Shown here piece by piece: positions 1 to 64,000 of a stretch of DNA of 64,000 bases. Source of the DNA: an uncultured Anaerolineales bacterium (GTDB lineage: Bacteria; Chloroflexota; Anaerolineae; B4-G1); assembly GCA_964528475.1 (NCBI GenBank), contig CAZGSX010000002.1, positions 5,641 through 69,640 on the forward strand, given 5' to 3'. How positions within the stretch are numbered: position 1 is the first letter of the stretch; each line of letters starts with the position of its first letter. The position numbers and the translations under genes were made by a program. Under the pieces are notes generated by a model. That model saw only the letters and a program-made list of their open reading frames with translations, had not been told where the DNA came from and did no database searches.

Positions 1-1
1 A

Positions 2-493
2 TACCGCACCGGCGTGGGTTTCAAGTATGTGGGGCCGAAGATGATAGAGACAGACGCCATGATCGGCGGGGAGGAAAGTGGGGGCTACGCTTTCGGTGAC
101 AGCATCCCCGAGCGTGATGGCATCCTGGGCAACCTCTGTTTCTTGGACCTCATGGTGGAGACGGGCAAATCGCCGGCCCAGCTCGTCGATCACTTGTACG
201 ACGTGCTGGGGGCGTCCTACTACTACGATCGTGTGGACACACGGTTCCCGGACGAGAAGCGTCCAGAGGCTAGAGCGCGGCTGGACGCCGCGGAGCCCAA
301 GACGCTCGCGGGTCTTGAGGTCACAGAGATCGTGACCATCGACGGGTACAAGTTCGAGCTTGAGGACGGGGGTTGGCTGCTGGTACGCTTCTCGGGTACC
401 GAACCTGTAATCCGCGTCTATTGCGAGACCACGGACGAGGAGAAGGTGAAGCCGCTCTTGAATGAGGGACTGGAGTTGGCCGGCCTGGCATAA
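2..493 (+). CDS. phosphomannomutase/phosphoglucomutase, C-terminal fragment (gene starts upstream of the window)
   Basis: The open frame runs off the window's 5-prime end. The C-terminal alpha-D-phosphohexomutase signature GSEPVIRVYCE is present. Confidence 0.8.
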   Translation, partial: YRTGVGFKYVGPKMIETDAMIGGEESGGYAFGDSIPERDGILGNLCFLDLMVETGKSPAQLVDHLYDVLGASYYYDRVDTRFPDEKRPEARARLDAAEPKTLAGLEVTEIVTIDGYKFELEDGGWLLVRFSGTEPVIRVYCETTDEEKVKPLLNEGLELAGLA

Positions 494-496
494 CCT

Positions 497-1267
497 ATGG
501 CTCTCATCGATTCCCACGCCCACTTGCATTTCCCACAGTTTGACGACGACCGCGAGGCGGCCATTGAGCGAGCAAGAGATGCGGGCCTGGTAGGGCTTAT
601 TAATGTCGGCACGGACATCGCGACCAGTCGTTCGTCCGTACAGCTTGCGGAGACACACGATTTTATCTACGCCGCGGTAGGCATCCACCCTCACGACGCT
701 GAGACTGGCACCCCCGCGGCTTTGGATCAGTTGCGCGAGCTGGCCCACCATCCCAAGGTGGTCGCCGTCGGTGAGATCGGGCTTGACTATTATCGCGACT
801 ACTCACCCAGGGCGAAGCAGCGTCAGGCCTTCCACGACCAGCTTCAGCTGGCTGCAGAACTGGGCTATCCCGTCGTGATTCACAGTCGAAATGCCCACGA
901 CGACGTGTTAGAGATGTTGGAGGACTGGCCGGGAACTGGCGTACTGCACACGTACGCGGGGGGACCCTCGCGGCTGGACAGGGTGATGGATACGGGCTTC
1001 TACATCGGCATCTCGGGACCTATCACGTACGCGAAGGCAGACGACTTGCGCACGGTAGCCGGGAAAGTGCCCCATAATCGTCTGCTGATTGAGACCGATT
1101 GCCCCTATCTGGCCCCAGTGCCGCATCGAGGAAAACGAAATGAGCCGGCTTTCGTCAGGATCGTGGCTGAAGCGGTCGCACAAGCGCGAGGCGAGTCAGT
1201 GGAGCGGGTTGTCGCTGCCACAGAGGAGAACACCCGTCGCCTGTTTGGCCTTCCCAGCCTGCCCTGA
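497..1267 (+). CDS. TatD-family metal-dependent hydrolase (DNase)
   Basis: N-terminal SHAHL(HF) motif and a conserved metal-binding His/Asp/Glu pattern. Length 256 aa. Packed 4 nt after the preceding gene. Confidence 0.85.
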   Translation: MALIDSHAHLHFPQFDDDREAAIERARDAGLVGLINVGTDIATSRSSVQLAETHDFIYAAVGIHPHDAETGTPAALDQLRELAHHPKVVAVGEIGLDYYRDYSPRAKQRQAFHDQLQLAAELGYPVVIHSRNAHDDVLEMLEDWPGTGVLHTYAGGPSRLDRVMDTGFYIGISGPITYAKADDLRTVAGKVPHNRLLIETDCPYLAPVPHRGKRNEPAFVRIVAEAVAQARGESVERVVAATEENTRRLFGLPSLP

Positions 1268-1294
1268 GGTGACAGGACTAACAGGGGTATTCTA

Positions 1295-2260
1295 TTGATT
1301 GATCGTTCCTACCTGGATCCGGTTCGTGGTGAGCTGGCAAGAGTGGAGGCCGTGCTCAGCGTGCACCCGCCGGAGGAGCACAGGGCCATCAGCGGTGCCG
1401 TCGATCACCTGATCACCGGTGGCGGCAAGCGACTGCGCCCCGTGATTGTCCTTCTGTCAGCCCATCTCTGCGACGCGCCCCTGGACCAGGCGGTTCTGGC
1501 AGCGGCGGCCACCGAGATGCTGCACACAGCAACGCTCGTTCACGACGACTTGATCGACGGCTCGCTGATCCGTCGCGGGGTGGAGACTCTCAACGCCAAC
1601 TGGACTCCCGCGGCCACCATTCTCACAGGGGATTATGTCTTCGCGCGCGCGGCTTACCTGGTGACCCGGACAGGAAGCCTGCGACTAACCCAGCGTTTCA
1701 CCGAGACGCTGATGGTCATCTGCAACGGCGAGATACGCCAGGTGTTCGACGGGTCGCCCAGTCAAAGCACATTGGAATCCTACAGAGATCGTATCTACGC
1801 GAAGACCGCCTCCCTGATCGCACTCTCTGCCGAGGCCGGCCCTATCCTGGGGGGCGCACAGCAGGGGGAAGAGCAAGCCCTGCGGAGGTACGGTGAACAG
1901 ATCGGCTTGGCTTTCCAGATTATGGACGACGTCCTAGATTTCATAGCGAATGAAGATACTTTGGGGAAGCCAGTCGGCAGCGATCTCCGACAGGGCCTGG
2001 CAACATTGCCGGTCCTGCTCTACCTCGATACGGATAGCCGTTCCACGGCCGTCGGACGGGTGCTGAGCGGCGATCGGTCTGAACAACTCGTGCACGAAGC
2101 TGTGCAGGCCGTGATCGCATCGCCGGCCATTGATGAAGCGATGGCGATCGCGACCCGGCACGCGCAATCAGCCAAGGCAGCCTTGGAAGGATTTGAGAGC
2201 AGCGCCTATCGGACAGCCCTACTCGACCTCGCTGATTTCACTGTCAACCGTCGCTTCTAA
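1295..2260 (+). CDS. polyprenyl diphosphate synthase (trans-isoprenyl diphosphate synthase family)
   Basis: Two Asp-rich motifs (LVHDDLID and FQIMDDVLDF). TTG start preceded by AGGGGT. Confidence 0.85.
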   Translation: MIDRSYLDPVRGELARVEAVLSVHPPEEHRAISGAVDHLITGGGKRLRPVIVLLSAHLCDAPLDQAVLAAAATEMLHTATLVHDDLIDGSLIRRGVETLNANWTPAATILTGDYVFARAAYLVTRTGSLRLTQRFTETLMVICNGEIRQVFDGSPSQSTLESYRDRIYAKTASLIALSAEAGPILGGAQQGEEQALRRYGEQIGLAFQIMDDVLDFIANEDTLGKPVGSDLRQGLATLPVLLYLDTDSRSTAVGRVLSGDRSEQLVHEAVQAVIASPAIDEAMAIATRHAQSAKAALEGFESSAYRTALLDLADFTVNRRF

Positions 2261-2312
2261 CCCCCTTCCTCCTGCTCCTGACAGACAGGGCGCCACTGAT
2301 ACTATCAAGCGA

Positions 2313-3314
2313 ATGATCGATCTCTCTATCGTCATCGTCAGTTGGAACGTCCGGGATCTCCTACAACGTTGTCTCCACTCCATCTATGCGGACCGAGAAG
2401 ACGGGGGAGGCACGGGCGGGAACACTAAGCTGGAAGTGATCGTTGTCGACAACGCCTCGGTGGACGGAAGCTGTGAGATGGTGAGACAGGCTTTCCCCAG
2501 CGTTAGACTAATCGCCAACGCAAGCAACAAGGGATTCCCTGCAGCTAACAACCAGGGAATCACTATGGCGCGGGGTCGGTACGTACTGCTGCTCAATCCC
2601 GATACAGAGATCGTAGGCGCTGCGTTGAGCAAGCTCGTTGAGTTCGCCGATCAGCATCCAGACATCGGGGTCATTGGACCGCAGCTACTCAACCCTGACG
2701 GGAGCATCCAGTCGTCCCGTCGGCGCTTTCCCACTTTGGTCACGGCGTTCATCGAGTCGTCCTGGCTGCAGCCGACCATCGAGGACTTGCAGTCCTCCTC
2801 CCTGATGAGTCCTCTTGCTGGGCCGTTCTCCCAGGCCCTGGAACGGTACTACGTCGCCGATCAGCCTGAGGACGTCGTCCAAGATGTCGACTGGGTAACG
2901 GGAGCCGCCATGCTTGTTCGGTGGGAGGCCATCGATGACGTCGGCATAATGGACGAAGGATTCTTCATGTATTCCGAGGAGCTTGACTGGTGCAAGCGCT
3001 TCCGGGAGGCCAACTGGCGGGTGGTGTACGTGCCTGCGGCAAAGATCGTGCATCACGTTGGCCAGAGCAGCGACCAAGTCGTGGCTGCACGCCACATCCA
3101 TTTTCAGACGAGCAAAGTCCGCTACTTCCACAAGCATCACGGACCTCTGGTGGCGGCGGGGTTGCGCTGGTACCTATTGACGAACTACGCCTGCCAGCTG
3201 ACCCTCGAGGGCATCAAGTGGCTCGTGGGGCATAAGCGCCCGCTCCGGGCCGAACGGGCCAGAGCATATCTTCGTGTGTTGGCCTCCGGGCTCCGGCGCC
3301 GGACACAGGACTAA
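2313..3314 (+). CDS. family 2 glycosyltransferase
   Basis: Pattern 'LSIVIVSWN...VIVVDNASVDGS' plus DxD-type motifs. Start placed at the internal ATG (MIDLSIV) because the longer ORF would overlap the upstream gene. Confidence 0.8.
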   Translation: MIDLSIVIVSWNVRDLLQRCLHSIYADREDGGGTGGNTKLEVIVVDNASVDGSCEMVRQAFPSVRLIANASNKGFPAANNQGITMARGRYVLLLNPDTEIVGAALSKLVEFADQHPDIGVIGPQLLNPDGSIQSSRRRFPTLVTAFIESSWLQPTIEDLQSSSLMSPLAGPFSQALERYYVADQPEDVVQDVDWVTGAAMLVRWEAIDDVGIMDEGFFMYSEELDWCKRFREANWRVVYVPAAKIVHHVGQSSDQVVAARHIHFQTSKVRYFHKHHGPLVAAGLRWYLLTNYACQLTLEGIKWLVGHKRPLRAERARAYLRVLASGLRRRTQD

Positions 3315-3316
3315 CC

Positions 3317-4501
3317 ATGCGTATCGGACTGATCACGGGCGAGTATCCCCCAGATCGGGGGGGAGTCGGGGACTTCACGCACCATTTGGGACGCTCGCTG
3401 TCGACTCTCGACCACGAGGTGCACGTGCTAACGTCTGTTCCACAGAGCCACACCGAGGCACAAGAGCCGTCTCGGCCCACTGGTACAGCAAGGGGGGTCT
3501 CTGTACACCGGGTGCTGGAGGATTGGGGGTTTGGCTGTTGGCGACGGATCCTCGCCTGGTCGCGCAGTCTGGAGCTTGATGTCTTGGACATCCAGTACCA
3601 GGCCGCCGCGTACGCGATGCATCCAGCCATCAACTTCGTGCCCCGTCGCCGGCGTCGACCAATATTGGCGGTGACGTTCCACGACCTTAAGGTCCCCTAC
3701 CTATTCCCCAAAGCAGGACCGCTGCGCCGCTGGATGGTGTACCTGTTGGCTCGCCGCGCGGACGGGGTGATCGTCACCAACCGCGAAGATCAACTGACGC
3801 TATCAGACCTCAAACCTTTGCCCGCCAACCTGGCGCGCATACCCATCGGCAGCAACATTCCGCTCCATCTGCCACGCGACTACGATCGTGCCGTCGAGCG
3901 AGCAAATCGGGGGGTGGGACGCGACGACATCCTACTGGGGTACTTCGGTTTCCTTAACCAGAGTAAGGGCGGCGAGACATTGATCGAGATGCTCCACCTG
4001 CTAGTAGAGGAGGGGATGCCAGCGCACCTGCTTAAGATCGGTGGGCGGGCCGGCAGTTCGGATCCGACGAACCGAGCTTATGCGGACAGAATAGACGCAC
4101 TGATCGCCACATACGGCCTCCAAGAGCGCGTCCACTGGACAGGGTACGTCCGTGCTGAAGAAGTCTCCGCCAGCTTGATGGCGGTCGACCTGTGCGTGCT
4201 GCCTTACCGGGACGGGGTCTCATTCCGCCGTGGGAGCTTGCTCGCTTGCCTGACGCACGAGCGGGCGATCATCACGACACGGCCAGCAGTTGCTCTACCT
4301 GAGGTAAAGAACGGGGAGAACATGCTTATGGTAGAGCCAGAGAACTCTACTGCCTTGGCACGGGCAGTGAGACAAGTCGTGAGTGACCCGACGGCCCAGG
4401 CCCAGCTAGAGGCTGGAGCGAGATCACTGGCATCCCACTTCACCTGGGATCAGATCGCGACGCGCACGGTGCAGTTCTTCGACGCACTGCTGGGGAGTTA
4501 G
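3317..4501 (+). CDS. family 4 (GT-B) glycosyltransferase
   Basis: N-terminal 'MRIGLITGEYPPDRGGVG' typical of GT4/RfaG-like enzymes. A C-terminal E-x7-E-like region. Starts 3 nt after the GT2 gene. Confidence 0.8.
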   Translation: MRIGLITGEYPPDRGGVGDFTHHLGRSLSTLDHEVHVLTSVPQSHTEAQEPSRPTGTARGVSVHRVLEDWGFGCWRRILAWSRSLELDVLDIQYQAAAYAMHPAINFVPRRRRRPILAVTFHDLKVPYLFPKAGPLRRWMVYLLARRADGVIVTNREDQLTLSDLKPLPANLARIPIGSNIPLHLPRDYDRAVERANRGVGRDDILLGYFGFLNQSKGGETLIEMLHLLVEEGMPAHLLKIGGRAGSSDPTNRAYADRIDALIATYGLQERVHWTGYVRAEEVSASLMAVDLCVLPYRDGVSFRRGSLLACLTHERAIITTRPAVALPEVKNGENMLMVEPENSTALARAVRQVVSDPTAQAQLEAGARSLASHFTWDQIATRTVQFFDALLGS

Positions 4502-4504
4502 GCC

Positions 4505-6901
4505 ATGGGTGAGCGGCTGGAGTGCGGACTGCTGATCAGCATTCTGGTGGCCTTCGTTGTCCTGAGCACGGCCTACAGCGTGTTGGTGCCGCCCTTCGAG
4601 GCGTCGGATGAACTGTGGCATTATCCGATGGTCAAGCACATCGCCGACAACTGGTCCTTACCGGTGCAGGACCCAGCGAACGTCGGGCCGTGGCGGCAGG
4701 AAGGAAGTCAGCCTCCTCTGTACTACGTGCTTGGTGCGGTATGCACCTTCTGGATTGACACGTCGGATATGGAGGAGGTGCGTCATCTGAATCCTCATGC
4801 GGATAGCGGCATGGCAACACCGGATGGGAACGTCAATCTGGTAGTCCACCGGCCCGAACGTGAGGCTTTCCCCTGGCGCGGCACGGTGCTAGCCGTGCAC
4901 GTGGTCCGCTTTCTGTCCATCGCGCTGGCAACAGTCGGCGTCGCCCTCACCTACTTCATTGTCCGGGAGATCTTCCCAGGGAGCTCGGGGCTGGCGTTGG
5001 GGGCGACGGCGCTCCATGCCTTCACGCCGATGGTGGTCTTCATCGCCGGCTCAGTGAACAACGACAACTTGGTGGTTCCGGTGAGCAGCCTGGCACTGCT
5101 GATGCTGCTGCGACTGGTCCGACCGGGCACCACGGAGACCGAGACCTCGATCCAGCAATTGGGCCTTCAGTACTTGCCCTTGGGCATCATCCTGGGCCTG
5201 GCCGCCCTGACAAAGGCCAGCTCGCTGGCCTTGACGCTTTTGACCGCCCTGGTCGTAGTGGTGCGAGCGGTACGGCGGCGCTCAAGGGGTTCCAGGGAGG
5301 CCTGCCAGGAGTTCTTTGTGGGGGGGCTGGCTTCCCTGTTGCCGGTGCTCGCGATAGCTGGTTGGTGGTATATGCGCAACCTGCGCCTCTATGGAGATCT
5401 GACGGGGCTCAATGTGTTCATTGAGATCCTGGGACAGCGCGAGGTGCCGGCAAGCCTGGCGCAGCTGTGGCGAGAACGATACAGTTTTCTGGCAGGCTAT
5501 TGGGGCAATTTCGGGGGGCTCAACGTACCCATGCCGTCCTGGGTCTACCGCACCCTGAACACCTGCCTAGTGGTCGCTGCAATCGGACTGGTAGGCATCT
5601 TCGCGAACTCGCTTCTCGAAACGGTCAAAGCTCCCACGACAGACGGAGAGCCGGCGTCGGCGGCGACGGGGGGGGGCATCCTCTCCGTGGACCGCAGCGA
5701 TCCAGCCGGTCGGAATCGGGGGCCGCGCAATGCCCTGCAAACGGCAATCTGTCTGCTCTGGGGTCTGGGCGTCCTTATTCCCTGGATCCAGTGGGCCCGC
5801 GTCACGTGGTCCTCCCAAGGCAGGCTTCTGTTCGCGGCTCTGCCCACGTGGTCGTTGCTGCTGACTCTGGGGTTGGGCGCCTGGTTACCCAGGCGGCTCT
5901 GGGTTGGGTCGCGGATCTCCGCGCCCCCACCGGTGGCGCTCCTGGCCCTGTTCCTGCTGGGGCTCTCCGCAGCAGCCCCCTTCGCGTGGATCAAACCCGC
6001 TTATGCGTTACCCGGCCAGCTCAGCGATGCAGAGGTACGACGAATTCCCCACCAGACGCACACTGAATTCGGTGGTACGATGAAGCTCCTAGGGTACGAG
6101 TTGGAGGAGACGGCGAAAGCGCCCGGCGAGGAGATCGAGGTGACCCTGTTCTGGGAAGCTCTGGCACCCACAGAGGAAGATCACGTCGTCTTCGTGCACC
6201 TTCTGGACCAACACGAGTTAGTCGTCGCTCAGCGAGACACCTTACCCGGTCTGGGGCTACTGTCCACTACTTGGCTGGATCCCGGCTATCGCTGGGCGGA
6301 TCGATATCTGATCCCTGTGCCCGCTACCGCCTATAGGCCCAATCGAGCTGAGATCCAGGTCGGGCTCTTCAACAGCCAGACGGATCAGCGATTGACGGTG
6401 GTGAATGAAGCCGGGGCGCCGATAGGCGATAACGTCCGTTTCGGCCAAGTCAGCGTTCGGGCCGAGCCAGGGGACGGGGCGAATCCAGTGAACATCAACT
6501 TCGGTGGTCGCATGATCTTGAGCGGGTACGATCTCTCTGAACGGGCGGTGCAAGCTGGTGAAACGGTCACGCTTACCCTTCGTTGGGAAGCCTTGGAGGC
6601 GATGAATGAGAACTACACCGTGTCAGCCCAGCTGATTGACCGCTCGCAACGCAAGGCGGCGCAGCATGACGGTTGGCCTCAAGACGGAGCTGCTCCCACG
6701 GGAACCTGGCAGCGAGGAGAAGCTATCGACGATACAATCCCTCTGACCATCTTCCCGGACGCCGAACCCGGTCCGTACCGACTGCGCATTGCGGTGTACG
6801 TGCACGAAGAGGCAGAGCTCAGACATCTCCCCGTAACACCGGCCGGGGGGCAGATGCAGACGAGCGCCATCGAACTCACAGGAGTGAGGGTCTTGCCGTA
6901 G
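4505..6901 (+). CDS. GT-C fold glycosyltransferase (PMT/ArnT-like, polyprenyl-phosphate-sugar dependent) with a tandemly duplicated C-terminal domain
   Basis: Multi-TM N-terminal half with an early acidic loop (FEASDELWHYP), as in GT39/ArnT enzymes. The C-terminal 270 aa consist of two homologous repeats of about 110 aa (MKLLGYELEE... and MILSGYDLSE...). Confidence 0.6.
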   Translation: MGERLECGLLISILVAFVVLSTAYSVLVPPFEASDELWHYPMVKHIADNWSLPVQDPANVGPWRQEGSQPPLYYVLGAVCTFWIDTSDMEEVRHLNPHADSGMATPDGNVNLVVHRPEREAFPWRGTVLAVHVVRFLSIALATVGVALTYFIVREIFPGSSGLALGATALHAFTPMVVFIAGSVNNDNLVVPVSSLALLMLLRLVRPGTTETETSIQQLGLQYLPLGIILGLAALTKASSLALTLLTALVVVVRAVRRRSRGSREACQEFFVGGLASLLPVLAIAGWWYMRNLRLYGDLTGLNVFIEILGQREVPASLAQLWRERYSFLAGYWGNFGGLNVPMPSWVYRTLNTCLVVAAIGLVGIFANSLLETVKAPTTDGEPASAATGGGILSVDRSDPAGRNRGPRNALQTAICLLWGLGVLIPWIQWARVTWSSQGRLLFAALPTWSLLLTLGLGAWLPRRLWVGSRISAPPPVALLALFLLGLSAAAPFAWIKPAYALPGQLSDAEVRRIPHQTHTEFGGTMKLLGYELEETAKAPGEEIEVTLFWEALAPTEEDHVVFVHLLDQHELVVAQRDTLPGLGLLSTTWLDPGYRWADRYLIPVPATAYRPNRAEIQVGLFNSQTDQRLTVVNEAGAPIGDNVRFGQVSVRAEPGDGANPVNINFGGRMILSGYDLSERAVQAGETVTLTLRWEALEAMNENYTVSAQLIDRSQRKAAQHDGWPQDGAAPTGTWQRGEAIDDTIPLTIFPDAEPGPYRLRIAVYVHEEAELRHLPVTPAGGQMQTSAIELTGVRVLP

Positions 6902-7389
6902 GCGCGTGTTGCGTCTGCCCAATAGAGGTGCCTGTACCCCCGCAGCAAGGGAACGCCGCGGGAACCTAGATCCCCAACTTCCCCCGAAGCTCAACGCTCA
7001 GTCCTATCATCGCCCTTCTCACACGTCTCCCGCGCCGTCTCCCGGCGCCAGGTCAGGGGATGTGAGCGGTGACGGCTCCACCACTTGACCGAACGATCAG
7101 AATCTGTGACAATACGGATATCGACAGCGAGAATCCGAGTCCAGGCCGCCGAGCGAGAAGCGCGCTGTCACGATGTGCCATAGGGGGTCGGCGAGCCCCT
7201 CAAGGGACTGTGCGAGTTGGGTCCATGGGCCAGCGATCGGGTCGCTCGGACCGTCTCTGGTGAGGACAGGCCCGTCGAGCAAGCTCGCGGCCCCGCCGTG
7301 CACCACTACCGGGTGCTCCAGGACACCCCCCGCCTGACGCCGTCGAGTTGCCAGGGTAGGCTACGACTCTATCGAGGGAACGGAATACA

Positions 7390-8157
7390 ATGAGACAATT
7401 GAACCAGGAACCAGCGACTATGAGCCTTCAGCAGCAGATCGCCGACTGGCTGGCAGACTACGCGACCAGAGCTGGCGCTGATGGGTACGTGATTGGCCTG
7501 AGCGGGGGCGTCGACTCGGCCACAGCAGCAGCGCTCGCGGTCCAGGCCGTGGGACCCAAGTCCGTGCTGGCGGCCATTCTCCCCTGCCACTCCCCCCCAG
7601 GGGACGCGGTGCTGGCGAAGCGTGTGGCCGCGGCACTGGATGTGGCCATCACCACGGTCAGGCTCGATGAAGTCTTCGACGAGATGATACATAGGTTGCC
7701 GCCGACTGATCATCGGCTGGCAGCAGCCAACGTCAAACCCCGGCTGCGGATGACGGCTCTGTACTATCTAGCCCAGAGCAACAACTACCTGGTGGTCGGC
7801 GGGAGCAACCGAAGTGAGAGAATGGTCGGGTACTTCACGAAATACGGTGACGGAGGCGCAGACGTGCTCCCACTGGGCGATCTCTACAAGACCGAGGTAT
7901 GGGAGCTCGCTCGTGAACTGGGCCTCCCCGCCGAGGTGGTGGAACGCCCACCATCGGCGGGCCTCTGGCCCGGACAGAGGGACGAGGATGAACTGGGCAT
8001 CACCTATGAGACGCTGGATCGTGTCCTAGCCGCTATCGCCGCTGATGATACCGATGACATTCCTGCACCCACACTGAGGAAGGTAGAACGGATGATCGCC
8101 AGCTCAGCGCACAAGCGGACAATGCCCCACGTCTTTGAACGTCGACGGGAACAATAG
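7390..8157 (+). CDS. nadE: NH3-dependent NAD+ synthetase
   Basis: PP-loop 'GLSGGVDSA' and typical NadE length. The ATG at 7420 is an alternative start. Confidence 0.85.
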   Translation: MRQLNQEPATMSLQQQIADWLADYATRAGADGYVIGLSGGVDSATAAALAVQAVGPKSVLAAILPCHSPPGDAVLAKRVAAALDVAITTVRLDEVFDEMIHRLPPTDHRLAAANVKPRLRMTALYYLAQSNNYLVVGGSNRSERMVGYFTKYGDGGADVLPLGDLYKTEVWELARELGLPAEVVERPPSAGLWPGQRDEDELGITYETLDRVLAAIAADDTDDIPAPTLRKVERMIASSAHKRTMPHVFERRREQ

Positions 8158-8345
8158 ATTCGCCAGGAGCGCAGATGCCTGGGGCGCAGCACGGTGGGTG
8201 GATCAGCCCGCTCTGCCCACGCGTTTTGGTCTCCTCTTAGACGGCATGGCACGATCAAGCTGTCGAGCGGGTAGCCCGCCTGGTCGCTGCATTAGCGGCG
8301 GGGCATTAGGGTCACCAGACCTCGCCCGAGGGACCGATTGCCAGC

Positions 8346-10128
8346 ATGCCTAACTGGATCACGCGCCGAGTCCTCGACCTGGTCGGGACCAGCACCGATC
8401 TCTACTACCGGCACAAGTATGGGACCCTGGCACGGCATCTGGGTCGACCTAGTGTGCCAGCTGATGACAAACCCGGGTTCATCCTCATCCAGATAGACGG
8501 TCTCTCGTATCGCCACTTCGCAGAGGCAGTGGACAGAGGTGTGATGCCCCACGTCAGTCGCCTATTGAAGTCCGGCGAGCTGTCGGTCGCGCCCTGGCGC
8601 TGCGGCATACCCAGCTCCACGCTGTCGGTGCAGGCGGGCATGATGTTCGGCAATCGTTTCGACATCCCAGGCTTCCGCTGGTATGAGAAGGACCGAGGGA
8701 TTGCGATGACCCCCCATCGCCTGGACCAGATCCGCATAATGAGAGAGCGTATCAGCCAGACAGAGCCCGGCATCCTGCACGGGGGATCGTGCTACGTCAG
8801 CATATTGGACGGTGACGCAGACCTGGCATTATTCACACTCAGCACCCTGGGGCGACACCGATTCTTTGAGAGTATGCGCGGAGTCGGACTCCTGGTGCTC
8901 TTCTTTCTCAACCCCTTCCGGGCGTTACGAGTGATGGGACACTCTCTGGCCGACTATGCACTGCGGCTGGCCCGGCGGATGCGAGCGTTGACCAGAACCT
9001 TCAGGCAGCGGATGAGATCTCGGGTGCTCGGCGCAACATCCGATGAGAGAGCGCCTGTCTCCATCAAGCATCGTATCAGTGTTCTCCTTCCTCTTGTGCA
9101 AGCCATCAGCAAAGCTCTCTTCGTCGAGGTCCAGACCTTCGGCGTCATGGTCGACATCTACCGGCGCGTGCCTGCGATCTACACGGTCTATAACGCCTAT
9201 GACGAAGTGGCGCATGAGCTAGGACCAACCCACCCGATCGCCTTCAAAGTCCTGCGAAGAATAGACAGGCGGATCCGCCAGATCGATCGTATGCGCCTTA
9301 ACTATGAAGAGCGTGAGTACGACCTCTATCTGATGTCCGATCATGGTAACACGTCGGCGATTCCCTTCAGCTGGCAGAACGACACCTCGTTAGGGCAACA
9401 CGTGGTCAGGCAGATTGGGAAGGGGACCTCCCTCGAGGAGGACATCGACCAGCACACTTCTGTGCATAACAGAGCCCGCTACCTCCGTGAGGAACTCCGC
9501 GCACTGGAGAGGAGCGCTGCACCCCCTCTGCGCAGCATGCTGGCCTCTGCTCGACGCTACGTCAGCCGCCATGTGGAGGACCTCCAGGCCCCGAACTATG
9601 ATGTGACGCGACAAGAGGATGTTGTGGTATCCGCCTCAGGGCCGCTGGCGCACATCTACTTCAACGTCAGCCCACGGCCGCTCGACCTAGTCGAGGTGTT
9701 GCTGCTTTATCCTCACGTGTTGAGCGAGCTTGCGACGACAAAGGGCATAGGAGCTATCATAGGTCGACGCGGAGAGCGGACCGTGATCTTGAATGCAGAG
9801 GGGGGGCACTGGAAATCGGCAGTAGTCCGGAGCTTGTAGATCCGCCACATCCGTTAGCACCATACGGGGATGTAGAATACGCCGCCAAGCAGATCCACCG
9901 CCTAGCGCACTTCCCGCATGCCGGCGACCTCATCGTACTGGGCGAGATAACTGAGGAGGGAGATATCATGACCTTTGAGACCCAGATGGCCACTCACGGC
10001 GGTATCGGTGGCCCGCAGAGCGAGCCCTTCATCGCATGGCCCAGCGATCGTGATCTGCAGCCGGATGCACTTAACGACAGTGAGGATCTCTATCGCCTGT
10101 TCATGCGCTACCAGAAGGCAGCTTCGTG
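8346..10128 (+). CDS. alkaline-phosphatase superfamily (type I phosphodiesterase/nucleotide pyrophosphatase-like) protein, frameshifted in this assembly
   Basis: N-terminus 'ILIQIDGLSY' and a candidate nucleophile motif 'PSSTLSVQAGMMFG'. The reading frame stops at 9839, but a different frame continues without an ATG through 'HAGDLIVLGE...MATHGGIGG' to 10128. The two frames meet at a G7 run (9800-9806). One extra G would fuse them. Confidence 0.6.
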
Positions 10129-10353
10129 ACAACAAGCTGGGATTGTGGGGTCTGATGGAGGCAGCGCCGACAGGAGCGGATCGCAAGGGGTCGTCCTTCG
10201 AGCGGAGCCATCAAGCACTGTCGTGATCCCTGGCCAAGCAGTTCTTGACGACAAAAACCCCACCCTTCGGTGCGGTCTGGCAACAGACGCGGCGGACGTC
10301 CTTCGGGGGCCATCTGGATCAAGCGGTACCCAGCGGCTCAAGAGCCAGGCCAG

Positions 10354-10426
10354 TAGCCCCAAGGGGAGTCGAACCCCTGTCGCCGGCTTGAGAGGCCGGT
10401 GTCCTAGTCCACTAGACGATGGGGCC
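10354..10426 (-). tRNA. tRNA-Glu (anticodon CUC)
   Basis: The reverse complement folds as a 73-nt cloverleaf. The T-loop is TTCGACT and the anticodon loop is CUCUCAA. The body is very similar to canonical tRNA-Glu (GNCCCCNUCGUCUAG...GGACACCG). There is an unusual G1-U72 pair and no encoded CCA. Confidence 0.8.
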
Positions 10427-10630
10427 AAGCGATCGGTATTCTACCAGGCCTCTCGCGCTTTGTCAACTGACGGAAGAGACCCTGACGGGGAAGACGCTCC
10501 CCTACACGGTCGCCGCATCTTGTTCACTGGCACGATGTGCCGTTCTGTGTGATAATGGGTATTGACAGAAGGTCAACTTGTCCAGCGAGAGGCAAGAGGT
10601 ATCCGACAAGAGCAAACAGAGAGTGCCCCC

Positions 10631-10918
10631 ATGACTGAAGAGCGGAAATCAGACACCAAGAAAGCAGCTGCACGGAGGCGGCTTCCCCGGGGGGAGGTGA
10701 CCGTTTTCCCCAACTGGTGTAAGGGCTGCAATCTGTGCGTCGAGTTCTGTCCCACCCGCGTGCTCGAGCAGGGAGACGACGGCCGGGTCGTGGTCGCGCA
10801 CCCTGAGAAGTGCACGGCTTGCCGCTGGTGCGAGCTGCACTGCCCCGACTTCGCCATCTTTGTCTCCGACATCGAGCGCACAAAGGAAGACGTCCCCGCC
10901 CAGGAGGAAGACCTATGA
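10631..10918 (+). CDS. 2-oxoacid:ferredoxin oxidoreductase delta subunit (2x[4Fe-4S] ferredoxin-like)
   Basis: Two CxxCxxCxxxCP motifs. Its stop overlaps the alpha-subunit start (ATGA). A TTG start at 10562 would be an alternative. Confidence 0.75.
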   Translation: MTEERKSDTKKAAARRRLPRGEVTVFPNWCKGCNLCVEFCPTRVLEQGDDGRVVVAHPEKCTACRWCELHCPDFAIFVSDIERTKEDVPAQEEDL

Positions 10919-12060
10919 CAGCAAGACTGATGCAGGGCGATGAGGCGTGCGCTGAAGGCGCGATCGCTGCCGGCTGTCGTTTCTTCGCTGGCTACCCCAT
11001 CACCCCGGCCACCGAAATTGCCGAGAGCCTTTCTCGCCGGCTGCCGCAGGTTGGCGGGAAATTCATTCAGATGGAGGACGAGCTCGCCTCTATCGCTGCG
11101 GTAATCGGTGCTTCGACCGGGGGGGCCAAGGCCATGACGGCCACATCCGGTCCCGGATTCAGCCTTATGCAGGAGAACATCGGCTACGCAGCCATGACCG
11201 AGATCCCATGTGTCATCGTCAACGTACAGAGGCTGGGCCCTTCGACAGGCCGCCCTACCAGCCCCTCTCAGGGAGACGTGATGCAGGCACGTTGGGGGAC
11301 CCACGGCGACCATCCCATCATAGTGCTCTCACCCTCCAGTGTTCGGGAGACGTTCGACCTGACCGTGAAAGCGTTCAACTTCTCGGAGCGATACCGCACC
11401 CCGGTCATCCTGTTGATGGACGAGCTAGTCGGCCACATGCGCGAACGGATTGAACTCCCCGATCCAGAGACGTTGGAGTTGGAGCGACGCTCGGAGACGC
11501 GCGTCCCCCCTGAGTGGTACCGACCATTTGAGAACTTCCCGGTCGGGCCCAACGTGAATGTCCCGGCGCTTGTCCCTTTTGGTGAGGGATATCGCTATCA
11601 TATCACTGGACTGCACCACGACGAGCACGGCTATCCCACCGATCGACCGGAGGAGATTGAGCCATGGCTGGAGCGGATTTTCCGGAAGATTGACCGGTCT
11701 CTTTCCGACATTCTGCTCTATGAGAGCGAAGGCGTCGAACAGGCGGACACGCTGGTCATTGCCTATGGTGGGGTAGCCCGTGCGGCCCAGCACGCGGTGA
11801 AGGAAGCTCGAAAGGGCGGAAGGCAAGTGGGCCTGCTCAGACTCAAGACCATCTGGCCCTTCCCCGAGGAGGTGGTGGAGGATGCCGCCGCTCGACTTCA
11901 TCACGTGGTGGTACCAGAGCTGAATCGAGGGCAGCTCGTGCTAGAGGTCGAACGGGTGGTTGGGCGTCACAAAGTGCAACGCGTCAGTCGGGCAGATGGC
12001 GAGATGATAAAGCCAGGTGAGATCCTTACTGCGATAGAGGAAGTGGAGAGGGCAGTATGA
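10915..12060 (+). CDS. 2-oxoacid:ferredoxin oxidoreductase alpha subunit
   Basis: N-terminus 'MQGDEACAEGAIAAGCRFFAGYPITPATEI', typical of the KorA/PorA family. Start placed at the internal ATG overlapping the delta-subunit stop. Confidence 0.85.
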   Translation: MTARLMQGDEACAEGAIAAGCRFFAGYPITPATEIAESLSRRLPQVGGKFIQMEDELASIAAVIGASTGGAKAMTATSGPGFSLMQENIGYAAMTEIPCVIVNVQRLGPSTGRPTSPSQGDVMQARWGTHGDHPIIVLSPSSVRETFDLTVKAFNFSERYRTPVILLMDELVGHMRERIELPDPETLELERRSETRVPPEWYRPFENFPVGPNVNVPALVPFGEGYRYHITGLHHDEHGYPTDRPEEIEPWLERIFRKIDRSLSDILLYESEGVEQADTLVIAYGGVARAAQHAVKEARKGGRQVGLLRLKTIWPFPEEVVEDAAARLHHVVVPELNRGQLVLEVERVVGRHKVQRVSRADGEMIKPGEILTAIEEVERAV

Positions 12061-12896
12061 AGCAACAGAGTCAGTCACGGGTCCACGAACGTTACCTGCG
12101 CCACAGCAAGAAGTTCCCCAACATCTGGTGTGCCGGCTGCGGCATCGGCATCGTCCTCGGCGCGATCATCCGTGCGGTGGACGACCTGGAGTTGGACAAG
12201 AACGATGTGGCCATGATCTCCGGCATCGGGTGCACGGGCCGCATGCCCGTGTATGTCGATTTCAACACAATGCACACCACTCATGGCCGGGCACTCGCGT
12301 TCGCCACCGGCTTGAAGATGGTGAAGCCGGAGATGAAGGTCATCGTGGTCATGGGCGACGGCGATGCTCTGGCGATCGGAGGGAATCACTTCATCCACGC
12401 CGCCCGGCGCAACATTGGGCTGGCCGCGATCGTAGTCAACAACGCTAGCTATGGGATGACGGGCGGACAGCACTCGCCGACCACACCGCAGGGCATCAAG
12501 ACCGCCACGACTCCGTACGGCCACATTGAGCAGCAATTCCCCATCGCAGAGCTGGCCGCCACGGCCGGGGCATCATTTGTTGCCCGGAGCACGGTCTATC
12601 ACGTTCGCGAATTGGAATCGTACATCGCTCAGGCAATCTCCAAGAACGGTTTCTCGTTGGTAGAGGCAGTTAGCTACTGCCATACCACGATCGGTCGCAT
12701 GAACCGTTGGGGCACCGCAGCAGACATGATGAGGCGCTTGAAGGAACAGAGCATCACCGTGGCGCAAGCCGCCGACATGGGGGAGGAGGAGAAACAAGAC
12801 AGAATTGTCCGCGGTATCTTTGCCGAGCGCGACATCCCCGAGTACACGAGTCAGTATGAGCAACTTATTGCAAAGGTGCAAGAGGAGGCAATGTAA
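12057..12896 (+). CDS. 2-oxoacid:ferredoxin oxidoreductase beta subunit (TPP-binding)
   Basis: Cys motif CAGCG...GIGC for the Fe-S/TPP site and 'MGDGDALAIGGNHFIHAARRN'. 4-nt overlap with the alpha subunit. Confidence 0.85.
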   Translation: MKQQSQSRVHERYLRHSKKFPNIWCAGCGIGIVLGAIIRAVDDLELDKNDVAMISGIGCTGRMPVYVDFNTMHTTHGRALAFATGLKMVKPEMKVIVVMGDGDALAIGGNHFIHAARRNIGLAAIVVNNASYGMTGGQHSPTTPQGIKTATTPYGHIEQQFPIAELAATAGASFVARSTVYHVRELESYIAQAISKNGFSLVEAVSYCHTTIGRMNRWGTAADMMRRLKEQSITVAQAADMGEEEKQDRIVRGIFAERDIPEYTSQYEQLIAKVQEEAM

Positions 12897-13450
12897 TGGG
12901 TGGGTCTGACAGCGCACGCTACGAGGTGCGGCTCGCTGGGATGGGGGGCCAGGGCGCGATCCTAGCAGGCATCATCCTAGCGGATGCAGCGATCCGCGAT
13001 GGCAAGAACGTGGTGCAGACCCAATCATACGGGCCGGAGGCTCGCGGGGGTGCCAGCCGGTCGGAGGTCGTCATCTCGCAGGGAGAGATAGATTACCCCA
13101 AGGTGCTCGAGCCGGACATCACCCTCTGCATGAGTCAGAAAGCGTGTGATCGGTATGGTGGCGATCGCAGCAAGGACGGGCTCCTGATCGTGGATACCGA
13201 CCATGTCAGCCGGTCGCCCACGACGCGAGCGGTGCGCATTCCGCTCACATCTCTGGCCCAAGAGGTAACGGGACGGCCCATCACGGCCAACGTCGTAGGG
13301 CTTGGTCTCCTGGCCGGGTTGACCAAGATCGTATCGCGGAAATCGCTGGAAGAGGCGGTCACTGCGCGAGCGCCGAAGGGGACCGAAGAGACTAATCTAG
13401 AGGCCCTCGCGGCAGGGTATAGGGCAGCGGAGCGGCTCCGAGGAGAATAG
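12896..13450 (+). CDS. 2-oxoacid:ferredoxin oxidoreductase gamma subunit
   Basis: 'GMGGQGAILAGIILADAA' gamma-subunit signature. Overlaps the beta-subunit stop. Confidence 0.8.
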   Translation: MGGSDSARYEVRLAGMGGQGAILAGIILADAAIRDGKNVVQTQSYGPEARGGASRSEVVISQGEIDYPKVLEPDITLCMSQKACDRYGGDRSKDGLLIVDTDHVSRSPTTRAVRIPLTSLAQEVTGRPITANVVGLGLLAGLTKIVSRKSLEEAVTARAPKGTEETNLEALAAGYRAAERLRGE

Positions 13451-13559
13451 AGGAAGAAAGCCACACTCACGTCTCACCGTCTAGTCTCGGCGGGAAGATG
13501 ACGGGAGGCCCTCTATGCACGCTATTAGGCCAGAGCCTCCCGCCGGAGCGCCCAGGGGC

Positions 13560-14669
13560 TCACTCCTCGAGATCGACAGGACCGGGATTCGACGTAGCCT
13601 GGATAAACGCCTCTGTCCTGCGCCGCGCCTCGTCGTCTGTGAACTGGACGGGCGGCGACTTCATGAAGTAAGCCGACGGCTCAACAATCGCCCCACTCAG
13701 TCCCCGATCCAGGGCCAGCTTGCAGCAGCGCACGGCATCAATGACCACACCTGCCGAGTTCGGGCTGTCCCAGACCTCCAGCTTGAGCTCAATATTGAGG
13801 GGAACCTCACCGAAGGTTGTACCTTCAAGTCGGATGTGAGCCCACTTCCGGTCGGTCAGCCACGGGACGTAGTCAGAGGGGCTGATGTGAATGTCGCCCT
13901 CCTGGAGGGCGTAGTCCAGTTGACTGGTCACGGCCCCGGTCTTGGAGACCTTCTTGGACACCAATCGATCCTGCTCCAGCATGTTATAGAAATCCATATT
14001 GCCGCCGAAGTTCAACTGGTAGGTTCGATCCAGCCGGACCCCGCGATCTTGGAGCAGCCGAGTGAGGACGCGATGGACAATGGTAGCTCCGACCTGACTC
14101 TTAATGTCGTCACCAATCACCGGCAGCCCCCGCTCCTCAAAGCGCCCCTGCCAATAGGACTCACCGGCGATGAAGACTGGCACGCAGTTCACAAATCCGC
14201 ATCCAGCGTCCAAGATCTGCTCCACGTACCACTTGGTTGCCATCTCGCTCCCAACCGGTAGGAAACTGACCACGACGTCCGTGTTCGTCTCCTTTAGAAT
14301 GCGGACGATGTCCGCTGTCGGACCCGGCGCCTTAGTGATGACTTTGCGCAGATACTTACCGAGACCATCGTGAGTCATGCCGCGGCTCACCGGCACGTCG
14401 AGGGGAGGGACATCGGCAAACCGCTCCGTGTTGTTGGGCCCCTCCCAAATAGCCTGTGATAGATCGAGTCCAACCTTCTCCCGGTCAATATCAAAGGCGG
14501 CCGTGAATTCAATGTCACGCACGTGGTAGCCCCCCAGATTGACGTGCATGAGTCCCGGTACGAAGGCGTCGTCCGAGGCATCCTTGTAGAAGTATACGCC
14601 CTGCACTAACGCTGAGGCGCAGTTCCCCACCCCCACGATCGCCACGCGCACCTTGTCCTGTTTCGCCAT
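13560..14669 (-). CDS. ino1: myo-inositol-1-phosphate synthase
   Basis: N-terminus '[18 protein letters not shown]...VPGLMHV' matches bacterial/archaeal MIPS. Start trimmed to an ATG preceded by GGAGGTG. Confidence 0.85.
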
Positions 14670-15164
14670 TGGCCTGACACCTCCTGTGAAACCCATGAAG
14701 CGAGGAAAATCCTCTTGCGACTTCCTCCAAGAACGCAACGCCCCCTCAAGGTAGAGCGTTGTTTCAGCCCGCGCCCCCAACGTAGTGGACCGCCTTGTTG
14801 CGCGTCGGCGCGCACAATGCGAAGTCTAATGGTATCCGAGAATCAGGGCTGTGTCAACCTGGGGACCGCCCGGGCTCCCAATTGCCCGGACTCGGGGCGC
14901 CGGGTGACGGGGATGACAAAGGCCGCCCATCGTGCATCCGGGGACGCCCTTATCACGCTCGCCAGTCCACAACAATTTGGCCTCGGATCGAAGTCTCAGT
15001 CACTTGCCTGGCTTTCTCCTCGCGAATGCACGCCGCAGGCCGAGAGGACAGCCCAGCAATCCGGTGAATGGCAAGGGGGGTCAGATGCCTGGTCAATGGT
15101 GACGCGTCGCCGTCACGCGCATCTGCCAGTGGACAGCACTGTACTTGCATCATCGTCGGGTGCA

Positions 15165-15193
15165 TTGCTCAAGTCATGCCTTTGCGGTATAAT
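15165..15193 (+). promoter_or_regulatory. sigma70-like promoter (TTGCTC, 17-nt spacer, TATAAT) upstream of ftsY
   Basis: A perfect -10 hexamer at 15188-15193 and TTGCTC at 15165-15170 with a 17-nt spacer. Confidence 0.4.
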
Positions 15194-15255
15194 CGATCGC
15201 GACGCGCGAGAAGCCAATCAGATGCAGAGCCTGTCCCTTCGCGGCGAGCCTGCGA

Positions 15256-16254
15256 GTGTCCAGGGTTGGACTGAGGCTGACGGAAAAGGGTGAAGCGATT
15301 GAAGGCCATTGCGGATCCCGCCAAGCACTTCGAGAAAGGACGATAGCCATCGGGTTTGCCAGATCCATAAGAGATAGCCTCACGCGAACCCGCAATGCGG
15401 TGTTCAGCCACGTTGCAGAGGTGCTCGGCACCAGCGAGGTGACAGACGAGACGTGGGAGAGGCTGGAAGAGCTGCTCGTACAAGCGGATGTCGGGGTAAA
15501 CACCACGATGTATCTTGTGGACCGCCTACGCGAGCGTACGCGCGACGAGGCGATCGTGCAGGCAGATGCCCTGCAGGAGGCGCTCCGTCAGGAACTTCGT
15601 GCCCTGCTGTCGGATGCTCCCCCTCTGAACCTAGGCGGTCGCCAGCGTGACGTCGTCGTCGTGGTGGGCGTGAACGGATCGGGCAAGACAACGAGCATCG
15701 CTAAGTTGGCCCATCGCTGGAAGCAGCAGGGGCGGCGACCGCTGCTGGCGGCTGCGGATACGTACCGCGCGGCCGCGGTGAAGCAGCTGGATATCTGGGC
15801 AGATCGCGTTGGCGTCGATATCGTCAGGGGCCCCCAGGGCGGGGACCCTGGAGCCGTTGTGTTTGATGCCCTGCAGGCCGCTGAATCCCGGGGGCGGGAT
15901 ATGGTGATCGTCGACACTGCGGGCCGACTACACACGCAGTACAACTTGATGTCTGAGCTCCAGAAAGTCTGCAAGGTAGCAGAGCGAAATGCGCAGGGCG
16001 CGCCCCACGAGACCCTGCTCGTAGTCGACGCCACGACCGGACAGAACGCACTTTCTCAAGCCCGTCATTTCCAGGAGGCGGTCCACGTGACCGGGCTGGT
16101 CCTCGCGAAGCTTGACAGCACTGCGAAGGGAGGCATGGTCTTCGCCATTTCCCGCGAGCTCCAGCTGCCGATACGGTTCGTGGGCACCGGTGAGACATTG
16201 GACGACTTGGCACCATTCGATCCCGATGCATTTGTGGAAGGGCTCTTTGAGTAG
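15256..16254 (+). CDS. ftsY: signal recognition particle receptor FtsY (NG domain only)
   Basis: SRP GTPase motifs '[15 protein letters not shown]', 'DTAGR' and 'TKLD'. GTG start. The exact start is uncertain. Confidence 0.85.
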
Positions 16255-16497
16255 AAGCCTGGGGCTTGAATCACATTCCGCCAACCGATGGTGACCAACC
16301 GACCATGGGAAGCGGAGTCAAGTGGAGCCGCATCCGAATACTGAACCGAAATGACGACGGGCGCCTGAACGTTCAGTCAGGCCTCCAGCGGTCTATGAGA
16401 CGAGCCCCGGATGCGGACAGATCTCCTGGCTCGCTGACCAAACGCATCGTCCGGACGCCCATCCAACCAACTAACGAACAGACAGAAGGGTACTTTC

Positions 16498-17587
16498 ATG
16501 GAAGACCTACTAGATAGATTGACTGCGCTCAAGTCGAAACTAGAAGCCATCCGGGGGCATCTTTGACCTCGAGGGCAAAGAGCAAGAGATAGCTAAACTG
16601 GAGAAGCGGGCCAGTGCACCGGAGTTCTGGGACGCGCCGGAGCAGGCACAGAAAGCTATGCAGCGGCTCTCCGACCTGAAAGATGAGGTGGAACGCTGGA
16701 GAAGCCTTTCCCGGCGGGTCCAGGACACACTGGAGCTCGCCTCTTTAGACGATGAAAGCTTGTACGCTGAACTGGAGGCTGAAGCCGAGGCACTGGAGCA
16801 GAAGGTAGGACGCCTGGAGTTCATTCTCCTGTTCTCTGGCCCGCGTGACCGGGAGGATGCAATCCTATCCCTGCACGCTGGCGCCGGCGGCACGGACGCG
16901 CAGGACTGGACGGGGATGATGTTACGCATGTATCTCCGCTGGGCCGAGAGCAGTGACTACAAGACCGAGATCCTCGATCGGCTGTACGGCGACGAGGCAG
17001 GGGTCAAGCGCGTGACGCTGACGGTGTCTGGGCCCTACGCCTATGGGAATCTACGATCGGAGCGAGGTGTCCACCGGCTGGTCCGCCTGTCGCCCTTCGA
17101 CGCAGCTCATCGACGACATACCTCCTTCACCCTGGTGGAGGTCTACCCGGACATCACTGAGGACGTCTCTGTCTCGATAGACCCGAGTGACCTGGAAGTT
17201 GAGACCTTCCGCGCGTCGGCCGCGGGCGGTCAACATATGCAGAAGAACGAGACGGCAGTTCGGATCACGCACGTGCCGACGGGCATCACCGTCGTGTGCC
17301 AGAACGAACGATCTCAGGCGCAGAATAAGGAAACGGCGATCCGCCTGCTCCGCGCTCGCTTGATCCAACTGGAGGAGGAGAAACAGCGAGAGCAGATCGA
17401 CAAGCTCAAAGGAGAGCACATCGAAGCCCGCTGGGGCAATCAGATCCGCTCCTACGTCCTGCACCCCTATCACCTGGTCAAGGACCACCGGACGGACTAC
17501 GAAATGGGGAACGCTGAGGCAGTGCTCGATGGGGAGTTGGATCCATTCATGGAAGCCTATCTCCGCTCTCAGATGGGCTCCACCTAG
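16498..17587 (+). CDS. prfB: peptide chain release factor 2, requiring a programmed +1 ribosomal frameshift
   Basis: RF2-specific SPF motif and GGQ motif. ORF0 (MEDLLDRLTALKSKLEAIRGHL) ends at an in-frame TGA within 'CTT TGA C' and is preceded by a GGGGG Shine-Dalgarno-like element. The main body continues in the +1 frame. Confidence 0.9.
16551..16567 (+). promoter_or_regulatory. prfB autoregulatory +1 frameshift site (SD-like GGGGG, then CUU UGA C)
   Basis: Sequence ccGGGGGcatCTTTGAC. The frame on each side matches the N- and C-terminal parts of RF2. Confidence 0.85.
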
Positions 17588-17667
17588 AGGTACCATCCCG
17601 ACCGCTATACGAATGTGGAGGGGATGACAACCACCGTCGAGGGCCCGGTGAGGGGCCGAGCCAGAAG

Positions 17668-18801
17668 ATGGACGGGAGACAAAACCATGGATTCTCAAAA
17701 AGCCAGAGGGGGTTACCCAGTTCCGCCAAGAAGAACACACCATTGCGCTCGACGGGGCAGAGGGATCAGCGATCTGTGAGCGACGAGAATGAGACAAAGC
17801 TGAAGACACTTCAGACCCAGTTTGCCACATTGCAGGACTCGGTGCAGCTGAGCAAAATCAAGAAGGAAATGGGAGAGATGGAGTCGTCACTCCGTCTTCT
17901 GCCTGTCGAGATCGAGAAGCTTCGAACTCGAGGATACGTGTTCCGCAACTTCTTGGAGCAGAAAGCTTCCGTGATGACGAAGCAGTGGACCGATTTGTCA
18001 CCGCAGGTATCCCGCGAGGTCGTTCGCCTGACGCGCGACTTGCAGCGGGAGGCCAGCCAGGCGGAAGCGATTCTCCATCAAGCCACTAGGGGTGACACCG
18101 CCGCCGTTTCTCGCGCCGAGGTTGCCGTCCAAGCTCTGGAGCGCAGAATTGACGGAGCCCACTCCGCCGTGAGCGGGATGTATAAGACCCTGCGCCAGAA
18201 TGTGGATCAGACGCAAGCTCAGTTGGATGAGCTTGGGTGGCTCCTGGATCAATTGGAGCAGGCCTGCTTTCAACTGCAGCCCGCGGAGGATCCAGTGGCA
18301 GCCTGCCAAGCCCAGATGATGGAGACCAAGAAGGATGGGCCGAAAGGCGTGCTCTATCTCACGGACGAGCGACTCATCTTCGAGCAGAGGGAGACAAGAG
18401 CCACCAAGAAGATGCTGTTCGTCACCACTCAAAAGGAGACGGTCCAGGCACTGATCTTCGCCATTCCGGTGGGACATATCGAGAAGGTTGAGGTTAGTCA
18501 GAAGGGCTTCCTGGGACACAAAGAGATGATGACCCTGCGCTTTACGCCCGAGGCTGACATGGATACCGCCCTGATCCGGCTGCGCGGGGCGGATAACGAT
18601 GAGTGGGCCTCTCTAATTGGCCGCGTTCGATCGGGCGATATTGTGAAGGAACGCTCTCAGGCAAAAGACATCCGGGTTCTGGAGGCGCTGCGCGATGTGC
18701 CGACCACGTGTCCAACGTGCGGCGCAGTCCTCGATTCTAGCATTGTCCGCGGCTTGCGCGAAATCGCATGCCAGTACTGTGGGACCGTCATCCGGCTCTA
18801 G
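17668..18801 (+). CDS. hypothetical protein: N-terminal coiled-coil, bacterial PH-like domain, C-terminal CxxC...CxxC zinc ribbon
   Basis: Heptad-rich N-terminal half. 'GVLYLTDERLIFEQ' resembles bPH/GRAM-like domains. The terminus is 'CPTCGAVLD...CQYCGTVIRL'. The true start may be the GTG near 17777. Confidence 0.5.
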   Translation: MDGRQNHGFSKSQRGLPSSAKKNTPLRSTGQRDQRSVSDENETKLKTLQTQFATLQDSVQLSKIKKEMGEMESSLRLLPVEIEKLRTRGYVFRNFLEQKASVMTKQWTDLSPQVSREVVRLTRDLQREASQAEAILHQATRGDTAAVSRAEVAVQALERRIDGAHSAVSGMYKTLRQNVDQTQAQLDELGWLLDQLEQACFQLQPAEDPVAACQAQMMETKKDGPKGVLYLTDERLIFEQRETRATKKMLFVTTQKETVQALIFAIPVGHIEKVEVSQKGFLGHKEMMTLRFTPEADMDTALIRLRGADNDEWASLIGRVRSGDIVKERSQAKDIRVLEALRDVPTTCPTCGAVLDSSIVRGLREIACQYCGTVIRL

Positions 18802-18834
18802 GTACCGCAGCTCGTCCAGCACCATCAGGATTGC

Positions 18835-19113
18835 GTGAAGGACAGACAGAAGGAGGCATCCGTGCCAGAGGAACTAGTCGGTGAAGTCAGTCATTGGTTT
18901 GACAATATCAACGTGGCCGGGATTAAAGTTTCCGGCAAGTTGGCGGTGGGCGACCGCATCCACGTGGTCGGGCACACGACGGATCTCGAGCAAGAGGTGT
19001 CGTCCATGCAGCTGGACAACGAAGCCGTCGACGAGGCAAACGCGGGGGACGAAATCGGCGTCAGGTTGACATCACGGGCCCGGCCCGGAGACAACGTCTA
19101 CCGGACCTCCTAA
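18835..19113 (+). CDS. small stand-alone protein resembling EF-Tu/SelB domain 2 (beta-barrel)
   Basis: 92 aa. 'VAGIKVSGKLAVGDRIHVVG...AGDEIGVRL...GDNVY' follows the EF-Tu domain II pattern. Good GC3 and a tight operon with tilS. Confidence 0.5.
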   Translation: MKDRQKEASVPEELVGEVSHWFDNINVAGIKVSGKLAVGDRIHVVGHTTDLEQEVSSMQLDNEAVDEANAGDEIGVRLTSRARPGDNVYRTS

Positions 19114-19116
19114 GCC

Positions 19117-20709
19117 TTGACCGACAAGACCCTCGACCGCGGTCACGATCGCGTCCTGCAGCAAGTTCAGGAGGCGATCGAGGCGCATCAACTCATCGTC
19201 CCTGGGACGACTGTAGTGGTCGGTCTCTCCGGGGGGCCAGACTCTCTCTGTCTCCTGCACGTCCTGAAGCGGCTACGGGAGAGATACAACTTCAAGCTGC
19301 ATGTGGCGCACCTTAATCACGGGACCCGGGGGACGGCTTCGGACGCCGACGCCGAATTCGTACGGGAAGTGGCGACCCAATGGAACCTGCCGATAACTAC
19401 GGAGAAACGCGACGTGCCGAAGCTGGCCGACGAACAGGGCTTGGCGTTCGAAGAGGCAGCCCGGCGGATGCGCTACGCATTCCTCGCACACATAGCGGCA
19501 GAGATCGGCGCCACCACCATCGCGGTTGGCCACCAAGCTGACGACCAAGCTGAGACTGTGTTGATGCACATCATTCGGGGCGCCGGTCTGGCAGGCTTGC
19601 GGGGCATGCTCCCCCGGACGCCACTGACAGACTATCGATTGCTCGGCGCTTTCACACCGGACGCAGAGATTGCAGAAGGTAGAGCCGAAGGTACGCCACG
19701 TGAACGGACTCCGCCTGACCAGATGTACGTCATCAGGCCGCTTCTGGGGGTCCCCCGGGGTGAGGTCGAACGCTACTGCGCTGAGTACGGGCTTAGCCCC
19801 CGCTTCGATCGCTCCAATCTGGATACAACGTACTTCCGCAATCGTCTGCGCCATGAGCTTCTACCGCAGCTAGAGACATACAACCCCAGGATACGAGAAC
19901 GTCTCTGCCACATGGCAGCCGTGGCTGCTGCGGATTACGAGTTGCTCGTCGAGGTGCGACAACAAGCCTGGGACCGTATAGTGCGAGACGAAGGCGTGGA
20001 CGGGATCATCTTTGATCAAGAGGCCTGGCATGCTCTGCCAGTGTCCTTACAGCGAGGTACACTTCGCCGCGCGACTCGGAAGCTTCGCCGCACATTGCGA
20101 GATGTTGCTTTCGTCCACGTGGAAAACGCTCGGGAGGTGGCCCTGGAGGGAGAGACGGGCAAGGAAGCTACACTCCCCATGGGCCTGGCGCTCACGGTCG
20201 GCTACGACACGCTCCGCATTGGCCCAGCTGACACGCCAGGCCCTCCTCCGAACGAGCCCCTCCTGTGGACCAAGACACCTCTCCCGATCTCCGTGGCTGG
20301 AACAGCGCCGCTGCCCGACAGCGAGTGGGTACTGAACGGAGAGTGCCTGGATCAGTGGGCGATGACGGAGATCGAAGCACCAGACCACCCTTGGACAGGC
20401 TACTTCGACGCTGAGGCCCTTGAGGAGCCCGTTGTCTTACGACCCCGTCGCCCGGGAGACCGCTTCCGACCACTGGGTATGGGAGGCCATCAACTGAAGA
20501 TCAGCGACCTGATGATCAACCTCAAGATCCCCGAGCCTTGGCGGGATCACGTGCCACTTCTGGTGGCCGGAGGAGAGGTTCTATGGGTATGCGGGCACCG
20601 CGTCGCCGAGACCGGAAAGGTAAGACCGACGACCAGTAACGTCGTCAGGTTTCGATTTGAGCGTGCGGGGCGGCCCTACGGTTCGGACGAGACGGAGTCA
20701 GTCGATTGA
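19117..20709 (+). CDS. tilS: tRNA(Ile)-lysidine synthetase
   Basis: PP-loop 'VVVGLSGGPDSLCLL' and a TilS-type C-terminal domain. Confidence 0.8.
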   Translation: MTDKTLDRGHDRVLQQVQEAIEAHQLIVPGTTVVVGLSGGPDSLCLLHVLKRLRERYNFKLHVAHLNHGTRGTASDADAEFVREVATQWNLPITTEKRDVPKLADEQGLAFEEAARRMRYAFLAHIAAEIGATTIAVGHQADDQAETVLMHIIRGAGLAGLRGMLPRTPLTDYRLLGAFTPDAEIAEGRAEGTPRERTPPDQMYVIRPLLGVPRGEVERYCAEYGLSPRFDRSNLDTTYFRNRLRHELLPQLETYNPRIRERLCHMAAVAAADYELLVEVRQQAWDRIVRDEGVDGIIFDQEAWHALPVSLQRGTLRRATRKLRRTLRDVAFVHVENAREVALEGETGKEATLPMGLALTVGYDTLRIGPADTPGPPPNEPLLWTKTPLPISVAGTAPLPDSEWVLNGECLDQWAMTEIEAPDHPWTGYFDAEALEEPVVLRPRRPGDRFRPLGMGGHQLKISDLMINLKIPEPWRDHVPLLVAGGEVLWVCGHRVAETGKVRPTTSNVVRFRFERAGRPYGSDETESVD

Positions 20710-20799
20710 ATTGCCACCGCCTTGACGCGAGGAGGGACACGGGAGAAGGCTCCAGCGAATTCCCCACCTCGGCGGTCCCGTTCCTATGGAGGAGGGTAT

Positions 20800-21852
20800 A
20801 TGCCGTTGAACGATAGAGCGCGCATCATTCTATTCTGGATCACCATCGTGCTCATGCTTGGTGTCGCCGTGTTGGCGGCCGTGACCATACTGAGAGCGTG
20901 TGGCGGATTGCCCACGCGATCCGAGCCGCAGCTCTCCATCACACCGGGCGAGGTTACTCTCTGCCCCGGTGAGCAGCAGCAGTTCGCGGTGACAGGCGAT
21001 CTGGAGGTGAGATGGGAAGCGACTGGCGGCAGTATCACTGGGGATGGAGTCTTCACCGCTGGGGACAGCCCCGGCGATTACGCGGTCTCCGCCACTCGCG
21101 AGGAGTCTGGCAGGGTGGCGGGAGCCGTTGTGCACATCGTGGACTGCACGCCGACCCCCACTGCCACACCCCCGCCCACTCTTCCCGCCACGGACACGCC
21201 AGAGCCGGAGCCCACACCTGAACCTACAACTCCAGCAGCGGTACGTCCGGATCCGCAGGGAGACATCGGCACATACGAGACCGCGGACCCCGTCGAGTCA
21301 CCTCCGAGCGGCGTCGATATCGCCGCTGCCAGCATAGGCCCTGACCTGCTCATCTCTCTCGAACCCGGCGATGACGTGCCGGAGGAGTTGGACGGTTGGT
21401 CTGAGGAAGGCGAAGGCCTGCTGTGGATGTCGCTCTATGACGCCATTCCTGACCCACCCCCCGCCTACATGAACTGGCTTTTCGTCGTCGACGCTGACGG
21501 CAATATGGGAACCGGGCGTCCCGTGGATAGCGCACGCATCAATCCCGACCTTGGAGACGAGATCGCGATCGGCGTCAGCTATGACGCAACCACGGAGACC
21601 TACGAGTCCTACTCGCTGGTCTGGGACACAGAGGATGGCACTTGGGCCGCGGGGCCGGAGGTCCGTTACACCTTCGGTGAGTCTCGAACAGTAGTTGGGC
21701 TGGCCGTCTCTATGGAGGGATTGGAGGAGGCCGTCGCCCAGACAGAAGCTGGTTCGCTGGAACCGGGAGAGGCAAAAGGACGCGCGGCAGCTGAGACATA
21801 TCTGGTCGATGAGACGCGCGTCATCGACTTCTATCCCAACCTTCCCGACTAG
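20800..21852 (+). CDS. hypothetical membrane-anchored secreted protein (Big_2-like domain, Pro/Thr-rich linker, unknown C-terminal domain)
   Basis: N-terminal TM anchor. An Ig-like stretch (QLSITPGEVTLCPGEQQQFAVTG). Linker TPTPTATPPPTLPATDTPEPEPTPEPTTP. ATG preceded by GGAGGGT. Confidence 0.55.
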   Translation: MPLNDRARIILFWITIVLMLGVAVLAAVTILRACGGLPTRSEPQLSITPGEVTLCPGEQQQFAVTGDLEVRWEATGGSITGDGVFTAGDSPGDYAVSATREESGRVAGAVVHIVDCTPTPTATPPPTLPATDTPEPEPTPEPTTPAAVRPDPQGDIGTYETADPVESPPSGVDIAAASIGPDLLISLEPGDDVPEELDGWSEEGEGLLWMSLYDAIPDPPPAYMNWLFVVDADGNMGTGRPVDSARINPDLGDEIAIGVSYDATTETYESYSLVWDTEDGTWAAGPEVRYTFGESRTVVGLAVSMEGLEEAVAQTEAGSLEPGEAKGRAAAETYLVDETRVIDFYPNLPD

Positions 21853-22045
21853 GTTGACAGAGATGATTATGAGGCTGACAGGCTTGGATGACCAGCACCT
21901 GGATGTCCAAGGAGACAAGCTTGGTACTCATCGCGGTCGAGAGGTTTATCCGCCATAGCCGACCGAGTGGCATAGGCCACCTCAGCGCCAACAAGAGGTA
22001 GATTCGGGAACACCATTCACTGCGCCTTGAAGATCATATCATTTC

Positions 22046-22078
22046 AAGACGCCGCCTCCATTGGTGAGGCGGCGTCTT
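22046..22078. terminator. strong hairpin (13-bp perfect stem, 7-nt loop) between convergent genes
   Basis: aagacgccgcctc-cattggt-gaggcggcgtctt. Lies between the end of the 20800..21852 gene and the end of the ornithine aminotransferase gene. Confidence 0.5.
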
Positions 22079-22167
22079 GGCTTAACCGCAGCTTGACCAG
22101 CAGACGAACCTAGCCCTGGATTGGGGAAGCGGCGATGGGTCAAGGGAACACCGACGGTCCCTCCAGC

Positions 22168-23406
22168 CTACGCCATCATCAACACCTCCCTGATCCGCTC
22201 GAGTACCCAGTCCAACTCCTCTTCGCTGATCACCAACGGCGGAGCCAGCCGAATCACGTTCCCATGAGTGTCCTTGGCCAACACGCCACGTTCCTGCAAT
22301 GCCTCGCAGAAGCGTCGCGCGCCCCCTGCCGAGGGCTGCAACACAATACCGACGAAAAGCCCTTTTCCTCGGTACAGACGTACGTGTGGGCTCTCGATCT
22401 CTCGGAGGCCTGCCATCAGATAGGCCCCCAGCTCAGCCGAACGCTGACATAGCTCCTCGTCGACGATCACCCTGAGCGCCTCCCGCGCGACGGCGCACGC
22501 CAGCGGATTCCCTCCGAACGTCGATCCGTGATCGCCAGGGTTGAAGACTCCCAAGACTTCCTGCGAGGAGAGGACCGCCGACACGGGGTACATCCCGCCA
22601 GAGAGCGCCTTCCCCAGCATGACCACGTCCGGCCTCACGTCCTCGTGTTCGCAGGCTAGCAGCTTCCCGGTGCGTCCCAGCCCGCTCTGGATCTCATCCG
22701 CCATCAGGAGGATCTCGTGACGCGAGCAGATCTCCCGGGCGCGGCGAAGATACCCAGAGGGAGGGACAACCACGCCCCCTTCGCCCTGTATTGGCTCGAC
22801 AAGGAAGCCCACCGTCCTGTCCGTGATTGCCCGCTCCAATGCATCCGCATCTCCGTAGGGAATCAGCTTGAAGCCCGGTGTAAAGGGCCCGAACCCATCC
22901 CGGTACTGCTCACTGGGTGAGAAGCTGATCACGCTGATGCTACGGCCGTGAAAGTTGCCGCTGCAGGCAACGATTTCTGCCTGCCCATCTGGCACACCTG
23001 TCACTGAGTAGCCCCACTTCCGAGCGGCCTTCAGCGCGGTCTCAACCGCCTCGGTGCCAGAGTTCATGGGCAGCATCATCTCATAGCCCATCAGGTCACA
23101 CAGCTCCTTTGCAAGGAGCGGAAGCTGATCGTTCCGAAATGCCCTCGACGTCAGCGCCAGCTTACCAGCCTGATCGACCATGGCCTGAACGATGCGCGGA
23201 TGACAATGGCCCTGGTTCACTGCCGAATAGGCCGACAGGCAGTCCAGATACTTCTCGCCATCCACGTCCCAAACCCAAGGCCCCTCCGCCTTCTCTATGA
23301 CCACATCCAGAGGCGCATAGTTTCGCGCGTTGTACTGGTCCTCTAGAGTGATGTAGCTCGCCGTGCTTGGTGTGTCCACCTTGTATCCCCCCATGCTCGT
23401 GTCCAT
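22168..23406 (-). CDS. rocD: ornithine aminotransferase (class III PLP aminotransferase)
   Basis: 'YNARNYAPLDVV...LSAYSAVNQGHCHP...LTSRAF' closely follows OAT. The N-terminal start is uncertain. Confidence 0.85.
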   Translation of the reverse strand: MDTSMGGYKVDTPSTASYITLEDQYNARNYAPLDVVIEKAEGPWVWDVDGEKYLDCLSAYSAVNQGHCHPRIVQAMVDQAGKLALTSRAFRNDQLPLLAKELCDLMGYEMMLPMNSGTEAVETALKAARKWGYSVTGVPDGQAEIVACSGNFHGRSISVISFSPSEQYRDGFGPFTPGFKLIPYGDADALERAITDRTVGFLVEPIQGEGGVVVPPSGYLRRAREICSRHEILLMADEIQSGLGRTGKLLACEHEDVRPDVVMLGKALSGGMYPVSAVLSSQEVLGVFNPGDHGSTFGGNPLACAVAREALRVIVDEELCQRSAELGAYLMAGLREIESPHVRLYRGKGLFVGIVLQPSAGGARRFCEALQERGVLAKDTHGNVIRLAPPLVISEEELDWVLERIREVLMMA

Positions 23407-23848
23407 GCGTCCCGGAAACATGCCGAGCCTCCCGTCAACTCCCACGTCTGGGGATTGACCTGGTGACCCACCTCAATGGTACTATGAAGGGGAGAATTGG
23501 TGAAGCTCGACACATTGGTTTCACAGCTCGCACGCTGCCCGCCCATTGCGGAGGACCCGGGCGGCGGAGACAAGCAACGAGTTATGGTCTTCGGGGGTAT
23601 CAGAGCCGAGACACGGAGGCTATCGCGGGATTCAAAGACGCGCCACCTCGCGCCGGGGCGAGGCGCTTAGAAACTGGCTGACAATATCAGTTTGACAACT
23701 GTTTGCGTGAAAGGGGTAAGAACCGGGGCTCACTGTCCGAGTTACCCAGGCCTCTCAAGACCGGAGCTAAGAATGTTGGCGTCTACGGCACGATCGCGTC
23801 CGACACTCCTGCAACCTCGGTGCAGCGACTACTAATCTTCAATCGCTG

Positions 23849-23857
23849 TGGTATAAT
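23849..23857 (+). promoter_or_regulatory. extended -10 element (TGgTATAAT) 10 nt upstream of the dnaE ATG
   Basis: Sequence match only. It implies a leaderless or near-leaderless dnaE mRNA. Confidence 0.35.
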
Positions 23858-23866
23858 AATTCGTCA

Positions 23867-26800
23867 ATGGCTGACTTCGTCCATCTCCATGTCCATAGTG
23901 AATACTCCCTCCTGGACGGCTTGAGCAGTTGTGGTGAGCTGGCAGAGCGCGCTGCCGAGTTAGGCATGCCGGCTCTGGCCCTGACCGATCATGGCGCTAT
24001 GTATGGTGCCATACGGTTCTATAAGGCCTGCAAGGCGGCTGGTATCAAGCCCATCATTGGCATGGAGGCCTACGTTGCTCCTCGCGGACGCCAGGATCGA
24101 GACCCTCAGCGCGACCGTAGCCCTTATCACTTGGTTCTGCTGGCGCAGGATGGTGTCGGATATCAGAACCTGATTCAGCTGGCCACCATAGCTCAGCTGG
24201 AGGGATTCTACTACAAACCTCGAATCGATCGCCAGGTCCTCGAGGAGCACCATGAAGGTCTGATCGTTCTCTCAGGCTGCGGTTCATCCGAGCTAGCCCG
24301 TTGTCTGAAGAAAGGGCAACGTGAAAGAGCTCGCGAGGTCATTGCCTGGTACAAGCAGGTATTCGGCGACCGCTACTACCTCGAACTGCAGGACCACGGC
24401 ATTCCTGAGTTGGCACAGGTCAATGAGCATCTGGTTCAACTGAGCCGCGAACTGTGGGTGCCGTTAGTAGCAACCAACGATGTGCACTATGCGCGTCGAG
24501 ATGAGGCATCCATCCACGACGTGCTGCTCTGCATCCAGACGGGGAAGACGATTACCGAGACAGACCGAATGCAGATGGACGGGGAAAGCTTCTACCTCAA
24601 GAGTGCAAAGGAGATGGAGGCACTCTTCGCCGATGTGCCCGACGCGTTGAGCAATACGCTGGAGATCGCAGAACGATGCAGTGTCGAGCTCACCTTCGGC
24701 GATTATCACCTTCCCGTATTTGGTGTCCCAGAGGGATATGACGCACAGTCCTATCTGCGCCACTTGTGTGAAGAAGGGCTACGTGAGCGCTATAGCGAGA
24801 TCACCCCTGCCATCCGCGAGAGGCTAGACTACGAGCTGGACGTGATCCACGGGATGGGCTTCGACACGTACTTCCTCATTGTCTGGGATCTGTGCCGCTT
24901 CTGCCGGGAAGAGGATATCTGGTGGAATGTACGTGGATCTGGGGCGAGCTCTATCGTCGCTTACAGCCTGTTTGTCACGAATCTCGAGCCCTTGGACCAG
25001 AATCTGATCTTCGAGCGGTTTCTCAACGAGGGCCGGGTCACCATGCCCGACATCGATCTCGACTATCCTGACGATCAGCGAGAGCATCTTATCCGCTACA
25101 CCATCGACAAGTATGGACAGGATCAAGTCGCGCAGATCATCACCTTCGGAACGATGGGAGCGAAAGCCGCGATTCGTGATGCGGGACGAGCACTGGATTA
25201 CCCTCTGTCGGAGGTCGATCGCGTCGCCCGGCTGGTACCAGGAGGGCCTGGCGTTAAGCTGGACGAAGCCCTGAGAAGCGTGCCCGATCTTCGTGCGCAG
25301 TACAAGGAACAAGAGCACATCCGTCGGCTGATCGATACTGCTCGCGGTGTGGAAGGCAACATCCGTCATGCCAGCACGCATGCCGCTGGAGTCATTGTTT
25401 CCGACCTCCCGCTAGTGAACTACACGCCCCTGCGGCGACCCACCAGCGGCAGCAGTGACGAGCAGATAAGAGCCGTGACTCAATACACCATGTCGGAGGC
25501 AGAGGAGCTAGGTCTGCTTAAGATCGATTTTCTTGGGCTGGCCACCCTCACTGCGATGCGAGTTGCCTGCGAGATCGTTAAAGAACGACACGGCGTGGAT
25601 CTAAACCTGCTCACCATCCCGCGCGATGACCCGATTGTCTACGACCTCCTTTCGCAGGGCAATGTCATGGGTGTTTTCCAGGTCGAGAGCCAGGGAATGC
25701 GACGCACCCTGATGAAGATGCAGCCGCACAAGTTCGAGCATGTGATGGCCGCCATCAGCCTCTACCGTCCAGGCCCCATGGAGTACATTGACGACTACAT
25801 CGACCGCCTGCATGGCAAGAAGGCCGCGGAGTATCGACACGCCAGCCTAGAGCCAATCCTCGAAGAGACTTTCGGAATCATTGTCTACCAGGAACAGATC
25901 ATCCGTATTCTGACGGACATCGCGGGCTACACAGCTGGGGAGGCGGATCTCGTTCGCAGAGCAGTGGGCAAGAAGAAGAAGAAAGCTCTGCTGAAGCATC
26001 GTACCACCTTTGTCGAGGGTACGGTTGCGCGCAGCGGCCTCCGTCGCGAAACAGCTGAGGCCATCTTCGACGATATCGAGTACTTCGCCCGTTACGGCTT
26101 CAACAAGAGCCACGCCGCCGACTACGCGGTCCTGACCTGCCAAACGGCCTACCTGAAAGCGCAGTATCCAACGGAGTATATGACCGCCCTGCTGACCGTC
26201 GAACGGAGCAATACCGACAAGGTCAGCCGCTTTATCGACGAATGCCGCCGCATGGGCATCGAGGTGCTTCCTCCCGATGTCAACGTGTCTGGGCTGGGGT
26301 TCACAATCGAGGAGAAGCGCGACGAACCTGTCGCCATCCGCTTTGGTCTCGGAGCGATCAAGAACGTGGGGGAGGGACCGGTCGAGGCCATCGTGCGGGC
26401 CCGTGAGCAAGAGGGACCTTTCAGAGATTTGGACGATTTCTGCCGCCGAGTGGATCTCCGAGACGTCAACCGTCGTGCTTTGGAGAGTCTTATTCAGGTC
26501 GGTGCCCTGGAGCCTTTCGGCAAGCGGGCTCAGCTGCTACCCATCGCCGATCGGATCATTGGCCTGAGCGCCAGCATTCACCGAGCGCAGGATGCTGGTC
26601 AGTTGAGCATGTTCAGCGACACCACCGGGGTCCACTTAGCAGCAGAGGAGACTATTCTCCCGGCAGTTGATGCGGTGCCGGACATTCCGCAGAAAGAAGT
26701 GCTTTCGTGGGAGAGGGAACTCGTAGGGATTTACATCTCTGAACACCCTCTCACACAGGTGCTAGCCCGATTGGACGATGTTCTATCCGGTTCTCTTGCA

Positions 26801-27508
26801 ACGCTCGATGAGGAGAGGAGTGGGGAACAGGTGACGGTAGCCGGTATGGTGCAGCGTGTCCACCGTCACACGACGAAGAAGGGCAACGAGATGGCATTTG
26901 TGACGCTCGAAGATGTGCAAGGTAGCTGCAACGTCGTCATCTTCCCGAATATCTGGAAGAAAACCAAACATCTTTGGCACGCGGAGCGGATCGTCGTCGT
27001 GAACGGCAAGGTGGACACAAGTCGTCGAGACGAGCCAAGCTTGCTCTGCAGCTGGGTAAAGCTACCGCAAGACATTCAGTCAGCCGCCTCTGGTGACGCA
27101 ACAGGCGTCGAGCGGGTCCATTCAGAGAGGGCAACAGCTGCAGGCAAGGAACATCTGTCGAGGAAGCGAGCGGGGGACCCTGGCCCGAATACATCTGTGA
27201 TACAGGATGTCCAACGGTCGCGCTCAAGCGCGCAGCCCAAAGGGGGACAGCCACGCACCGTCCGCGTGACGCTACCCCGGACGGGCGATCAATCCGAGGA
27301 CAAGCACAAGCTGAGAGAGATTCACAACTGCCTCACTAATTACGATGGTCAGGATCATTTCGTCATCCATCTAGCTGCCGGCAGAGGAAAGAGCGTTGAG
27401 CTGAGATTTCCGAACCAAGGCACGTCCTGCTGTCCGGCATTGCTTGCCGATCTCGAGGCCCTGGTCGGGCCAAGCGCGGTGCAAATAGAGGATCATCCGC
27501 CGCACTAA
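23867..27508 (+). CDS. dnaE: DNA polymerase III alpha subunit
   Basis: PHP domain 'HLHVHSEYSLLDG', polymerase core motifs, 1213 aa. Confidence 0.95.
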   Translation: MADFVHLHVHSEYSLLDGLSSCGELAERAAELGMPALALTDHGAMYGAIRFYKACKAAGIKPIIGMEAYVAPRGRQDRDPQRDRSPYHLVLLAQDGVGYQNLIQLATIAQLEGFYYKPRIDRQVLEEHHEGLIVLSGCGSSELARCLKKGQRERAREVIAWYKQVFGDRYYLELQDHGIPELAQVNEHLVQLSRELWVPLVATNDVHYARRDEASIHDVLLCIQTGKTITETDRMQMDGESFYLKSAKEMEALFADVPDALSNTLEIAERCSVELTFGDYHLPVFGVPEGYDAQSYLRHLCEEGLRERYSEITPAIRERLDYELDVIHGMGFDTYFLIVWDLCRFCREEDIWWNVRGSGASSIVAYSLFVTNLEPLDQNLIFERFLNEGRVTMPDIDLDYPDDQREHLIRYTIDKYGQDQVAQIITFGTMGAKAAIRDAGRALDYPLSEVDRVARLVPGGPGVKLDEALRSVPDLRAQYKEQEHIRRLIDTARGVEGNIRHASTHAAGVIVSDLPLVNYTPLRRPTSGSSDEQIRAVTQYTMSEAEELGLLKIDFLGLATLTAMRVACEIVKERHGVDLNLLTIPRDDPIVYDLLSQGNVMGVFQVESQGMRRTLMKMQPHKFEHVMAAISLYRPGPMEYIDDYIDRLHGKKAAEYRHASLEPILEETFGIIVYQEQIIRILTDIAGYTAGEADLVRRAVGKKKKKALLKHRTTFVEGTVARSGLRRETAEAIFDDIEYFARYGFNKSHAADYAVLTCQTAYLKAQYPTEYMTALLTVERSNTDKVSRFIDECRRMGIEVLPPDVNVSGLGFTIEEKRDEPVAIRFGLGAIKNVGEGPVEAIVRAREQEGPFRDLDDFCRRVDLRDVNRRALESLIQVGALEPFGKRAQLLPIADRIIGLSASIHRAQDAGQLSMFSDTTGVHLAAEETILPAVDAVPDIPQKEVLSWERELVGIYISEHPLTQVLARLDDVLSGSLATLDEERSGEQVTVAGMVQRVHRHTTKKGNEMAFVTLEDVQGSCNVVIFPNIWKKTKHLWHAERIVVVNGKVDTSRRDEPSLLCSWVKLPQDIQSAASGDATGVERVHSERATAAGKEHLSRKRAGDPGPNTSVIQDVQRSRSSAQPKGGQPRTVRVTLPRTGDQSEDKHKLREIHNCLTNYDGQDHFVIHLAAGRGKSVELRFPNQGTSCCPALLADLEALVGPSAVQIEDHPPH

Positions 27509-27524
27509 GGAAGATGAGGAGATC

Positions 27525-28841
27525 TTGAATTATCAGCCAAGCATTGAGGAGGAGAGCATGAGCACAAAGTCGAACAAGAAGAAGCTAGCTATCATCGTGA
27601 GCGGCGGACCAGCCCCAGGCATTAACGGCGTCATCCATTCAGCCACTATCCAGGCACGTACGTCCGGTTACGAAGTGATTGGGGTCTATGACGGGTTTAA
27701 GCATCTGATGGAGGGTGAGCTTGTTGCCAAGCCTCTCACTATCGACGATGTGAGCCGCATCTACCTCGATGGGGGATCCATCCTGCGCACATCGCGAGCC
27801 AACCCGACGCGCGAAGAAGAATCACTGCGAAGATGCAGCAACGTGCTCACGAAGGCCGATATCGGCTACCTGCTGGTCATTGGCGGCGACGATACAGCCT
27901 ACGCGGCTTACTCTGTGGCTCGGTATGCGCAGGAACACATGGGGGCGAATATCCAGATTGCCCACGCCCCTAAGACCATCGACAACGATCTGCCCCTTCC
28001 AGACGAGATCAACACCTTCGGTTACGAGACAGCTCGGGAGGTAGGTACTCGGATCACCACAAGCCTGATGGAGGAAGCCCTGACGGGACTTCGCTGGTTC
28101 GTCGTGGTGACGATGGGCCGTAAGACGGGCCACCTAGCGCTGGGAATTGGCAAGAGCTCCGGTGCGACACTCACCCTGATCCCCGAGGAGTGGGAAGGAC
28201 GAACCATTCGGATGCAGGAGGTGGTCGATATCCTGGTCACGTCCATCCTCAAACGTATGGCCGATGACAAGCCCTATGGTGTCGCCCTGGTCTCCGAGGG
28301 CGTGATGGAGCATATGTCCCATCAAGATCTCCGAGAACTGGATTACGTGGAGCGTGATGCCTTTGGTAACGTACACCTCTCGGAGATTAACTTCTCCGAC
28401 ATCCTAAAGCGTGAACTGGATAACGAGCTGGAGAAGCTCGATATCCCGGTCAGAGTCACAAGCAAAGACCTGGGGTACGAGCTGCGCTGCACTGATCCCG
28501 TGGCGTGCGATATCGACTACACGCGCAGTCTGGGAGAAGCAGCTGTAGCCTTCCTGCTAGATGGCGGCACGAACGCTACGGTCACCATCCAGGGGACAAA
28601 GGTGGTGCCCATTCCCTTGGACGAGATGATGGATCCCGAGACGGGACGAACGGAGATCAGAAAGGTCAATCTCGATTCCTTCATCTACCGCTCAGCCTAC
28701 GGGCTCATGCTCCGTCTCAAGCCGGAAGACGCAGAGGACGAGCAGCTGCTCACTCGAATGGCGGAGCACTCCCATCTCTCTGTGGAGGCGTTCAAGGAGC
28801 GATTCGGGTATCTGCTCAACCTGCAGCCCCGTCCTTTCTAG
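27525..28841 (+). CDS. 6-phosphofructokinase, long form with PPi-type signature residues (GGDDT and PKTIDND)
   Basis: PFK fold motifs. Asp in GGDD and Lys in PKTIDND at the positions that distinguish PPi- from ATP-dependent PFKs. Confidence 0.8.
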   Translation: MNYQPSIEEESMSTKSNKKKLAIIVSGGPAPGINGVIHSATIQARTSGYEVIGVYDGFKHLMEGELVAKPLTIDDVSRIYLDGGSILRTSRANPTREEESLRRCSNVLTKADIGYLLVIGGDDTAYAAYSVARYAQEHMGANIQIAHAPKTIDNDLPLPDEINTFGYETAREVGTRITTSLMEEALTGLRWFVVVTMGRKTGHLALGIGKSSGATLTLIPEEWEGRTIRMQEVVDILVTSILKRMADDKPYGVALVSEGVMEHMSHQDLRELDYVERDAFGNVHLSEINFSDILKRELDNELEKLDIPVRVTSKDLGYELRCTDPVACDIDYTRSLGEAAVAFLLDGGTNATVTIQGTKVVPIPLDEMMDPETGRTEIRKVNLDSFIYRSAYGLMLRLKPEDAEDEQLLTRMAEHSHLSVEAFKERFGYLLNLQPRPF

Positions 28842-28930
28842 GATACTAGCCTTGCCGCGGTCCTGAGCCGCGTTCGGCAGGACCGTGATGGCAAAAGCAT
28901 CTCAAGACACGTAGTCTTCAGGAGGCAATA

Positions 28931-29902
28931 ATGGACCGAATAGGCGTTCTCACCAGCGGGGGGGACAACCCCGGCCTCAACCCGTGCATCCGCGCCGTGG
29001 TGCGCATGGGCCTGGACCAAGGCTTGGAAGTCATGGGGATCCGCCGGGGCTACGCGGGCTTGATCGGCGGAGAGATCTCCTCCATGGATGCCAGGTCGGT
29101 AGGCGGCATCCTCGGTCGCGGCGGTACGATCCTCGGCACCGCGCGAGCCCCGGAGTTCAAAGAGCCTCAAGGCAGACGACAGGCAATTCGCACGCTGAAC
29201 CGCTTTGAGATCGACGGGCTGGTCGTCATAGGCGGCAACGGGTCCTTAACCGGGGCTCTGGAGCTTCACCGGTTGGACTTCCCCACCATCGGCATTCCCA
29301 GCACCATCGACAATGATATCAACGGGACTGACATCTCCATTGGGGTAGATACCGCGCTGAACACGATCTTAGGAGCGATCGACAAGATCAAGGACACAGC
29401 GTCCTCCCACAACCGGGCCTTCCTGATTGAGACGATGGGCCGCAACTCAGGCTATCTCGCGCTGGCCAGCGGCTTGGCGGGGGGAGCGGAACTGGTCCTG
29501 TGCCCGGAGATAGAGACCGAAGTGGAAGAGGTGGCCGATACTGTCGAAGAGTCGTACATGCGAGGCAAGGCCCACGCCATCATTGTCGTGGCCGAAGGGT
29601 GGAAGCCTGGCACTGACTACATCGCAGAAGAGCTGGAAAAGCGCAAGGAGAAACTCGGCTTCTCAGTGCGCGTCACCCGGCTGGGTCACGTGCAGCGGGG
29701 AGGATCGCCGAGTGCGTTTGACCGGATCCTGGCCACCCGGTTGGGCGCAAAGGCCGTCGAGCAACTGATAGAGGGAAACTCTGGCGACATGGTCGGCTGG
29801 CTGCATAGCGACTTCCACTTCACCCCCCTGGAGGAGGCCGTTGCCTATCAGAAGGAACTCGACCGGGACCTGTACGACCTGTCCGTCATCATGAACAAGT
29901 AG
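28931..29902 (+). CDS. pfkA: 6-phosphofructokinase, short (PfkA-like) form
   Basis: 'GVLTSGGDNPGLN', 'GGNGS', 'TIDNDI', 'MGR' and 323 aa. Unusual N in GGNGS and S in PSTIDND. Confidence 0.85.
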   Translation: MDRIGVLTSGGDNPGLNPCIRAVVRMGLDQGLEVMGIRRGYAGLIGGEISSMDARSVGGILGRGGTILGTARAPEFKEPQGRRQAIRTLNRFEIDGLVVIGGNGSLTGALELHRLDFPTIGIPSTIDNDINGTDISIGVDTALNTILGAIDKIKDTASSHNRAFLIETMGRNSGYLALASGLAGGAELVLCPEIETEVEEVADTVEESYMRGKAHAIIVVAEGWKPGTDYIAEELEKRKEKLGFSVRVTRLGHVQRGGSPSAFDRILATRLGAKAVEQLIEGNSGDMVGWLHSDFHFTPLEEAVAYQKELDRDLYDLSVIMNK

Positions 29903-30070
29903 GCTATGGCTGTTGCAGACCCTAGAGGTTCTCGAGAGCGTGCTTGAGGCCTTTGAGGATAGCCGTCCCCGACTCAAGGCGGGTGACTAGCACGCTGTAA
30001 AGCGGAATTCCTAGGGTCTCTCCGCCTCGTCTTTATTCCGGCATGGCTGGGCCACCCCAGGGTGGCCGGC

Positions 30071-31741
30071 CTAGATCACCATAGGCTCGCGGTAGAGGCC
30101 GAAGGCGTCGCGGAAGACGTCCATGATCTCCTGCAACGTGGCGTACGCACGGACAGCTTGCACGATGTAGGGCATCGTGTTCTCGGTGCCCTGCGCAGCG
30201 ATACGCAGCCGATCCAGGGCCTGCCCCACCGCACCGTTGTCCCGTTCAGAGCGCACCTGTTCGAGTCGCGCACACTGCTTCCTGTACCCCTCAGGGTCCA
30301 GGCGCAGAATTGGGATCCGCGCCGGCTCCTCCTCCGCGTACTCGTTTACGCCGACTATCACCCGTTCTTTCTTGTCAATCTCTCGCTGATAGCGATAGGC
30401 TGCGTCAGCGATCTCCTGCTGAAGGAACCCCTGCTCGATGGCGGGAATCACGCCGCCCAGCGCTTCAATGCTAGCAAAGTAGTCGTACACTTGCTGCTCC
30501 ATGCGGTCGGTGAAAGCCTCGACAGCGTAGGAGCCGCCCAAAGGATCCACCGTGTTGAGGACCCCACTCTCGTGGGCGACGATCTGCTGGGTACGCAGGG
30601 CTATGGTGACAGCGTGCTCACTGGGCAGCGCCAGGGCCTCATCCATGCTGTTCGTGTGCAGCGACTGCGTACCTCCCAGCACCGCTGCCAACGCTTGAAT
30701 TGCCACCCGCACGATGTTGATCTCCGGCTGCTGCGCAGTCAGCGAACAGCCCGCGGTCTGAGTATGGAAGCGCATCCACCAGGAGCGCTCCTCCTGCGCG
30801 CCAAAGGTGTCACGCATCTCTCGCGCCCAGATGCGGCGAGAGGCCCTGAACTTAGCAATCTCCTCCAGGAAATCGTTATGACAGTTGAAGAAGAAGGATA
30901 GCCGCGGCGCAAAGGCATCGATAGCCAGCCCCCGGTCGAGAGCCCAGCGGACATACTCCATGCCATCGGCAAGAGTGAAGGCAAGCTCCTGCGCCGCCGT
31001 GGACCCTGCCTCGCGGATGTGGTACCCTGAAATCGAGACGGTGTTCCAGCGCGGGAGGTTTGCGCTGCCGTACTCAATCGTATCGGTGACCAAGCGCATA
31101 GACGGTTCCGGCGGGAAGACGTACTCCTTCTGCGCGATGTACTCCTTCAAGATGTCGTTCTGAATCGTGCCGCCCAGCTTCTCCATTGGCACGCCCTGTT
31201 TCTCGGCGGCCACAATGTACATGGCCCAGATAACGGCTGCCGGGCTGTTGATGGTCATGGAGGTCGTCACCTTATCCAGCGGAATGCCCTCGAAGAGCAC
31301 CTCCATATCACGGAGCGAGGAGACCGCAACGCCGCACTTGCCGAACTCCCCTTCGGCCTCCGGGGCATCCGTATCATAACCCATCAGCGTCGGAAGATCA
31401 AAGGCCACGGAAAGGCCTGTCTGGCCCTGCTCCAGCAGATACTTGAAGCGCGTATTCGTTTCCTCCGCGGTCCCGAAGCCAGCGAACATGCGCATGGTCC
31501 AGAGACGCCCACGATACATGGTGGCGTGGATCCCGCGGGTGAAGGGATACTGACCAGGAAAGCCTAGATCTTCCATATACTCGCCCTCGACGTGCAGGGG
31601 CGTATACAGCCGCTCCACGGGTTCGCTGGAGCACGTGATGAACTTAGCAGCCCGTTCTGGGTGCCGATTCAGCGCCTCGCGCAGCGGCCCTTCCTCCCAC
31701 TGCCTCTGCGCCCGCTCGAGTTCCTTGTTGTTGATCTCCAC
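30071..31741 (-). CDS. methylmalonyl-CoA mutase family, catalytic (large N-terminal) subunit without a B12-binding domain
   Basis: '[30 protein letters not shown]', typical of the MCM TIM-barrel domain. 556 aa. GTG start preceded by GGGAGGTG. Confidence 0.85.
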
Positions 31742-32177
31742 CGCTTCACCTCCCGGCTATGTCGTCATTGCTTGTCCACGCACGGAGGTGGCTCCTCCAC
31801 CTCGTCCGTCAAGGACCAAACTCACTTAGGTCTATCTCGATCGTCCTCCGAAGCTCATCGTCCGCTCTCATGGCAAGGGCTGCATCTTCCGCGCGTCACC
31901 GAACCAGTGCTTTGCGCCGCCCCAGTTCCGGACCCTTGGCGGAGTCGACTCCCACTCGTCGTCTGCAACGCCCGGTACTGTGTGGTGCAGCCTTCAGACA
32001 CTCTTCATCCGGCTGACCGTCACGGATGAACCATGCCGCTCGTACCCGGACGGCTTCTCTGTGATTCTCGCAGTCCATCCGAGCCATGACCTTGGGCCGT
32101 CCCATCCGACGGTCGTGCCGCCACAGCAACGAGCACAGGCGTAACGTTCGAGATGGGAAAGGTCGCGCTGGAGGGCG

Positions 32178-33005
32178 TCATGGCATATCAGCAGACTCCT
32201 CCCCCTGCGCATTCACGCCGGTGCTCAGCATCCACTGAGCGAACGCGCGCGCCTCCCCCACAGGCTCGCCACGGCTCGCTAAGAGAAGCTCTCGCCGGAT
32301 CGGATAGCGACCGTCGACCACAGCCGCCTCCGTCGGCGCGATCCCCTCGACGGGCAAGGCACGTACGCGCTCGTCCAGACACCGCGTGGAGACGTAGCCA
32401 ATCGCCGAGGGATTACCAGCTACATACTCCATTATCGCCTTACTAGAGGGCATGACAAGAGCATTCAGAGACGTCTCACCCCCGTTCAAGACGATGCGCT
32501 CAAACGCAGCACGCGTCCCTGACCCCAACTCCCGACTCAAGACGGTCACACTCACCCCCTGCCACTCCTGCAAGTAGCCCTGGAAGATCTCACGAGTCTG
32601 GGCTAGCCCAATTGCAGAGAAAGAGGATGTGGGATGCACAACGATAGCGATGCCGTCATAAGCAAACGGCTCCATCCACAGCGCTTTCTGGATCTCATCG
32701 TCCACAGGTCGCCAGGAGAGCAACGCCAGATCCGCTCTATCCTCCATTAGGGCTTCCACCGCCAAGGCGTTGTTAAGAACCTCGGATCTCACGGTGACCC
32801 AGGGACGAGAAGCCGCGTGCGCCGGAACTGCCTTCTCCAAAAGGGGCTCACACGACTCAGCCAAGGCGACTCGAAGGGTTACTGGCTCCCGAGTCACGGT
32901 CAAGGGCTGGGGACCACAAGCAGGGATCCAGAGCACAATCACAAGAGCAGCCGACAGCCATAGCAAGATCAGGGGACGGCGACCACGCCTCCAGCAATGC
33001 GTCAC
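32178..33005 (-). CDS. PstS-like periplasmic substrate-binding protein (phosphate-binding family), probable lipoprotein
   Basis: Signal peptide with Cys. 'SGTRAAFE' and 'AIGYVS' motifs of the PstS/PBP family. Confidence 0.6.
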   Translation of the reverse strand: MTHCWRRGRRPLILLWLSAALVIVLWIPACGPQPLTVTREPVTLRVALAESCEPLLEKAVPAHAASRPWVTVRSEVLNNALAVEALMEDRADLALLSWRPVDDEIQKALWMEPFAYDGIAIVVHPTSSFSAIGLAQTREIFQGYLQEWQGVSVTVLSRELGSGTRAAFERIVLNGGETSLNALVMPSSKAIMEYVAGNPSAIGYVSTRCLDERVRALPVEGIAPTEAAVVDGRYPIRRELLLASRGEPVGEARAFAQWMLSTGVNAQGEESADMP

Positions 33006-33322
33006 TGATAGTCCTCACGCACTGGATGGAAGACATCGATGATGCGACACCGGCTGACCGCCCTGCCCGAATGGACGGCGTCGGAGGGAATGATCGCCAC
33101 GCAACCCTGCTCGAGACGCGTCCTTTCGCCCTCCACCGTCAGATCGAACACACCCTCCACCACATTCGTCACCTGTTCGTGCGGATGAGCGTGCTCGGGC
33201 AGCGGCACACCGGCCTCAAAGCTCCAGTAGGCAATCGTCATCGTATCGGCATGTACAAAGCGAGCCTCGGCGCCCTCGACAGGCTCGATGCCCGGAACGT
33301 CAGACAGCTTCACAACCACCAA
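33002..33322 (-). CDS. cupin domain protein
   Basis: Two-His cupin motifs (PEHAHPHEQ...H). 106 aa. 4-nt overlap with the downstream gene. Confidence 0.55.
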   Translation of the reverse strand: MVVVKLSDVPGIEPVEGAEARFVHADTMTIAYWSFEAGVPLPEHAHPHEQVTNVVEGVFDLTVEGERTRLEQGCVAIIPSDAVHSGRAVSRCRIIDVFHPVREDYQ

Positions 33323-33546
33323 GACCCCTCCCTACGTCTCCTTGATCGCCCGTACTGGGCGCAGGAGGCTCGCCACGTCTCCTCTCAAGCAGCAAACGAG
33401 TGACCACCCGCATCCAGCGACGACTCGAGCGCGCACCCGCCTGGCACCGACGAGCCTACACCCTTCCTCCACACTGGATGACTCGCGTCCACCTTCCAAC
33501 ACGCAACGAGATTATACACACCCGCCCAGCGGATACAAATGCGTGC

Positions 33547-34437
33547 TCACCGTGCCACGTACGCCAGTAGAGAACTAATGCCCAGGACGGCGCAGTAGAT
33601 AGCAAAGGGATAGAGATTGCGGCGCTGCAAGTAGCGCAGTAGGAAGTGAATACAGGCAAGGCCAACGACAGCCGCGGTCAGGAAGCCAGCGGCCAAGACA
33701 GGCACCTGGCTCATCAGATCTCCTGAGTGCGCCAGTTCCACCACCTGGAGCAGCCCAGCACCCAGAATGATCGGTGTTGCCAGGAGGAAGCCAAACCGGG
33801 CAGCCGCCTCCCGTTTCAGGCCCTGTGCCAACCCCGCTGCGATTGTCGCGCCGGAGCGGCTGATGCCGGGGAATATGGCGAGCGCCTGTCCCACCCCAAT
33901 GACCCACGCATCAATCCAACCCAACCCATCGAGATCGCGTCGGCGCTGACCAAGCAGCTCTGAGACCGCCAGCAGGGTCGCCGTCACCAGCAGAAAGCCA
34001 GCAGCAGCGGCGGGGCGCGCGAACATAGCCTCGAAGAAGTCCTCCAGGAAGTAGCCGATCACGACGCCTGGCACGGTTCCCAGCACGATGAGCCAGAGAA
34101 GACCAGCTTGTCCCGTCTCCTCTCGCGTGTGAATAGAAGGCTTCCGGGAGTCCCGCGCCAGAATGTCCGCCAAGGATGAGACTGCAGCCCGGAAGAGAGT
34201 CAGCCAATCCCTCCAGAAATAGGCAATGACAGCCAGTGCCGTGCCCCAGTGAACCACGGCACCAAACGCCAATCCCGGGGACTCCCACCCCAACAACCAG
34301 GGAACCAAGACTAGGTGACCGGAGCTGCTCACGGGGAGAAACTCTGTGGCCCCCTGCACGACGCCCAAGAAGAGAGCTCTCAACACAGTCACGATATCGC
34401 CTACCCCTTTGACTTCTGATCCGGATGGGGCCATCTG
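33547..34437 (-). CDS. uppP: undecaprenyl-diphosphatase
   Basis: 'GATEFLPVSSSGHL' plus multi-TM architecture. Start trimmed to an internal ATG; the long ORF N-terminus looks non-coding. Confidence 0.85.
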   Translation of the reverse strand, partial: QMAPSGSEVKGVGDIVTVLRALFLGVVQGATEFLPVSSSGHLVLVPWLLGWESPGLAFGAVVHWGTALAVIAYFWRDWLTLFRAAVSSLADILARDSRKPSIHTREETGQAGLLWLIVLGTVPGVVIGYFLEDFFEAMFARPAAAAGFLLVTATLLAVSELLGQRRRDLDGLGWIDAWVIGVGQALAIFPGISRSGATIAAGLAQGLKREAAARFGFLLATPIILGAGLLQVVELAHSGDLMSQVPVLAAGFLTAAVVGLACIHFLLRYLQRRNLYPFAIYCAVLGISSLLAYVAR

Positions 34438-34614
34438 GCAGTTCCTGACAGATGACTTGAAGGACAGCGGGGCCTGCTGCCTGGGCGTGATGATCGGTCG
34501 ATCACTAAGCGGGAGCCGCTGGCAGGTGCCGGCTCCCTGAGCCCCATCCCGGTTTTCTGCGTGAGTGGCCATTCAGCTGCGGGACTGCTCTCCTAAGCGA
34601 CTTCGAGCACGAGG

Positions 34615-35982
34615 TCAGGTCTGCTCCAGCTCCTCCACCTTGCTCACATAGGACTGGATGTCGAACTTTCTCTCCAATCCGCCCGCGCTCATGTAGCGCA
34701 CCTTACCAAGGATCTCGCGCTCGCCCCAGGCCCGATCGTGCTTTCCAAAGCACCAAGCCACGCCGGCAAACCCGTTAGGATCGCGCCCATCAAGCTCATA
34801 GCGGTGATTAAGTTCCAGCGCGATGCGAAAGGCTTTCTCTGGATTGGAGGTCCACTCCAGGATCTTCTTGCCCCAGTACATTCTCATGTACCCGTGCATC
34901 TTACCCGTGAGCACCATCTCCCGCTGCGCTGCATTCCAGTAGGGGTCGTGCGTCCGCCCCGCCTCAAGTATCTCTTGCCCATACGCGTACTGACGATCAT
35001 CATCCGCATGGTCCTGCAACGTCTTCCGCGCCCAGTCTGGAAGGCACTCTAGCGAATCGTAGCTGGAATTGTACGTGCAGAAGTTCATGCTGAGCTCGCG
35101 GCGAACAATCAGCTCCTCCAAGTAGGCATCCCGGTTCTCCGCGCCTACCCCATCGGCCTCTTGGACCCTGAGGGCTATCTCCAGAGGGGATATTTGACCG
35201 AAGTGGAGATAGGGACTCATGTGCGAAAGATAGTCGTCAGCCGGGTCGTTGCGTCCCTGGGCGTAGTTCCCCAGTCTATGGGTGAGGAAATCCTCGAGCA
35301 GTTCTTCTGCCCGAGAGGCGCCGCCCAGGAACATGTCAACCGCCCGGGCACTGCGGTTGATGCGCATGCGTTCAAGCAAGGCCGCAAGATCGTCCATCTC
35401 AAGGCCGCCGGCCACGAGTCCGAGCGAGTCTCGCTGGGGCGCATTCTCCTCCAGCGGCACCAAGAAGGCATCCAGGCGATCGTGGATCTTGGGCCGAAGG
35501 GTATAGGCTGCGTATTCCTCCTTCTGTGAGGCGACCTCCACGGGCACTATCACGTCGCTCTCCGCCTGCACCAGCGGACAAGTGATCTGATCTGCCGCAC
35601 GTTGTCTCCACCGTCGCTCCAGGCGGAGGTAGCCACGATCGACCACGACCATCGCGGCGTCACGCGCTAGTTCCACGGCCGCCTCCACCGGCGGCTCCAA
35701 GCGGATCACCAGCTGTATCCCTCGCTGCCCTAGGGTCTCCTGCGTCTCGCGGAGGCCCTCCAGCATGAAAGCATAGGAGCGGGCGTTCGCGTCCGGGAAA
35801 CGCTGAGTGATGCCGAATACGGCCAATATGGGGATGCGGAGCTCATTGCTCCTGCGAATGGCGAACTCGAGCGCGTGATTCATTCTCGCCCGCTGTGTAT
35901 GCTGCATCCAATAAAGGACGTACGCACCGCTCTCGGCGATCTCCTCGTCGTTCAAGAACTGTACTCGCTCCTCCTGAATCAT
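34615..35982 (-). CDS. class II CPD deoxyribodipyrimidine photolyase
   Basis: 'YVLYWMQHTQRARMNHALEFA' class II N-terminal signature and a FAD-binding C-terminal domain. 455 aa. Confidence 0.8.
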   Translation of the reverse strand: MIQEERVQFLNDEEIAESGAYVLYWMQHTQRARMNHALEFAIRRSNELRIPILAVFGITQRFPDANARSYAFMLEGLRETQETLGQRGIQLVIRLEPPVEAAVELARDAAMVVVDRGYLRLERRWRQRAADQITCPLVQAESDVIVPVEVASQKEEYAAYTLRPKIHDRLDAFLVPLEENAPQRDSLGLVAGGLEMDDLAALLERMRINRSARAVDMFLGGASRAEELLEDFLTHRLGNYAQGRNDPADDYLSHMSPYLHFGQISPLEIALRVQEADGVGAENRDAYLEELIVRRELSMNFCTYNSSYDSLECLPDWARKTLQDHADDDRQYAYGQEILEAGRTHDPYWNAAQREMVLTGKMHGYMRMYWGKKILEWTSNPEKAFRIALELNHRYELDGRDPNGFAGVAWCFGKHDRAWGEREILGKVRYMSAGGLERKFDIQSYVSKVEELEQT

Positions 35983-35994
35983 GTTCTCACCCCT

Positions 35995-37713
35995 TCACCC
36001 AGATGCCATGCGACTGCGCAAGTGATCCGCCCGCTGCCGGATCGCCTCTCTCTCAGATTCCTCGATTCTCCTCAGGTTGTGAAGCTGCAACCCCATGCGG
36101 GCGTTCTCCGCAAAGCGCTGCTCGTGACGCATCAAGAAACCCCAGTAGAGCGTCGTGAACGGACAGGCCTCCTCGCCGATACGCTGCCGAGGCTCGTACC
36201 GACAAGCATCGCAGTAGTTGCTCATGCGCTGGATGTAGTTCCCGCTGGCGCAGTAGGGCTTGGTGGCCATCAAGCCACCGTCGGCATACTGAGACATTCC
36301 AAAGGTGTTCGGGAGCTCCACCCACTCTACCGCATCGACATAGACAGCCAGGTACCACGCATGGACCTTCTCTGGGGCGACCCCGAGCAGAAGCGCCAGC
36401 AGGCCGGTTACCATCAGTCTTTGGATGTGGTGGGCATAGCCGTACTCCAGCGTCTGCTGAACCACGCACCGCACACAGACCATGTCGGTCTCACCGGTCC
36501 AGTAGAAGGTCGGCAACGATGCATCCGCACCGAGGGCATTCCTCTCAGCGTACGACGGCATGTACCGCCAGTAGATGCCCCGCACGTACTCGCGCCAGCC
36601 CAAGATCTGTCGGATGAAGCCTTCAACGGCACTGAGCGGTGCGTGACCGTCGAGATAGGCGTGCTCGGCGGCCTCCAACGCCTCACGGGGATCGAGCAGC
36701 TTCAAATTGAGGGCAGCGGAAAGACGCGAGTGGTAGAGATAGGGCTCGCCAGTCCACATGGCGTCCTGGTATGCACCGAAATGCGGCAGCCGGTGTTCTA
36801 CGAAGTCCGTAAGAGCTTCCTGTGCCTGCTCCGGCGTCACTGGCCAGTCGAAGTGCTCAAGACTGCCCGGGTGCTCGCGGAAACGATCCTCCACGAGGTC
36901 CATCACTTGGCGTGTCACCGCGTCCGCCTCGAAACCAATTGGGGCCGGCACGTGTCCCGGCCCCTCTTTCTCAAACGCCTCTCGATTTCGATCGTCGTAG
37001 TTCCACTTACCCCCAATCGGTTGATCCCCCTCCACCAAAGTGCCCTTGCGCCGGCGCATCTCCCGGTAGAAGTGTTCCATAAGCAGTCGCTTGCGTCCAG
37101 CGGCATACTCGTCGAAGACCTCAGTTGAGCAGAGAAAATGCCGATCGGCACGGATCTCCGTTGGCACCCCGGCCAGCTCGGCCGCACGGAGTAGTTGTTC
37201 CTGGACGCGCCACTCGCCTGGCTGCAACACGATGATCCTCTGCGGCCGCCACACGCGAACCGCGCGGAGCAGTTCAGAGCCCAGGCTGCCTCGATTGTCG
37301 GGGTCCCCCATCTCCCGATACTCGACACGCAGACCCTTCGCCCTCAGCCTGTCACGGAAGTGGCGCATGCCGGTGAGGAAAATCGCGATGTGTGGCTTCG
37401 TCGCCCAGACGTGCTGGGCCTCCTCGGGAACCTCGGCCATCCAAACCACGTCAGTGCGACCGTCAAATCCATCGAAGGCCGCGGAGTTAGCTGCTAACTG
37501 GTCACCCAACACAAGAACAAGATGCCGCGCATTCTGAACGCCGGAGCTCGAGGTGAAATCACCATCCTCTTGATGGTCAGTTGACGGAGGTCTTCCCTCG
37601 CCGCCAGCGACCGCCTCAGGAACTGTACTCACGGAAAATCCCTCTCTTGATGTTTCAGACATTGTATCAGCACAGAGATAGTGCGTCAAACCCCAACATT
37701 GCGGGTCTGTCAA
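35995..37713 (-). CDS. FeS-BCP family cryptochrome/photolyase ((6-4) photolyase-like, [4Fe-4S]-containing)
   Basis: N-terminus 'LVLVLGDQL'. The C-terminus carries four Cys spaced C...CxxC-x12-C (CDACRYEPRQRIGEEAC), as in PhrB/CryB. The exact start is uncertain. Confidence 0.75.
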   Translation of the reverse strand: MTDPQCWGLTHYLCADTMSETSREGFSVSTVPEAVAGGEGRPPSTDHQEDGDFTSSSGVQNARHLVLVLGDQLAANSAAFDGFDGRTDVVWMAEVPEEAQHVWATKPHIAIFLTGMRHFRDRLRAKGLRVEYREMGDPDNRGSLGSELLRAVRVWRPQRIIVLQPGEWRVQEQLLRAAELAGVPTEIRADRHFLCSTEVFDEYAAGRKRLLMEHFYREMRRRKGTLVEGDQPIGGKWNYDDRNREAFEKEGPGHVPAPIGFEADAVTRQVMDLVEDRFREHPGSLEHFDWPVTPEQAQEALTDFVEHRLPHFGAYQDAMWTGEPYLYHSRLSAALNLKLLDPREALEAAEHAYLDGHAPLSAVEGFIRQILGWREYVRGIYWRYMPSYAERNALGADASLPTFYWTGETDMVCVRCVVQQTLEYGYAHHIQRLMVTGLLALLLGVAPEKVHAWYLAVYVDAVEWVELPNTFGMSQYADGGLMATKPYCASGNYIQRMSNYCDACRYEPRQRIGEEACPFTTLYWGFLMRHEQRFAENARMGLQLHNLRRIEESEREAIRQRADHLRSRMASG

Positions 37714-38100
37714 GCTGGAATGGGAGCGAGAGCGTCTACTCCAATGGGAAAATGGGCAAGGGACCGAGCATCTCGGCTCTCTCGTGTACCTTCCGACCGA
37801 CTAACGACGGATGAGGCTGCAGCGCGACAATTCAGGGGACCCACCAAATGAGCGGGGGATCGTGAGATGACAGCGGATTGCCGAACTCAGGATAGCTGAG
37901 CTATCTGGCGCATCGTTAGAGAAGCCCATGAAGAGACCGTCAACGACGTGGTCTTGCCACGCAGCGCGCGAGCCTGACGATGACCAGCATCCAGTGTAGA
38001 CCACGGGCGATTCCAGGGATGAGGTCAGACAATTGGACATCGCCCCACAATCTGCCGCCCGCCCTTTTCGACGGGCTCTGTCTTGAGCTTGCGCGCCTAA

Positions 38101-39033
38101 TCAGCGAAGCGATCTCGCATGCGAGCGCCTGGCGACGGCCTCCACGGCGCACCGCACAGTCTGCAGATGGATCTGCACGGTGTCCTCCACGCGACGGGCG
38201 TAACCGCCCCCCATGACGGTGGCCACCGGGATCCCAGCTCGCTGACATTCGTCAAACACCAGCCTATCCCGCTCGGCCAGCGCGGTCATGCTTACAGCCA
38301 AGCGTCCCAACCGGTCATCGCTGTAAGGGTCCGCACCGGCTAGGTAGATGACCAGATCAGGGCTGGAGAGGTCCAGAGCCGTCCTTACCCCTGACTCCCA
38401 GGCATCCAGATAGGCAGCATCACCGGTCCCATCCTCCAGACCGATGTCGAGATCACTCCGTTCCTTCCGTGAGGGGAAACTGCGCTGGCTGTGAACAGAT
38501 AGGGTAAATATCGTGGGATCGTCAGCCGCGATAGAAGCGGTACCGTTCCCCTGGTGGACATCACCGTCGAGGATAGCGCCGTGACTGATTCTCGCCTCCG
38601 CCTGCATGGTCCGAACCGCTATCACGCTGTCGTTGAAGATACAGTAACCTTGTCCATGGTCACGAAACGCATGATGGGTCCCACCAGCCAGATTCACGGC
38701 CAGTCCGTCCCGCAGGGCGGCCCGGCAGGCAGCGATGGTGCCGCCGACCGAGCATCTGGTCCGCTGGACAAGCGCCGATGACCAAGGGAATCCGATGCGC
38801 CGTAGCTCGCTCTCCGTCAAGGTTCCCGCGCTGACGCGGTCCACATAGCCACCATCGTGGGCTCGAAGGATCTGCTCGTCGGTGGCCAGATCAGGAGCGG
38901 CGATATCGTCCGGGGATAGCAAACCACTTGCTGCCACCGCGTCGTGCAGAAGCTGATACTTCTCCATTGGAAAGAAGTGTCCCGAGGGGAGCGGCACGGC
39001 GTAACGGTGGCAGCTGAAAGCCTTCAATCCCAT
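38101..39033 (-). CDS. histone deacetylase-family (AcuC/HDAC-like) zinc amidohydrolase
   Basis: 'GGTHHAFRDHGQGYCIFND' HDAC catalytic motif. Confidence 0.8.
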   Translation of the reverse strand: MGLKAFSCHRYAVPLPSGHFFPMEKYQLLHDAVAASGLLSPDDIAAPDLATDEQILRAHDGGYVDRVSAGTLTESELRRIGFPWSSALVQRTRCSVGGTIAACRAALRDGLAVNLAGGTHHAFRDHGQGYCIFNDSVIAVRTMQAEARISHGAILDGDVHQGNGTASIAADDPTIFTLSVHSQRSFPSRKERSDLDIGLEDGTGDAAYLDAWESGVRTALDLSSPDLVIYLAGADPYSDDRLGRLAVSMTALAERDRLVFDECQRAGIPVATVMGGGYARRVEDTVQIHLQTVRCAVEAVARRSHARSLR

Positions 39034-39042
39034 CAGGGCGGA

Positions 39043-39882
39043 CTACTCAAGCTCCATGTACCGGGTCCCGCGTGACCTGAAGGGGGCCCATTTCCCGGGT
39101 TCGACCTGGATCCAAACGTCCTGTCCGCAGAAAGTGACTACACGCACCAGATCGCCTTCCTGCAGGGCTCCCACCCGACCGTAGTTCATGCCGGGGCCAC
39201 TGCGCAAAGTGAGTGTCTCCACCGCAACACGTACTCGAAACCCGTCGGGAGGCGCCTCGTCAACCACTGGCTCACGACCGGCGTAAGCCAGCAGCTCGGC
39301 GTAATCACCGTTGAACCAGTCCAGGTCTGTCCCAGGCCCGATCCCAGGCACCTTCCCGCGGTCTGTATGCTGCCAGAAGGTCCAATCGTCCCAATCGCTA
39401 GGCAGGGCAGGAGCATCCGTACCGTAATGAGCTACCCACAGATCGTAGTGCTCCCAAGCCGGCCCGTCCAGAACGTTCCGATCCCAGAACCAGCGCGCCG
39501 TGTAGATCACAGGCCTCCGTCCCTCTCGATCTGCGATCCCTTCGGCGCAGCTCTGAGCGCTCGATGTGATATCCTCAGGACTCATGCCGCGGCCAAGCTC
39601 CACGTCAAGCACCACGGGCAGGTCCGAGGTTCGATCATCCAGCACCTCGAACAGACGATCGATCTGGGAATCAGCAGGTCTGTCCGGCGTCAAGACATGA
39701 TATGCTGAGATCAGCAGACCGGCCTCCCTGGCGTGGTCCCAATTGATGTAAAAGCGCGGATCTGTGTAGTAATTTCCAATGGTGGCACGAATGACAGCAA
39801 AGCGAAACCCCGCGGACCTGACCTTCTGCCACTCGATCGCCCGCTGCCACCGAGAGACATCAATACCTGGCACTCCATCCAT
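39043..39882 (-). CDS. GH25 muramidase (lysozyme) with a C-terminal SH3-like domain
   Basis: 'GIDVSRWQRAIEWQKVRSAGFRFAVIRAT...DHAREAGLLISAYHV' GH25 motifs. Start trimmed to the internal ATG. Confidence 0.75.
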   Translation of the reverse strand: MDGVPGIDVSRWQRAIEWQKVRSAGFRFAVIRATIGNYYTDPRFYINWDHAREAGLLISAYHVLTPDRPADSQIDRLFEVLDDRTSDLPVVLDVELGRGMSPEDITSSAQSCAEGIADREGRRPVIYTARWFWDRNVLDGPAWEHYDLWVAHYGTDAPALPSDWDDWTFWQHTDRGKVPGIGPGTDLDWFNGDYAELLAYAGREPVVDEAPPDGFRVRVAVETLTLRSGPGMNYGRVGALQEGDLVRVVTFCGQDVWIQVEPGKWAPFRSRGTRYMELE

Positions 39883-40133
39883 AGCACACCTCCTGCCCCG
39901 CCGCCTTATCTCACGACCGGGTGTTTGGAACGACTTCCTAGCGATGCAGCCGGTGCCGTCACCGCGACCGCTTACCCCCTCTTTCTTCAGAGAGCCAGCG
40001 CTGGGAGCAAGCCGGATGGTGAACCATCCGTACGTGCGAATCGTCCGTTCCTCCAACCCCTCGCGGGCACCGACGGAGGGTGACAAGCCTCGCACTAGCG
40101 AAAAGCGCAAAGCACCAAGCCGCTGGAAGCGCA

Positions 40134-42101
40134 CTAGACAATCAGGTCGTCGCCCATGGCCTCCAGGCCCAATGAGTGGAGCAGTTCCCGCGTGGGCACG
40201 CCATCTTCGTCGTATCCCATCGCACTGTAGAAGTCCTTCTTCATGGCTTCTACGTCCACAGACACACCCCGCAGAGGGCCCTGCTCAAGCGGTGGATGAC
40301 CGCTGGCGCGATTCGGAAGGGATACGTCGTCCGGTCGACTACCGTGTCGGAGGCTAAACATGTTGCGCGAAACCTGGATGCGATGGCCAATCCGTAGCAG
40401 TTCCTCCAGATCCAGCTCCCAGCCGGCGGCCGCGTTGAGCCAGCCCTGGACCGGTGGCTCGCCTAGAAGAAGAGAGAACATACAGAGGCCAGCGCAATTC
40501 ACCACCTGGAGATAACGATTCAACACCGCGAATTCGGTTCCCTTGCTGTCATAGGCGTAGCGCCCGGGCGACTGAAGACCGACTTGGTCAAACAGGCTTC
40601 GCAGGGCCGGGGTGTCGACAAACCCGCTATTAGCCGTATTGTGCCGGCCAGGGGTGGGATCAACCACGTATGCGAGGCCCAGTAACGGTTCAAAACGAGC
40701 ATCGTGCATAGGTAGCTCTTGCCCGCCGGCATGCATCGCATAGGCCTCTGCCCCTGCCCCGATCCGATGCGAGGCAACCCTCACCCCATCCGCCAGTACC
40801 TCGCCGATCCCCTCTCGACACGCGATTCTTCGTACGAGTTCCACGATCGCTTCCGCGTTGCCCCACGATAGCCTCAGACCCTCACCCAAGTCAGCGTCGA
40901 TGAGCCCATGCTCCGCGCACTCTATAGCAAACGCCACCGTCACGCCGGTGGAGATGGTATCAAGACCCATTCGATCACAGAGGCTATTGATTCTGAGAAT
41001 GGCCTCCAGATCATCGTTCAACAGGAGCGGGCCGAACGCTGCCAGCGTCTCGTACTCCGGCTTGTGGGCCTCCTGCCCCCCGTCTGGCCCGCCGTCAAAC
41101 TGCACAATGCCGCCGCACCCCACCGGGCAGTATCGGCAGTGATAGCTTCGCACCTGATGCTCTATGACGGCATCGTCGCTAACGTTCAAGCTGCGGCTGA
41201 GCGGGAAGTCGCGAGCAGCCACTCCACGCCAGTTCCAGACCGGCGCATCACCGATCTCCGTACTGAGAGCAGTGGCGCCACTTGTGCCATAGGTACGGTA
41301 AAGATGGAGGATCGCTCCCGTGGGACCAAATGCCTTGAGGCGCAACATGCGCATGACGGGAGCAAAAAGCTTGCTCAAGGGAAAGAGGGCTCGAGAAATG
41401 GGCGGGATATCCCTCTTGAAGAGTCTCCCGTATTCCTGATTGTGATGCCTGAGTCCGGACCGGTCGTGAACAGGGAGGCGCTCTCGCCCGCGCACCACCA
41501 CCGCCTTGAGTTGTTTGGCCCCCATCACAGCCGCCAAGCCCGATCTTGCAGCCGCGCGACCACCATCGGTAATGATGGCAGCGATCAGCGACCGCTTCTC
41601 TCCCGCTGGACCGATGCTGAGGACCTGGGCCCCGTCCCCCGCCTCTTCTCGCAGCTGCTGCTCGGTCTCAGCCGTTTCCAGGCCCCACAAATGGCGTGCG
41701 TCCCTCAGCATCACGTCATCACCGTCGATGGCCAAGTAGACCGGTCCATCGGAAAGTCCGGTGACGAAGAGACCGTCAATCCCAGCCGATCGGAGCGCAG
41801 GCCCGAATTGTCCACCACAGTTCGAATCGCCCCAGCCCCCTGTCAGAGGAGACTTTGCGACGACCATGAACCGCCCACCAAAGAGCGCCCCAGATCCGGT
41901 CAGAAGACCAGGCACGAAGCCAAGGATGTTCTCAGCACCCAGCGGGTCTGCGTCGGCGGGTATGCGGTCGTACAGCAGTGCTACGCCAAGCCCATATCCA
42001 CCAAGTACGTTCCTGTACAGCTTGTCTGGCACCGACTCGGTCTCCACGGTACCAGTGGAGAGATCGACGAAGAGTACTTTCCCGAAGAATGCTCCAGCCA
42101 T
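40134..42101 (-). CDS. aldehyde:ferredoxin oxidoreductase (tungsten/molybdopterin AOR family)
   Basis: N-terminus 'KVLFVDLSTGTVETE...YRNVLGGYGLG' and Cys ligands for the 4Fe-4S cluster. 655 aa. Confidence 0.9.
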   Translation of the reverse strand: MAGAFFGKVLFVDLSTGTVETESVPDKLYRNVLGGYGLGVALLYDRIPADADPLGAENILGFVPGLLTGSGALFGGRFMVVAKSPLTGGWGDSNCGGQFGPALRSAGIDGLFVTGLSDGPVYLAIDGDDVMLRDARHLWGLETAETEQQLREEAGDGAQVLSIGPAGEKRSLIAAIITDGGRAAARSGLAAVMGAKQLKAVVVRGRERLPVHDRSGLRHHNQEYGRLFKRDIPPISRALFPLSKLFAPVMRMLRLKAFGPTGAILHLYRTYGTSGATALSTEIGDAPVWNWRGVAARDFPLSRSLNVSDDAVIEHQVRSYHCRYCPVGCGGIVQFDGGPDGGQEAHKPEYETLAAFGPLLLNDDLEAILRINSLCDRMGLDTISTGVTVAFAIECAEHGLIDADLGEGLRLSWGNAEAIVELVRRIACREGIGEVLADGVRVASHRIGAGAEAYAMHAGGQELPMHDARFEPLLGLAYVVDPTPGRHNTANSGFVDTPALRSLFDQVGLQSPGRYAYDSKGTEFAVLNRYLQVVNCAGLCMFSLLLGEPPVQGWLNAAAGWELDLEELLRIGHRIQVSRNMFSLRHGSRPDDVSLPNRASGHPPLEQGPLRGVSVDVEAMKKDFYSAMGYDEDGVPTRELLHSLGLEAMGDDLIV

Positions 42102-42270
42102 AGTAGCTCCTGCTGCCTGCCTGACCCAGATATCGTTGATCAGCGACTGTAGGTCACGAAACCCCTCGTGCGGGATCCCCTGCGCCCAACAAGAGAGATG
42201 TCCGCACCGCGGAAATGCTGCCTAGATCTCAGGGTCGTCCGGCGCTGGGTGGTCCGCTCACAGCCTCGGG

Positions 42271-42687
42271 CTACGGACCCGTTGTCTCATCCCTGTCCGG
42301 ACCTCGAATTTCGTACCGACCCTCGAGCACTTCCTCAGACTCGTCCTCTACCACACGCCAGGACTCGATCCGAGCGCCCAAGTCCTCCAGGTGCTCACGA
42401 ACCACCTCGGGGGGCGCCAGCTCGATAAACAACTTCATTCCTAGCAACACCACAGCCAGGTCGTCCAGCTGATTGAGCCCCATGGGAGGAAAGTCGGGGA
42501 GAATATCGACTGGAGAAAGCACGTAGGCCAGAACCGCTGGCGGCACGACCTTGGTCCACAGAGGTACCCTGTGATCCACAAACAGCCGCCAGGTCAGACG
42601 CACCTGTCGCACAGCATCCCTTAGCCACTCGAGAATGGCCCCGCTATCCTCCTGTGGCTTCGTCACTGCTCGTCGACGGTCACTCAT
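42271..42687 (-). CDS. DUF1232 (YkvA-like) membrane protein
   Basis: 'SPVDILPDFPPMGLNQLDDLAVVL' motif. Start trimmed from the 162-aa ORF. Confidence 0.55.
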   Translation of the reverse strand: MSDRRRAVTKPQEDSGAILEWLRDAVRQVRLTWRLFVDHRVPLWTKVVPPAVLAYVLSPVDILPDFPPMGLNQLDDLAVVLLGMKLFIELAPPEVVREHLEDLGARIESWRVVEDESEEVLEGRYEIRGPDRDETTGP

Positions 42688-42868
42688 TACCTCGCTCCTT
42701 GCCTTTGCCTGCCGCTCATCCACCGCGCGCCATCGTGCCACCGGTGGAACAGCCCCCACGATTCATCGTCTCTGAGAGCCAACTCAGGACGAGCAAGCCT
42801 GCGGCAGCTCTTCCTAGAATGCTCATTATAGTTTGCTCACCTGATTGTGCAACTGCTGACCTGCACCT

Positions 42869-44596
42869 GTGCGTTCTTATTCCATGGTGTATAATAGCGG
42901 AGCTATGCCTCTTCTTCGCCAAGCTCTGCTGGACACCTATCTGATACGCCTTCGCACCATCGCTCGCTTCTGGGGCATCCCTCTGACGGGCTCTGGCCAG
43001 CGCGAGGTAGCGCTGGAGCTGACTCAAGCTATGTCCCGTCCTGGAGCCACCCAGCGCGTGCTGGACGGTCTTTCGGAGGATGAATGGGAAGCCCTGCAAG
43101 CCCTTCTCGCATCCGAGGGGCGCATGCCAGCACGCGTCTTCAGCCGAGAATGGGGAGAGATACGGGCCATGGGTCCAGGACGCATGGAGAGAGAGCGTCC
43201 TTGGGAGCATCCCGCCTCGCCCGCCGAAAGTCTATGGTATCGCGGCCTTCTGTTCCAGAGCTTTGAACGCGGTCCTGATGGGGCCTATGAGGTGTTCTTC
43301 ATCCCAGTGGAGATTCGGAGCCATCTGCCATCTCCAGGTAACGAACAGTCTGCCATCACGCTGGAACCAGTTGAGGCCCCGAACCACGTCATCTCCGGAC
43401 AAGATCTGCTCCTCGACGATGCCTGTACCTTACTGACGTACGTGCATAATCATCATCCGTGGCCGGACCTCGAGCACGGGTGGCCAGCCTCGCATAAGCA
43501 GCGACTGCTCCAGCGCCTGCGATGTGAGGACCCAGCTAGGCTCACGTTTCTGGACCACCTGGCGCGCCGCATCGGATGGCTCCGGGATGAGGAGGCTGAG
43601 CGCCTGCGTCTGCACGCCGAGGCGGTCACCAACTGGCTCCAGAGCGATCCCCGAGACCAACGGCGTGCGGTAGTCGAAACCTGGCGCGACGATCCCACGT
43701 GGAATGATCTGTTCCACGTCCCTTCGCTCGAACCGGAGGATACCGGTGCCTGGCGCAACGATCCGTTGCTGCCACGGCGGGCGCTCCTGCGTCATATCAG
43801 AGCGTGCACCCCGACGGACTGGTACGAGATGGAAGACTTCGTCAAGGCCATCAAAGAGGCTGATCCCGATTTTCAGCGACCGGATGGTCATTATGACTCT
43901 TGGTACATCCGCGACAGCGAGACGAGAGAGTATCTCACGGGCTTCGAGAGCTGGGACAGCGTGGAGGGGCGACTGATCCGCCATCTCCTCAGCAGGCCGA
44001 TGACCTGGCTAGGGCTCATCGAGCTGGGAGCGGAGAGCCCAAACCAGCGGATCCGCGCCTTCCGGCTGTCTGAGGAGGGAGCTATCTTTCTCGATCTAGC
44101 CGAGCCCTCGCCGCCGCCGCCGGGGCCAGCGCCTGCCCGTCTCCAGCCGGGTTTCCTCGTCTCGCTGCCGGCTTCACGGCGCTACGAGCGCTTTCAGCTG
44201 AGCCGTGTGGCCGAGTGGATTCAGAGCGGCGAGCGCTTCCTCTACCGATTGACACCGCGGTCATTGGGGCGGGCACGTCGGCAGGGCATCCCCCTGGCTC
44301 GCGTCCTCAAGTTCGTCGAAGAGATCACGGAGGCACCTGCTCCCCGGCCCGTGAAGAAGGCGTTGAACCGCTGGGGAATCCAAGGGGTTGAGGTGAGCAT
44401 CCAGGACGCGGTCCTATTGAGGTTGTCCGACGAGGAGTTAATGAACAGGATCCTGGATTCCCCGCGCTTGAAGAAATTGGTCGACGAGCGCATCGGCCCG
44501 ACGGCCGCCGTCATCGAACCCCAGGATTGGCCCGAGCTTGTGGTCCAGCTGGAGGCCTTGGGCCTGCTACCCGACGTTCGGATTCGCTCGAAGTGA
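42869..44596 (+). CDS. hypothetical protein (about 565 aa), possibly a helicase-associated (XPB N-terminal-like) C-terminal domain
   Basis: Long ORF with good GC3 and no recognised catalytic motif. The C-terminal 'VSIQDAVLLRLSDEEL' resembles the domain found N-terminal of XPB helicases. A TATAAT sits at 42890-42895, so the start may be the ATG at 42905. Confidence 0.5.
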   Translation: MRSYSMVYNSGAMPLLRQALLDTYLIRLRTIARFWGIPLTGSGQREVALELTQAMSRPGATQRVLDGLSEDEWEALQALLASEGRMPARVFSREWGEIRAMGPGRMERERPWEHPASPAESLWYRGLLFQSFERGPDGAYEVFFIPVEIRSHLPSPGNEQSAITLEPVEAPNHVISGQDLLLDDACTLLTYVHNHHPWPDLEHGWPASHKQRLLQRLRCEDPARLTFLDHLARRIGWLRDEEAERLRLHAEAVTNWLQSDPRDQRRAVVETWRDDPTWNDLFHVPSLEPEDTGAWRNDPLLPRRALLRHIRACTPTDWYEMEDFVKAIKEADPDFQRPDGHYDSWYIRDSETREYLTGFESWDSVEGRLIRHLLSRPMTWLGLIELGAESPNQRIRAFRLSEEGAIFLDLAEPSPPPPGPAPARLQPGFLVSLPASRRYERFQLSRVAEWIQSGERFLYRLTPRSLGRARRQGIPLARVLKFVEEITEAPAPRPVKKALNRWGIQGVEVSIQDAVLLRLSDEELMNRILDSPRLKKLVDERIGPTAAVIEPQDWPELVVQLEALGLLPDVRIRSK

Positions 44597-44645
44597 AAAG
44601 GATGCAGGCAACCGAGCACGGCCTGGACAAGGAGAGGCGACCTCT

Positions 44646-45329
44646 GTGACAGACAACCGTCATCCCGCTGCAAAGGCGTTATCGGCAGTGCCCTACTTCA
44701 GCATGTTGGACAGCCACGTGCAGCGCGCCATCAGCGAGGCAGCCATTCGGCGGGGCTATCACGCCGATGAAATCGTCTTTCTGGAGGGAGAGCCATGCAC
44801 GGGGCTTTACGTGGTGGAGGAAGGATGGCTGAAGACCGTAAAGACCTCCCAGGAAGGCCGGGAACAGGTCCTCCGCTTCGTGGGCCCAGGGCAGGTCGTC
44901 AACGAGGTTGGCGTCTTCGCGGACACCCAGAATCCAGCTACGGCAGTAACCCTCGCGCCGTCGACCATATGGCTGATCAATCGGGACGCAATCCTGGGGC
45001 TCCTCGAGGAGTATCCGCAGCTCGCCCAGCGGGTGGTGGAGAGGCTGTCGCGACGCGTGCTGCATCTGCTCTCTCTGGTGGAGGACCTTTCCTTGCGCAC
45101 GGTAGAGGCGCGACTGGCCCGGTATCTCTTAGAACGGGCCGACGAACAAACCCTGCGGCGGAGGCGCTGGGCCACCCAGGCAGAGATGGCAGCACGGCTA
45201 GGAACCGTGCTAGATGTCCTCAATCGCGCGTTGCACCAACTGACCAGGGAAGGGCTCATCGAAGTAGAGCGACACCAGATCCAAATCCTCGACGAAGAGG
45301 GACTGAGAGTCAAGGCTGGGCTGGACTAA
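44646..45329 (+). CDS. Crp/Fnr-family transcriptional regulator
   Basis: cNMP-binding beta-roll (IVFLEGEPCTGLYVVEEGWLK) plus a C-terminal HTH (ARLGTVLDVLNRALHQL). GTG start; the ATG at 44706 is an alternative. Confidence 0.8.
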   Translation: MTDNRHPAAKALSAVPYFSMLDSHVQRAISEAAIRRGYHADEIVFLEGEPCTGLYVVEEGWLKTVKTSQEGREQVLRFVGPGQVVNEVGVFADTQNPATAVTLAPSTIWLINRDAILGLLEEYPQLAQRVVERLSRRVLHLLSLVEDLSLRTVEARLARYLLERADEQTLRRRRWATQAEMAARLGTVLDVLNRALHQLTREGLIEVERHQIQILDEEGLRVKAGLD

Positions 45330-45377
45330 CTGAAACCTATCCAGTTCGACAAAAGTCGAAGACATCCAGGCGCTCAG

Positions 45378-45659
45378 GTGGTATGCTATCCGCAGAAGCT
45401 TGAGCGTTTCTGGTTTCTGGGTAGGTCTGTGAACAAGAGAGAGCACGCGTCACCGTGTCGGCCAATACCGCTGATTGATCGCTCGCGCTGCGTCGGATGC
45501 GGTGTATGTGTCGTCGTGTGCCCCAGACAAGCCTTGACTGTCACGGACGGCAAGGCAATGGTCTCACACCCGCTGGCTTGTGACTACCATGGCCTATGCG
45601 AAAGGGTCTGCCCCACGGGGGCGATTCAACGTCCATTCGAAATCGTCACCGTGAGGTGA
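45378..45659 (+). CDS. 2x[4Fe-4S] ferredoxin
   Basis: CVGCGVCVVVCP and CDYHGLCERVCP motifs. ATG preceded by AGGTGG. Confidence 0.75.
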   Translation: MVCYPQKLERFWFLGRSVNKREHASPCRPIPLIDRSRCVGCGVCVVVCPRQALTVTDGKAMVSHPLACDYHGLCERVCPTGAIQRPFEIVTVR

Positions 45660-45750
45660 AGGAGAAGCATACTCGTGAGGCCCCAGAAGCACGATTCTTC
45701 CACCGTCGTGCCCTGACGGTGGCTGCCGTAGCCAACTACCGAGAGGAGAA

Positions 45751-46095
45751 ATGAACATGAAGATTATCCATGCCCTGGGGGCGCCGGAGGCGCCCAATCC
45801 CCACAATGTGAGCGCGCGAGCGCTGCACGATTCGGAGCACGTGCAGGTGTCGATGGTCACCCTGGAGCCGGGCGAGAACCTAAAGCGGCATGTCACACCG
45901 GTCGATGTCTTTTTCTATGTCATCGAAGGCAACGGCATCGTCGAGATCGGCGACGAACAAGAGCCTGTCTCCGCCGACATGCTGATCGACAGCCCCGCTG
46001 GCATTCCACACCGCCTGTTGAACGAGAGCGATGACACCTTCCGCTTCCTCGTGGTGAAGACCCCGCGCCCAGTCCGGGCCACCAAAGTGCTGTAG
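45751..46095 (+). CDS. cupin domain protein
   Basis: Cupin beta-barrel motifs with His residues. Preceded by GAGAGGAG. Confidence 0.6.
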   Translation: MNMKIIHALGAPEAPNPHNVSARALHDSEHVQVSMVTLEPGENLKRHVTPVDVFFYVIEGNGIVEIGDEQEPVSADMLIDSPAGIPHRLLNESDDTFRFLVVKTPRPVRATKVL

Positions 46096-46109
46096 GGGAG
46101 GGACAGATC

Positions 46110-46925
46110 ATGCCTAGTGATATGACCCTGAACCCTTTGATCCTGGTCAAGTTCCTTCTCTGGATCGCGACCGTTGTGGCCGCCACACTACTCCTGCGTC
46201 GACGAAAGGTAACCTCTAAGATGCGGCTTGCCTTTCTGGTGGGTGGCGTACTCATCTTTGGATTGCTCTTCGGACTCGTTGTCCCAGCTGGCCTGAACCC
46301 GAATCCAGTGGCGTCCCTGCGCACGCTGCTCACCAGTCTACTAGTACGCGGTCAGTTGGTCGTGCCTGTTGCCGCGATGCTGCTCATCCTACTGGTGGCG
46401 GTGTTCGTTTCCAACAAATCGATCTGCGGCTGGGCCTGCCAGCTGGGGCTGTTGCAGGATCTGCTCCATCGTGTGAATCTCCCAAAGTGGGAACCACCCT
46501 TCTGGCTTTCGAACACCGTGCGCATCCTGGCCTTCCTCGGGTTGCTGGGGGGGCTGATCGTTGCGGGGATGGACTGGATCGGCGTGATCGATCCGTTCCT
46601 GATCTTCTCCTTCAACATCACCTGGGCGATCGGTCTGTTCTCCGCGGCCGTGCTCGTCGCCGCCCTGTTCGCTTACCGGCCCTGGTGCCGGTTCCTGTGC
46701 CCGTTTGGGCTAGTGGGATGGCTACTGGAGCAGGTAAGCCTGATGCGCCCGCGTATCGATAGGGACTTATGCAAGGAATGCCGACTGTGCGTCAAGGCTT
46801 GCCCTTCGGGAGCCATGGGGGATTTCTACGACGATGCCAAGATCCATGCGGATTGTTTTGCCTGCGGCGCCTGCATCGAGGCCTGCCCTCAAGAGGGCGC
46901 ACTCGAATGGCGTACCAACGCATAA
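46110..46925 (+). CDS. NapH/MauN-like membrane-bound 4Fe-4S binding protein
   Basis: Four predicted TM segments with CGWAC and CRFLCPFG, plus a C-terminal pair of CxxCxxCxxxCP motifs. Confidence 0.7.
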   Translation: MPSDMTLNPLILVKFLLWIATVVAATLLLRRRKVTSKMRLAFLVGGVLIFGLLFGLVVPAGLNPNPVASLRTLLTSLLVRGQLVVPVAAMLLILLVAVFVSNKSICGWACQLGLLQDLLHRVNLPKWEPPFWLSNTVRILAFLGLLGGLIVAGMDWIGVIDPFLIFSFNITWAIGLFSAAVLVAALFAYRPWCRFLCPFGLVGWLLEQVSLMRPRIDRDLCKECRLCVKACPSGAMGDFYDDAKIHADCFACGACIEACPQEGALEWRTNA

Positions 46926-47906
46926 TCGTGGAGCTGGCAAGGCACGCAGACGGATCACTTGTTCGCCTATGCCCGCAAGGGGACTCCACGTCGGGAATCA
47001 ACGGGCGATCGGCCATCGGCATGAGACGTTGAGGAGCTCGGGCAGCTTGGGTATAGGACAAACCCTTGAGATAGCTCCGGGGCCGCACCGTCACTGGCCT
47101 ACTCTTGAGTACCGCCGATCCAAGCTTCGCTCACGCAACACTTGGCCCACCAAGCCAAGCTATGCCAGGAGGCCTGACCTGGTGGCGGTGCGCCTCCCTC
47201 GTGGCACGTACCAGCCTTCGTGGACGGTATTGTCGCGGAATGGACCTTGGAGATCGGAAAGGTAGACAAACTGGGACCGCTACTGGCGCTATCTCTCTTG
47301 ACCTGGGTCGCGACGCAATTCATGGCGCTGCCGATGAAGTACTCCGGCGACTAGAACCGAGCCGGGGTGCGAACGACGCCAAAGGTCGGAGGCTTCAACT
47401 CGGCGCGCCGCTTCATGGCCCTGGCAGACGGTCTGCACATCTTCGTCCTGGTAGACGCGGGTTAGCTATTGCTCATCTGCCCGTACTGTCTCGCATTGCT
47501 CGGCTTCTTGGGCACCGTGATGCTGGCGGTGTCGCTGCGGCCCAGCTGGCAGCCATCGGCCAAGCTCAACGGCGTCCTATTTGAGTTCGTGTCCGTTGAT
47601 GTGCAGCGTTCCAAGGTTCTCGTCGTGGTTGGGGCCGTCGCAAAGGAACTGTAGGCGCCTGCCACCCCCGTGACGTGCCGTTGTCCCGCTTAGAGCAACG
47701 GCCCTACTGCACCCACAAAGAGAGGAGCATCTATAAGTCGTGGCAACTGATCCGACCTCTGGGGCTCTCCAGAGGCCATCAAATCGAATTCCCCACTACC
47801 GAGATAGCGACTTCCGTGAGACGCCCGTTGATGCATCCCCACCGTTTGACTGCCGGAAGTCCCCGTGCTATACTTATTTTAGCAGTCGCTTAATCACTAA
47901 CATGCA

Positions 47907-48239
47907 ATGAATCATATACCCGAGTTGGCCAGGTTCTTCAAAGCCCTCGGTGACGAGACCCGATTGCGTCTAGTAGCCTTGCTGGCACGGCAGGAGCGCG
48001 GAAGCGCCCTCTGCGTGGGCCGGCTGGCGCACGAACTGGATACGACAGCCTCCAACGTCTCTCAGCATCTGCGCGTGCTTAAGGACCTGGGATTGGTGCA
48101 CAAGGAACGGCGGGGGTATCGGATTCACTACTTCCTGGATGAAGAACAGGTGACAGCCTATGGCGAGGCTGCCCAGGAGTTGCTGGGGATGGAGCTCTGC
48201 GGTGGATCTTCATCGGAGGATCAACCGGCGCAAGAATAG
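47907..48239 (+). CDS. ArsR/SmtB-family metalloregulator
   Basis: 'LGDETRLRLVALL' wHTH signature. Cys residues in the alpha3 region (ALCVGRLA). Confidence 0.8.
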   Translation: MNHIPELARFFKALGDETRLRLVALLARQERGSALCVGRLAHELDTTASNVSQHLRVLKDLGLVHKERRGYRIHYFLDEEQVTAYGEAAQELLGMELCGGSSSEDQPAQE

Positions 48240-48317
48240 CGCACGTTACAGTCCGGTGGGAGCTGCCTCGGTCCTGTCGGGAAGACGCTGGGAGACGGAG
48301 ATCGAATAGCAGAGGCG

Positions 48318-49499
48318 ATGAGCAACCATCCAAACTCCGCGACCACGAACGACGAGTACAGGGATTTCGAATTCAACCTCCGAGAGCTGGCTGGCTCGAT
48401 GGGGGACTTCGGCACCCTGTTTCCCCTTGCCATCGGGTATATCGCCGTCAATGGGCTCAATCCCGCCGGATTGTTCATCATGATGGGCCTGGCCAACATC
48501 GCGCTGGGCCTGATCTACAGACTCCCGATGCCTCTGGAGCCGAAGAAGGTCGTGGCGGTCACAGCTATCTCGCAAGAGTGGCCCCCTTCGCTTATCCACG
48601 CCTCCGCCTTCAGCCTGGGCCTGATCTGGTTTCTGCTTGTCTTCTCCGGCCTGCTACGAAGAATTGTCTCGATGACCCCACTCTTCTTGGTACGCGGCAT
48701 TCAGATCGCTCTGGGGGTGATGCTGGGCTGGCGTGCCATCGAGATGATGAGGCCGGCTCCGCTGCTCGGTCTGGTGGCCGTGCTGATCGCTCTCGTGCTG
48801 CGCGAGAACCGCTACGCGCCAGCAGCCCTGGTGATCATGGCGCTTGGCATGGGCTTGATGGCTTGGCGGGGAGAGCTACAAGAAGTGGTCGTCTTCGACA
48901 TCACCCTGCCGCCGCTCACATTTCCGCACTTGAGTGAAATGTGGGAGGCAATGGTCCTGGCCGGCTTTGCTCAGATCCCGCTCTCCATCACCAACGCCGT
49001 CATCGCCGCCGCGGCGCTGATCCGAGAGTACTTTCCCGACAAGCCAGTGACCGAACGCAAGCTGATGCTGAATATGGGCGTGATCAACGTGATTGTGTCC
49101 TTCTTCGGAGGCATGCCCACGTGTCACGGCGCGCAGGGATTTGCGGGCCAGTACTACTTTGGAGCCAGGACAGGGGGCACGCCCATCCTGGAGGGTCTCA
49201 TCGAGATCTCTCTGGGGCTCTTCCTCAGCCGATCCATCGCCAACATCCTGATGAGCTTCCCCGTGGCGCTCATCGGAGGCATGATGTTTATGGTAGCGGT
49301 TCAGCTGGCCAAGGGGGCGATGAGACTGCGGGGATGGAAACTAGGACTGGCGTTGACGACCGCCGCTGTCTCTGTGGTCACCAATATGGCAGTGGGTTTC
49401 GTCATTGGATTGGCCCTCACTCATCTGCTGCGGAATCTGAAGGAGCGGGGCAAGCTAGCCTATCTCCTTCCGGAAGAGGAGTTCTTCACGGATGAGTGA
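48318..49499 (+). CDS. MOT1-family (MFS-type) molybdate/tungstate-like transporter
   Basis: Two conserved MOT1 motifs: 'ELAGSMGDFGTLFPL' and 'CHGAQGFAGQYYFGARTG'. About 10 TM segments. Confidence 0.65.
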   Translation: MSNHPNSATTNDEYRDFEFNLRELAGSMGDFGTLFPLAIGYIAVNGLNPAGLFIMMGLANIALGLIYRLPMPLEPKKVVAVTAISQEWPPSLIHASAFSLGLIWFLLVFSGLLRRIVSMTPLFLVRGIQIALGVMLGWRAIEMMRPAPLLGLVAVLIALVLRENRYAPAALVIMALGMGLMAWRGELQEVVVFDITLPPLTFPHLSEMWEAMVLAGFAQIPLSITNAVIAAAALIREYFPDKPVTERKLMLNMGVINVIVSFFGGMPTCHGAQGFAGQYYFGARTGGTPILEGLIEISLGLFLSRSIANILMSFPVALIGGMMFMVAVQLAKGAMRLRGWKLGLALTTAAVSVVTNMAVGFVIGLALTHLLRNLKERGKLAYLLPEEEFFTDE

Positions 49500-49819
49500 C
49501 GCTACCCCAGGATTGAGATCAGCTGCGGGTTGCCGGGGGGATATGTCCCGGCTAGAGCGCCACGCCGTCCGAGAACGCCTGAAGAGCGAAGCCGGACATA
49601 ACTAAGACAGGACCGTGCAAGCTCGTCCGGTTGAACACGACGAGGCGCTCGCTACAGGACGCTGTTGTCGCCCGCGCGGGGTGACATCCAGAGGCCACCC
49701 AGGTCGAGAACGGTGGCCGGCTCATGACTGCCCTGTGCATACCGTTCCTTTCCAGTATCGCGTTTCTTGCCAGGGGCGCATAAGTGCTGAGAAGATAGGA
49801 GGGATAAGAACGAGGACCC

Positions 49820-50761
49820 ATGACCCACACACAGAGTCCAACCCCCGCCATCGAAGTCGAAGGTCTCACCAAGACGTACGGGCCACGCGATAGGGGAGTC
49901 CTTGCTGTGGACCACGTCGCATTTGGTGTCAAGCGAGGCGAGGTCTTCGGACTGCTGGGCCCGAACGGGGCCGGCAAGACGACGACCATCCGCATGCTCA
50001 CGGGCTTGACCCGGCCGGACGCCGGTGAGGCTCGGGTGCTGGGGCTTGACCTGGCGCATGAGCTGCCGGGCATCAAGAAGCGGATCGGCGTCGTACCCGA
50101 GCAATCGAATCTTTATAGTGAGCTGTCGGCCCGAGACAATTTGATCTTTATGGCGCAGCTGTACGGGGTGCCGCGACCGGAACGAGGGCCGCGAGCCGAC
50201 CGGCTATTACGTCGGTTCCGGTTGGAGCAAAAACGGGATACCTCCTTTGGGAAGCTTTCCAAGGGGATGAAACGGGCGCTCACCATCGCTGCCGCCCTCA
50301 TCCACCAACCTCAACTCCTCTTCCTGGACGAGCCCACGGGAGGACTGGATGTCGTGGCGGCTCGTGGCCTAAGAGCCCTCATCGAACGGCTGCGCGACCA
50401 AGGGGTGACGATCTTCTTGACAACCCACTACCTTGATGAAGCAGAACGGCTGGCCGATCGGGTAGCGCTGCTGGTGGCTGGCCGCGTCGTCGCTGTCGAC
50501 ACCGTGGGGGGACTAAAGGGGCGGGTTACGGACGACGAGACAATCGTGGAGATACGTTACCGGGGCCGGCCGAAATCCGACCGCATCGAGCTCCACCACG
50601 GGCAGGGGGCATCCAGGGTGCGGGCGGCGTTGGATCGGGCACAGGCTGGAGGGTGGGAGGTCATCAGCATCGACACGCTTCGCCCCTCCCTGGAGGATGC
50701 CTTCATCGAGCTGACAGGGCTGAGCGCTGAGGTGATGCTGGCCGAAAAAGGAGGGCGGTAA
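49820..50761 (+). CDS. ABC transporter ATP-binding protein (ABC-2/DrrA-like)
   Basis: Walker A 'GPNGAGKTT', ABC signature, Walker B 'LLFLDEPT'. Confidence 0.85.
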   Translation: MTHTQSPTPAIEVEGLTKTYGPRDRGVLAVDHVAFGVKRGEVFGLLGPNGAGKTTTIRMLTGLTRPDAGEARVLGLDLAHELPGIKKRIGVVPEQSNLYSELSARDNLIFMAQLYGVPRPERGPRADRLLRRFRLEQKRDTSFGKLSKGMKRALTIAAALIHQPQLLFLDEPTGGLDVVAARGLRALIERLRDQGVTIFLTTHYLDEAERLADRVALLVAGRVVAVDTVGGLKGRVTDDETIVEIRYRGRPKSDRIELHHGQGASRVRAALDRAQAGGWEVISIDTLRPSLEDAFIELTGLSAEVMLAEKGGR

Positions 50762-51492
50762 TGTGGCGGGACAGCTTGCGGGGTCTGCTCTACGTGGCGT
50801 GGAAGGACATGCGCGCTTACTACTTCAAACCACCCAACATCAGCTGGGGCATGCTATTCCCAGGGGCGCTCATCCTCGCCTTTGCGGTACGGACGCCCGG
50901 CGACCTGCGAGCTCTCATCCCGGGATTGGTCGCCATGACCGCCCTCTTCAGTGCAACGTCGATGGAGGCCATTGTCATCACATTTGAGCGGCGCACGGGC
51001 GCGCTGGAGCGGCTGCTACTCGCGCCTATGACTCTCCCAGCGATGCTTGCAGGCAAGGTACTGGGCGGCATGCTATTCGGATTCACCATCAGCGGGGTCG
51101 TGCTGTTGGGCGTGAGCCTAGGTTTCGGGGTGGCCATGTGGCGGGTTCCCGCCGCGCTCCTGGCGCTCTGCTTCTCTACAGCTGCCTTCTCGGCGCTGGG
51201 AGCCCTGGTATCCGTGGCCGTGCAGGAGGTGTTCGAGGCCCAGACGCTGGCCAATGCCATCCGTTTCCCGATGATTTTCCTGTGCGGCGTGTTCGTGCCG
51301 GTGGAGGAGTTGCCGGGTACACTGCCCACCGTAGCGCGTCTTCTACCCCTGACGTACGCGGTGGAGGGATTGGACATCGCCCTGGCACGCGGTACCGCCT
51401 CGGCAATGGTGCTCCATCTTGCCGTACTGGCGGGTTTCACAGGGGCACTGTTCTCCGTCGCCACGGCGATTCTGCGCCGCCGGCTGGACTAG
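50761..51492 (+). CDS. ABC-2 type transporter permease
   Basis: Six-TM ABC-2 topology, overlapping the stop of the upstream ATPase. Confidence 0.75.
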   Translation: MWRDSLRGLLYVAWKDMRAYYFKPPNISWGMLFPGALILAFAVRTPGDLRALIPGLVAMTALFSATSMEAIVITFERRTGALERLLLAPMTLPAMLAGKVLGGMLFGFTISGVVLLGVSLGFGVAMWRVPAALLALCFSTAAFSALGALVSVAVQEVFEAQTLANAIRFPMIFLCGVFVPVEELPGTLPTVARLLPLTYAVEGLDIALARGTASAMVLHLAVLAGFTGALFSVATAILRRRLD

Positions 51493-51777
51493 GTCGATCG
51501 CGGAGTGGATTTCACCCTTGCATCCCTACCGCTGGCAGACAGATCGCCGGGTTCGTCGGCCGCGGTGAGGCGAGACTTGACGGGACCTATAGGACAGGAG
51601 GTCGGGTTTCCAAGCGACGGCAGATACCTCCCGTCCTCGAACAGGATCAAACCCCACGCAGGGTCGACGGATAGACCCAGTGCAGACGAGGGACTTGACA
51701 ATCCAGCGGCTCGAGGTAGATTATATGCATAGCGCACATAAGTGGAGCCCGGATAGTCGAGCTGGAACGAGGCTAAG

Positions 51778-52182
51778 ATGAACCACGGACAACTAGATGA
51801 GCACGGGCACTGTCACTGCCGGGGCGGACAGATCCAGGGTTTCATCCGCCCGCGCCTGTTGCTTCAACTCTCGAAGAAGCCCGCTCACGGCTACGAGCTG
51901 TTGGAAGTACTGGAGAGCGAGAACCTGCCCACACCGGACCCCAGCACCCTCTATCGTACGCTACGTCATTTCGAAGAAGAAGGACTGGTCCATTCCACCT
52001 GGGACACAAGCGGTGCTGGGCCGGCGCGTCGCGTCTACGAGCTAACCGACCAAGGGGTGGAGTTCTTGCATGCCTGGGCGGTGAACATCCGCCGCATCCG
52101 CAGCCGATTAGGCAAGTTCTTGGCCGAGTACGAAGCTCGGTTTCAGATTCACACAGAAGAGAGAGCTGAAACCAATGTGTGA
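51778..52182 (+). CDS. PadR-family transcriptional regulator with a His/Cys-rich N-terminal extension
   Basis: 'HGYELLEVLE...STLYRTLRHFEEEGLV' PadR wHTH. N-terminal 'DEHGHCHCRGG'. Confidence 0.75.
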   Translation: MNHGQLDEHGHCHCRGGQIQGFIRPRLLLQLSKKPAHGYELLEVLESENLPTPDPSTLYRTLRHFEEEGLVHSTWDTSGAGPARRVYELTDQGVEFLHAWAVNIRRIRSRLGKFLAEYEARFQIHTEERAETNV

Positions 52183-52399
52183 GCATGATGTCCATCAGAG
52201 CCATCACGCCCACTGCGAGCCTCCGGTCCACGCCGCATGCTGCTGTGGCCCGTCCGTGGGCAGGCCAGGCCTCCCCTGCACGCATCGCTTTCCTACGAGA
52301 GAGAAACGCATTGCCCGACTGCAAGCGCAGCTTAAAGACTTGGAGGGCGAGGCCCAGGCCGCAAAGGGGCGCATGGCCGCATTGCGAGCCGCCGACTAG
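52175..52399 (+). CDS. small His/Cys-rich protein with a C-terminal coiled coil, translationally coupled to PadR
   Basis: ATGTGTGA overlap with the PadR stop. 74 aa: 'HQSHHAHCEPPVHAACCCGP' followed by a heptad region (RIARLQAQLKDLEGEAQAAK). High GC3. Confidence 0.45.
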   Translation: MCEHDVHQSHHAHCEPPVHAACCCGPSVGRPGLPCTHRFPTREKRIARLQAQLKDLEGEAQAAKGRMAALRAAD

Positions 52400-52687
52400 C
52401 GAGTGGGGTAGTTGCGATGCACTTCGCTTCAGGGGTGCATTGTCACCGCACCGATGGCGGAGGTCTGTCTCCGTACTCACAGAGAGCGCACCCGATACGT
52501 GGCAACACATCCCAGCATTCAGACCGGGAACGTGCCCTCATCCAGAAGACAGGCGATTCTTACAGTGGAATGAAGATCAAAGTGGACGGCTTCGTCTGCG
52601 GTTCGTGTATCAAGGCCTGCCCGCAGGAAGAAGCCCTGGGCTGCTGGGCAAGAGCGTGGCAGGGCTCAAGAAGAGACGGAGAATCTG

Positions 52688-53002
52688 ATGACGATCTCGA
52701 TCATTAAGACGAGGGGTTTCAGGGACTTCCCGCGGAACAGCTCAGAGATAGCGCCACAGCGCCTTATCGACAGCGACAACGTAACTGCACTGTTGGTGAA
52801 TGTGGATGCCGATCAAGCAATAGAGCCGTGCCTCATGTCTGCCGCCGTGCTCTACTACGTCATCGAGGGAAGCGGCAGTCTCATCGTTGAAGGTGAGCAG
52901 GCTGACCTTGAAACCGGTTCACTGGTGCTCGTTCCTCCTGGAACTACGCGGAGCATTTCCGCAACTGAACCGCTGCGTGTGCTGGCCGTACAAGTGCGAT
53001 GA
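52688..53002 (+). CDS. small His-free cupin-like protein (paralog A)
   Basis: 104 aa. GGAG RBS. About 50% identical to the ORF at 57233. Cupin-like 'VLYYVIEGSGSLIVEGEQADL...LVLVPPGT' with no His. Confidence 0.55.
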   Translation: MTISIIKTRGFRDFPRNSSEIAPQRLIDSDNVTALLVNVDADQAIEPCLMSAAVLYYVIEGSGSLIVEGEQADLETGSLVLVPPGTTRSISATEPLRVLAVQVR

Positions 53003-53252
53003 ACGGCAGAGCGTGGGGCGGCCGATAGCCTCTTGTGGTCCTGACAGACCAGGCGCCGGCACTCCGACAGGGGAACCTACGCTCGATCTGCGGAGGCTGC
53101 AGACTCAGCGCTGCCGTCCGACATTTCGTCGGGAGGGCGCAGGTTGGAGAGCTTCGCCCCCGAAGACAAGTCAAGAGAAACGTGGTGCCGCTGACGCAAA
53201 ATGCGAGAGAACTCATGCTGTCACCGCCCTGAGTGTATCGTCCTGAGAAGGA

Positions 53253-55250
53253 GTGCTTATGTCACGGCGAACTGATGCTGCTGGCCAAGAGAGGAGACAG
53301 TCAGGCCCCGGGAAAGCGGGGGAACGGGGCCGTGACCGCGGCCCTGGTCGGTCGCGCCCCGGAGGTGGGAGACCGGGGAGTGGCGCAAAGGGACAGGGAC
53401 CTCAGTTGTCTGGACCCGCTTGGCCCATTCTGCGGAGGCTGTTGCGTACCATGCGGCCCCACGCTCGCGTCTTGGCTGGCGTCATGCTGGCTGCGGTGGC
53501 GACGACGGCGATCGAGCTCGCCCCACCCTGGATCATCCGCCTCTCTGTGGACCGCTACATCCTCGGCGGGCAGCCAGGGCGGACCTGGTGGGCGGCGGTG
53601 GGCCTGCTCGGGCTCTCTCTGGTGCAGGGCGCGGTGGACTTCGCCCGTCTCTATCTTGGCGCCCAAACCGGGCAGCGGATCGTGTTCGACCTGCGCAACA
53701 GCGTGTTTGAGCACCTGACCCGCCTCTCGTTCTCGTTCTACGATCAGGCGCGAACAGGTGACCTGATGTCGCGGGTCACAGCGGACACCGACGTATTGAG
53801 CGACTTCTTCGGCCGGGCCGCGGTGATCGTGCTCAACAACCTGCTCACCCTGCTTGGCATCCTGGTTGTCCTCCTCATCTGGGACTGGCGGCTGGGCCTG
53901 CTCTACGTCTGCTTTCTACCCCTGGTCGTGCACGGTCAATGGGTTTACGCGCGACGGGTACGCCCTGCAATGGCCCGGGTTCGCCGCTCACTGTCGGCCT
54001 TGACAAGCGCCCTCCAGGAGAGCCTGGCTGGCATCCTGGTGATCAAGCTCTTTGGGCGCGAAGCTTTTGAGCGGGAGAGGATTGCTCAGCAGAGCAAAGC
54101 ATATCGGGAAGCCAACATTGGCACAGCACGTATCACTTCCCTGTGGATGCCCTACGCCAACGTCATCATGGGTGTGGCGACCGCGGTGGTGATTTGGGTT
54201 GGGGGCAGTGGCGTGATCGGCGGTCTCATCACCCTGGGTACACTGATCGGCTTCACCACCTACATCCAGATGCTGCTTCGGCCCATCCGCCAGACGGGGA
54301 TGATGCTGAATGTGGTCATGCGCTCCATGGCTGCGGCCGAGCGCGTGTACGAGGTGCTCGACACCGAACCCGACGTCCGGGACGCCCCCGGTGCCTATCC
54401 CCTGCCGCCCGTTGAGGGATACGTCCGCTACGAAGGGGTCACTTTTGCCTACGATGGGGGCCCGGCAGGGTCAGAAGCGCTGCGGGACGTGGGTCTGGAG
54501 GCCGAGCCAGGCGAGATGGTGGCCTTGGTGGGTCCCTCTGGAGCTGGCAAGAGCACGCTCGTCCACCTGCTCCCCCGTTTCTACGAACCGCAGAAGGGGC
54601 GGATAAGCATTGATGGATACGATGTTCGGGAGGTTACAGTGCGGAGCCTGCGCGACGCCATTGGGATAGCCCTCCAGAGCGTGTTTCTGTTTGACGCCTC
54701 GATTGGTGAGAACATCGCTTACGGTAACCCCCGCGCCACCCAGGACCAGATCGAGTGGGCTTCACGAACAGTCCAGATGGACAAGTTCATCCGCTCACTA
54801 CCTCTGGGCTACGGCACGCCGGTCGGTGAGCGCGGTGTGCGTCTCTCCGGTGGACAAAAACAACGCATCGCCCTGGCCCGCGTGTTGCTCACCGATCCAC
54901 GTATCCTGATCCTGGATGAGCCGACCTCCAGCGTCGATGCCGAGACAGAGCGCCGGATGCAGGAGGCACTGACCGAGGTACGCGCTGGACGTACGACGTT
55001 TGTGATTGCTCACCGGCTGTGGACAGTCCAGGAGGCCGACCAAATTCTGGTCCTCGACGACGGGCGCATTGTCGAGCGTGCCCGCGGTAGGCACGGCCAA
55101 TCGGCCCACGAGGCCCTGGTGGCGGCGGACGGTCTTTATCGGCAACTGTACGACCTCCAATTTCAGGCGGAGGCACTCCAGGACACGCGGCTGCCGGAGA
55201 GGGGCACCACGGCTGCACGTGAATCGGTTGTGGAAAGGAGGGGAGGATGA
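53253..55250 (+). CDS. ABC exporter, fused TMD-NBD (type I, MsbA-like), first subunit of a probable heterodimer
   Basis: Six-TM domain plus an NBD with 'GPSGAGKST', 'LSGGQKQRIALAR' and 'ILILDEPTSSVD'. The Arg/Gly-rich N-terminal 60 aa of the ORF is probably not translated; the start is likely near 53407-53449. Confidence 0.85.
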   Translation: MLMSRRTDAAGQERRQSGPGKAGERGRDRGPGRSRPGGGRPGSGAKGQGPQLSGPAWPILRRLLRTMRPHARVLAGVMLAAVATTAIELAPPWIIRLSVDRYILGGQPGRTWWAAVGLLGLSLVQGAVDFARLYLGAQTGQRIVFDLRNSVFEHLTRLSFSFYDQARTGDLMSRVTADTDVLSDFFGRAAVIVLNNLLTLLGILVVLLIWDWRLGLLYVCFLPLVVHGQWVYARRVRPAMARVRRSLSALTSALQESLAGILVIKLFGREAFERERIAQQSKAYREANIGTARITSLWMPYANVIMGVATAVVIWVGGSGVIGGLITLGTLIGFTTYIQMLLRPIRQTGMMLNVVMRSMAAAERVYEVLDTEPDVRDAPGAYPLPPVEGYVRYEGVTFAYDGGPAGSEALRDVGLEAEPGEMVALVGPSGAGKSTLVHLLPRFYEPQKGRISIDGYDVREVTVRSLRDAIGIALQSVFLFDASIGENIAYGNPRATQDQIEWASRTVQMDKFIRSLPLGYGTPVGERGVRLSGGQKQRIALARVLLTDPRILILDEPTSSVDAETERRMQEALTEVRAGRTTFVIAHRLWTVQEADQILVLDDGRIVERARGRHGQSAHEALVAADGLYRQLYDLQFQAEALQDTRLPERGTTAARESVVERRGG

Positions 55251-57058
55251 CCATCCGCGGCGGATTCATGGGTCGTTTGCGGGGCGGCGAACAAGAGAAA
55301 AGGTATCGCCTGTCACAACTGGATCGCCAAGCGCTGGACACGCTCTGGCGCTACCTCCGGGTCCACCGTGGCCGTCTGCTCCTTGCGCTCCTGGCTATGC
55401 TCACCGTCACGGCGACCACGCTGACCGCACCCTATCTGACCAAAGTGGCACTCGACACCTACATCGCGACCGGGGACCTGCGCGGACTGACGCTGATCTC
55501 GTTGCTCTACCTGACCATCACCGGCGTCTACTGGCTAGCCACGTACTGGCAGGGGTATCTCTCCTCGTGGGTTGGGCAGCACATCGTCTATGCTATCCGC
55601 CGCGACCTTCTGGCGCAAGTGCTCCGCCAGTCTATGGCCTTCCACGAACAAGAGCGGGTGGGCCAGATCGTCTCGCGACTGACCAATGACGTGAACGCAC
55701 TGGCTGACCTGGCCTCCAGCGGTGCCCTCAACCTGATCAACGACGCGCTCTCTCTGCTGGGCATCGTCGTCGTTATGATGCTCCTCGACGTCCGGCTCGC
55801 CGTAGTGACCCTGGTCTCAGTCCCCGTCGTTCTTGTCAGCATGGGGGTCCTGGGCAAGCAGATGCGCCGCACGTACCGCGACGTGCAGCAGGCCCTGGCC
55901 GAGGTCAACACCGGCGTCGAGCAGGGGGTGACAGGGATGCGCGTCGTGCAGTCACTCTCGCGCGAGACATTCACATTGGAGGAGTTCCAGAACCTGAGCT
56001 TGCGCAACATGCGCGCCAACCTGCGAGCTGCTACGCTCTTTGCCGCTGTGTTTCCGATCATGACGATCACCAACGCGCTGGGACTGGCTCTCGTGCTGGG
56101 CTACGGTGGCGCACGGGTGGCCAGTGGCGCCATCACCATCGGAGTCCTCCTCGCCTTCATCGGCTACGTGAACCGCTTCTTCGGTCCCCTCAGAGAGTTG
56201 AGCTTGGTGTATAGCACCTTCCAATCCGCGGCTGCCTCCCTGGATCGAATTGCCGACTACATGAGCCGCGAACCCGAGGTTTTCGAACCTGCGGAGCCCC
56301 GACACCCAGCAGGAGGGTTCGAGGGGGAGATCAGATTCGAGCACGTGACCTTCGGGTATGGAGACGATCCAGTGCTCCACGACTTGAGCCTCTACGTGCC
56401 CGCGGGGCAGACAGCGGCGTTGGTTGGTCCAACTGGCGCGGGTAAGAGCACCATCGCCAAGCTCCTCGCCCGCCTATACGACGTGGACGAGGGGACCGTG
56501 CGAGTGGACGGGATAGATGTGCGGGAGATCTCTCGCTCCGATCTGGACAGCCTGATCATCATCGTCCCCCAGGACATATTCCTGTTTGCGGATACAGTCG
56601 GCGAGAACATCCGTTATGGCGATCCAAGCGCCGATGAGGAGCAGGTGAAGGCGGCCGCGCGCCGAGCTCAGGCGCACGATTTCATTACCCAGCTCCCCCG
56701 CGGGTACCAGACCCAGGTGGGCGAGCTAGGCGCGATGCTGTCGGGCGGGCAGAAGCAGCTGATCGCCTTTGCCCGCGCCCTCCTAGCCGACCCCAAGATC
56801 CTGGTGCTCGACGAGGCGACAGCCAACGTGGACGCCTACACCGAGGCTATGATTCAGCGGGCGATGGATGAAATCCGTCGCGACCGCACGACGGTGATCA
56901 TTGCCCACCGCTTCTCGACGCTACGGAAGGCAGATCGAATAGTGGTGCTGGACGAGGGGCGGATCGCGGGCCAGGGCGTCCACCAGGAGCTGATCGAGTC
57001 CAACCCGACCTACCAGCGGCTGTATCGGCGCCAGTGGGCGGGCGAGGAGTCCAGCTGA
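55247..57058 (+). CDS. ABC exporter, fused TMD-NBD, second subunit
   Basis: ATGA overlap with the upstream gene. 'GPTGAGKSTIAKL', 'LSGGQKQLIAFAR' and 'ILVLDEATANVD'. Confidence 0.85.
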   Translation: MTIRGGFMGRLRGGEQEKRYRLSQLDRQALDTLWRYLRVHRGRLLLALLAMLTVTATTLTAPYLTKVALDTYIATGDLRGLTLISLLYLTITGVYWLATYWQGYLSSWVGQHIVYAIRRDLLAQVLRQSMAFHEQERVGQIVSRLTNDVNALADLASSGALNLINDALSLLGIVVVMMLLDVRLAVVTLVSVPVVLVSMGVLGKQMRRTYRDVQQALAEVNTGVEQGVTGMRVVQSLSRETFTLEEFQNLSLRNMRANLRAATLFAAVFPIMTITNALGLALVLGYGGARVASGAITIGVLLAFIGYVNRFFGPLRELSLVYSTFQSAAASLDRIADYMSREPEVFEPAEPRHPAGGFEGEIRFEHVTFGYGDDPVLHDLSLYVPAGQTAALVGPTGAGKSTIAKLLARLYDVDEGTVRVDGIDVREISRSDLDSLIIIVPQDIFLFADTVGENIRYGDPSADEEQVKAAARRAQAHDFITQLPRGYQTQVGELGAMLSGGQKQLIAFARALLADPKILVLDEATANVDAYTEAMIQRAMDEIRRDRTTVIIAHRFSTLRKADRIVVLDEGRIAGQGVHQELIESNPTYQRLYRRQWAGEESS

Positions 57059-57232
57059 ACGCCTGGTGGATGCCGAGGCGCACGGCTGTCAGATTCGATC
57101 GCCCAGGGGCTCAGTGGCGCAGGAACAACGTTCGCACGTGGCACGATTCTCAGTTCGGGGGAGGATCTCCAAAGTTAACGCAAGGTAGCAAACCAATGTG
57201 CCCGAACGAAACGAAAAGATAGGGAGGGCCGA

Positions 57233-57547
57233 ATGACTATCTCGCTCGTCAAGACGAAGCGCCTGAAGAACTTGCCATCAAAGAGCCCGGAGATTAAACC
57301 GCAGCGGCTGCGGGAGGCGAACGATCTGGCCGCCGTATTGGTTAACCCGGACGTCGGCCAGACGACAGAGCCGTGTCAGATGTCATCCGGGGTGCTCTAC
57401 TACGATATCGCGGGAAGCGGTAGCCTAACCGTCGAGGAAGGGCAGGCTGACCTCCAGACCAGTTCGCTGGCGCTGGTTCCTGCTGGCACTGGGCGGAGCA
57501 TCTCGGTGGTGGGAGCAACGCGCGTGCTGGCGGTGCAAGCCTCATGA
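57233..57547 (+). CDS. small His-free cupin-like protein (paralog B)
   Basis: 104 aa. AGGGAGGG RBS. Paralog of the ORF at 52688..53002. Stop overlaps the LmbE-like start (ATGA). Confidence 0.55.
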   Translation: MTISLVKTKRLKNLPSKSPEIKPQRLREANDLAAVLVNPDVGQTTEPCQMSSGVLYYDIAGSGSLTVEEGQADLQTSSLALVPAGTGRSISVVGATRVLAVQAS

Positions 57548-58335
57548 GTGGACGGGCTTCGCTGAATCAGCCACGAACGGTGATTGCCGTGCTTGCCCAT
57601 CCAGACGACGAGGTATTTCGCTGCGGCGGGACGTTGGCACTCCTGGCCCAGCGAGGAGTTCGGGTCCACACCCTGACGGCAACGCGGGGTGAGGCAGGGT
57701 CTCGCGGCGAACCACCCCTCTGTACAGCCGGCCAGCTATCCGCCGTGCGAGAGGTAGAGCTACGCTGCGCCTGTCTCGCGCTGGGAATCGCCCCGCCGCG
57801 CCTACTTGACTATCGGGACGGGACACTGTCCGACGTGAATCAACAAGAGGGCGCAGCCCACGTGCTTGACGCCGTGCGCGAACTCCGGCCCCAGGCGCTC
57901 ATCACCTGGCCGCCACACGGGCTCTCCGGTCACCCCGACCACGTGGCGGTGAGCGGCTGGACACGGTTGGCCTTTGAAGCAACCCAGGCCACGGGCCTGG
58001 AGGCCCCGCTGGCGCTGTATCACATGGTGATCCCCGAGCGTGTTGCGGAGGCTGTCGGATTCTCGGGCCTGCACGCCACGCACGATGACGACGTAACCCT
58101 TACAGTCGACGTCACGCCGGTGTGGGAGGAGAAACTGAGTGCTATACGCTGCCACCGCACACAAACAGGGGAGAGCCCTATTCTGGAAGCCCCGGAGGAA
58201 CGACAGCGGCTGTTTCTGGGCACCGAGCATTTCGAGCAGGTGGTAGATCAAGAAAAGGGCGATGTACTAAGAAACTATCTGCTAGAGAAGGACCTGAAAT
58301 CAAGGAGGACAAGGACGAATGACCAACGCGATTGA
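57544..58335 (+). CDS. PIG-L/LmbE-family N-acetylglucosaminyl deacetylase or amidase
   Basis: 'VIAVLAHPDDEVFRCGGTLAL' zinc-binding motif. 17-nt overlap with the downstream ABC gene. Confidence 0.8.
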   Translation: MSGRASLNQPRTVIAVLAHPDDEVFRCGGTLALLAQRGVRVHTLTATRGEAGSRGEPPLCTAGQLSAVREVELRCACLALGIAPPRLLDYRDGTLSDVNQQEGAAHVLDAVRELRPQALITWPPHGLSGHPDHVAVSGWTRLAFEATQATGLEAPLALYHMVIPERVAEAVGFSGLHATHDDDVTLTVDVTPVWEEKLSAIRCHRTQTGESPILEAPEERQRLFLGTEHFEQVVDQEKGDVLRNYLLEKDLKSRRTRTNDQRD

Positions 58336-59326
58336 GGTGCAGAACCTGACAAAGTACTACGGAGAGCTGCTCGCCGTCGACCAGATCAACTTCGAAGTTA
58401 GCGAAGGCGAGGTGTTCGGCTTTCTGGGCCCAAACGGCGCCGGAAAGACCACGACCCAGCGCATGCTGACTACGCTACTGGAACCGACGGATGGGCGCAT
58501 CATGATCAACGGCCACGATCTGGAACACGACCCGGTGCCCATCAAGCGACGCATGGGGTTGGTGCCGGAGGAATCGAACGTCTACACGGAGCTCACGGCC
58601 TGGGATAACCTGATGTTCACGGCGCGGCTATATCTGGTTGAGCCCAGCGAGCGTGCCGAGCGTGCCCGTGATCTGCTGGAGACCTTCGGGCTGTGGGAGA
58701 AGCGGGACGTGAAGGTCGAGGATTTCTCCAAGGGGATGCGGAGACGATTGAGCATCGCCATGGCGATCATCCACCAGCCAGGGCTCCTCTTTCTGGACGA
58801 GCCAACACCGGGCCTGGATGCTCAGAGCACGCGTGCGATTCGCGACCTGATTCGCGAGCTCAATGCAGAAGGCACCACGATTTTCCTGACCACCCACCAG
58901 ATCGAGGAGGCGAACCAGCTCTGCGATCGGGTGGCGATCATCAACCACGGTCAGATCGCCGCAATCGACACGCCGGAGCAGCTCAAGGCTGCCTTCCGAA
59001 AGGTGCAGTCGGTAGAAGTGGCGGTGGAGCCGGATGGACAGGCCCACGGGGAGTCACTCGAGGCGCTGCCGGGCGTCACCCAATCGATCAAGATGGGAGA
59101 CAAGTGGCGGTTGTACACCGAGCAACCGGGGGCGCTCCTGACCCACGTGGTGGACTATGCCCAGTCGCACGATCTGGAGGTGGTGAGCCTGTGCACGCTG
59201 GGGCCGAGTCTCGAGGACGTCTTCCTGGAGATCACAGGCCAGGAGATCGGCGCGGTGCGGCACGAGACAGGGGAATCGGAGGGGAAAAAGGGAGGAGCAA
59301 GAGGGATGCAGGGGGGAAAACGATGA
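58319..59326 (+). CDS. ABC transporter ATP-binding protein (ABC-2 type)
   Basis: 'GPNGAGKTT', 'LLFLDEPTPGLD' and ABC signature. Confidence 0.85.
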   Translation: MTNAIEVQNLTKYYGELLAVDQINFEVSEGEVFGFLGPNGAGKTTTQRMLTTLLEPTDGRIMINGHDLEHDPVPIKRRMGLVPEESNVYTELTAWDNLMFTARLYLVEPSERAERARDLLETFGLWEKRDVKVEDFSKGMRRRLSIAMAIIHQPGLLFLDEPTPGLDAQSTRAIRDLIRELNAEGTTIFLTTHQIEEANQLCDRVAIINHGQIAAIDTPEQLKAAFRKVQSVEVAVEPDGQAHGESLEALPGVTQSIKMGDKWRLYTEQPGALLTHVVDYAQSHDLEVVSLCTLGPSLEDVFLEITGQEIGAVRHETGESEGKKGGARGMQGGKR

Positions 59327-60087
59327 ACGAAGGAATTGTGAAGCGACTGACGGATGAAGTGACCCAGGCGTGGACAGTGGCGATTAAGGACATCAAGGTC
59401 TACTACCTCAAGCCTGGGATGATCATGTTCGGCTTGATGATGCCCTTCTTCATGTTCTTCTCCTTCTCGGTGAAGCGCGAGATGGCGGCCGCGCAGGGAG
59501 TGGCGCGCCTTCTGGCGCTGACGACGTTCTTCACAGCGGCATCGACCGGGCCGTTTATCATCCCCTTGGAGAGGCGGCTGGGGACGTACGACCGGCTGCT
59601 GGCGGCGCCGATGTCGCTCCTTTCGCTGCTGCTAGGCAAGATTGCGGTCGGCGCGTTTTTCGCCATCGCGGTGTCTCTTGTGTCGTTGGTTGTTGGCGTG
59701 GCGATCTTCGGCGCGACCGTGGTGTCTCCCGGGTTTCTGGTCGCCGGCGTGATTATTGGATCGTTCTCCTTCTCGACCCTGGGCCTGATCTTCGGCTCCA
59801 TCCCCACCCGTAACCCCGGGGATGTGCAGATGCCCAGCACTCTACTCCGCTGGGGCCTGCTTTTCATCAGCGGCATCTTTGTCCCACTGACGGAGATGGG
59901 CGCGGTGGCACGCACGGTGGCTTACCTGTCTCCTCTCACCTATGCGCAAGATCTCATGAATCACGCAGTGCTCAATGCGGGACTGTTCAATCCGTGGTTG
60001 GACGTGATTGTGCTTCTGCTGGGGTGCGTGGTGTTCCTCATACCATCGCTCCTGATGCATCGGAGGAGCCGACGGCTGGGATACTGA
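59323..60087 (+). CDS. ABC-2 type transporter permease
   Basis: ATGA overlap with the ATPase. Six TM segments. Confidence 0.75.
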   Translation: MNEGIVKRLTDEVTQAWTVAIKDIKVYYLKPGMIMFGLMMPFFMFFSFSVKREMAAAQGVARLLALTTFFTAASTGPFIIPLERRLGTYDRLLAAPMSLLSLLLGKIAVGAFFAIAVSLVSLVVGVAIFGATVVSPGFLVAGVIIGSFSFSTLGLIFGSIPTRNPGDVQMPSTLLRWGLLFISGIFVPLTEMGAVARTVAYLSPLTYAQDLMNHAVLNAGLFNPWLDVIVLLLGCVVFLIPSLLMHRRSRRLGY

Positions 60088-60873
60088 CGCCTCCGTGTCG
60101 TGTACTAAGTGCGATGTTTATCACGGAGATTGCGTCGACTTCGGTGTACAATCACCGTGGATAGTGGCCTTGAGGATGGACATCGAGCGAGCACTGCTCC
60201 AGCAGGTAGCCGAGGCACAGTACCGGGAGCGCGCAAGCGCTGGCCGTCGATCCTCAACCAAGAATCGCCCGAAAAGCGCCGAGTCCTCACGATCACCTCA
60301 GGGATGGATTACCAGGAGGACAGACAGCACGAGGCCATCGTTCCTCTGAAAACTGAAAGGGGGCCTCGTCGGATACGAAACGTGGAAGGATGCACGACGG
60401 CCCCGTTTCTGACCCTCACCAGCCTGGCCTGAGGCGATAAGGTGATCGTCGACCGGATCAAGGAAGGGCTCATCGGCGTCCGCGGTTGGAGCGCGCGGGT
60501 CGTCGATATGAGGAGATCAATCGCCCGCGCCGACGCTTGGAGTCCTGGTAGTGCTGGATTTGGGTACATAGAGGCATCCTCGATACCGGGGAGGAACCCG
60601 GCCCGGTGTCTGGACCGCCCTGACTGAAACGTGACGCTGGGGTCACGGTGCGTTCGATCAGTCTTGTGATCGGACGCTAGGGTTGGGAAGCGGTCAGGCG
60701 CCAGGGTTGTTGCCAGAGTATCTACCAGGATACTTGTGGAGAGCCGGATCCAGTGCATACTGGAATTGCTGACTGAGCACGATAAGCCAATGAGGATAGA
60801 GATGGACCGGAGGATCGAGCTGGGCGCCCGAGTAAGGGCTTAGGATGGGGCAGTTGGGACGGTCGAGAGAATC

Positions 60874-61446
60874 GTGGTCGATCCGGAGGAGCAGAAACCG
60901 GGCTACCTGGTTGTCAAACGCCGGCGGATTCGGCCGCGGCGGATCGTGGTGCCGGCTAGTCTCGTCGTCGATGTGTCGGCCGAGTCGGTGACCCTGGGCA
61001 CGACCCGTCAGGCTCTGGATGGTTACCCGGACTATGAGGCGACGGTACGGGGAGGGGAATATCGGAAGCCGACCCCGGTTCCCGGAGGAGTGCTATCCGC
61101 AGTCTATACGCCCCCGACGAACCGGGGCTATGAGACGCTGCGGCAACGTAACGTACCCGAGAGCAACGTGAGCGTGGAGCGGGGGATGGACGTGGTCGAT
61201 GCAACGGGCGAGAAAGTGGGTGAAGTCGAAGGGCTCATCGCCGATTCCGATACCAGGGAAGCGTCGTACCTGGTCTTGCGTCAGCCGGATCCCTTGACGC
61301 CGCGAGATCGATTGGTGCCGGCCGATCTGGCGGCGGACGCTCAGGGCGGGACGGTGCGCCTGCGCATCACGGCTGCCCAGGTGCAGGGGCTGATGACCGA
61401 TCCCCCGAGACGACAGGAGGGTCGGGAGTGGGGATCTGACACATAG
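60874..61446 (+). CDS. tandem PRC-barrel domain protein (annotated from the GTG downstream of an in-frame TAG)
   Basis: Two PRC-barrel-like units. The same frame upstream (60790-60840) encodes 'MRIEMDRRIELGARVRA', a typical first PRC beta-strand, then TAG at 60841. Confidence 0.6.
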   Translation: MVDPEEQKPGYLVVKRRRIRPRRIVVPASLVVDVSAESVTLGTTRQALDGYPDYEATVRGGEYRKPTPVPGGVLSAVYTPPTNRGYETLRQRNVPESNVSVERGMDVVDATGEKVGEVEGLIADSDTREASYLVLRQPDPLTPRDRLVPADLAADAQGGTVRLRITAAQVQGLMTDPPRRQEGREWGSDT

Positions 61447-61532
61447 GCGCCGCGTTTTCCCCGGACAGCGTGGCTGAATGAGCTGTGCGCCGCGCTCGTT
61501 GTAGGTCATAATTATGAGATAGGAGGTGGACC

Positions 61533-62390
61533 GTGAGCGATGCTCTAAACGTCATCTGGATCTTGTTCCTGATCCAGGCATTCGTCCCGTTTCTGCAGAA
61601 ACGGGTGCTAGAAGCCCGACGAAAGCGGACAATCCGGACCATCGAGAGGGATCGAGAGTCTCGGGTGATCACCATGATCCACCGCCAGGAGACAATGAGT
61701 ATCCTGGGCTTTCCCATCGCGCGTTACATCGACATTGAGGACTCGGAGCAGGTGCTGCGGGCAATCCGGCTGACCGCACCGGAGATGCCCATTGACCTGG
61801 TGCTCCACACGCCGGGGGGGATGGTGCTGGCCTCGGAGCAGATCGCCTGCGCCCTCAAGCGTCATCCAGGCAAGGTGACCGTCTTCGTGCCTCATTATGC
61901 TATGTCCGGCGGCACGTTGGTGGCCCTGGCGGCCGACGAGATCGCGATGGATTCCGACGCCGTGCTGGGGCCAGTGGATCCGCAGTTGGGGAGCCAGCAG
62001 GGCGGTTACTATCCCGCCGTGTCCATCCTCAAAGCCCTGGAGAAGCCCAACCCGAATCGGGATGACCAGACACTGATCCTGGGCGACGTGGCGGCAAAGG
62101 CGGTCGACCAGGTGCACGACACGGTCTACGCGCTGGTCAAGGACAAGATGCCTGACGAACGGGCCAGAGAAGTGGCCAAGGCCCTGAGCGAGGGTCGTTG
62201 GACGCACGACTACCCCATCAACTTTGAGCAGCTCAAGAGATTGGGGCTCCTGGTCTCCGACGAGATCCCGGAGGAGATCCATAAGCTGATGGACCTCTAC
62301 CCTCAGACGAGTCAGCGGCGTCCGTCCGTCGAGTTTATTCCCATCCCTTACGGCCCATCGGAGCGAGCGCCGGGCAGAAAGGAGGGATGA
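61533..62390 (+). CDS. SDH-family Clp-fold serine proteinase (membrane-anchored ClpP-like protease)
   Basis: N-terminal TM. 'LHTPGGMVLASEQIA...HYAMSGGTLVALAADE' Clp/crotonase-fold serine protease motifs. Confidence 0.6.
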   Translation: MSDALNVIWILFLIQAFVPFLQKRVLEARRKRTIRTIERDRESRVITMIHRQETMSILGFPIARYIDIEDSEQVLRAIRLTAPEMPIDLVLHTPGGMVLASEQIACALKRHPGKVTVFVPHYAMSGGTLVALAADEIAMDSDAVLGPVDPQLGSQQGGYYPAVSILKALEKPNPNRDDQTLILGDVAAKAVDQVHDTVYALVKDKMPDERAREVAKALSEGRWTHDYPINFEQLKRLGLLVSDEIPEEIHKLMDLYPQTSQRRPSVEFIPIPYGPSERAPGRKEG

Positions 62391-62394
62391 TGCC

Positions 62395-63084
62395 ATGTTC
62401 GTCCCCATAGGGACCGAGGAGGAAACACCCCGCCTGCGGTTTCCCGTTGTCACTGTGACTCTGGCGGGGTTAAACAGCATCGTCTTCTTGCTGGAGGCGT
62501 ACATCCTATTTACCGGTGGAGAGGAGGCGCTGAATGGTTTCATCACATCGTTTGGTGTAGTGCCCGCTGCCGTCTCTGGCGGGCAAAGGCTTCACACGTT
62601 GTTCACCTCGATGTTCCTCCATGGCGGTGTCAGTCACATCGTCTTCAACTTGCTCTACCTTTTGTCTTTCGGTGACAACATAGAGGACCGGCTGGGGCCC
62701 TGGCGGTACCTGGTGTTCTATCTCTTGACCGGTCTTCTGGCTGCTTTCGCTCAGGTTGGAGTGAACCCGGCCTCGGAGATTCCCAGCGTGGGGGCCAGCG
62801 GGGCTGTCGCTGGAGTACTCGCTGGCTATATCCTGCTCTGCCCACGGGGCATCGTGCGCATGTTGCTGTTTATGGGCCCGTGGACTCGTGTCCGTCGGGT
62901 GCCGGCGTTGATGTACGTTGGCATCTGGTTCGTCACCCAATTCTTTAATGGCGTGTTATCGCTGGGCGTGGCGACGGCGGAGACGGGAGGCGTTGCCTAC
63001 TGGGCGCACATCGGCGGTTTCGTTGGCGGCCTGGTACTGGCGTGGCTCTACAAGCAGTTCGTGGAAGCGGAGAGCGAGGTATGA
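62395..63084 (+). CDS. rhomboid-family intramembrane serine protease
   Basis: 'GASGAVAGVLAGY' (GxSG) and catalytic His in 'AHIGGFVGG'. Six TM segments. Confidence 0.85.
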   Translation: MFVPIGTEEETPRLRFPVVTVTLAGLNSIVFLLEAYILFTGGEEALNGFITSFGVVPAAVSGGQRLHTLFTSMFLHGGVSHIVFNLLYLLSFGDNIEDRLGPWRYLVFYLLTGLLAAFAQVGVNPASEIPSVGASGAVAGVLAGYILLCPRGIVRMLLFMGPWTRVRRVPALMYVGIWFVTQFFNGVLSLGVATAETGGVAYWAHIGGFVGGLVLAWLYKQFVEAESEV

Positions 63085-63088
63085 CACA

Positions 63089-63774
63089 ATGAACCTCTGG
63101 TATTTGCTTCTCGTGGTGCCTGGACTGCTGGCCTGGCTGGCTCAGGCGCGAGTACGCAAGGTCTACGGGAGTACGGTGCTCAGAAGAACAGCCGCGGGGT
63201 CACCGGATCGGAGGCGGCGCAAATCCTCCTCTCCCATCACGGATTGACTGACGTGACCATAGAGCGGGCTGAAGGCCACTTCACCGATCACTACAACCCC
63301 GAGGCGAAAGCGCTTCATCTGACCGATGGCATTGCTAACACGGACTCAGTGACTTCCCTCAGCATCGTGGCCCACGAGGTGGCCCACGCGGTGCAGGATG
63401 CCGAAGGGTACCGCTTCATGCGGTTGCACAAGACAATGGGACGTCGGCTGAGCGTGGCAGCCCGCTGGGGATCGTTCATCTTCGTGGGCGGGATCATGTT
63501 TGACATACCGATCTTGATGGCGCTGAGTGGGGTGTTCATGGCTGCTCTGGTTGTATTCGCAGTGGTGACGCTGCCGGTAGAGCGAAATGCCAGCGATCGG
63601 GCTATGGAGATGCTTCGCGAAGCAGACCTTACCGAAGACGCGGAGCAGCAAGGTGTGCGCCGGGTCCTGCGCTCTGCAGCCTTCACGTATCTAGCCAACC
63701 TGGGAAATCGTTTCGCCACCTTTCTTTTCTTCGCGGCGGCCGCCGGGACGGCAGTGGGGATTTGGAGAGACTAG
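63089..63774 (+). CDS. YugP-like neutral zinc metallopeptidase, frameshifted in this assembly
   Basis: N-terminus 'MNLWYLLLVVPGLLAWLAQARVRKVY' in one frame. 'NSRGVTGSEAAQILLSHHGLTDVTIERAEGHFTDHYNP...HEVAHAVQD' (HExxH) follows in the -1 frame. The frames meet at a GGG run near 63167-63169. Confidence 0.65.
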
Positions 63775-63886
63775 CCCGATAGGCCGCCAGCGCCGGATAA
63801 GCAATTGCCTGAGTCCATAACGGGCGACAGCGTGGACTCCGTCCGGGACTTGCATATGATCTTGCGGAAGTAGTGAGAGGAGAGCT

Positions 63887-64000
63887 ATGGTCAGCAAACA
63901 GATCGTGTTCGCGCTTGTGACGTTCCTACACGACCTTTTCACCGCTGTGTGGGTAGGTGGGACAATCGCCTTGGGCTTGGCCGTTCTGCCCGCGGCCAAG
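63887..64000 (+). CDS. hypothetical membrane protein, N-terminal fragment (continues beyond the window)
   Basis: ATG preceded by GAGAGGAGAG. A hydrophobic N-terminus (MVSKQIVFALVTFLHDLFTAVWVGGTIALGLAVLPAAK). Confidence 0.4.
   Translation, partial: MVSKQIVFALVTFLHDLFTAVWVGGTIALGLAVLPAAK

What the first reader, a model, noticed from the sequence alone, without database searches (positions are those of the whole stretch)
51778..60087. PadR-controlled efflux island: His/Cys-rich regulator pair, duplicated His-free cupins, heterodimeric ABC exporter, LmbE-like amidase and an ABC-2 exporter
About 8.3 kb are organised in two modules. In module 1 a PadR with an HGHCHC N-terminal tail is translationally coupled to a 74-aa His/Cys-rich coiled-coil protein. 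After a gap comes a 104-aa cupin-like protein and two fused TMD-NBD ABC exporter genes that overlap (ATGA). In module 2 a paralogous 104-aa cupin-like protein overlaps an LmbE/PIG-L-family deacetylase or amidase, which in turn overlaps an ABC-2 ATPase and permease pair. The small-protein-plus-exporter arrangement thus occurs twice, with the two small proteins about 50% identical and both lacking every His that normally binds metal in a cupin. The metal-ligand-rich regulator pair suggests a metal- or thiol-reactive signal. An LmbE-type amidase next to an exporter resembles thiol-conjugate (Mca-like) detoxification followed by export. I do not recognise this combination as a described operon type.
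Basis: partly seen in the sequence, partly recalled or inferred. Interest (0 to 1): 0.55.

Follow-up and report, generated by a model that had tools for sequence, protein, structure and literature searches.

The report
PadR-controlled amidase and exporter operon
This is a real gene cluster, conserved in uncultured Chloroflexota, in which a repressor with a cysteine/histidine-rich tail and a tiny cysteine-rich partner protein appear to switch on a sugar-amide hydrolase, an unusual small barrel protein and membrane export pumps, most likely to get rid of a toxic metal, metalloid or thiol-reactive compound, though no substrate has been shown.

Summary
The cluster is a rearranged copy of an operon conserved in Anaerolineae-type Chloroflexota: PadR, a small Cys/His-rich protein, an optional membrane polyferredoxin, a Cys/Met cupin, a PIG-L (LmbE) hydrolase and an ABC exporter.

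- **Conservation:** in at least 60 of 78 related loci the cupin is directly followed by LmbE, and 42 of 62 such pairs overlap by 4 nt. The exporter is either ABC-2 or a half-transporter pair.
- **Rearrangement here:** The cupin is duplicated and a heterodimeric ABC exporter sits between the copies.
- **Regulation:** one sigma-70-like promoter with an overlapping palindrome (TATATG-N7/9-CATATA) precedes PadR here and in most related loci examined (exact TTGACA in 13 of 15).
- **Sensor parts:** the PadR Cys/His tail and the MC-His-CCC plus helix partner are conserved. The partner resembles DUF5320 below threshold, and its family has at least 882 members.
- **Context:** elsewhere this pair sits in front of ArsP-type permeases or beside ArsR-CDF. 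The cupin-LmbE pair often neighbours ArsR/ArsD/ArsA, thioredoxin and DsbD genes.

Best reading is an autorepressed, thiophilic-metal(loid)- or thiol-stress-induced "modify and export" operon. The substrate is unknown. I rate it a new variant of a known kind, of moderate interest.

The parts
51695..51724 (+). Sigma-70-like promoter (TTGACA, 16-18 nt, TAGATT/GATTAT) in front of PadR
   Evidence: It is one of only two distinct promoter-like positions in 16 kb. The same TTGACA-17-TAtAaT architecture lies about 72-85 nt upstream of PadR in most related loci, and about 131-135 nt upstream in two. Thirteen of the 15 loci examined have an exact TTGACA.
51722..51740 (+). Putative PadR operator, the palindrome TATATG-N7-CACATA, overlapping the -10 and start region
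   Evidence: The TATATG-N7/9-CATATA palindrome is conserved at the same place in most of those loci, and is weak or unclear in L009, L010 and L047. It is the only match inside the island; the few other weak matches in the 64-kb window lie elsewhere. Binding has not been tested.
51778..52182 (+). PadR-family repressor (134 aa, single wHTH plus C-terminal helix) with a His/Cys-rich N-terminal tail (HGHCHC)
   Evidence: PF03551 at 65 bits. PhaQ-like at 77 bits, below its cut-off of 139. A tail with two Cys (C-x-C or C-C-P) just before R-G-G-x-I/V-x-G-F is conserved in 14 of 15 orthologous loci.
52175..52399 (+). 74-aa partner protein with an N-terminal MC-His-rich-CCC segment and a C-terminal 32-residue helix; translationally coupled to PadR by an 8-nt overlap
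   Evidence: Conserved in 10 loci. The family has at least 882 members. AF2 predicts residues 1-40 as disordered and helix 42-73 at pLDDT above 95. Hits to DUF5320 are 13-17 bits, below the gathering score of 27.
52543..52641 (+). Relic (last 33 codons) of a NapH-like membrane polyferredoxin gene
   Evidence: 24/33 residues identical to the C-terminus of the 273-aa Fer4_5 protein that sits between the small gene and the cupin in L005, L011 and L012 (E 4e-14).
52688..53002 (+). Cupin1, 104 aa, Cys48/Met50/Arg88 variant cupin with no His; this is the copy with the ancestral-like sequence
   Evidence: Cupin_2 at 33.8 bits. It is 51-80% identical to the listed family members, and 67-80% identical to the Anaerolineales orthologues that precede LmbE. 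The AF2 model has pLDDT 86.7 and matches minimal cupins with TM 0.7-0.8.
53259..55250 (+). ABC exporter half-transporter 1 (TMD-NBD); start uncertain (ATG 53259 behind GAAGGAG, or ATG 53451 as the gene caller chose)
   Evidence: ABC_membrane at 175.8 bits and ABC_tran at 116 bits. Best NCBIfam hits are MsbA-related, and all are below the equivalog cut-offs. Sequence read.
55247..57058 (+). ABC exporter half-transporter 2 (TMD-NBD), ATGA overlap with the first
57233..57547 (+). Cupin2, 104 aa, divergent paralogue that is translationally coupled to LmbE
   Evidence: 58% identical to cupin1. It keeps C48, M50, Y56 and R88. It is the single exception among 73 non-redundant family members at V58D, E60A, E70G, G77S and A92V. 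It has no Pfam hit.
57544..58335 (+). PIG-L/LmbE-family zinc hydrolase (263 aa)
   Evidence: PF02585 at 108.8 bits, with AHPDD and HPDH motifs present. Scores are BshB2 103.8, MshB 84.5, BshB1 78.6 and Mca 65.5 bits, all below cut-off. The closest solved structures are MshB, TT1542 and diacetylchitobiose deacetylase.
58319..59326 (+). ABC-2 exporter ATPase (DrrA subfamily)
   Evidence: TIGR01188 at 337 bits against a cut-off of 312; it also has the DrrA1-3_C domain.
59323..60087 (+). ABC-2 exporter permease
   Evidence: ABC2_membrane at 63.9 bits. DrrB at 40.7 bits, below its cut-off of 223.
47907..51492 (+). Context: upstream ArsR - MFS_MOT1 - ABC-2 ATPase/permease operon with its own promoter at 47846. 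It is syntenic with the PadR operon in L005 and L013; L010 and L054 carry parts of the same arrangement.
45751..46925 (+). Context: a canonical His-bearing cupin (45751-46095) followed by an intact NapH-like polyferredoxin (46110-46925), a paralogue of the deleted one
   Evidence: Cupin_2 at 57 bits; Fer4_5 and Fer4 domains; 67% identical to the L005 polyferredoxin.

Best explanation
The region 51695-60087 is most likely one long operon, autorepressed by PadR, from an Anaerolineales-type Chloroflexota genome.

**Proposed mechanism**
- A PadR dimer sits on a palindrome that overlaps the -10 and start site of the only strong promoter.
- Release is triggered when a thiophilic metal or metalloid occupies, or a thiol-reactive compound oxidises or alkylates, two parts. 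One is the Cys/His-rich N-terminal tail of PadR. The other is the co-translated 74-aa partner, which has a flexible MC-His-CCC head on a coiled-coil helix.
- Candidate signals are As(III)/Sb(III), Cd, Zn, Cu and Hg.
- The induced genes then carry out 'modify and export'. A zinc PIG-L amidase or deacetylase works together with a small cupin whose metal-ligand histidines are replaced by an invariant Cys/Met/Arg pocket. Together they process a cytoplasmic N-acyl-glucosamine-type compound or thiol conjugate. ABC exporters (ABC-2, or a half-transporter pair) pump the product or the toxicant out.
- This genome carries a remodelled version: the polyferredoxin gene is deleted, the cupin is duplicated, and a heterodimeric ABC exporter is inserted between the copies.

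**Shown:** gene content, conservation of gene order, translational coupling, the conserved promoter and palindrome, the conserved Cys/His motifs, the relic, and the duplication.

**Inferred:** repression by PadR, the nature of the signal, the physical cupin-LmbE partnership, and the substrate.
For: **Operon unit**
- All genes are on one strand. Starts and stops overlap for PadR/small, ABC1/ABC2, cupin2/LmbE, LmbE/ATPase and ATPase/permease.
- There are only two distinct promoter-like positions in 16 kb, one in front of ArsR and one in front of PadR, and no convincing terminator.

**Regulation**
- TTGACA-17-TAtAaT followed by TATATG-N7/9-CATATA is conserved upstream of PadR: 13 of 15 loci have an exact TTGACA, and most of those carry the palindrome.
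- It is the only such palindrome inside the island.
- PadR proteins are known palindrome-binding autorepressors of efflux and detoxification genes (PMC4534193, PMC5728393).

**Sensor**
- A two-Cys tail is present in 14 of 15 PadR orthologues.
- The partner protein keeps M1-C2, a CC(C) motif and the RFPTREERIA-LEEYL helix across 100 aligned homologues. Its head is predicted disordered and its helix is predicted with confidence.

**Cargo varies but is always an exporter**
- PadR-small-ABC-2 (L051).
- PadR-small-PIG-L-ABC-2 (L047, L135).
- PadR-small-ArsP_1 permease (L133, L134).
- Small-ArsR-CDF (L049).

**Cupin-LmbE unit**
- LmbE directly follows the cupin in at least 60 of 78 loci. An exporter follows the cupin directly in 8 more.
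- A 4-nt overlap is present in 42 of 62 pairs.
- C48, M50, Y56, R88 and Q102 are invariant in 73 non-redundant members.

**Metal(loid)/thiol context**
- Among 40 family loci of at least 6 kb, ArsR occurs in 13, thioredoxin_3 in 10, DsbD_TM in 10, DGC in 5, SBF (bile-acid/Na+ symporter family, to which Acr3 belongs) in 5, ArsP_1 in 4 and ArsD+ArsA in 3.
- None occurs in 24 non-family control loci.
Against: - No experiment supports this. The signal and substrate are guesses from motifs and neighbours.
- His-rich stretches point to Ni, Zn, Co or Cu rather than As, so the metal cannot be named.
- ABC-2 and type-I ABC exporters usually move organic molecules, not bare ions.
- The LmbE misses the curated cut-offs for Mca, BshB2, BshB1 and MshB.
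- I found no paper in the searched library linking bacillithiol to Chloroflexi in a relevant way. The single hit that mentions both is a vanadium review.
- In the window itself the adjacent ArsR is paired with a MOT1-type oxyanion transporter, not with ars genes.
- The control set for neighbourhood enrichment comes from other phyla and is searched with Chloroflexota queries, so it overstates the contrast.
- Resistance genes cluster in islands anyway.
- A single conserved Cys plus Met and Arg in the cupin is not a known metal site.
- The large intergenic gaps (53003-53258 and 57059-57232) could hide internal promoters that are not under PadR control.
Confidence: 0.45

Rival explanations
1. It is a multidrug or antibiotic efflux operon of the LmrR-LmrCD type. 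PadR senses hydrophobic drugs in its dimer pocket. The ABC pumps extrude them, and LmbE inactivates or trims an N-acetylated or glycosylated antibiotic. The Cys/His motifs would be structural or incidental.
For: A PadR next to a heterodimeric ABC exporter is exactly the LmrR-LmrCD layout, and LmrR is autoregulatory (PMC4534193, PMC5428041). The ATPase falls in the DrrA (daunorubicin resistance) subfamily at 337 bits, above its cut-off of 312. This PadR is a short, single-domain protein like the subfamily-2 PadRs to which LmrR belongs (PMC5728393). PIG-L enzymes act on aminoglycoside and glycopeptide intermediates (established knowledge).
Against: The two-Cys tail and the CCC partner protein are conserved across many loci. 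That is hard to explain for a drug sensor. The same PadR-partner pair heads ArsP_1 permeases and sits beside ArsR-CDF. Neighbours are thiol, redox and metal genes rather than antibiotic biosynthesis or resistance genes.
Confidence: 0.2
2. [quoted passage not shown] LmbE would be the biosynthetic deacetylase (BshB- or MshB-like step) of a GlcN-based thiol. The ABC exporters (CydDC-like) would deliver the thiol, or its disulfide, to the envelope under redox or metal stress.
For: The best NCBIfam hit of LmbE is BshB2, followed by MshB. Some homologues carry the automatic JGI name 'N-acetylglucosamine malate deacetylase 2'. The half-transporters score 290-323 bits against CydC and CydD. Neighbours include thioredoxin, glutaredoxin, DsbD_TM and OsmC.
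Against: All of these scores are below the curated cut-offs. No glycosyltransferase (BshA/MshA) or cysteine ligase (BshC/MshC) was seen among the genes listed around the loci inspected. The exporter type is interchangeable, ABC-2 or half-transporter, which fits detoxification better than a dedicated thiol exporter.
Confidence: 0.15
3. It remodels the cell envelope. A PIG-L enzyme de-N-acetylates a GlcNAc-lipid or polysaccharide precursor on the cytoplasmic face, and an ABC-2 (Wzm/Wzt- or TagGH-like) or MsbA-like transporter flips it. This would parallel GlcNAc-PI de-N-acetylation before flipping in GPI synthesis.
For: PIG-L is the founding activity of the family. ABC-2 and MsbA-like transporters move lipid-linked glycans and lipids, and MsbA-related models are the top NCBIfam hits for both half-transporters.
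Against: No glycosyltransferase or polysaccharide genes lie next to the cluster in any locus examined. An inducible Cys/His-rich repressor pair and ars, CDF and thioredoxin neighbours do not fit housekeeping envelope synthesis.
Confidence: 0.08
4. The genes are an accidental juxtaposition and are not a functional unit; the small ORFs are not genes.
For: The automatic gene caller on identical contigs missed the 74-aa ORF and called a 167-aa ORF in another frame. Cupin2 has no Pfam hit. There are two sizeable intergenic gaps.
Against: Gene order is conserved in dozens of independent contigs from several Chloroflexota orders. A 4-nt coupling is present in 42 of 62 cupin-LmbE pairs. The 74-aa family has at least 882 members. 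The cupin family has invariant residues.
Confidence: 0.02

Closest known systems
LmrR-LmrCD of Lactococcus lactis (PadR subfamily-2 repressor controlling a heterodimeric ABC multidrug exporter; PMC4534193, PMC5428041)
   Same: A short single-domain PadR sits directly upstream of, and on the same strand as, two overlapping TMD-NBD ABC genes. There is a palindromic operator at its own promoter, so autoregulation is likely.
   Different: This PadR has a conserved His/Cys-rich N-terminal tail and a translationally coupled Cys/His-rich coiled-coil partner, neither of which is described for LmrR. The ancestral cargo is cupin + PIG-L + ABC-2, not a half-transporter pair. The palindrome is TATATG-N7/9-CATATA. 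The effector is unknown.
Mycothiol S-conjugate amidase (Mca) and bacillithiol conjugate amidase (BshB2/Bca) detoxification, in which the conjugate is cleaved and then exported (established knowledge)
   Same: A PIG-L-family zinc hydrolase with intact AHPDD and HPDH motifs sits next to exporters. BshB2 is its best NCBIfam match.
   Different: Scores are far below the equivalog cut-offs: BshB2 103.8 against 195, and Mca 65.5 against 277. No thiol biosynthesis genes are seen nearby. An obligatory-looking cupin partner is not part of the Mca or Bca systems. No GlcN-based thiol is documented for Anaerolineae.
ars operons (ArsR-ArsD-ArsA-ArsB/Acr3, and the ArsP organoarsenical permease)
   Same: The regulator and its partner carry vicinal-cysteine motifs (C-x-C, CC, CCC). 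The same PadR-partner pair heads ArsP_1 permeases. The cupin-LmbE pair neighbours ArsR-ArsD-ArsA and ArsR-ArsP_1 in several loci.
   Different: The window itself has no ArsA, ArsB, ArsC, ArsD or Acr3. The regulator is PadR, not ArsR. The abundant histidines are not typical of As(III) sites. No arsenic chemistry is known for PIG-L enzymes or cupins.
DrrAB-type ABC-2 exporters
   Same: The ATPase passes the curated DrrA subfamily cut-off and carries the DrrA C-terminal domain. It is paired with an overlapping ABC-2 permease.
   Different: The permease is far below the DrrB cut-off (40.7 against 223). There are no polyketide genes, and the regulator type differs.
DUF5320 (PF17253), an uncharacterised family of small coiled-coil proteins from anaerobes
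   Same: The size is similar and both have a flexible N-terminal part followed by a C-terminal helix. NCBI names three homologues 'DUF5320 domain-containing protein'. Weak hits cover most of the profile.
   Different: Scores of 13-17 bits are below the gathering score of 27. The MC-His-CCC head is specific to this family. There is no functional literature on DUF5320.
Minimal single-domain cupins of unknown function (PDB 3d82, 3fjs, 1yhf, 2ozj, 1v70)
   Same: The fold is the same (TM 0.7-0.8, Foldseek E about 1e-7), and profile hits reach 3rns and 2ozj.
   Different: The His/His/Glu/His metal site is replaced by invariant Cys48/Met50/Val54/Arg88. The clade is small: 38 cluster representatives at E up to 1e-10 among 1.84 billion. 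It is always linked to PIG-L and exporters.

Membership tests
PadR family (PF03551) | Winged-HTH PadR domain scoring above Pfam's gathering score | tested here: met
   65.1 bits against 27, residues 28-98.
PadR family (PF03551) | Binds a palindromic operator at its own or its target promoter as a dimer | not testable with these tools
   A conserved palindrome, TATATG-N7/9-CATATA, overlaps the -10 region. Binding is inferred only.
PhaQ (TIGR02719) PHB-responsive repressor | Equivalog score cut-off | tested here: not met
   77.3 bits against 139.35.
LmrR-LmrCD-type system | PadR repressor encoded next to a heterodimeric ABC exporter | tested here: met
   PadR at 51778, with ABC pair 53259-57058 downstream on the same strand. 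This layout is a local insertion and is shared by only some related loci.
LmrR-LmrCD-type system | Derepression by binding of hydrophobic drugs in the dimer interface | not testable with these tools
The conserved Cys/His tail suggests a different effector.
DUF5320 (PF17253) | Pfam gathering score | tested here: not met
   The window protein has no hit. Homologues score 13.2-17.4 bits against 27. NCBI labels three homologues DUF5320.
Cupin superfamily (Cupin_2, PF07883) | Cupin beta-barrel domain | tested here: met
   Cupin1 scores 33.8 bits against 27.2. The AF2 model has pLDDT 86.7 and Foldseek TM 0.7-0.8 to cupins. Cupin2 has no Pfam hit but is 58% identical to cupin1.
Cupin superfamily (Cupin_2, PF07883) | Metal site G(X)5HXH(X)3-4E(X)6G ... 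G(X)5PXG(X)2H(X)3N | tested here: not met
   The spacing of both motifs is kept, but the ligand positions are C48, M50, V54 and R88. Both window copies have zero His.
PIG-L / LmbE family (PF02585) | Domain above the gathering score, with AHPDD and HPDH zinc and catalytic motifs | tested here: met
   108.8 bits against 28.2. 'AHPDDE' and 'GHPDH' are present in the translation.
Mycothiol conjugate amidase Mca (TIGR03446) | Equivalog cut-off | tested here: not met
   65.5 bits against 277.15.
Bacillithiol deacetylase/amidase BshB2 (TIGR04000) | Equivalog cut-off | tested here: not met
   103.8 bits against 195.25.
Bacillithiol/mycothiol detoxification pathway | The genome makes the corresponding thiol (bshA/bshC or mshA/mshC) | not tested
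   Only a 64-kb window and contig fragments are available. None of these genes was seen in the flanks inspected.
DrrAB-type ABC-2 exporter | ATPase in the DrrA subfamily (TIGR01188) | tested here: met
   337 bits against 312.45.
DrrAB-type ABC-2 exporter | Permease in the DrrB subfamily (TIGR01247) | tested here: not met
   40.7 bits against 223.05. It is a generic ABC2_membrane at 63.9 bits.
ars (arsenic resistance) operon | Presence of ArsA, ArsB, Acr3, ArsC or ArsD in the unit | tested here: not met
   tblastn finds only ArsR and MOT1 in the window. ArsD/ArsA and ArsP_1 occur next to the cupin-LmbE pair only in other loci.

The most novel reading that the evidence does not exclude
The PadR with a Cys/His tail, together with its translationally coupled MC-His-CCC coiled-coil partner, is a previously undescribed two-protein sensor of thiophilic metals or metalloids. 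It is widespread in anaerobic Chloroflexota and beyond, with at least 882 partner proteins. It switches on interchangeable exporters: ABC-2, half-transporter ABC and ArsP-type permeases. The Cys/Met cupin + PIG-L pair would be a new enzymatic step of metal(loid)- or thiol-conjugate detoxification that precedes export.
Probability: 0.3. Interest if true: 0.7.

Novelty: new variant of a known kind. Interest (0 to 1): 0.5.

Why it matters
**Regulation.** PadR regulators are known as sensors of phenolic acids and drugs. A conserved PadR subfamily whose sensing parts are a Cys/His tail and a separate tiny Cys-rich coiled-coil protein would add a new sensing principle to the family. It would also give a first functional handle on DUF5320-like proteins, which have no literature.

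**Enzymology.** The Cys/Met/Arg cupin is coupled by a 4-nt overlap to a PIG-L hydrolase in dozens of uncultured Chloroflexota. It is a compact and tractable candidate for a new detoxification step.

**Ecology.** These organisms are abundant in sediments, digesters and aquifers, where arsenic and metal cycling matter.

**If the drug-efflux rival is right instead,** the finding is an ordinary LmrR-like operon with unusual decorations.

Tried and rejected
1. **Regulatory RNA in the gaps.** Rfam at E up to 1 over 45000-61000 found nothing relevant. The 53003-53258 gap folds no better than shuffles (z -0.16).
2. **Relics of LmbE, PadR or the small gene in gaps 53003-53258 and 57059-57232.** These would show a fusion of two operons. 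Only short, non-collinear matches appeared and I rejected them. Only the polyferredoxin relic in 52400-52687 is significant.
3. **Additional PadR operators** in front of cupin1, the ABC pair or cupin2. None was found.
4. **Cupin-LmbE gene fusions as Rosetta-stone evidence.** None occurs among the top 120 LmbE homologues, which are 237-300 aa long.
5. **A specific functional match for the cupin.** PDB sequence and fold searches returned only generic or uncharacterised cupins.
6. **Literature.** I searched for DUF5320, LmbE + arsenic resistance, PIG-L + arsenite + ArsR, PadR + ABC-2 + Chloroflexi, bacillithiol + Chloroflexi, and Rv3488 + cadmium. None described this operon.
7. **Naming the organism.** Exact cluster look-up returned no names. 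The assignment to Anaerolineales rests on the high amino-acid identity of most operon proteins (58-88%) to named MAG contigs.
8. **The 167/169-aa ORF at 52179-52688** called by the automatic annotation. I rejected it in favour of the conserved 74-aa frame plus the relic.

Full report

Yes.

| Gene | Coordinates | Evidence |
|---|---|---|
| PadR | 51778-52182 | PF03551, 65 bits |
| 74-aa ORF | 52175-52399 | overlaps the PadR stop by 8 nt |
| Cupin1 | 52688-53002 | Cupin_2, 33.8 bits |
| ABC half-transporters | to 55250, and 55247-57058 | two TMD-NBD genes joined by ATGA |
| Cupin2 | 57233-57547 | overlaps LmbE by 4 nt |
| LmbE (PIG-L) | 57544-58335 | 108.8 bits, AHPDD and HPDH intact |
| ABC-2 ATPase | 58319-59326 | DrrA subfamily, 337 bits against a cut-off of 312 |
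| ABC-2 permease | 59323-60087 | ABC2_membrane |

The two cupins are 58% identical (E 3e-40; 74% over 167 nt of DNA). Neither contains a single histidine.

Identical copies of the region occur on four independent assemblies. There the automatic gene caller missed the 74-aa gene and called a 167-aa ORF in another frame.

**2. What is it? A conserved operon, rearranged here.**

The cupin belongs to a small family. I found 36 homologues in the 5.8-billion-protein search. The exhaustive profile search of 1.84 billion representatives gave 38 cluster representatives at E up to 1e-10.

All named hits are MAGs of Anaerolineales, Anaerolineae, Thermoflexales, Ktedonobacterales or Pelolinea. Most proteins of the operon are 58-88% identical to those of uncultured Anaerolineales contigs. 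I take that as the origin of the window.

The commonest gene order around the cupin is PadR, small protein, optional NapH-like membrane polyferredoxin, cupin, LmbE, ABC-2 ATPase, ABC-2 permease (L005, L006, L007, L010, L013, L022, L053, L054 and others).

- Among 78 cupins with at least 800 nt of downstream sequence, LmbE is the next gene in at least 60. An exporter is directly next in 8 more.
- In 42 of 62 cupin-LmbE pairs the LmbE start overlaps the cupin stop by exactly 4 nt, and most of the rest lie within 12 nt.
- The exporter after LmbE is ABC-2 in 16 cases and a half-transporter pair in 5. It is neither of these in 18 of the 39 cases with enough sequence.

The constant core is cupin + LmbE.

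**3. The local rearrangement.**

In L005, L011 and L012 a 273-aa polyferredoxin with TM helices and two CxxCxxCxxxCP motifs lies between the small gene and the cupin. The gene was therefore deleted.

An intact paralogue, 67% identical to the L005 protein, sits 6 kb upstream at 46110-46925. It lies behind a canonical His-bearing cupin at 45751-46095.

Cupin1 has the ancestral-type sequence. It is 67-80% identical to the cupins that precede LmbE in the Anaerolineales orthologues.

Cupin2 now occupies the coupled position in front of LmbE. It is the lone exception among 73 non-redundant family members at five near-invariant positions (V58D, E60A, E70G, G77S, A92V). It still keeps C48, M50, Y56 and R88.

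The half-transporter pair lies between the two copies. I found no convincing relics of LmbE or PadR in the other two gaps. The simplest history is a cupin duplication with insertion of the ABC pair, followed by relaxed or altered selection on cupin2.

**4. Regulation.**

A consensus scan finds only two distinct promoter-like positions in 16 kb. One is in front of ArsR (47846). The other is in front of PadR (51695-51724).

Immediately overlapping the -10 region is the palindrome TATATG-CATAGCG-CACATA (51722-40). Thirteen of the 15 PadR loci examined have an exact TTGACA. In most of these a -10-like hexamer about 17 nt downstream is followed by a TATATG-N7/9-CATATA palindrome; it is weak or unclear in L009, L010 and L047.

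It is the only such palindrome inside the island. No known RNA element or unusual fold lies in the gaps.

PadR proteins bind palindromes with an ATG/CAT core as dimers and repress detoxification and efflux genes, including their own (PMC5728393, PMC4534193). I therefore infer a single autorepressed transcription unit from about 51725 to 60087. Internal promoters cannot be excluded.

**5. The sensor pair.**

The PadR is short: a wHTH followed by one C-terminal helix, like subfamily 2. It carries an extra N-terminal tail.

In 14 of 15 orthologues this tail holds two cysteines (C-H-C, C-R-C or C-C-P) just before a conserved RGG-I/V-x-GF, usually preceded by histidines.

The 74-aa protein aligns with partners in nine other loci, and its family has at least 882 members. 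Conserved features are M1-C2, a His-rich stretch, a CC(C)GP motif and the segment RFPTREERIA-LEEYL-LQAEA-AV-ER.

AF2 predicts residues 1-40 as disordered and residues 42-73 as one confident helix. Hits to DUF5320 are consistent but below threshold, at 13-17 bits against 27. NCBI labels three homologues DUF5320. There is no functional literature on that family.

What the pair sits in front of elsewhere is informative:

| Arrangement | Loci |
|---|---|
| PadR-small-ABC-2 | L051 |
| PadR-small-PIG-L-ABC-2 | L047, L135 |
| PadR-small-split ArsP_1 permease | L133, L134 |
| small-ArsR-CDF cation efflux | L049 |

The cargo is always a membrane exporter, in neighbourhoods rich in ArsR, CsoR-like, thioredoxin_3, DGC, OsmC, chromate-transporter and MOT1 genes.

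**6. The enzyme pair.**

The cupin fold is confirmed (pLDDT 86.7; TM 0.7-0.8 to minimal cupins). Both cupin motifs keep their spacing, but the four ligand positions read Cys48, Met50, Val54 and Arg88.

C48, M50, Y56, G61, G63, R88, L99 and Q102 are invariant in 73 sequences, and most members have exactly one Cys. More distant clade members keep PC-x-M. Beyond about E 1e-10 the usual His returns.

This is not a known metal site. A pocket with a reactive Cys, a Met and an Arg suggests binding of an anionic or thiol-reactive ligand.

The LmbE has a complete zinc and catalytic motif set. It scores below the cut-offs for BshB2, MshB, BshB1 and Mca. Its clade is large in Chloroflexota, and none of the top 120 homologues is fused to a cupin.

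The tight 4-nt coupling suggests that the cupin is a stoichiometric partner of the hydrolase. That is an inference.

**7. Context pointing to metal(loid) or thiol stress.**

Where no ABC exporter follows cupin-LmbE, the neighbours include the following (Pfam-verified):

- ArsR-ArsD-ArsA (L094/L095, L115).
- ArsR-ArsP_1-thioredoxin_3-DGC (L081, L103/L104, L127).
- DsbD_TM.
- SBF-family permeases.

Counts among 40 family loci of at least 6 kb are as follows.

| Gene | Loci |
|---|---|
| ArsR | 13 |
| Thioredoxin_3 | 10 |
| DsbD_TM | 10 |
| DGC | 5 |
| SBF | 5 |
| ArsP_1 | 4 |
| ArsD+ArsA | 3 |

None was found in 24 control loci.

That control is from other phyla, so the contrast is inflated. Some of the family loci are also near-duplicates of each other. 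In the window the upstream ArsR goes with a MOT1-type oxyanion transporter, and a tungsten-type aldehyde:ferredoxin oxidoreductase lies nearby. No ars structural gene is present.

**8. Mechanism and rivals.**

My best reading, at about 0.45, has four steps.

- PadR represses its own promoter.
- A thiophilic metal or metalloid, or a thiol-reactive compound, engages the Cys/His tail and the CCC partner and releases it.
- Cupin + LmbE modify a cytoplasmic GlcN-amide or thiol conjugate.
- The ABC pumps export the product or the toxicant.

Rivals:

- An LmrR-LmrCD-like drug efflux operon (0.2). The layout and the DrrA hit fit, but the conserved Cys/His parts and the neighbours do not.
- Thiol biosynthesis and export (0.15). 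BshB2 is the best hit and the half-transporters give CydDC-like scores, but all are below cut-off and no BshA or BshC was seen.
- Envelope glycolipid de-N-acetylation and flipping (0.08).
- Chance (0.02), effectively refuted.

**9. Comparison and novelty.**

In kind this is a PadR-regulated detoxification and efflux operon, which is known. Four features are not described anywhere I could find:

- the Cys/His-tailed PadR subfamily;
- its coupled DUF5320-like CCC partner;
- the Cys/Met/Arg cupin clade;
- the fixed pairing of that cupin with a PIG-L hydrolase.

I therefore call it a new variant of a known kind, with interest 0.5. The most novel reading not excluded is a new two-protein metal(loid) sensor plus a new conjugate-processing step (probability about 0.3).

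Noticed in passing
window 45751-46925: A second cupin-polyferredoxin pair lies here. A canonical His-bearing Cupin_2 (114 aa, 57 bits) is followed 15 nt later by an intact 271-aa NapH-like Fer4_5 membrane polyferredoxin. That protein is 67% identical to the one that sits inside the PadR operon in other genomes. So cupin + polyferredoxin is itself a recurring pair.
   Followed up: partly
window 52543-52641 (frame of ORF 52417-52707): Pseudogene relic. Only the last 33 codons of the operon's polyferredoxin gene survive (KIKVDGFVCGSCIKACPQEEALG).
   Followed up: yes
window 40134-42101 (-), 47907-49499 (+): A tungsten/molybdenum-type aldehyde:ferredoxin oxidoreductase (AFOR_N + AFOR_C) lies 6 kb from an ArsR-regulated MFS_MOT1 (molybdate-transporter-like) gene. 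The ArsR next to the island may therefore control oxyanion (Mo/W) transport rather than arsenic resistance.
   Followed up: no
window 52179-52688: A 167/169-aa ORF in another frame covers the small gene's 3' part and the relic. Automatic annotation of identical public contigs called it as a gene in place of the conserved 74-aa ORF. It has no homologues or domains and is probably spurious.
   Followed up: partly
window 53253-53450: The first ABC half-transporter has an in-frame Arg/Gly/Pro-rich N-terminal extension of about 60 residues if it starts at ATG 53259, behind a GAAGGAG Shine-Dalgarno. The gene caller's start at 53451 would cut into the conserved N-terminal region, because the NCBIfam alignment begins at residue 59 of the long form.
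   Followed up: partly
window 57233-57547: Cupin2 is the only one of 73 non-redundant family members to differ at five near-invariant positions (V58D, E60A, E70G, G77S, A92V). This suggests relaxed or new selection after the duplication, even though it is the copy coupled to LmbE.
   Followed up: yes
L136 4603-10222; L049 6001-8122: The PadR-small pair also occurs next to a MOT1 gene, a Se/S-carrier protein and an AIRS-domain (SelD-like) gene (L136). The small protein occurs alone, without PadR, in front of ArsR and a CDF cation-efflux gene (L049).
   Followed up: no
L135 5287-5529: In one PadR-small-PIG-L-ABC-2 operon, the slot where the cupin usually sits is filled by an 80-aa two-TM membrane protein. 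Like the cupin, it overlaps the PIG-L start by 4 nt.
   Followed up: no
L012 1-70: Three tandem copies of a 22-nt unit (GATATTGACGGCGCTCCCCAA-like) lie at the contig start, upstream of PadR. They may be an assembly artefact or a repeat element.
   Followed up: no
window 10353-10426 (-): A single tRNA-Glu(CTC) is the only Rfam or ARAGORN hit in the 64-kb window.
   Followed up: no
window 44538-45329: A Crp/Fnr-type regulator (cNMP_binding + HTH_Crp_2) lies just upstream of the cupin-polyferredoxin pair. Similar Crp-like genes occur near DGC, thioredoxin and PadR clusters in L007 and L047.
   Followed up: no

What the first reader, a model, noticed from the sequence alone, without database searches (positions are those of the whole stretch)
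52175..52399. 74-aa His/Cys-rich coiled-coil ORF overlapping the PadR stop; PadR itself carries an HGHCHC tail
The ATG at 52175 overlaps the PadR TGA as ATGTGTGA, the classic signature of translational coupling. The product begins MCEHDVHQSHHAHCEPPVHAACCCGP... and ends in a heptad-like segment. Third-codon GC is as high as in neighbouring genes. It is reminiscent of the small coiled-coil partner proteins (DUF5320-like) sometimes encoded next to PadR regulators, but here the His/Cys content is unusually high in both proteins. It could be a metallochaperone-like or metal-sensing partner that modulates PadR.
Basis: seen in the sequence. Interest (0 to 1): 0.5.

Follow-up and report, generated by a model that had tools for sequence, protein, structure and literature searches.

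The report
Cys/His-rich zipper protein coupled to PadR
The 74-codon reading frame is a real gene that the one set of gene calls inspected for this contig misses; it belongs to a large unnamed family of small proteins with a cysteine/histidine-rich tail and a leucine-zipper helix, usually made together with a PadR repressor ahead of export genes, and probably binding a metal or metalloid.

Summary
PadR (51778..52182) and a 74-aa ORF (52175..52399) overlap as ATGTGTGA.

The ORF is a real gene.
- Substitutions among close relatives pile up at its third codon positions.
- An HMM of the family finds a homologue directly after the PadR gene in 63 of 77 informative genomes, across several phyla.

The Logan gene calls for identical contigs instead place a 167-aa ORF in another frame. 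The 74-aa protein is absent from a 5.8-billion-protein database.

The product has a disordered Cys/His-rich N-terminus (residues 1-41) and one confident helix (42-73) with a clean a/d heptad. The family has at least 1,713 clusters and no Pfam domain. Its hits to DUF5320 are all below threshold.

PadR is an LmrR-type short PadR. It carries its own conserved Cys/His N-terminal arm. A conserved palindromic operator lies next to the -10 box.

Downstream lie cupin, ABC exporter and PIG-L genes. About a quarter of family members lack PadR, and at least three of these follow an ArsR gene instead.

Best reading: a metal(loid)-binding buffer or chaperone co-produced with a thiolate-type repressor. A direct PadR co-sensor role remains open. 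Ligand and binding are untested.

The parts
51695..51724 (+). Sigma-70-like promoter of the padR operon: TTGACA, 16-18 nt spacer, TAGATT/GATTAT
   Evidence: 10 of 12 consensus matches; 2 sites found against 0.3 expected in shuffles. TTGACA followed by a TATAAT-like box lies at the same relative place in relatives.
51722..51740 (.). Palindromic operator TATATGCA-N3-TGCATATA (here TATATGCATAGCGCACATA, 2 mismatches), overlapping or just after the -10 box
   Evidence: the only match in the 64-kb window at up to 3 mismatches (0.03 expected); 36 of 38 matches in 500 kb of related loci lie within 200 nt upstream of the PadR start.
51778..52182 (+). PadR-family repressor, 134 aa, short LmrR-like subfamily: winged HTH plus one long C-terminal helix
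   Evidence: Pfam PF03551, 65 bits against a cut-off of 27. 621 homologues. AlphaFold2 model has helices H16-33, H38-47, H55-68, a wing at 71-89 and H91-122. Foldseek top hits are PadR/LmrR/Rv3488 structures.
51802..51819 (+). HGHCHC motif in the disordered N-terminal arm of PadR (residues 9-14)
   Evidence: C12 is conserved in at least 90% of 32 homologues and usually lies in a CxC or CC motif. Arms across 80 loci are Cys/His-rich and many start with MC. Residues 1-19 have pLDDT below 50.
52175..52399 (+). Small partner gene, 74 aa plus stop; the ATG overlaps the PadR stop as ATGTGTGA
   Evidence: sequence; codon-position substitution pattern; 17 homologues by phmmer; 1,713 family clusters; 63 of 77 PadR loci carry it.
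52175..52297 (+). Cys/His-rich, predicted disordered N-terminal region (residues 1-41), including MCEH and CCCGP
   Evidence: pLDDT is below 50 over most of residues 1-30. Across the family this region is 16-98 aa long, with 14% His and 17% Cys; 65% of members start with MC.
52298..52396 (+). Conserved C-terminal helix (residues 42-73) with a leucine-zipper-like a/d heptad, preceded by the conserved RRFxTREE motif
   Evidence: helix H42-73 with pLDDT 92-98. L49, L53 and A62 are invariant and E44, I46, E50, Y52, L56, E59, V63, E64, E65 nearly invariant in the family. The only PDB sequence hits are designed coiled coils.
52570..52707 (+). Remnant of the C-terminus of a NapH-like 4Fe-4S membrane protein gene (...VDGFVCGSCIKACPQEEALGCW...); the rest of 52400..52687 is not conserved
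   Evidence: Weak Fer4 hits. An intact homologue (ending ...ADCFACGSCIRACPQEEALGW) lies within about 1.7 kb downstream of PadR, ahead of the cupin where one was found, in L003/L004/L005/L064. An intact paralogue lies at 46110..46925. Alignment with relatives collapses over 52440-52620.
52688..53002 (+). Small cupin (104 aa), a conserved downstream neighbour
   Evidence: Cupin_2, 33.8 bits. The cupin cluster occurs in 14 related loci. It is conserved in L001/L002/L006.
53253..57058 (+). Two half-transporter ABC exporter genes (ABC_membrane + ABC_tran); the likely true start of the first is 53451
57233..60087 (+). Conserved cassette: second cupin (57233..57547), PIG-L deacetylase/amidase (57544..58335), ABC-2 ATPase (58319..59326), ABC-2 permease (59323..60087)
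   Evidence: The same gene kinds follow PadR-partner in relatives: ABC ATPase in 29 loci, ABC-2 permease in 21, cupin in 14, PIG-L in 12.

Best explanation
The 74-aa ORF is a genuine gene. Its protein has two parts. The first is a disordered N-terminal region packed with Cys and His, which is the ligand-binding part. The second is a C-terminal leucine-zipper helix, which should bring two or three such tails together. The gene is translated in tight coupling with a short LmrR-type PadR repressor that carries its own Cys/His arm. PadR is inferred to bind the palindrome TATATGCA-N3-TGCATATA next to the -10 box of its own promoter. That would hold down an operon running through the small gene and a cupin, and probably on to the ABC exporters and the cupin/PIG-L/ABC-2 cassette. 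I infer that a thiophilic ligand, most likely a transition metal or a trivalent metalloid, binds the PadR arm and releases the repressor. The small protein made at the same time would then act as a cytosolic buffer or chaperone for that ligand, like a metallothionein held together by a zipper, while the exporters remove it. Shown here: the gene is real, it is conserved, it is coupled to PadR, the domain layout, the promoter and operator, and the gene context. Inferred: DNA binding by PadR at this site, ligand binding, ligand identity, oligomeric state, and the extent of the operon.
For: Gene reality: third-position substitution excess; homologues by exhaustive phmmer; at least 1,713 family clusters. 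Linkage: the partner lies directly after PadR in 63 of 77 loci from Anaerolineae, Dehalococcoidia, Ktedonobacterales, Acidobacteriota, Aminicenantes and Myxococcales MAGs, with short or overlapping junctions and a Shine-Dalgarno-like motif in 52 of 56. Structure: disordered 1-41 and helix 42-73. Ligand-binding character: the N-terminal region averages 17% Cys and 14% His; 65% of members start with MC; 30% start MCxH; 6% carry an N-terminal CxxC[GD]C, the motif that in HypB binds Ni(II) with picomolar affinity through the N-terminal amine and Cys2/5/7 (PMC12284835). His and Cys content of the PadR arm and of the partner tail co-vary (Spearman 0.46 and 0.45, n=42, not corrected for phylogeny). 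Autonomy from PadR: in a reverse scan about a quarter of partners lack PadR. At least three follow an ArsR gene, one of which (L111) has the classical CVC metal(loid) motif. One sits in an ArsR-thioredoxin-SBF-ArsP cluster. The helix consensus is unchanged in these. Regulation: promoter and a highly specific operator. Context: ABC-2 exporters, ArsP_1 permease, ChrA, MOT1-like transporter, ArsR, P-type ATPase. Precedent: a PadR repressor controlling a trivalent-metalloid resistance operon is cited as reference 21 of PMC11566425 (I could read the title only).
Against: No metal-binding family matches: no bacterial metallothionein, HMA or CopZ-type hit. The conserved downstream genes (cupin, PIG-L, ABC-2) are not classical metal-resistance genes. 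No P1B ATPase, CDF or RND metal pump is a regular neighbour. The transporter types are mixed, so no single ligand emerges. Many non-core helix positions (E44, E50, Y52, E59, E64, E65) are nearly invariant, more than simple self-association needs, which hints at a conserved binding partner. The window protein departs from the consensus at several of these positions (K44, Q50, Q52, A63, K64, G65). The 450-nt gap before the first ABC gene may hold a separate promoter, so the operon may end at the cupin.
Confidence: 0.45

Rival explanations
1. The small protein is a co-sensor or anti-repressor that binds PadR directly. Its helix would dock on the PadR dimer. Its Cys/His tail and the PadR arm would together form the ligand site. 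Ligand binding would then switch PadR on or off the operator. This would be a soluble, single-helix counterpart of the HAAS-PadR dyad.
For: Near-obligate adjacency and translational coupling imply equimolar synthesis. The Cys/His arms match and co-vary in composition. Surface positions of the helix are strongly conserved. About 80% of family members directly follow a winged-HTH regulator gene, while the transporter genes vary. The HAAS-PadR precedent comes from PMC11237479. Six of 43 relatives give weak HAAS hits, best E=0.0028.
Against: About a quarter of partners occur without PadR, after ArsR or alone (for example after rpoC), and their helix consensus is unchanged. Some PadR homologues that keep the Cys arm lack the partner (8 loci; L085). 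No fusion to PadR was seen among the 120 closest PadR homologues. No complex model could be computed.
Confidence: 0.3
2. The pair responds to thiol-reactive stress (oxidants or electrophiles), not to metals. Cysteines of the PadR arm and of the small protein would be oxidised or alkylated. The small protein would act as a sacrificial or sensing thiol protein. The PIG-L enzyme and the ABC-2 pump would process and export low-molecular-weight-thiol conjugates.
For: PIG-L (the family that holds mycothiol and bacillithiol deacetylases and conjugate amidases; my own knowledge) together with ABC-2 exporters are the most regular downstream genes. Neighbours in some loci include glutaredoxin, thioredoxin_3, rubrerythrin, nitroreductase, hemerythrin and Fe-S proteins.
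Against: The high His content and the N-terminal MCxH and CxxCGC motifs are typical of metal coordination and are not needed for redox sensing. Part of the context is ArsR with CVC, ArsP_1, ChrA and MOT1.
Confidence: 0.15
3. The small ORF encodes an exported or modified Cys-rich peptide, a RiPP-like precursor whose conserved helix serves as a recognition follower. The neighbouring ABC transporter would secrete it.
For: It is a small Cys-rich ORF next to ABC exporters, with a hypervariable Cys-rich part joined to a conserved part.
Against: No radical-SAM, YcaO, lanthionine synthetase or peptidase gene is among the recurrent neighbours. The topology is reversed compared with usual leader-core precursors. 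Many members lie far from any transporter.
Confidence: 0.03
4. The 74-aa ORF is not a gene, and the 167-aa ORF called by automatic annotation (52185..52688, another frame) is the real one.
For: The Logan gene calls for four contigs carrying an identical PadR place that ORF there. The 74-aa protein is absent from the 5.8-billion-protein collection.
Against: Substitutions fall on the third positions of the 74-aa frame, not of the 167-aa frame. Alignment with relatives collapses downstream of 52400, where the 167-aa ORF would continue. The 74-aa product has homologues in more than 1,700 clusters. The region 52570..52707 is explained as a remnant of another gene.
Confidence: 0.02

Closest known systems
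DUF5320 (Pfam PF17253), small proteins of unknown function with a C-terminal coiled coil
   Same: Small size and a C-terminal coiled-coil helix. The weak hits always align to the C-terminal half of the model, positions 43-99 of 99. One relative is named 'DUF5320 domain-containing protein' by NCBI.
   Different: The hits inspected score 15.9 and 16.5 bits against a gathering score of 27, and the window protein has no hit at E<=1. The N-terminal part is Cys/His-rich rather than the Gly/Pro/Arg-rich segment I recall for DUF5320 (memory, not tested). DUF5320 itself has no known function; only 2 papers mention it, both in passing.
HAAS-PadR dyads (PMC11237479)
   Same: A PadR-like wHTH gene is always paired with an adjacent helical partner gene that is proposed to pass a signal to the repressor.
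   Different: HAAS is a three-helix domain with a kinked third helix carrying GxP, usually fused to membrane or sensory domains. Here there is one helix, no GxP, no membrane segment, and a Cys/His tail instead. Here the partner also occurs without PadR.
Regulator plus metal-buffer or chaperone operons: SmtB-SmtA, CsoR-CopZ, ArsR-ArsD (my own knowledge)
   Same: A thiolate-based repressor is encoded next to a small Cys-rich metal(loid)-binding protein and an export system. Some members here sit directly after an ArsR gene, one of which (L111) carries a CVC motif.
   Different: There is no sequence relation to SmtA/BmtA, CopZ or ArsD. The regulator is usually PadR. The binding region is disordered and joined to a leucine zipper, a layout not described for those proteins.
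N-terminal extension of HypB and the C-terminal tail of SlyD (nickel storage and delivery; PMC12284835)
   Same: Disordered Cys/His-rich segment. Eleven of 176 family members start with M(x0-2)CxxC[GD]C like HypB, and 65% start with Met-Cys.
   Different: The window protein starts MCEHDVH and has no CxxCGC. No GTPase or FKBP domain is present. No hydrogenase or urease genes are among the recurrent neighbours.
LmrR-lmrCD of Lactococcus lactis (PadR repressor of a heterodimeric ABC multidrug exporter; cited in PMC11566425)
   Same: Short PadR fold, autoregulated palindromic operator, and two half-transporter ABC genes downstream (53253..57058).
   Different: LmrR senses drugs in a hydrophobic pore at the dimer interface. 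It has no Cys/His arm and no small partner gene (my own knowledge).

Membership tests
PadR family (PF03551), short LmrR-like subfamily: applies to the upstream gene | Score above the Pfam gathering threshold | tested here: met
   65.1 bits against 27.
PadR family (PF03551), short LmrR-like subfamily: applies to the upstream gene | Winged HTH followed by a single long C-terminal helix, about 110-130 aa | tested here: met
   AlphaFold2 model. Foldseek hits to 4ejo, 6abt, LmrR and Rv3488 with TM 0.6-0.9. PDB profile hits.
PadR family (PF03551), short LmrR-like subfamily: applies to the upstream gene | Binds a palindromic operator in its own promoter | tested here: inconclusive
   A conserved palindrome lies next to the -10 box and is specific to PadR upstream regions. 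Binding itself was not tested.
PhaQ (TIGR02719) | Score above the equivalog cut-off | tested here: not met
   77.3 bits against 139.35. The JGI name 'poly-beta-hydroxybutyrate-responsive repressor' on some homologues is therefore not justified.
DUF5320 (PF17253) | Score above the Pfam gathering threshold (27 bits) | tested here: not met
   The window protein has no hit at E<=1. Seventeen of 43 relatives hit, best E=1.3e-4; the two whose scores were inspected give 15.9 and 16.5 bits.
DUF5320 (PF17253) | C-terminal coiled-coil helix in a protein of about 70-110 aa | tested here: met
   Helix 42-73. Weak alignments cover the C-terminal half of the model.
DUF5320 (PF17253) | Gly/Pro/Arg-rich N-terminal motif (recalled from memory) | not tested
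   No DUF5320 seed sequences were available. The N-terminus here is Cys/His-rich.
HAAS domain (PF22564; PMC11237479) | Three consecutive helices, the third kinked at a conserved GxP | tested here: not met
   A single helix and no GxP in it. Only 6 of 43 relatives give weak hits, best E=0.0028.
HAAS domain (PF22564; PMC11237479) | Always encoded next to a standalone PadR-like wHTH | tested here: not met
   Mostly true (63 of 77 PadR loci; about 25 of 33 in the reverse scan), but there are clear exceptions.
Bacterial metallothionein (SmtA/BmtA type) | Match to a metallothionein profile or a Zn4Cys9His2-type fold | tested here: not met
   No prokaryotic metallothionein hit. One relative each hits the two Pfam metallothionein models Metallothio_Euk and Metallothio_2 (E=0.005 and 0.012), as expected for low-complexity Cys runs.
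Bacterial metallothionein (SmtA/BmtA type) | Binds several metal ions through Cys/His clusters | not testable with these tools
   Only composition is available: 17% Cys and 14% His in the N-terminal region.
HypB-type N-terminal Ni(II) site | CxxCGC at the extreme N-terminus, with Cys2, Cys5 and Cys7 | tested here: not met
   The window protein starts MCEHDVH: Cys2 only, with His4. Eleven of 176 relatives have the motif.

The most novel reading that the evidence does not exclude
PadR and the small protein form a new kind of two-protein sensor. A soluble leucine-zipper adaptor with a metallothionein-like tail would join its tail with the Cys/His arm of the repressor to build a shared metal(loid) or redox site, and so switch DNA binding. 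The adaptor would be a portable module that can serve either PadR-type or ArsR-type winged-helix repressors.
Probability: 0.25. Interest if true: 0.75.

Novelty: new variant of a known kind. Interest (0 to 1): 0.55.

Why it matters
If the reading holds, it names and gives a testable role to a family of more than 1,700 small proteins. The family is widespread in Chloroflexota and seen in several other phyla. Almost all members are labelled 'hypothetical', and some are missed outright by gene callers. It would also add a Cys/His-armed branch to the PadR family, whose known ligands are mostly organic compounds. That would extend the few reports of metal(loid)-responsive PadR regulators. The operator found here makes the regulon predictable in uncultured Anaerolineae. 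In practice, this locus shows how high-GC small genes get replaced in annotation by longer out-of-frame ORFs.

Tried and rejected
- The word-index protein search with the 74-aa sequence found nothing. The reason is that this gene is not called in any source.
- Pfam and NCBIfam gave only sub-threshold coiled-coil hits (DUF7310, Nnf1, FcmC, TrbJ), which I rejected as generic helix similarity.
- The PDB sequence search returned only designed coiled coils and keratin.
I repeated it with database proteins as A3.
- I prepared paired PadR-linker-partner sequences for a pseudo-complex model but did not submit them, because fused sequences fail the tool's exact-sequence rule. No test of a PadR-partner complex was therefore possible.
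- The operator pattern with a 4-nt spacer gave no match. The correct spacing is 3 nt.
- The Zhang et al. 2022 paper on a metalloid-responsive PadR is not held, so only its title is used.
- Rfam found no riboswitch or other RNA family in 51400..53500, and no intrinsic terminator was found in 51400..53300.
- I tested whether the Cys motif of PadR goes with presence of the partner and found no clear link: 43 loci have motif and partner, 8 have the motif without the partner, 20 have the partner without the strict motif.
- I tested whether the window copy is decaying. Its family HMM score (91 bits) and its identity to relatives are within the range of its clade.
Full report

PadR occupies 51778..52182 and ends ...GAA ACC AAT GTG TGA. 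The ATG at 52175 lies inside AAT GTG, so the two genes share the 8 nt ATGTGTGA.

The ORF runs to the TAG at 52397..52399 and encodes 74 aa: MCEHDVHQSHHAHCEPPVHAACCCGPSVGRPGLPCTHRFPTREKRIARLQAQLKDLEGEAQAAKGRMAALRAAD.

GC3 is 0.707, similar to its neighbours. The overlapping frame has the same value, so GC3 proves nothing here. The HGHCHC of PadR is at residues 9-14, an N-terminal arm.

**2. Is it a gene?**

An ORF of this length is common by chance in this 61% GC window. Three independent results show that this one is coding.

- Among the window and five close relatives, substitutions per site are 0.28, 0.23 and 0.53 at codon positions 1, 2 and 3 of this frame. PadR next to it shows the same pattern (0.16, 0.10, 0.49). 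Downstream of 52400 the alignment collapses until the cupin gene.
- An exhaustive phmmer search of 1.84 billion proteins finds 17 homologues. The best has E=1.7e-15 and is collinear over all 74 residues.
- The ORF keeps its position after PadR across phyla (section 3).

The Logan gene calls for four contigs carrying an identical PadR place a 167-aa ORF (window 52185..52688) in another frame. This explains why the word-index search of 5.8 billion proteins found not even a self-match. That 167-aa call is a mistake: its third positions are not the variable ones, and its downstream two thirds are not conserved. A comparable miscall was seen in another locus, L087, where a minus-strand ORF was called instead.

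**3. Conservation and linkage**

PadR has 621 close homologues, mostly from Chloroflexota MAGs. I fetched 80 genomic loci around such homologues.

A profile of the small protein finds it directly downstream in 63 of the 77 loci that have enough sequence. The MAGs are labelled Anaerolineae, Dehalococcoidia, Ktedonobacterales, Thermoflexales, Acidobacteriota, Aminicenantes, Myxococcales and others.

The junction is tight. Of 56 pairs, 13 overlap and 41 have gaps of 1-18 nt. Fifty-two have a Shine-Dalgarno-like motif, which often lies in the last PadR codons; this explains the conserved ...GG...ERR and ...[DN]V ends of PadR.

None of the 120 listed carries a precomputed Pfam domain. Nearly all named ones are 'hypothetical protein', and one is called 'DUF5320 domain-containing'.

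**4. The reverse test**

I scanned metagenome contigs with the small protein as query and then looked for PadR.

About 25 of about 33 loci with enough upstream sequence have PadR directly upstream. In three exceptions the gene directly upstream is an ArsR-family regulator. One of them has the GETCVCHL motif typical of thiolate metal(loid) sensors, and PIG-L and an ABC ATPase follow (L111, L117, L129).

Look-ups by protein gave three kinds of result:
- one member inside an ArsR-thioredoxin_3-SBF-ArsP_1 cluster;
- one alone after rpoC and before a hemerythrin gene;
- two with PadR.

The helix consensus (RRFxTREERIAxLEEYLKxLQAEAKAVEERLAELKA) is the same in all settings. The protein is therefore usually, but not necessarily, a PadR neighbour.

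**5. Anatomy of the two proteins**

AlphaFold2 with 75 family sequences predicts residues 1-41 as disordered and residues 42-73 as one helix with pLDDT 92-98.

The family consensus puts I, L, L, L, A, V, L, L at successive a and d positions, which is a leucine-zipper pattern. Several non-core positions are also nearly invariant.

The N-terminal region varies from 16 to 98 aa and averages 17% Cys and 14% His. Of 176 members:
- 65% begin with Met-Cys;
- 30% begin MCxH;
- 30% contain CCC;
- 11 begin with CxxC[GD]C.

That last motif in HypB binds Ni(II) with picomolar affinity through the N-terminal amine and Cys2, Cys5 and Cys7 (PMC12284835).

PadR is a short, LmrR-type member. It has a roughly 20-aa disordered arm that is itself Cys/His-rich. 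C12 is conserved in at least 90% of homologues, usually as CxC or CC, and many arms start with MC. The His and Cys content of the arm and of the partner tail co-vary (rho about 0.45, n=42). Shared ancestry was not corrected for.

**6. Regulation**

A promoter-like site (TTGACA, 16-18 nt spacer, TAGATT/GATTAT) lies at 51695..51724.

Overlapping or just after the -10 box is the palindrome TATATGCATAGCGCACATA (51722..51740). Relatives carry TATATGCA-N3-TGCATATA at the same place.

The pattern occurs once in the 64-kb window. In 500 kb of related loci, 36 of 38 matches lie within 200 nt upstream of PadR. This is the layout of an autoregulated repressor.

No terminator-like site lies between 51400 and 53300, and no Rfam family matches the region.

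**7. Context**

In the window, the following genes sit on the same strand after the pair:
- a remnant of a NapH-like 4Fe-4S membrane protein gene (52570..52707);
- a cupin (52688..53002);
- two ABC half-transporters (53253..57058);
- a second cupin, a PIG-L enzyme and an ABC-2 ATPase and permease (57233..60087).

Across the related loci the recurrent neighbours are:

| Neighbour | Loci |
|---|---|
| ABC ATPase | 29 |
| ABC-2 permease | 21 |
| cupin | 14 |
| PIG-L | 12 |
| ArsP_1-type permease | 11 |
| ChrA | 8 |
| NapH-like protein | 6 |
| MOT1-like transporter | 5 |
| ArsR | 5 |

One locus has a P-type ATPase. The common theme is export and detoxification. No single substrate emerges.

**8. 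Interpretation**

The firm part is that this is a real small gene, missed in the only gene calls I could inspect for this contig, from a large unnamed family. It is co-translated with an autoregulated PadR that heads an export operon.

The mechanism is inferred. Several features point to a thiophilic metal or metalloid as the signal:
- the Cys/His-rich disordered tail;
- the frequent Met-Cys start;
- the occasional HypB-like motif;
- the matching arm on PadR;
- the replacement of PadR by an ArsR-family regulator, one with a CVC motif, in some loci.

The zipper would gather two or three tails into one multi-ligand site.

I favour a buffer or chaperone role (0.45). The family also occurs without PadR with an unchanged helix, and regulator-plus-chaperone operons are common.

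The main rival (0.30) is a direct PadR co-sensor, a soluble analogue of the HAAS-PadR dyad. The tight coupling, the co-varying arms and the over-conserved helix surface support it.

A thiol-stress reading (0.15) fits the PIG-L and ABC-2 genes and the redox neighbours. A RiPP-like peptide and a non-gene are unlikely.

**9. Comparison with known families**

By Pfam's criterion the protein is not a DUF5320 member: the relatives inspected score 15.9 and 16.5 bits against 27, and the window protein has no hit. The consistent alignment to the C-terminal half of that model makes a distant relation plausible.

It is not a HAAS domain, because it has one helix and no GxP. It matches no metallothionein, CopZ or ArsD profile.

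PadR is a member of PF03551 but not a PhaQ equivalog.

I found no paper describing this pair. A PadR repressor of a trivalent-metalloid operon is cited in PMC11566425, and a chrA-padR linkage is mentioned in PMC12191737.

**10. Verdict**

This is a new variant of a known kind: a regulator paired with a small ligand-binding accessory protein. Interest is moderate (0.55). It would be higher if the two proteins prove to form a joint sensor.

Noticed in passing
window 52185..52688 (+): The Logan gene calls for contigs carrying an identical PadR place a 167-aa ORF here, in a different frame from the conserved 74-aa gene. It is a miscall. A comparable miscall (a minus-strand 134-aa ORF) replaces the partner gene in L087.
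   Followed up: yes
window 52570..52707 (+); intact paralogue at 46110..46925: A 45-codon ORF (MKIKVDGFVCGSCIKACPQEEALGCW...) is the leftover C-terminus of a NapH-like polyferredoxin membrane protein gene. In L003/L004/L005/L064 an intact copy lies within about 1.7 kb downstream of PadR, ahead of the cupin where one was found. The gene has been deleted here, leaving about 290 nt of non-conserved spacer.
   Followed up: partly
window 52688..53002 and 57233..57547: Two paralogous 104-aa cupins with the same N-terminal sequence pattern (MTISxxKT...) flank the pair of ABC half-transporter genes. This suggests the ABC pair was inserted, or the cupin duplicated, inside the conserved cupin/PIG-L/ABC-2 cassette.
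   Followed up: no
window 44538..49499: Just upstream lies a second set of regulators and transporters on the same strand: Crp/Fnr-type regulator (44538..45329), small ferredoxin (45378..45659), cupin (45751..46095), NapH-like protein (46110..46925), ArsR-family regulator (47907..48239) and MOT1-like transporter (48318..49499). The ArsR resembles those found directly upstream of partner genes in L117 and L129.
   Followed up: partly
window 51591..51602 and 51626..51637: A 12-nt inverted repeat (AGGACAGGAGGT / ACCTCCCGTCCT, 92% complementary, 23 nt apart) lies between the upstream ABC-2 permease gene and the padR promoter. No T-run follows it. Its role is unknown.
   Followed up: no
L074, L076, L078 (about 4 nt after, or overlapping, the PadR stop); L063, L070: Some more distant PadR homologues are followed not by the partner but by a MinD/CooC-like P-loop ATPase (MRIAVSGKGGAGKTT...) or by a membrane permease. 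The regulator family is evidently reused with other cargo.
   Followed up: no
L010, L013, L017, L019 (partner genes): In one clade the partner is about 137 aa long. It has a very long Cys/Gly/His-rich region and an extra heptad segment inserted in the helix (...AEAEAGEAYLKDIQAEA...). In L010 the reading frame appears split by a stop between the Cys-rich part and the helix.
   Followed up: no
PadR homologues P0006, P0028, P0032, P0081, P0094: JGI names these 'poly-beta-hydroxybutyrate-responsive repressor'. The window protein scores 77 bits against the PhaQ equivalog cut-off of 139, so the name is probably over-annotation.
   Followed up: partly
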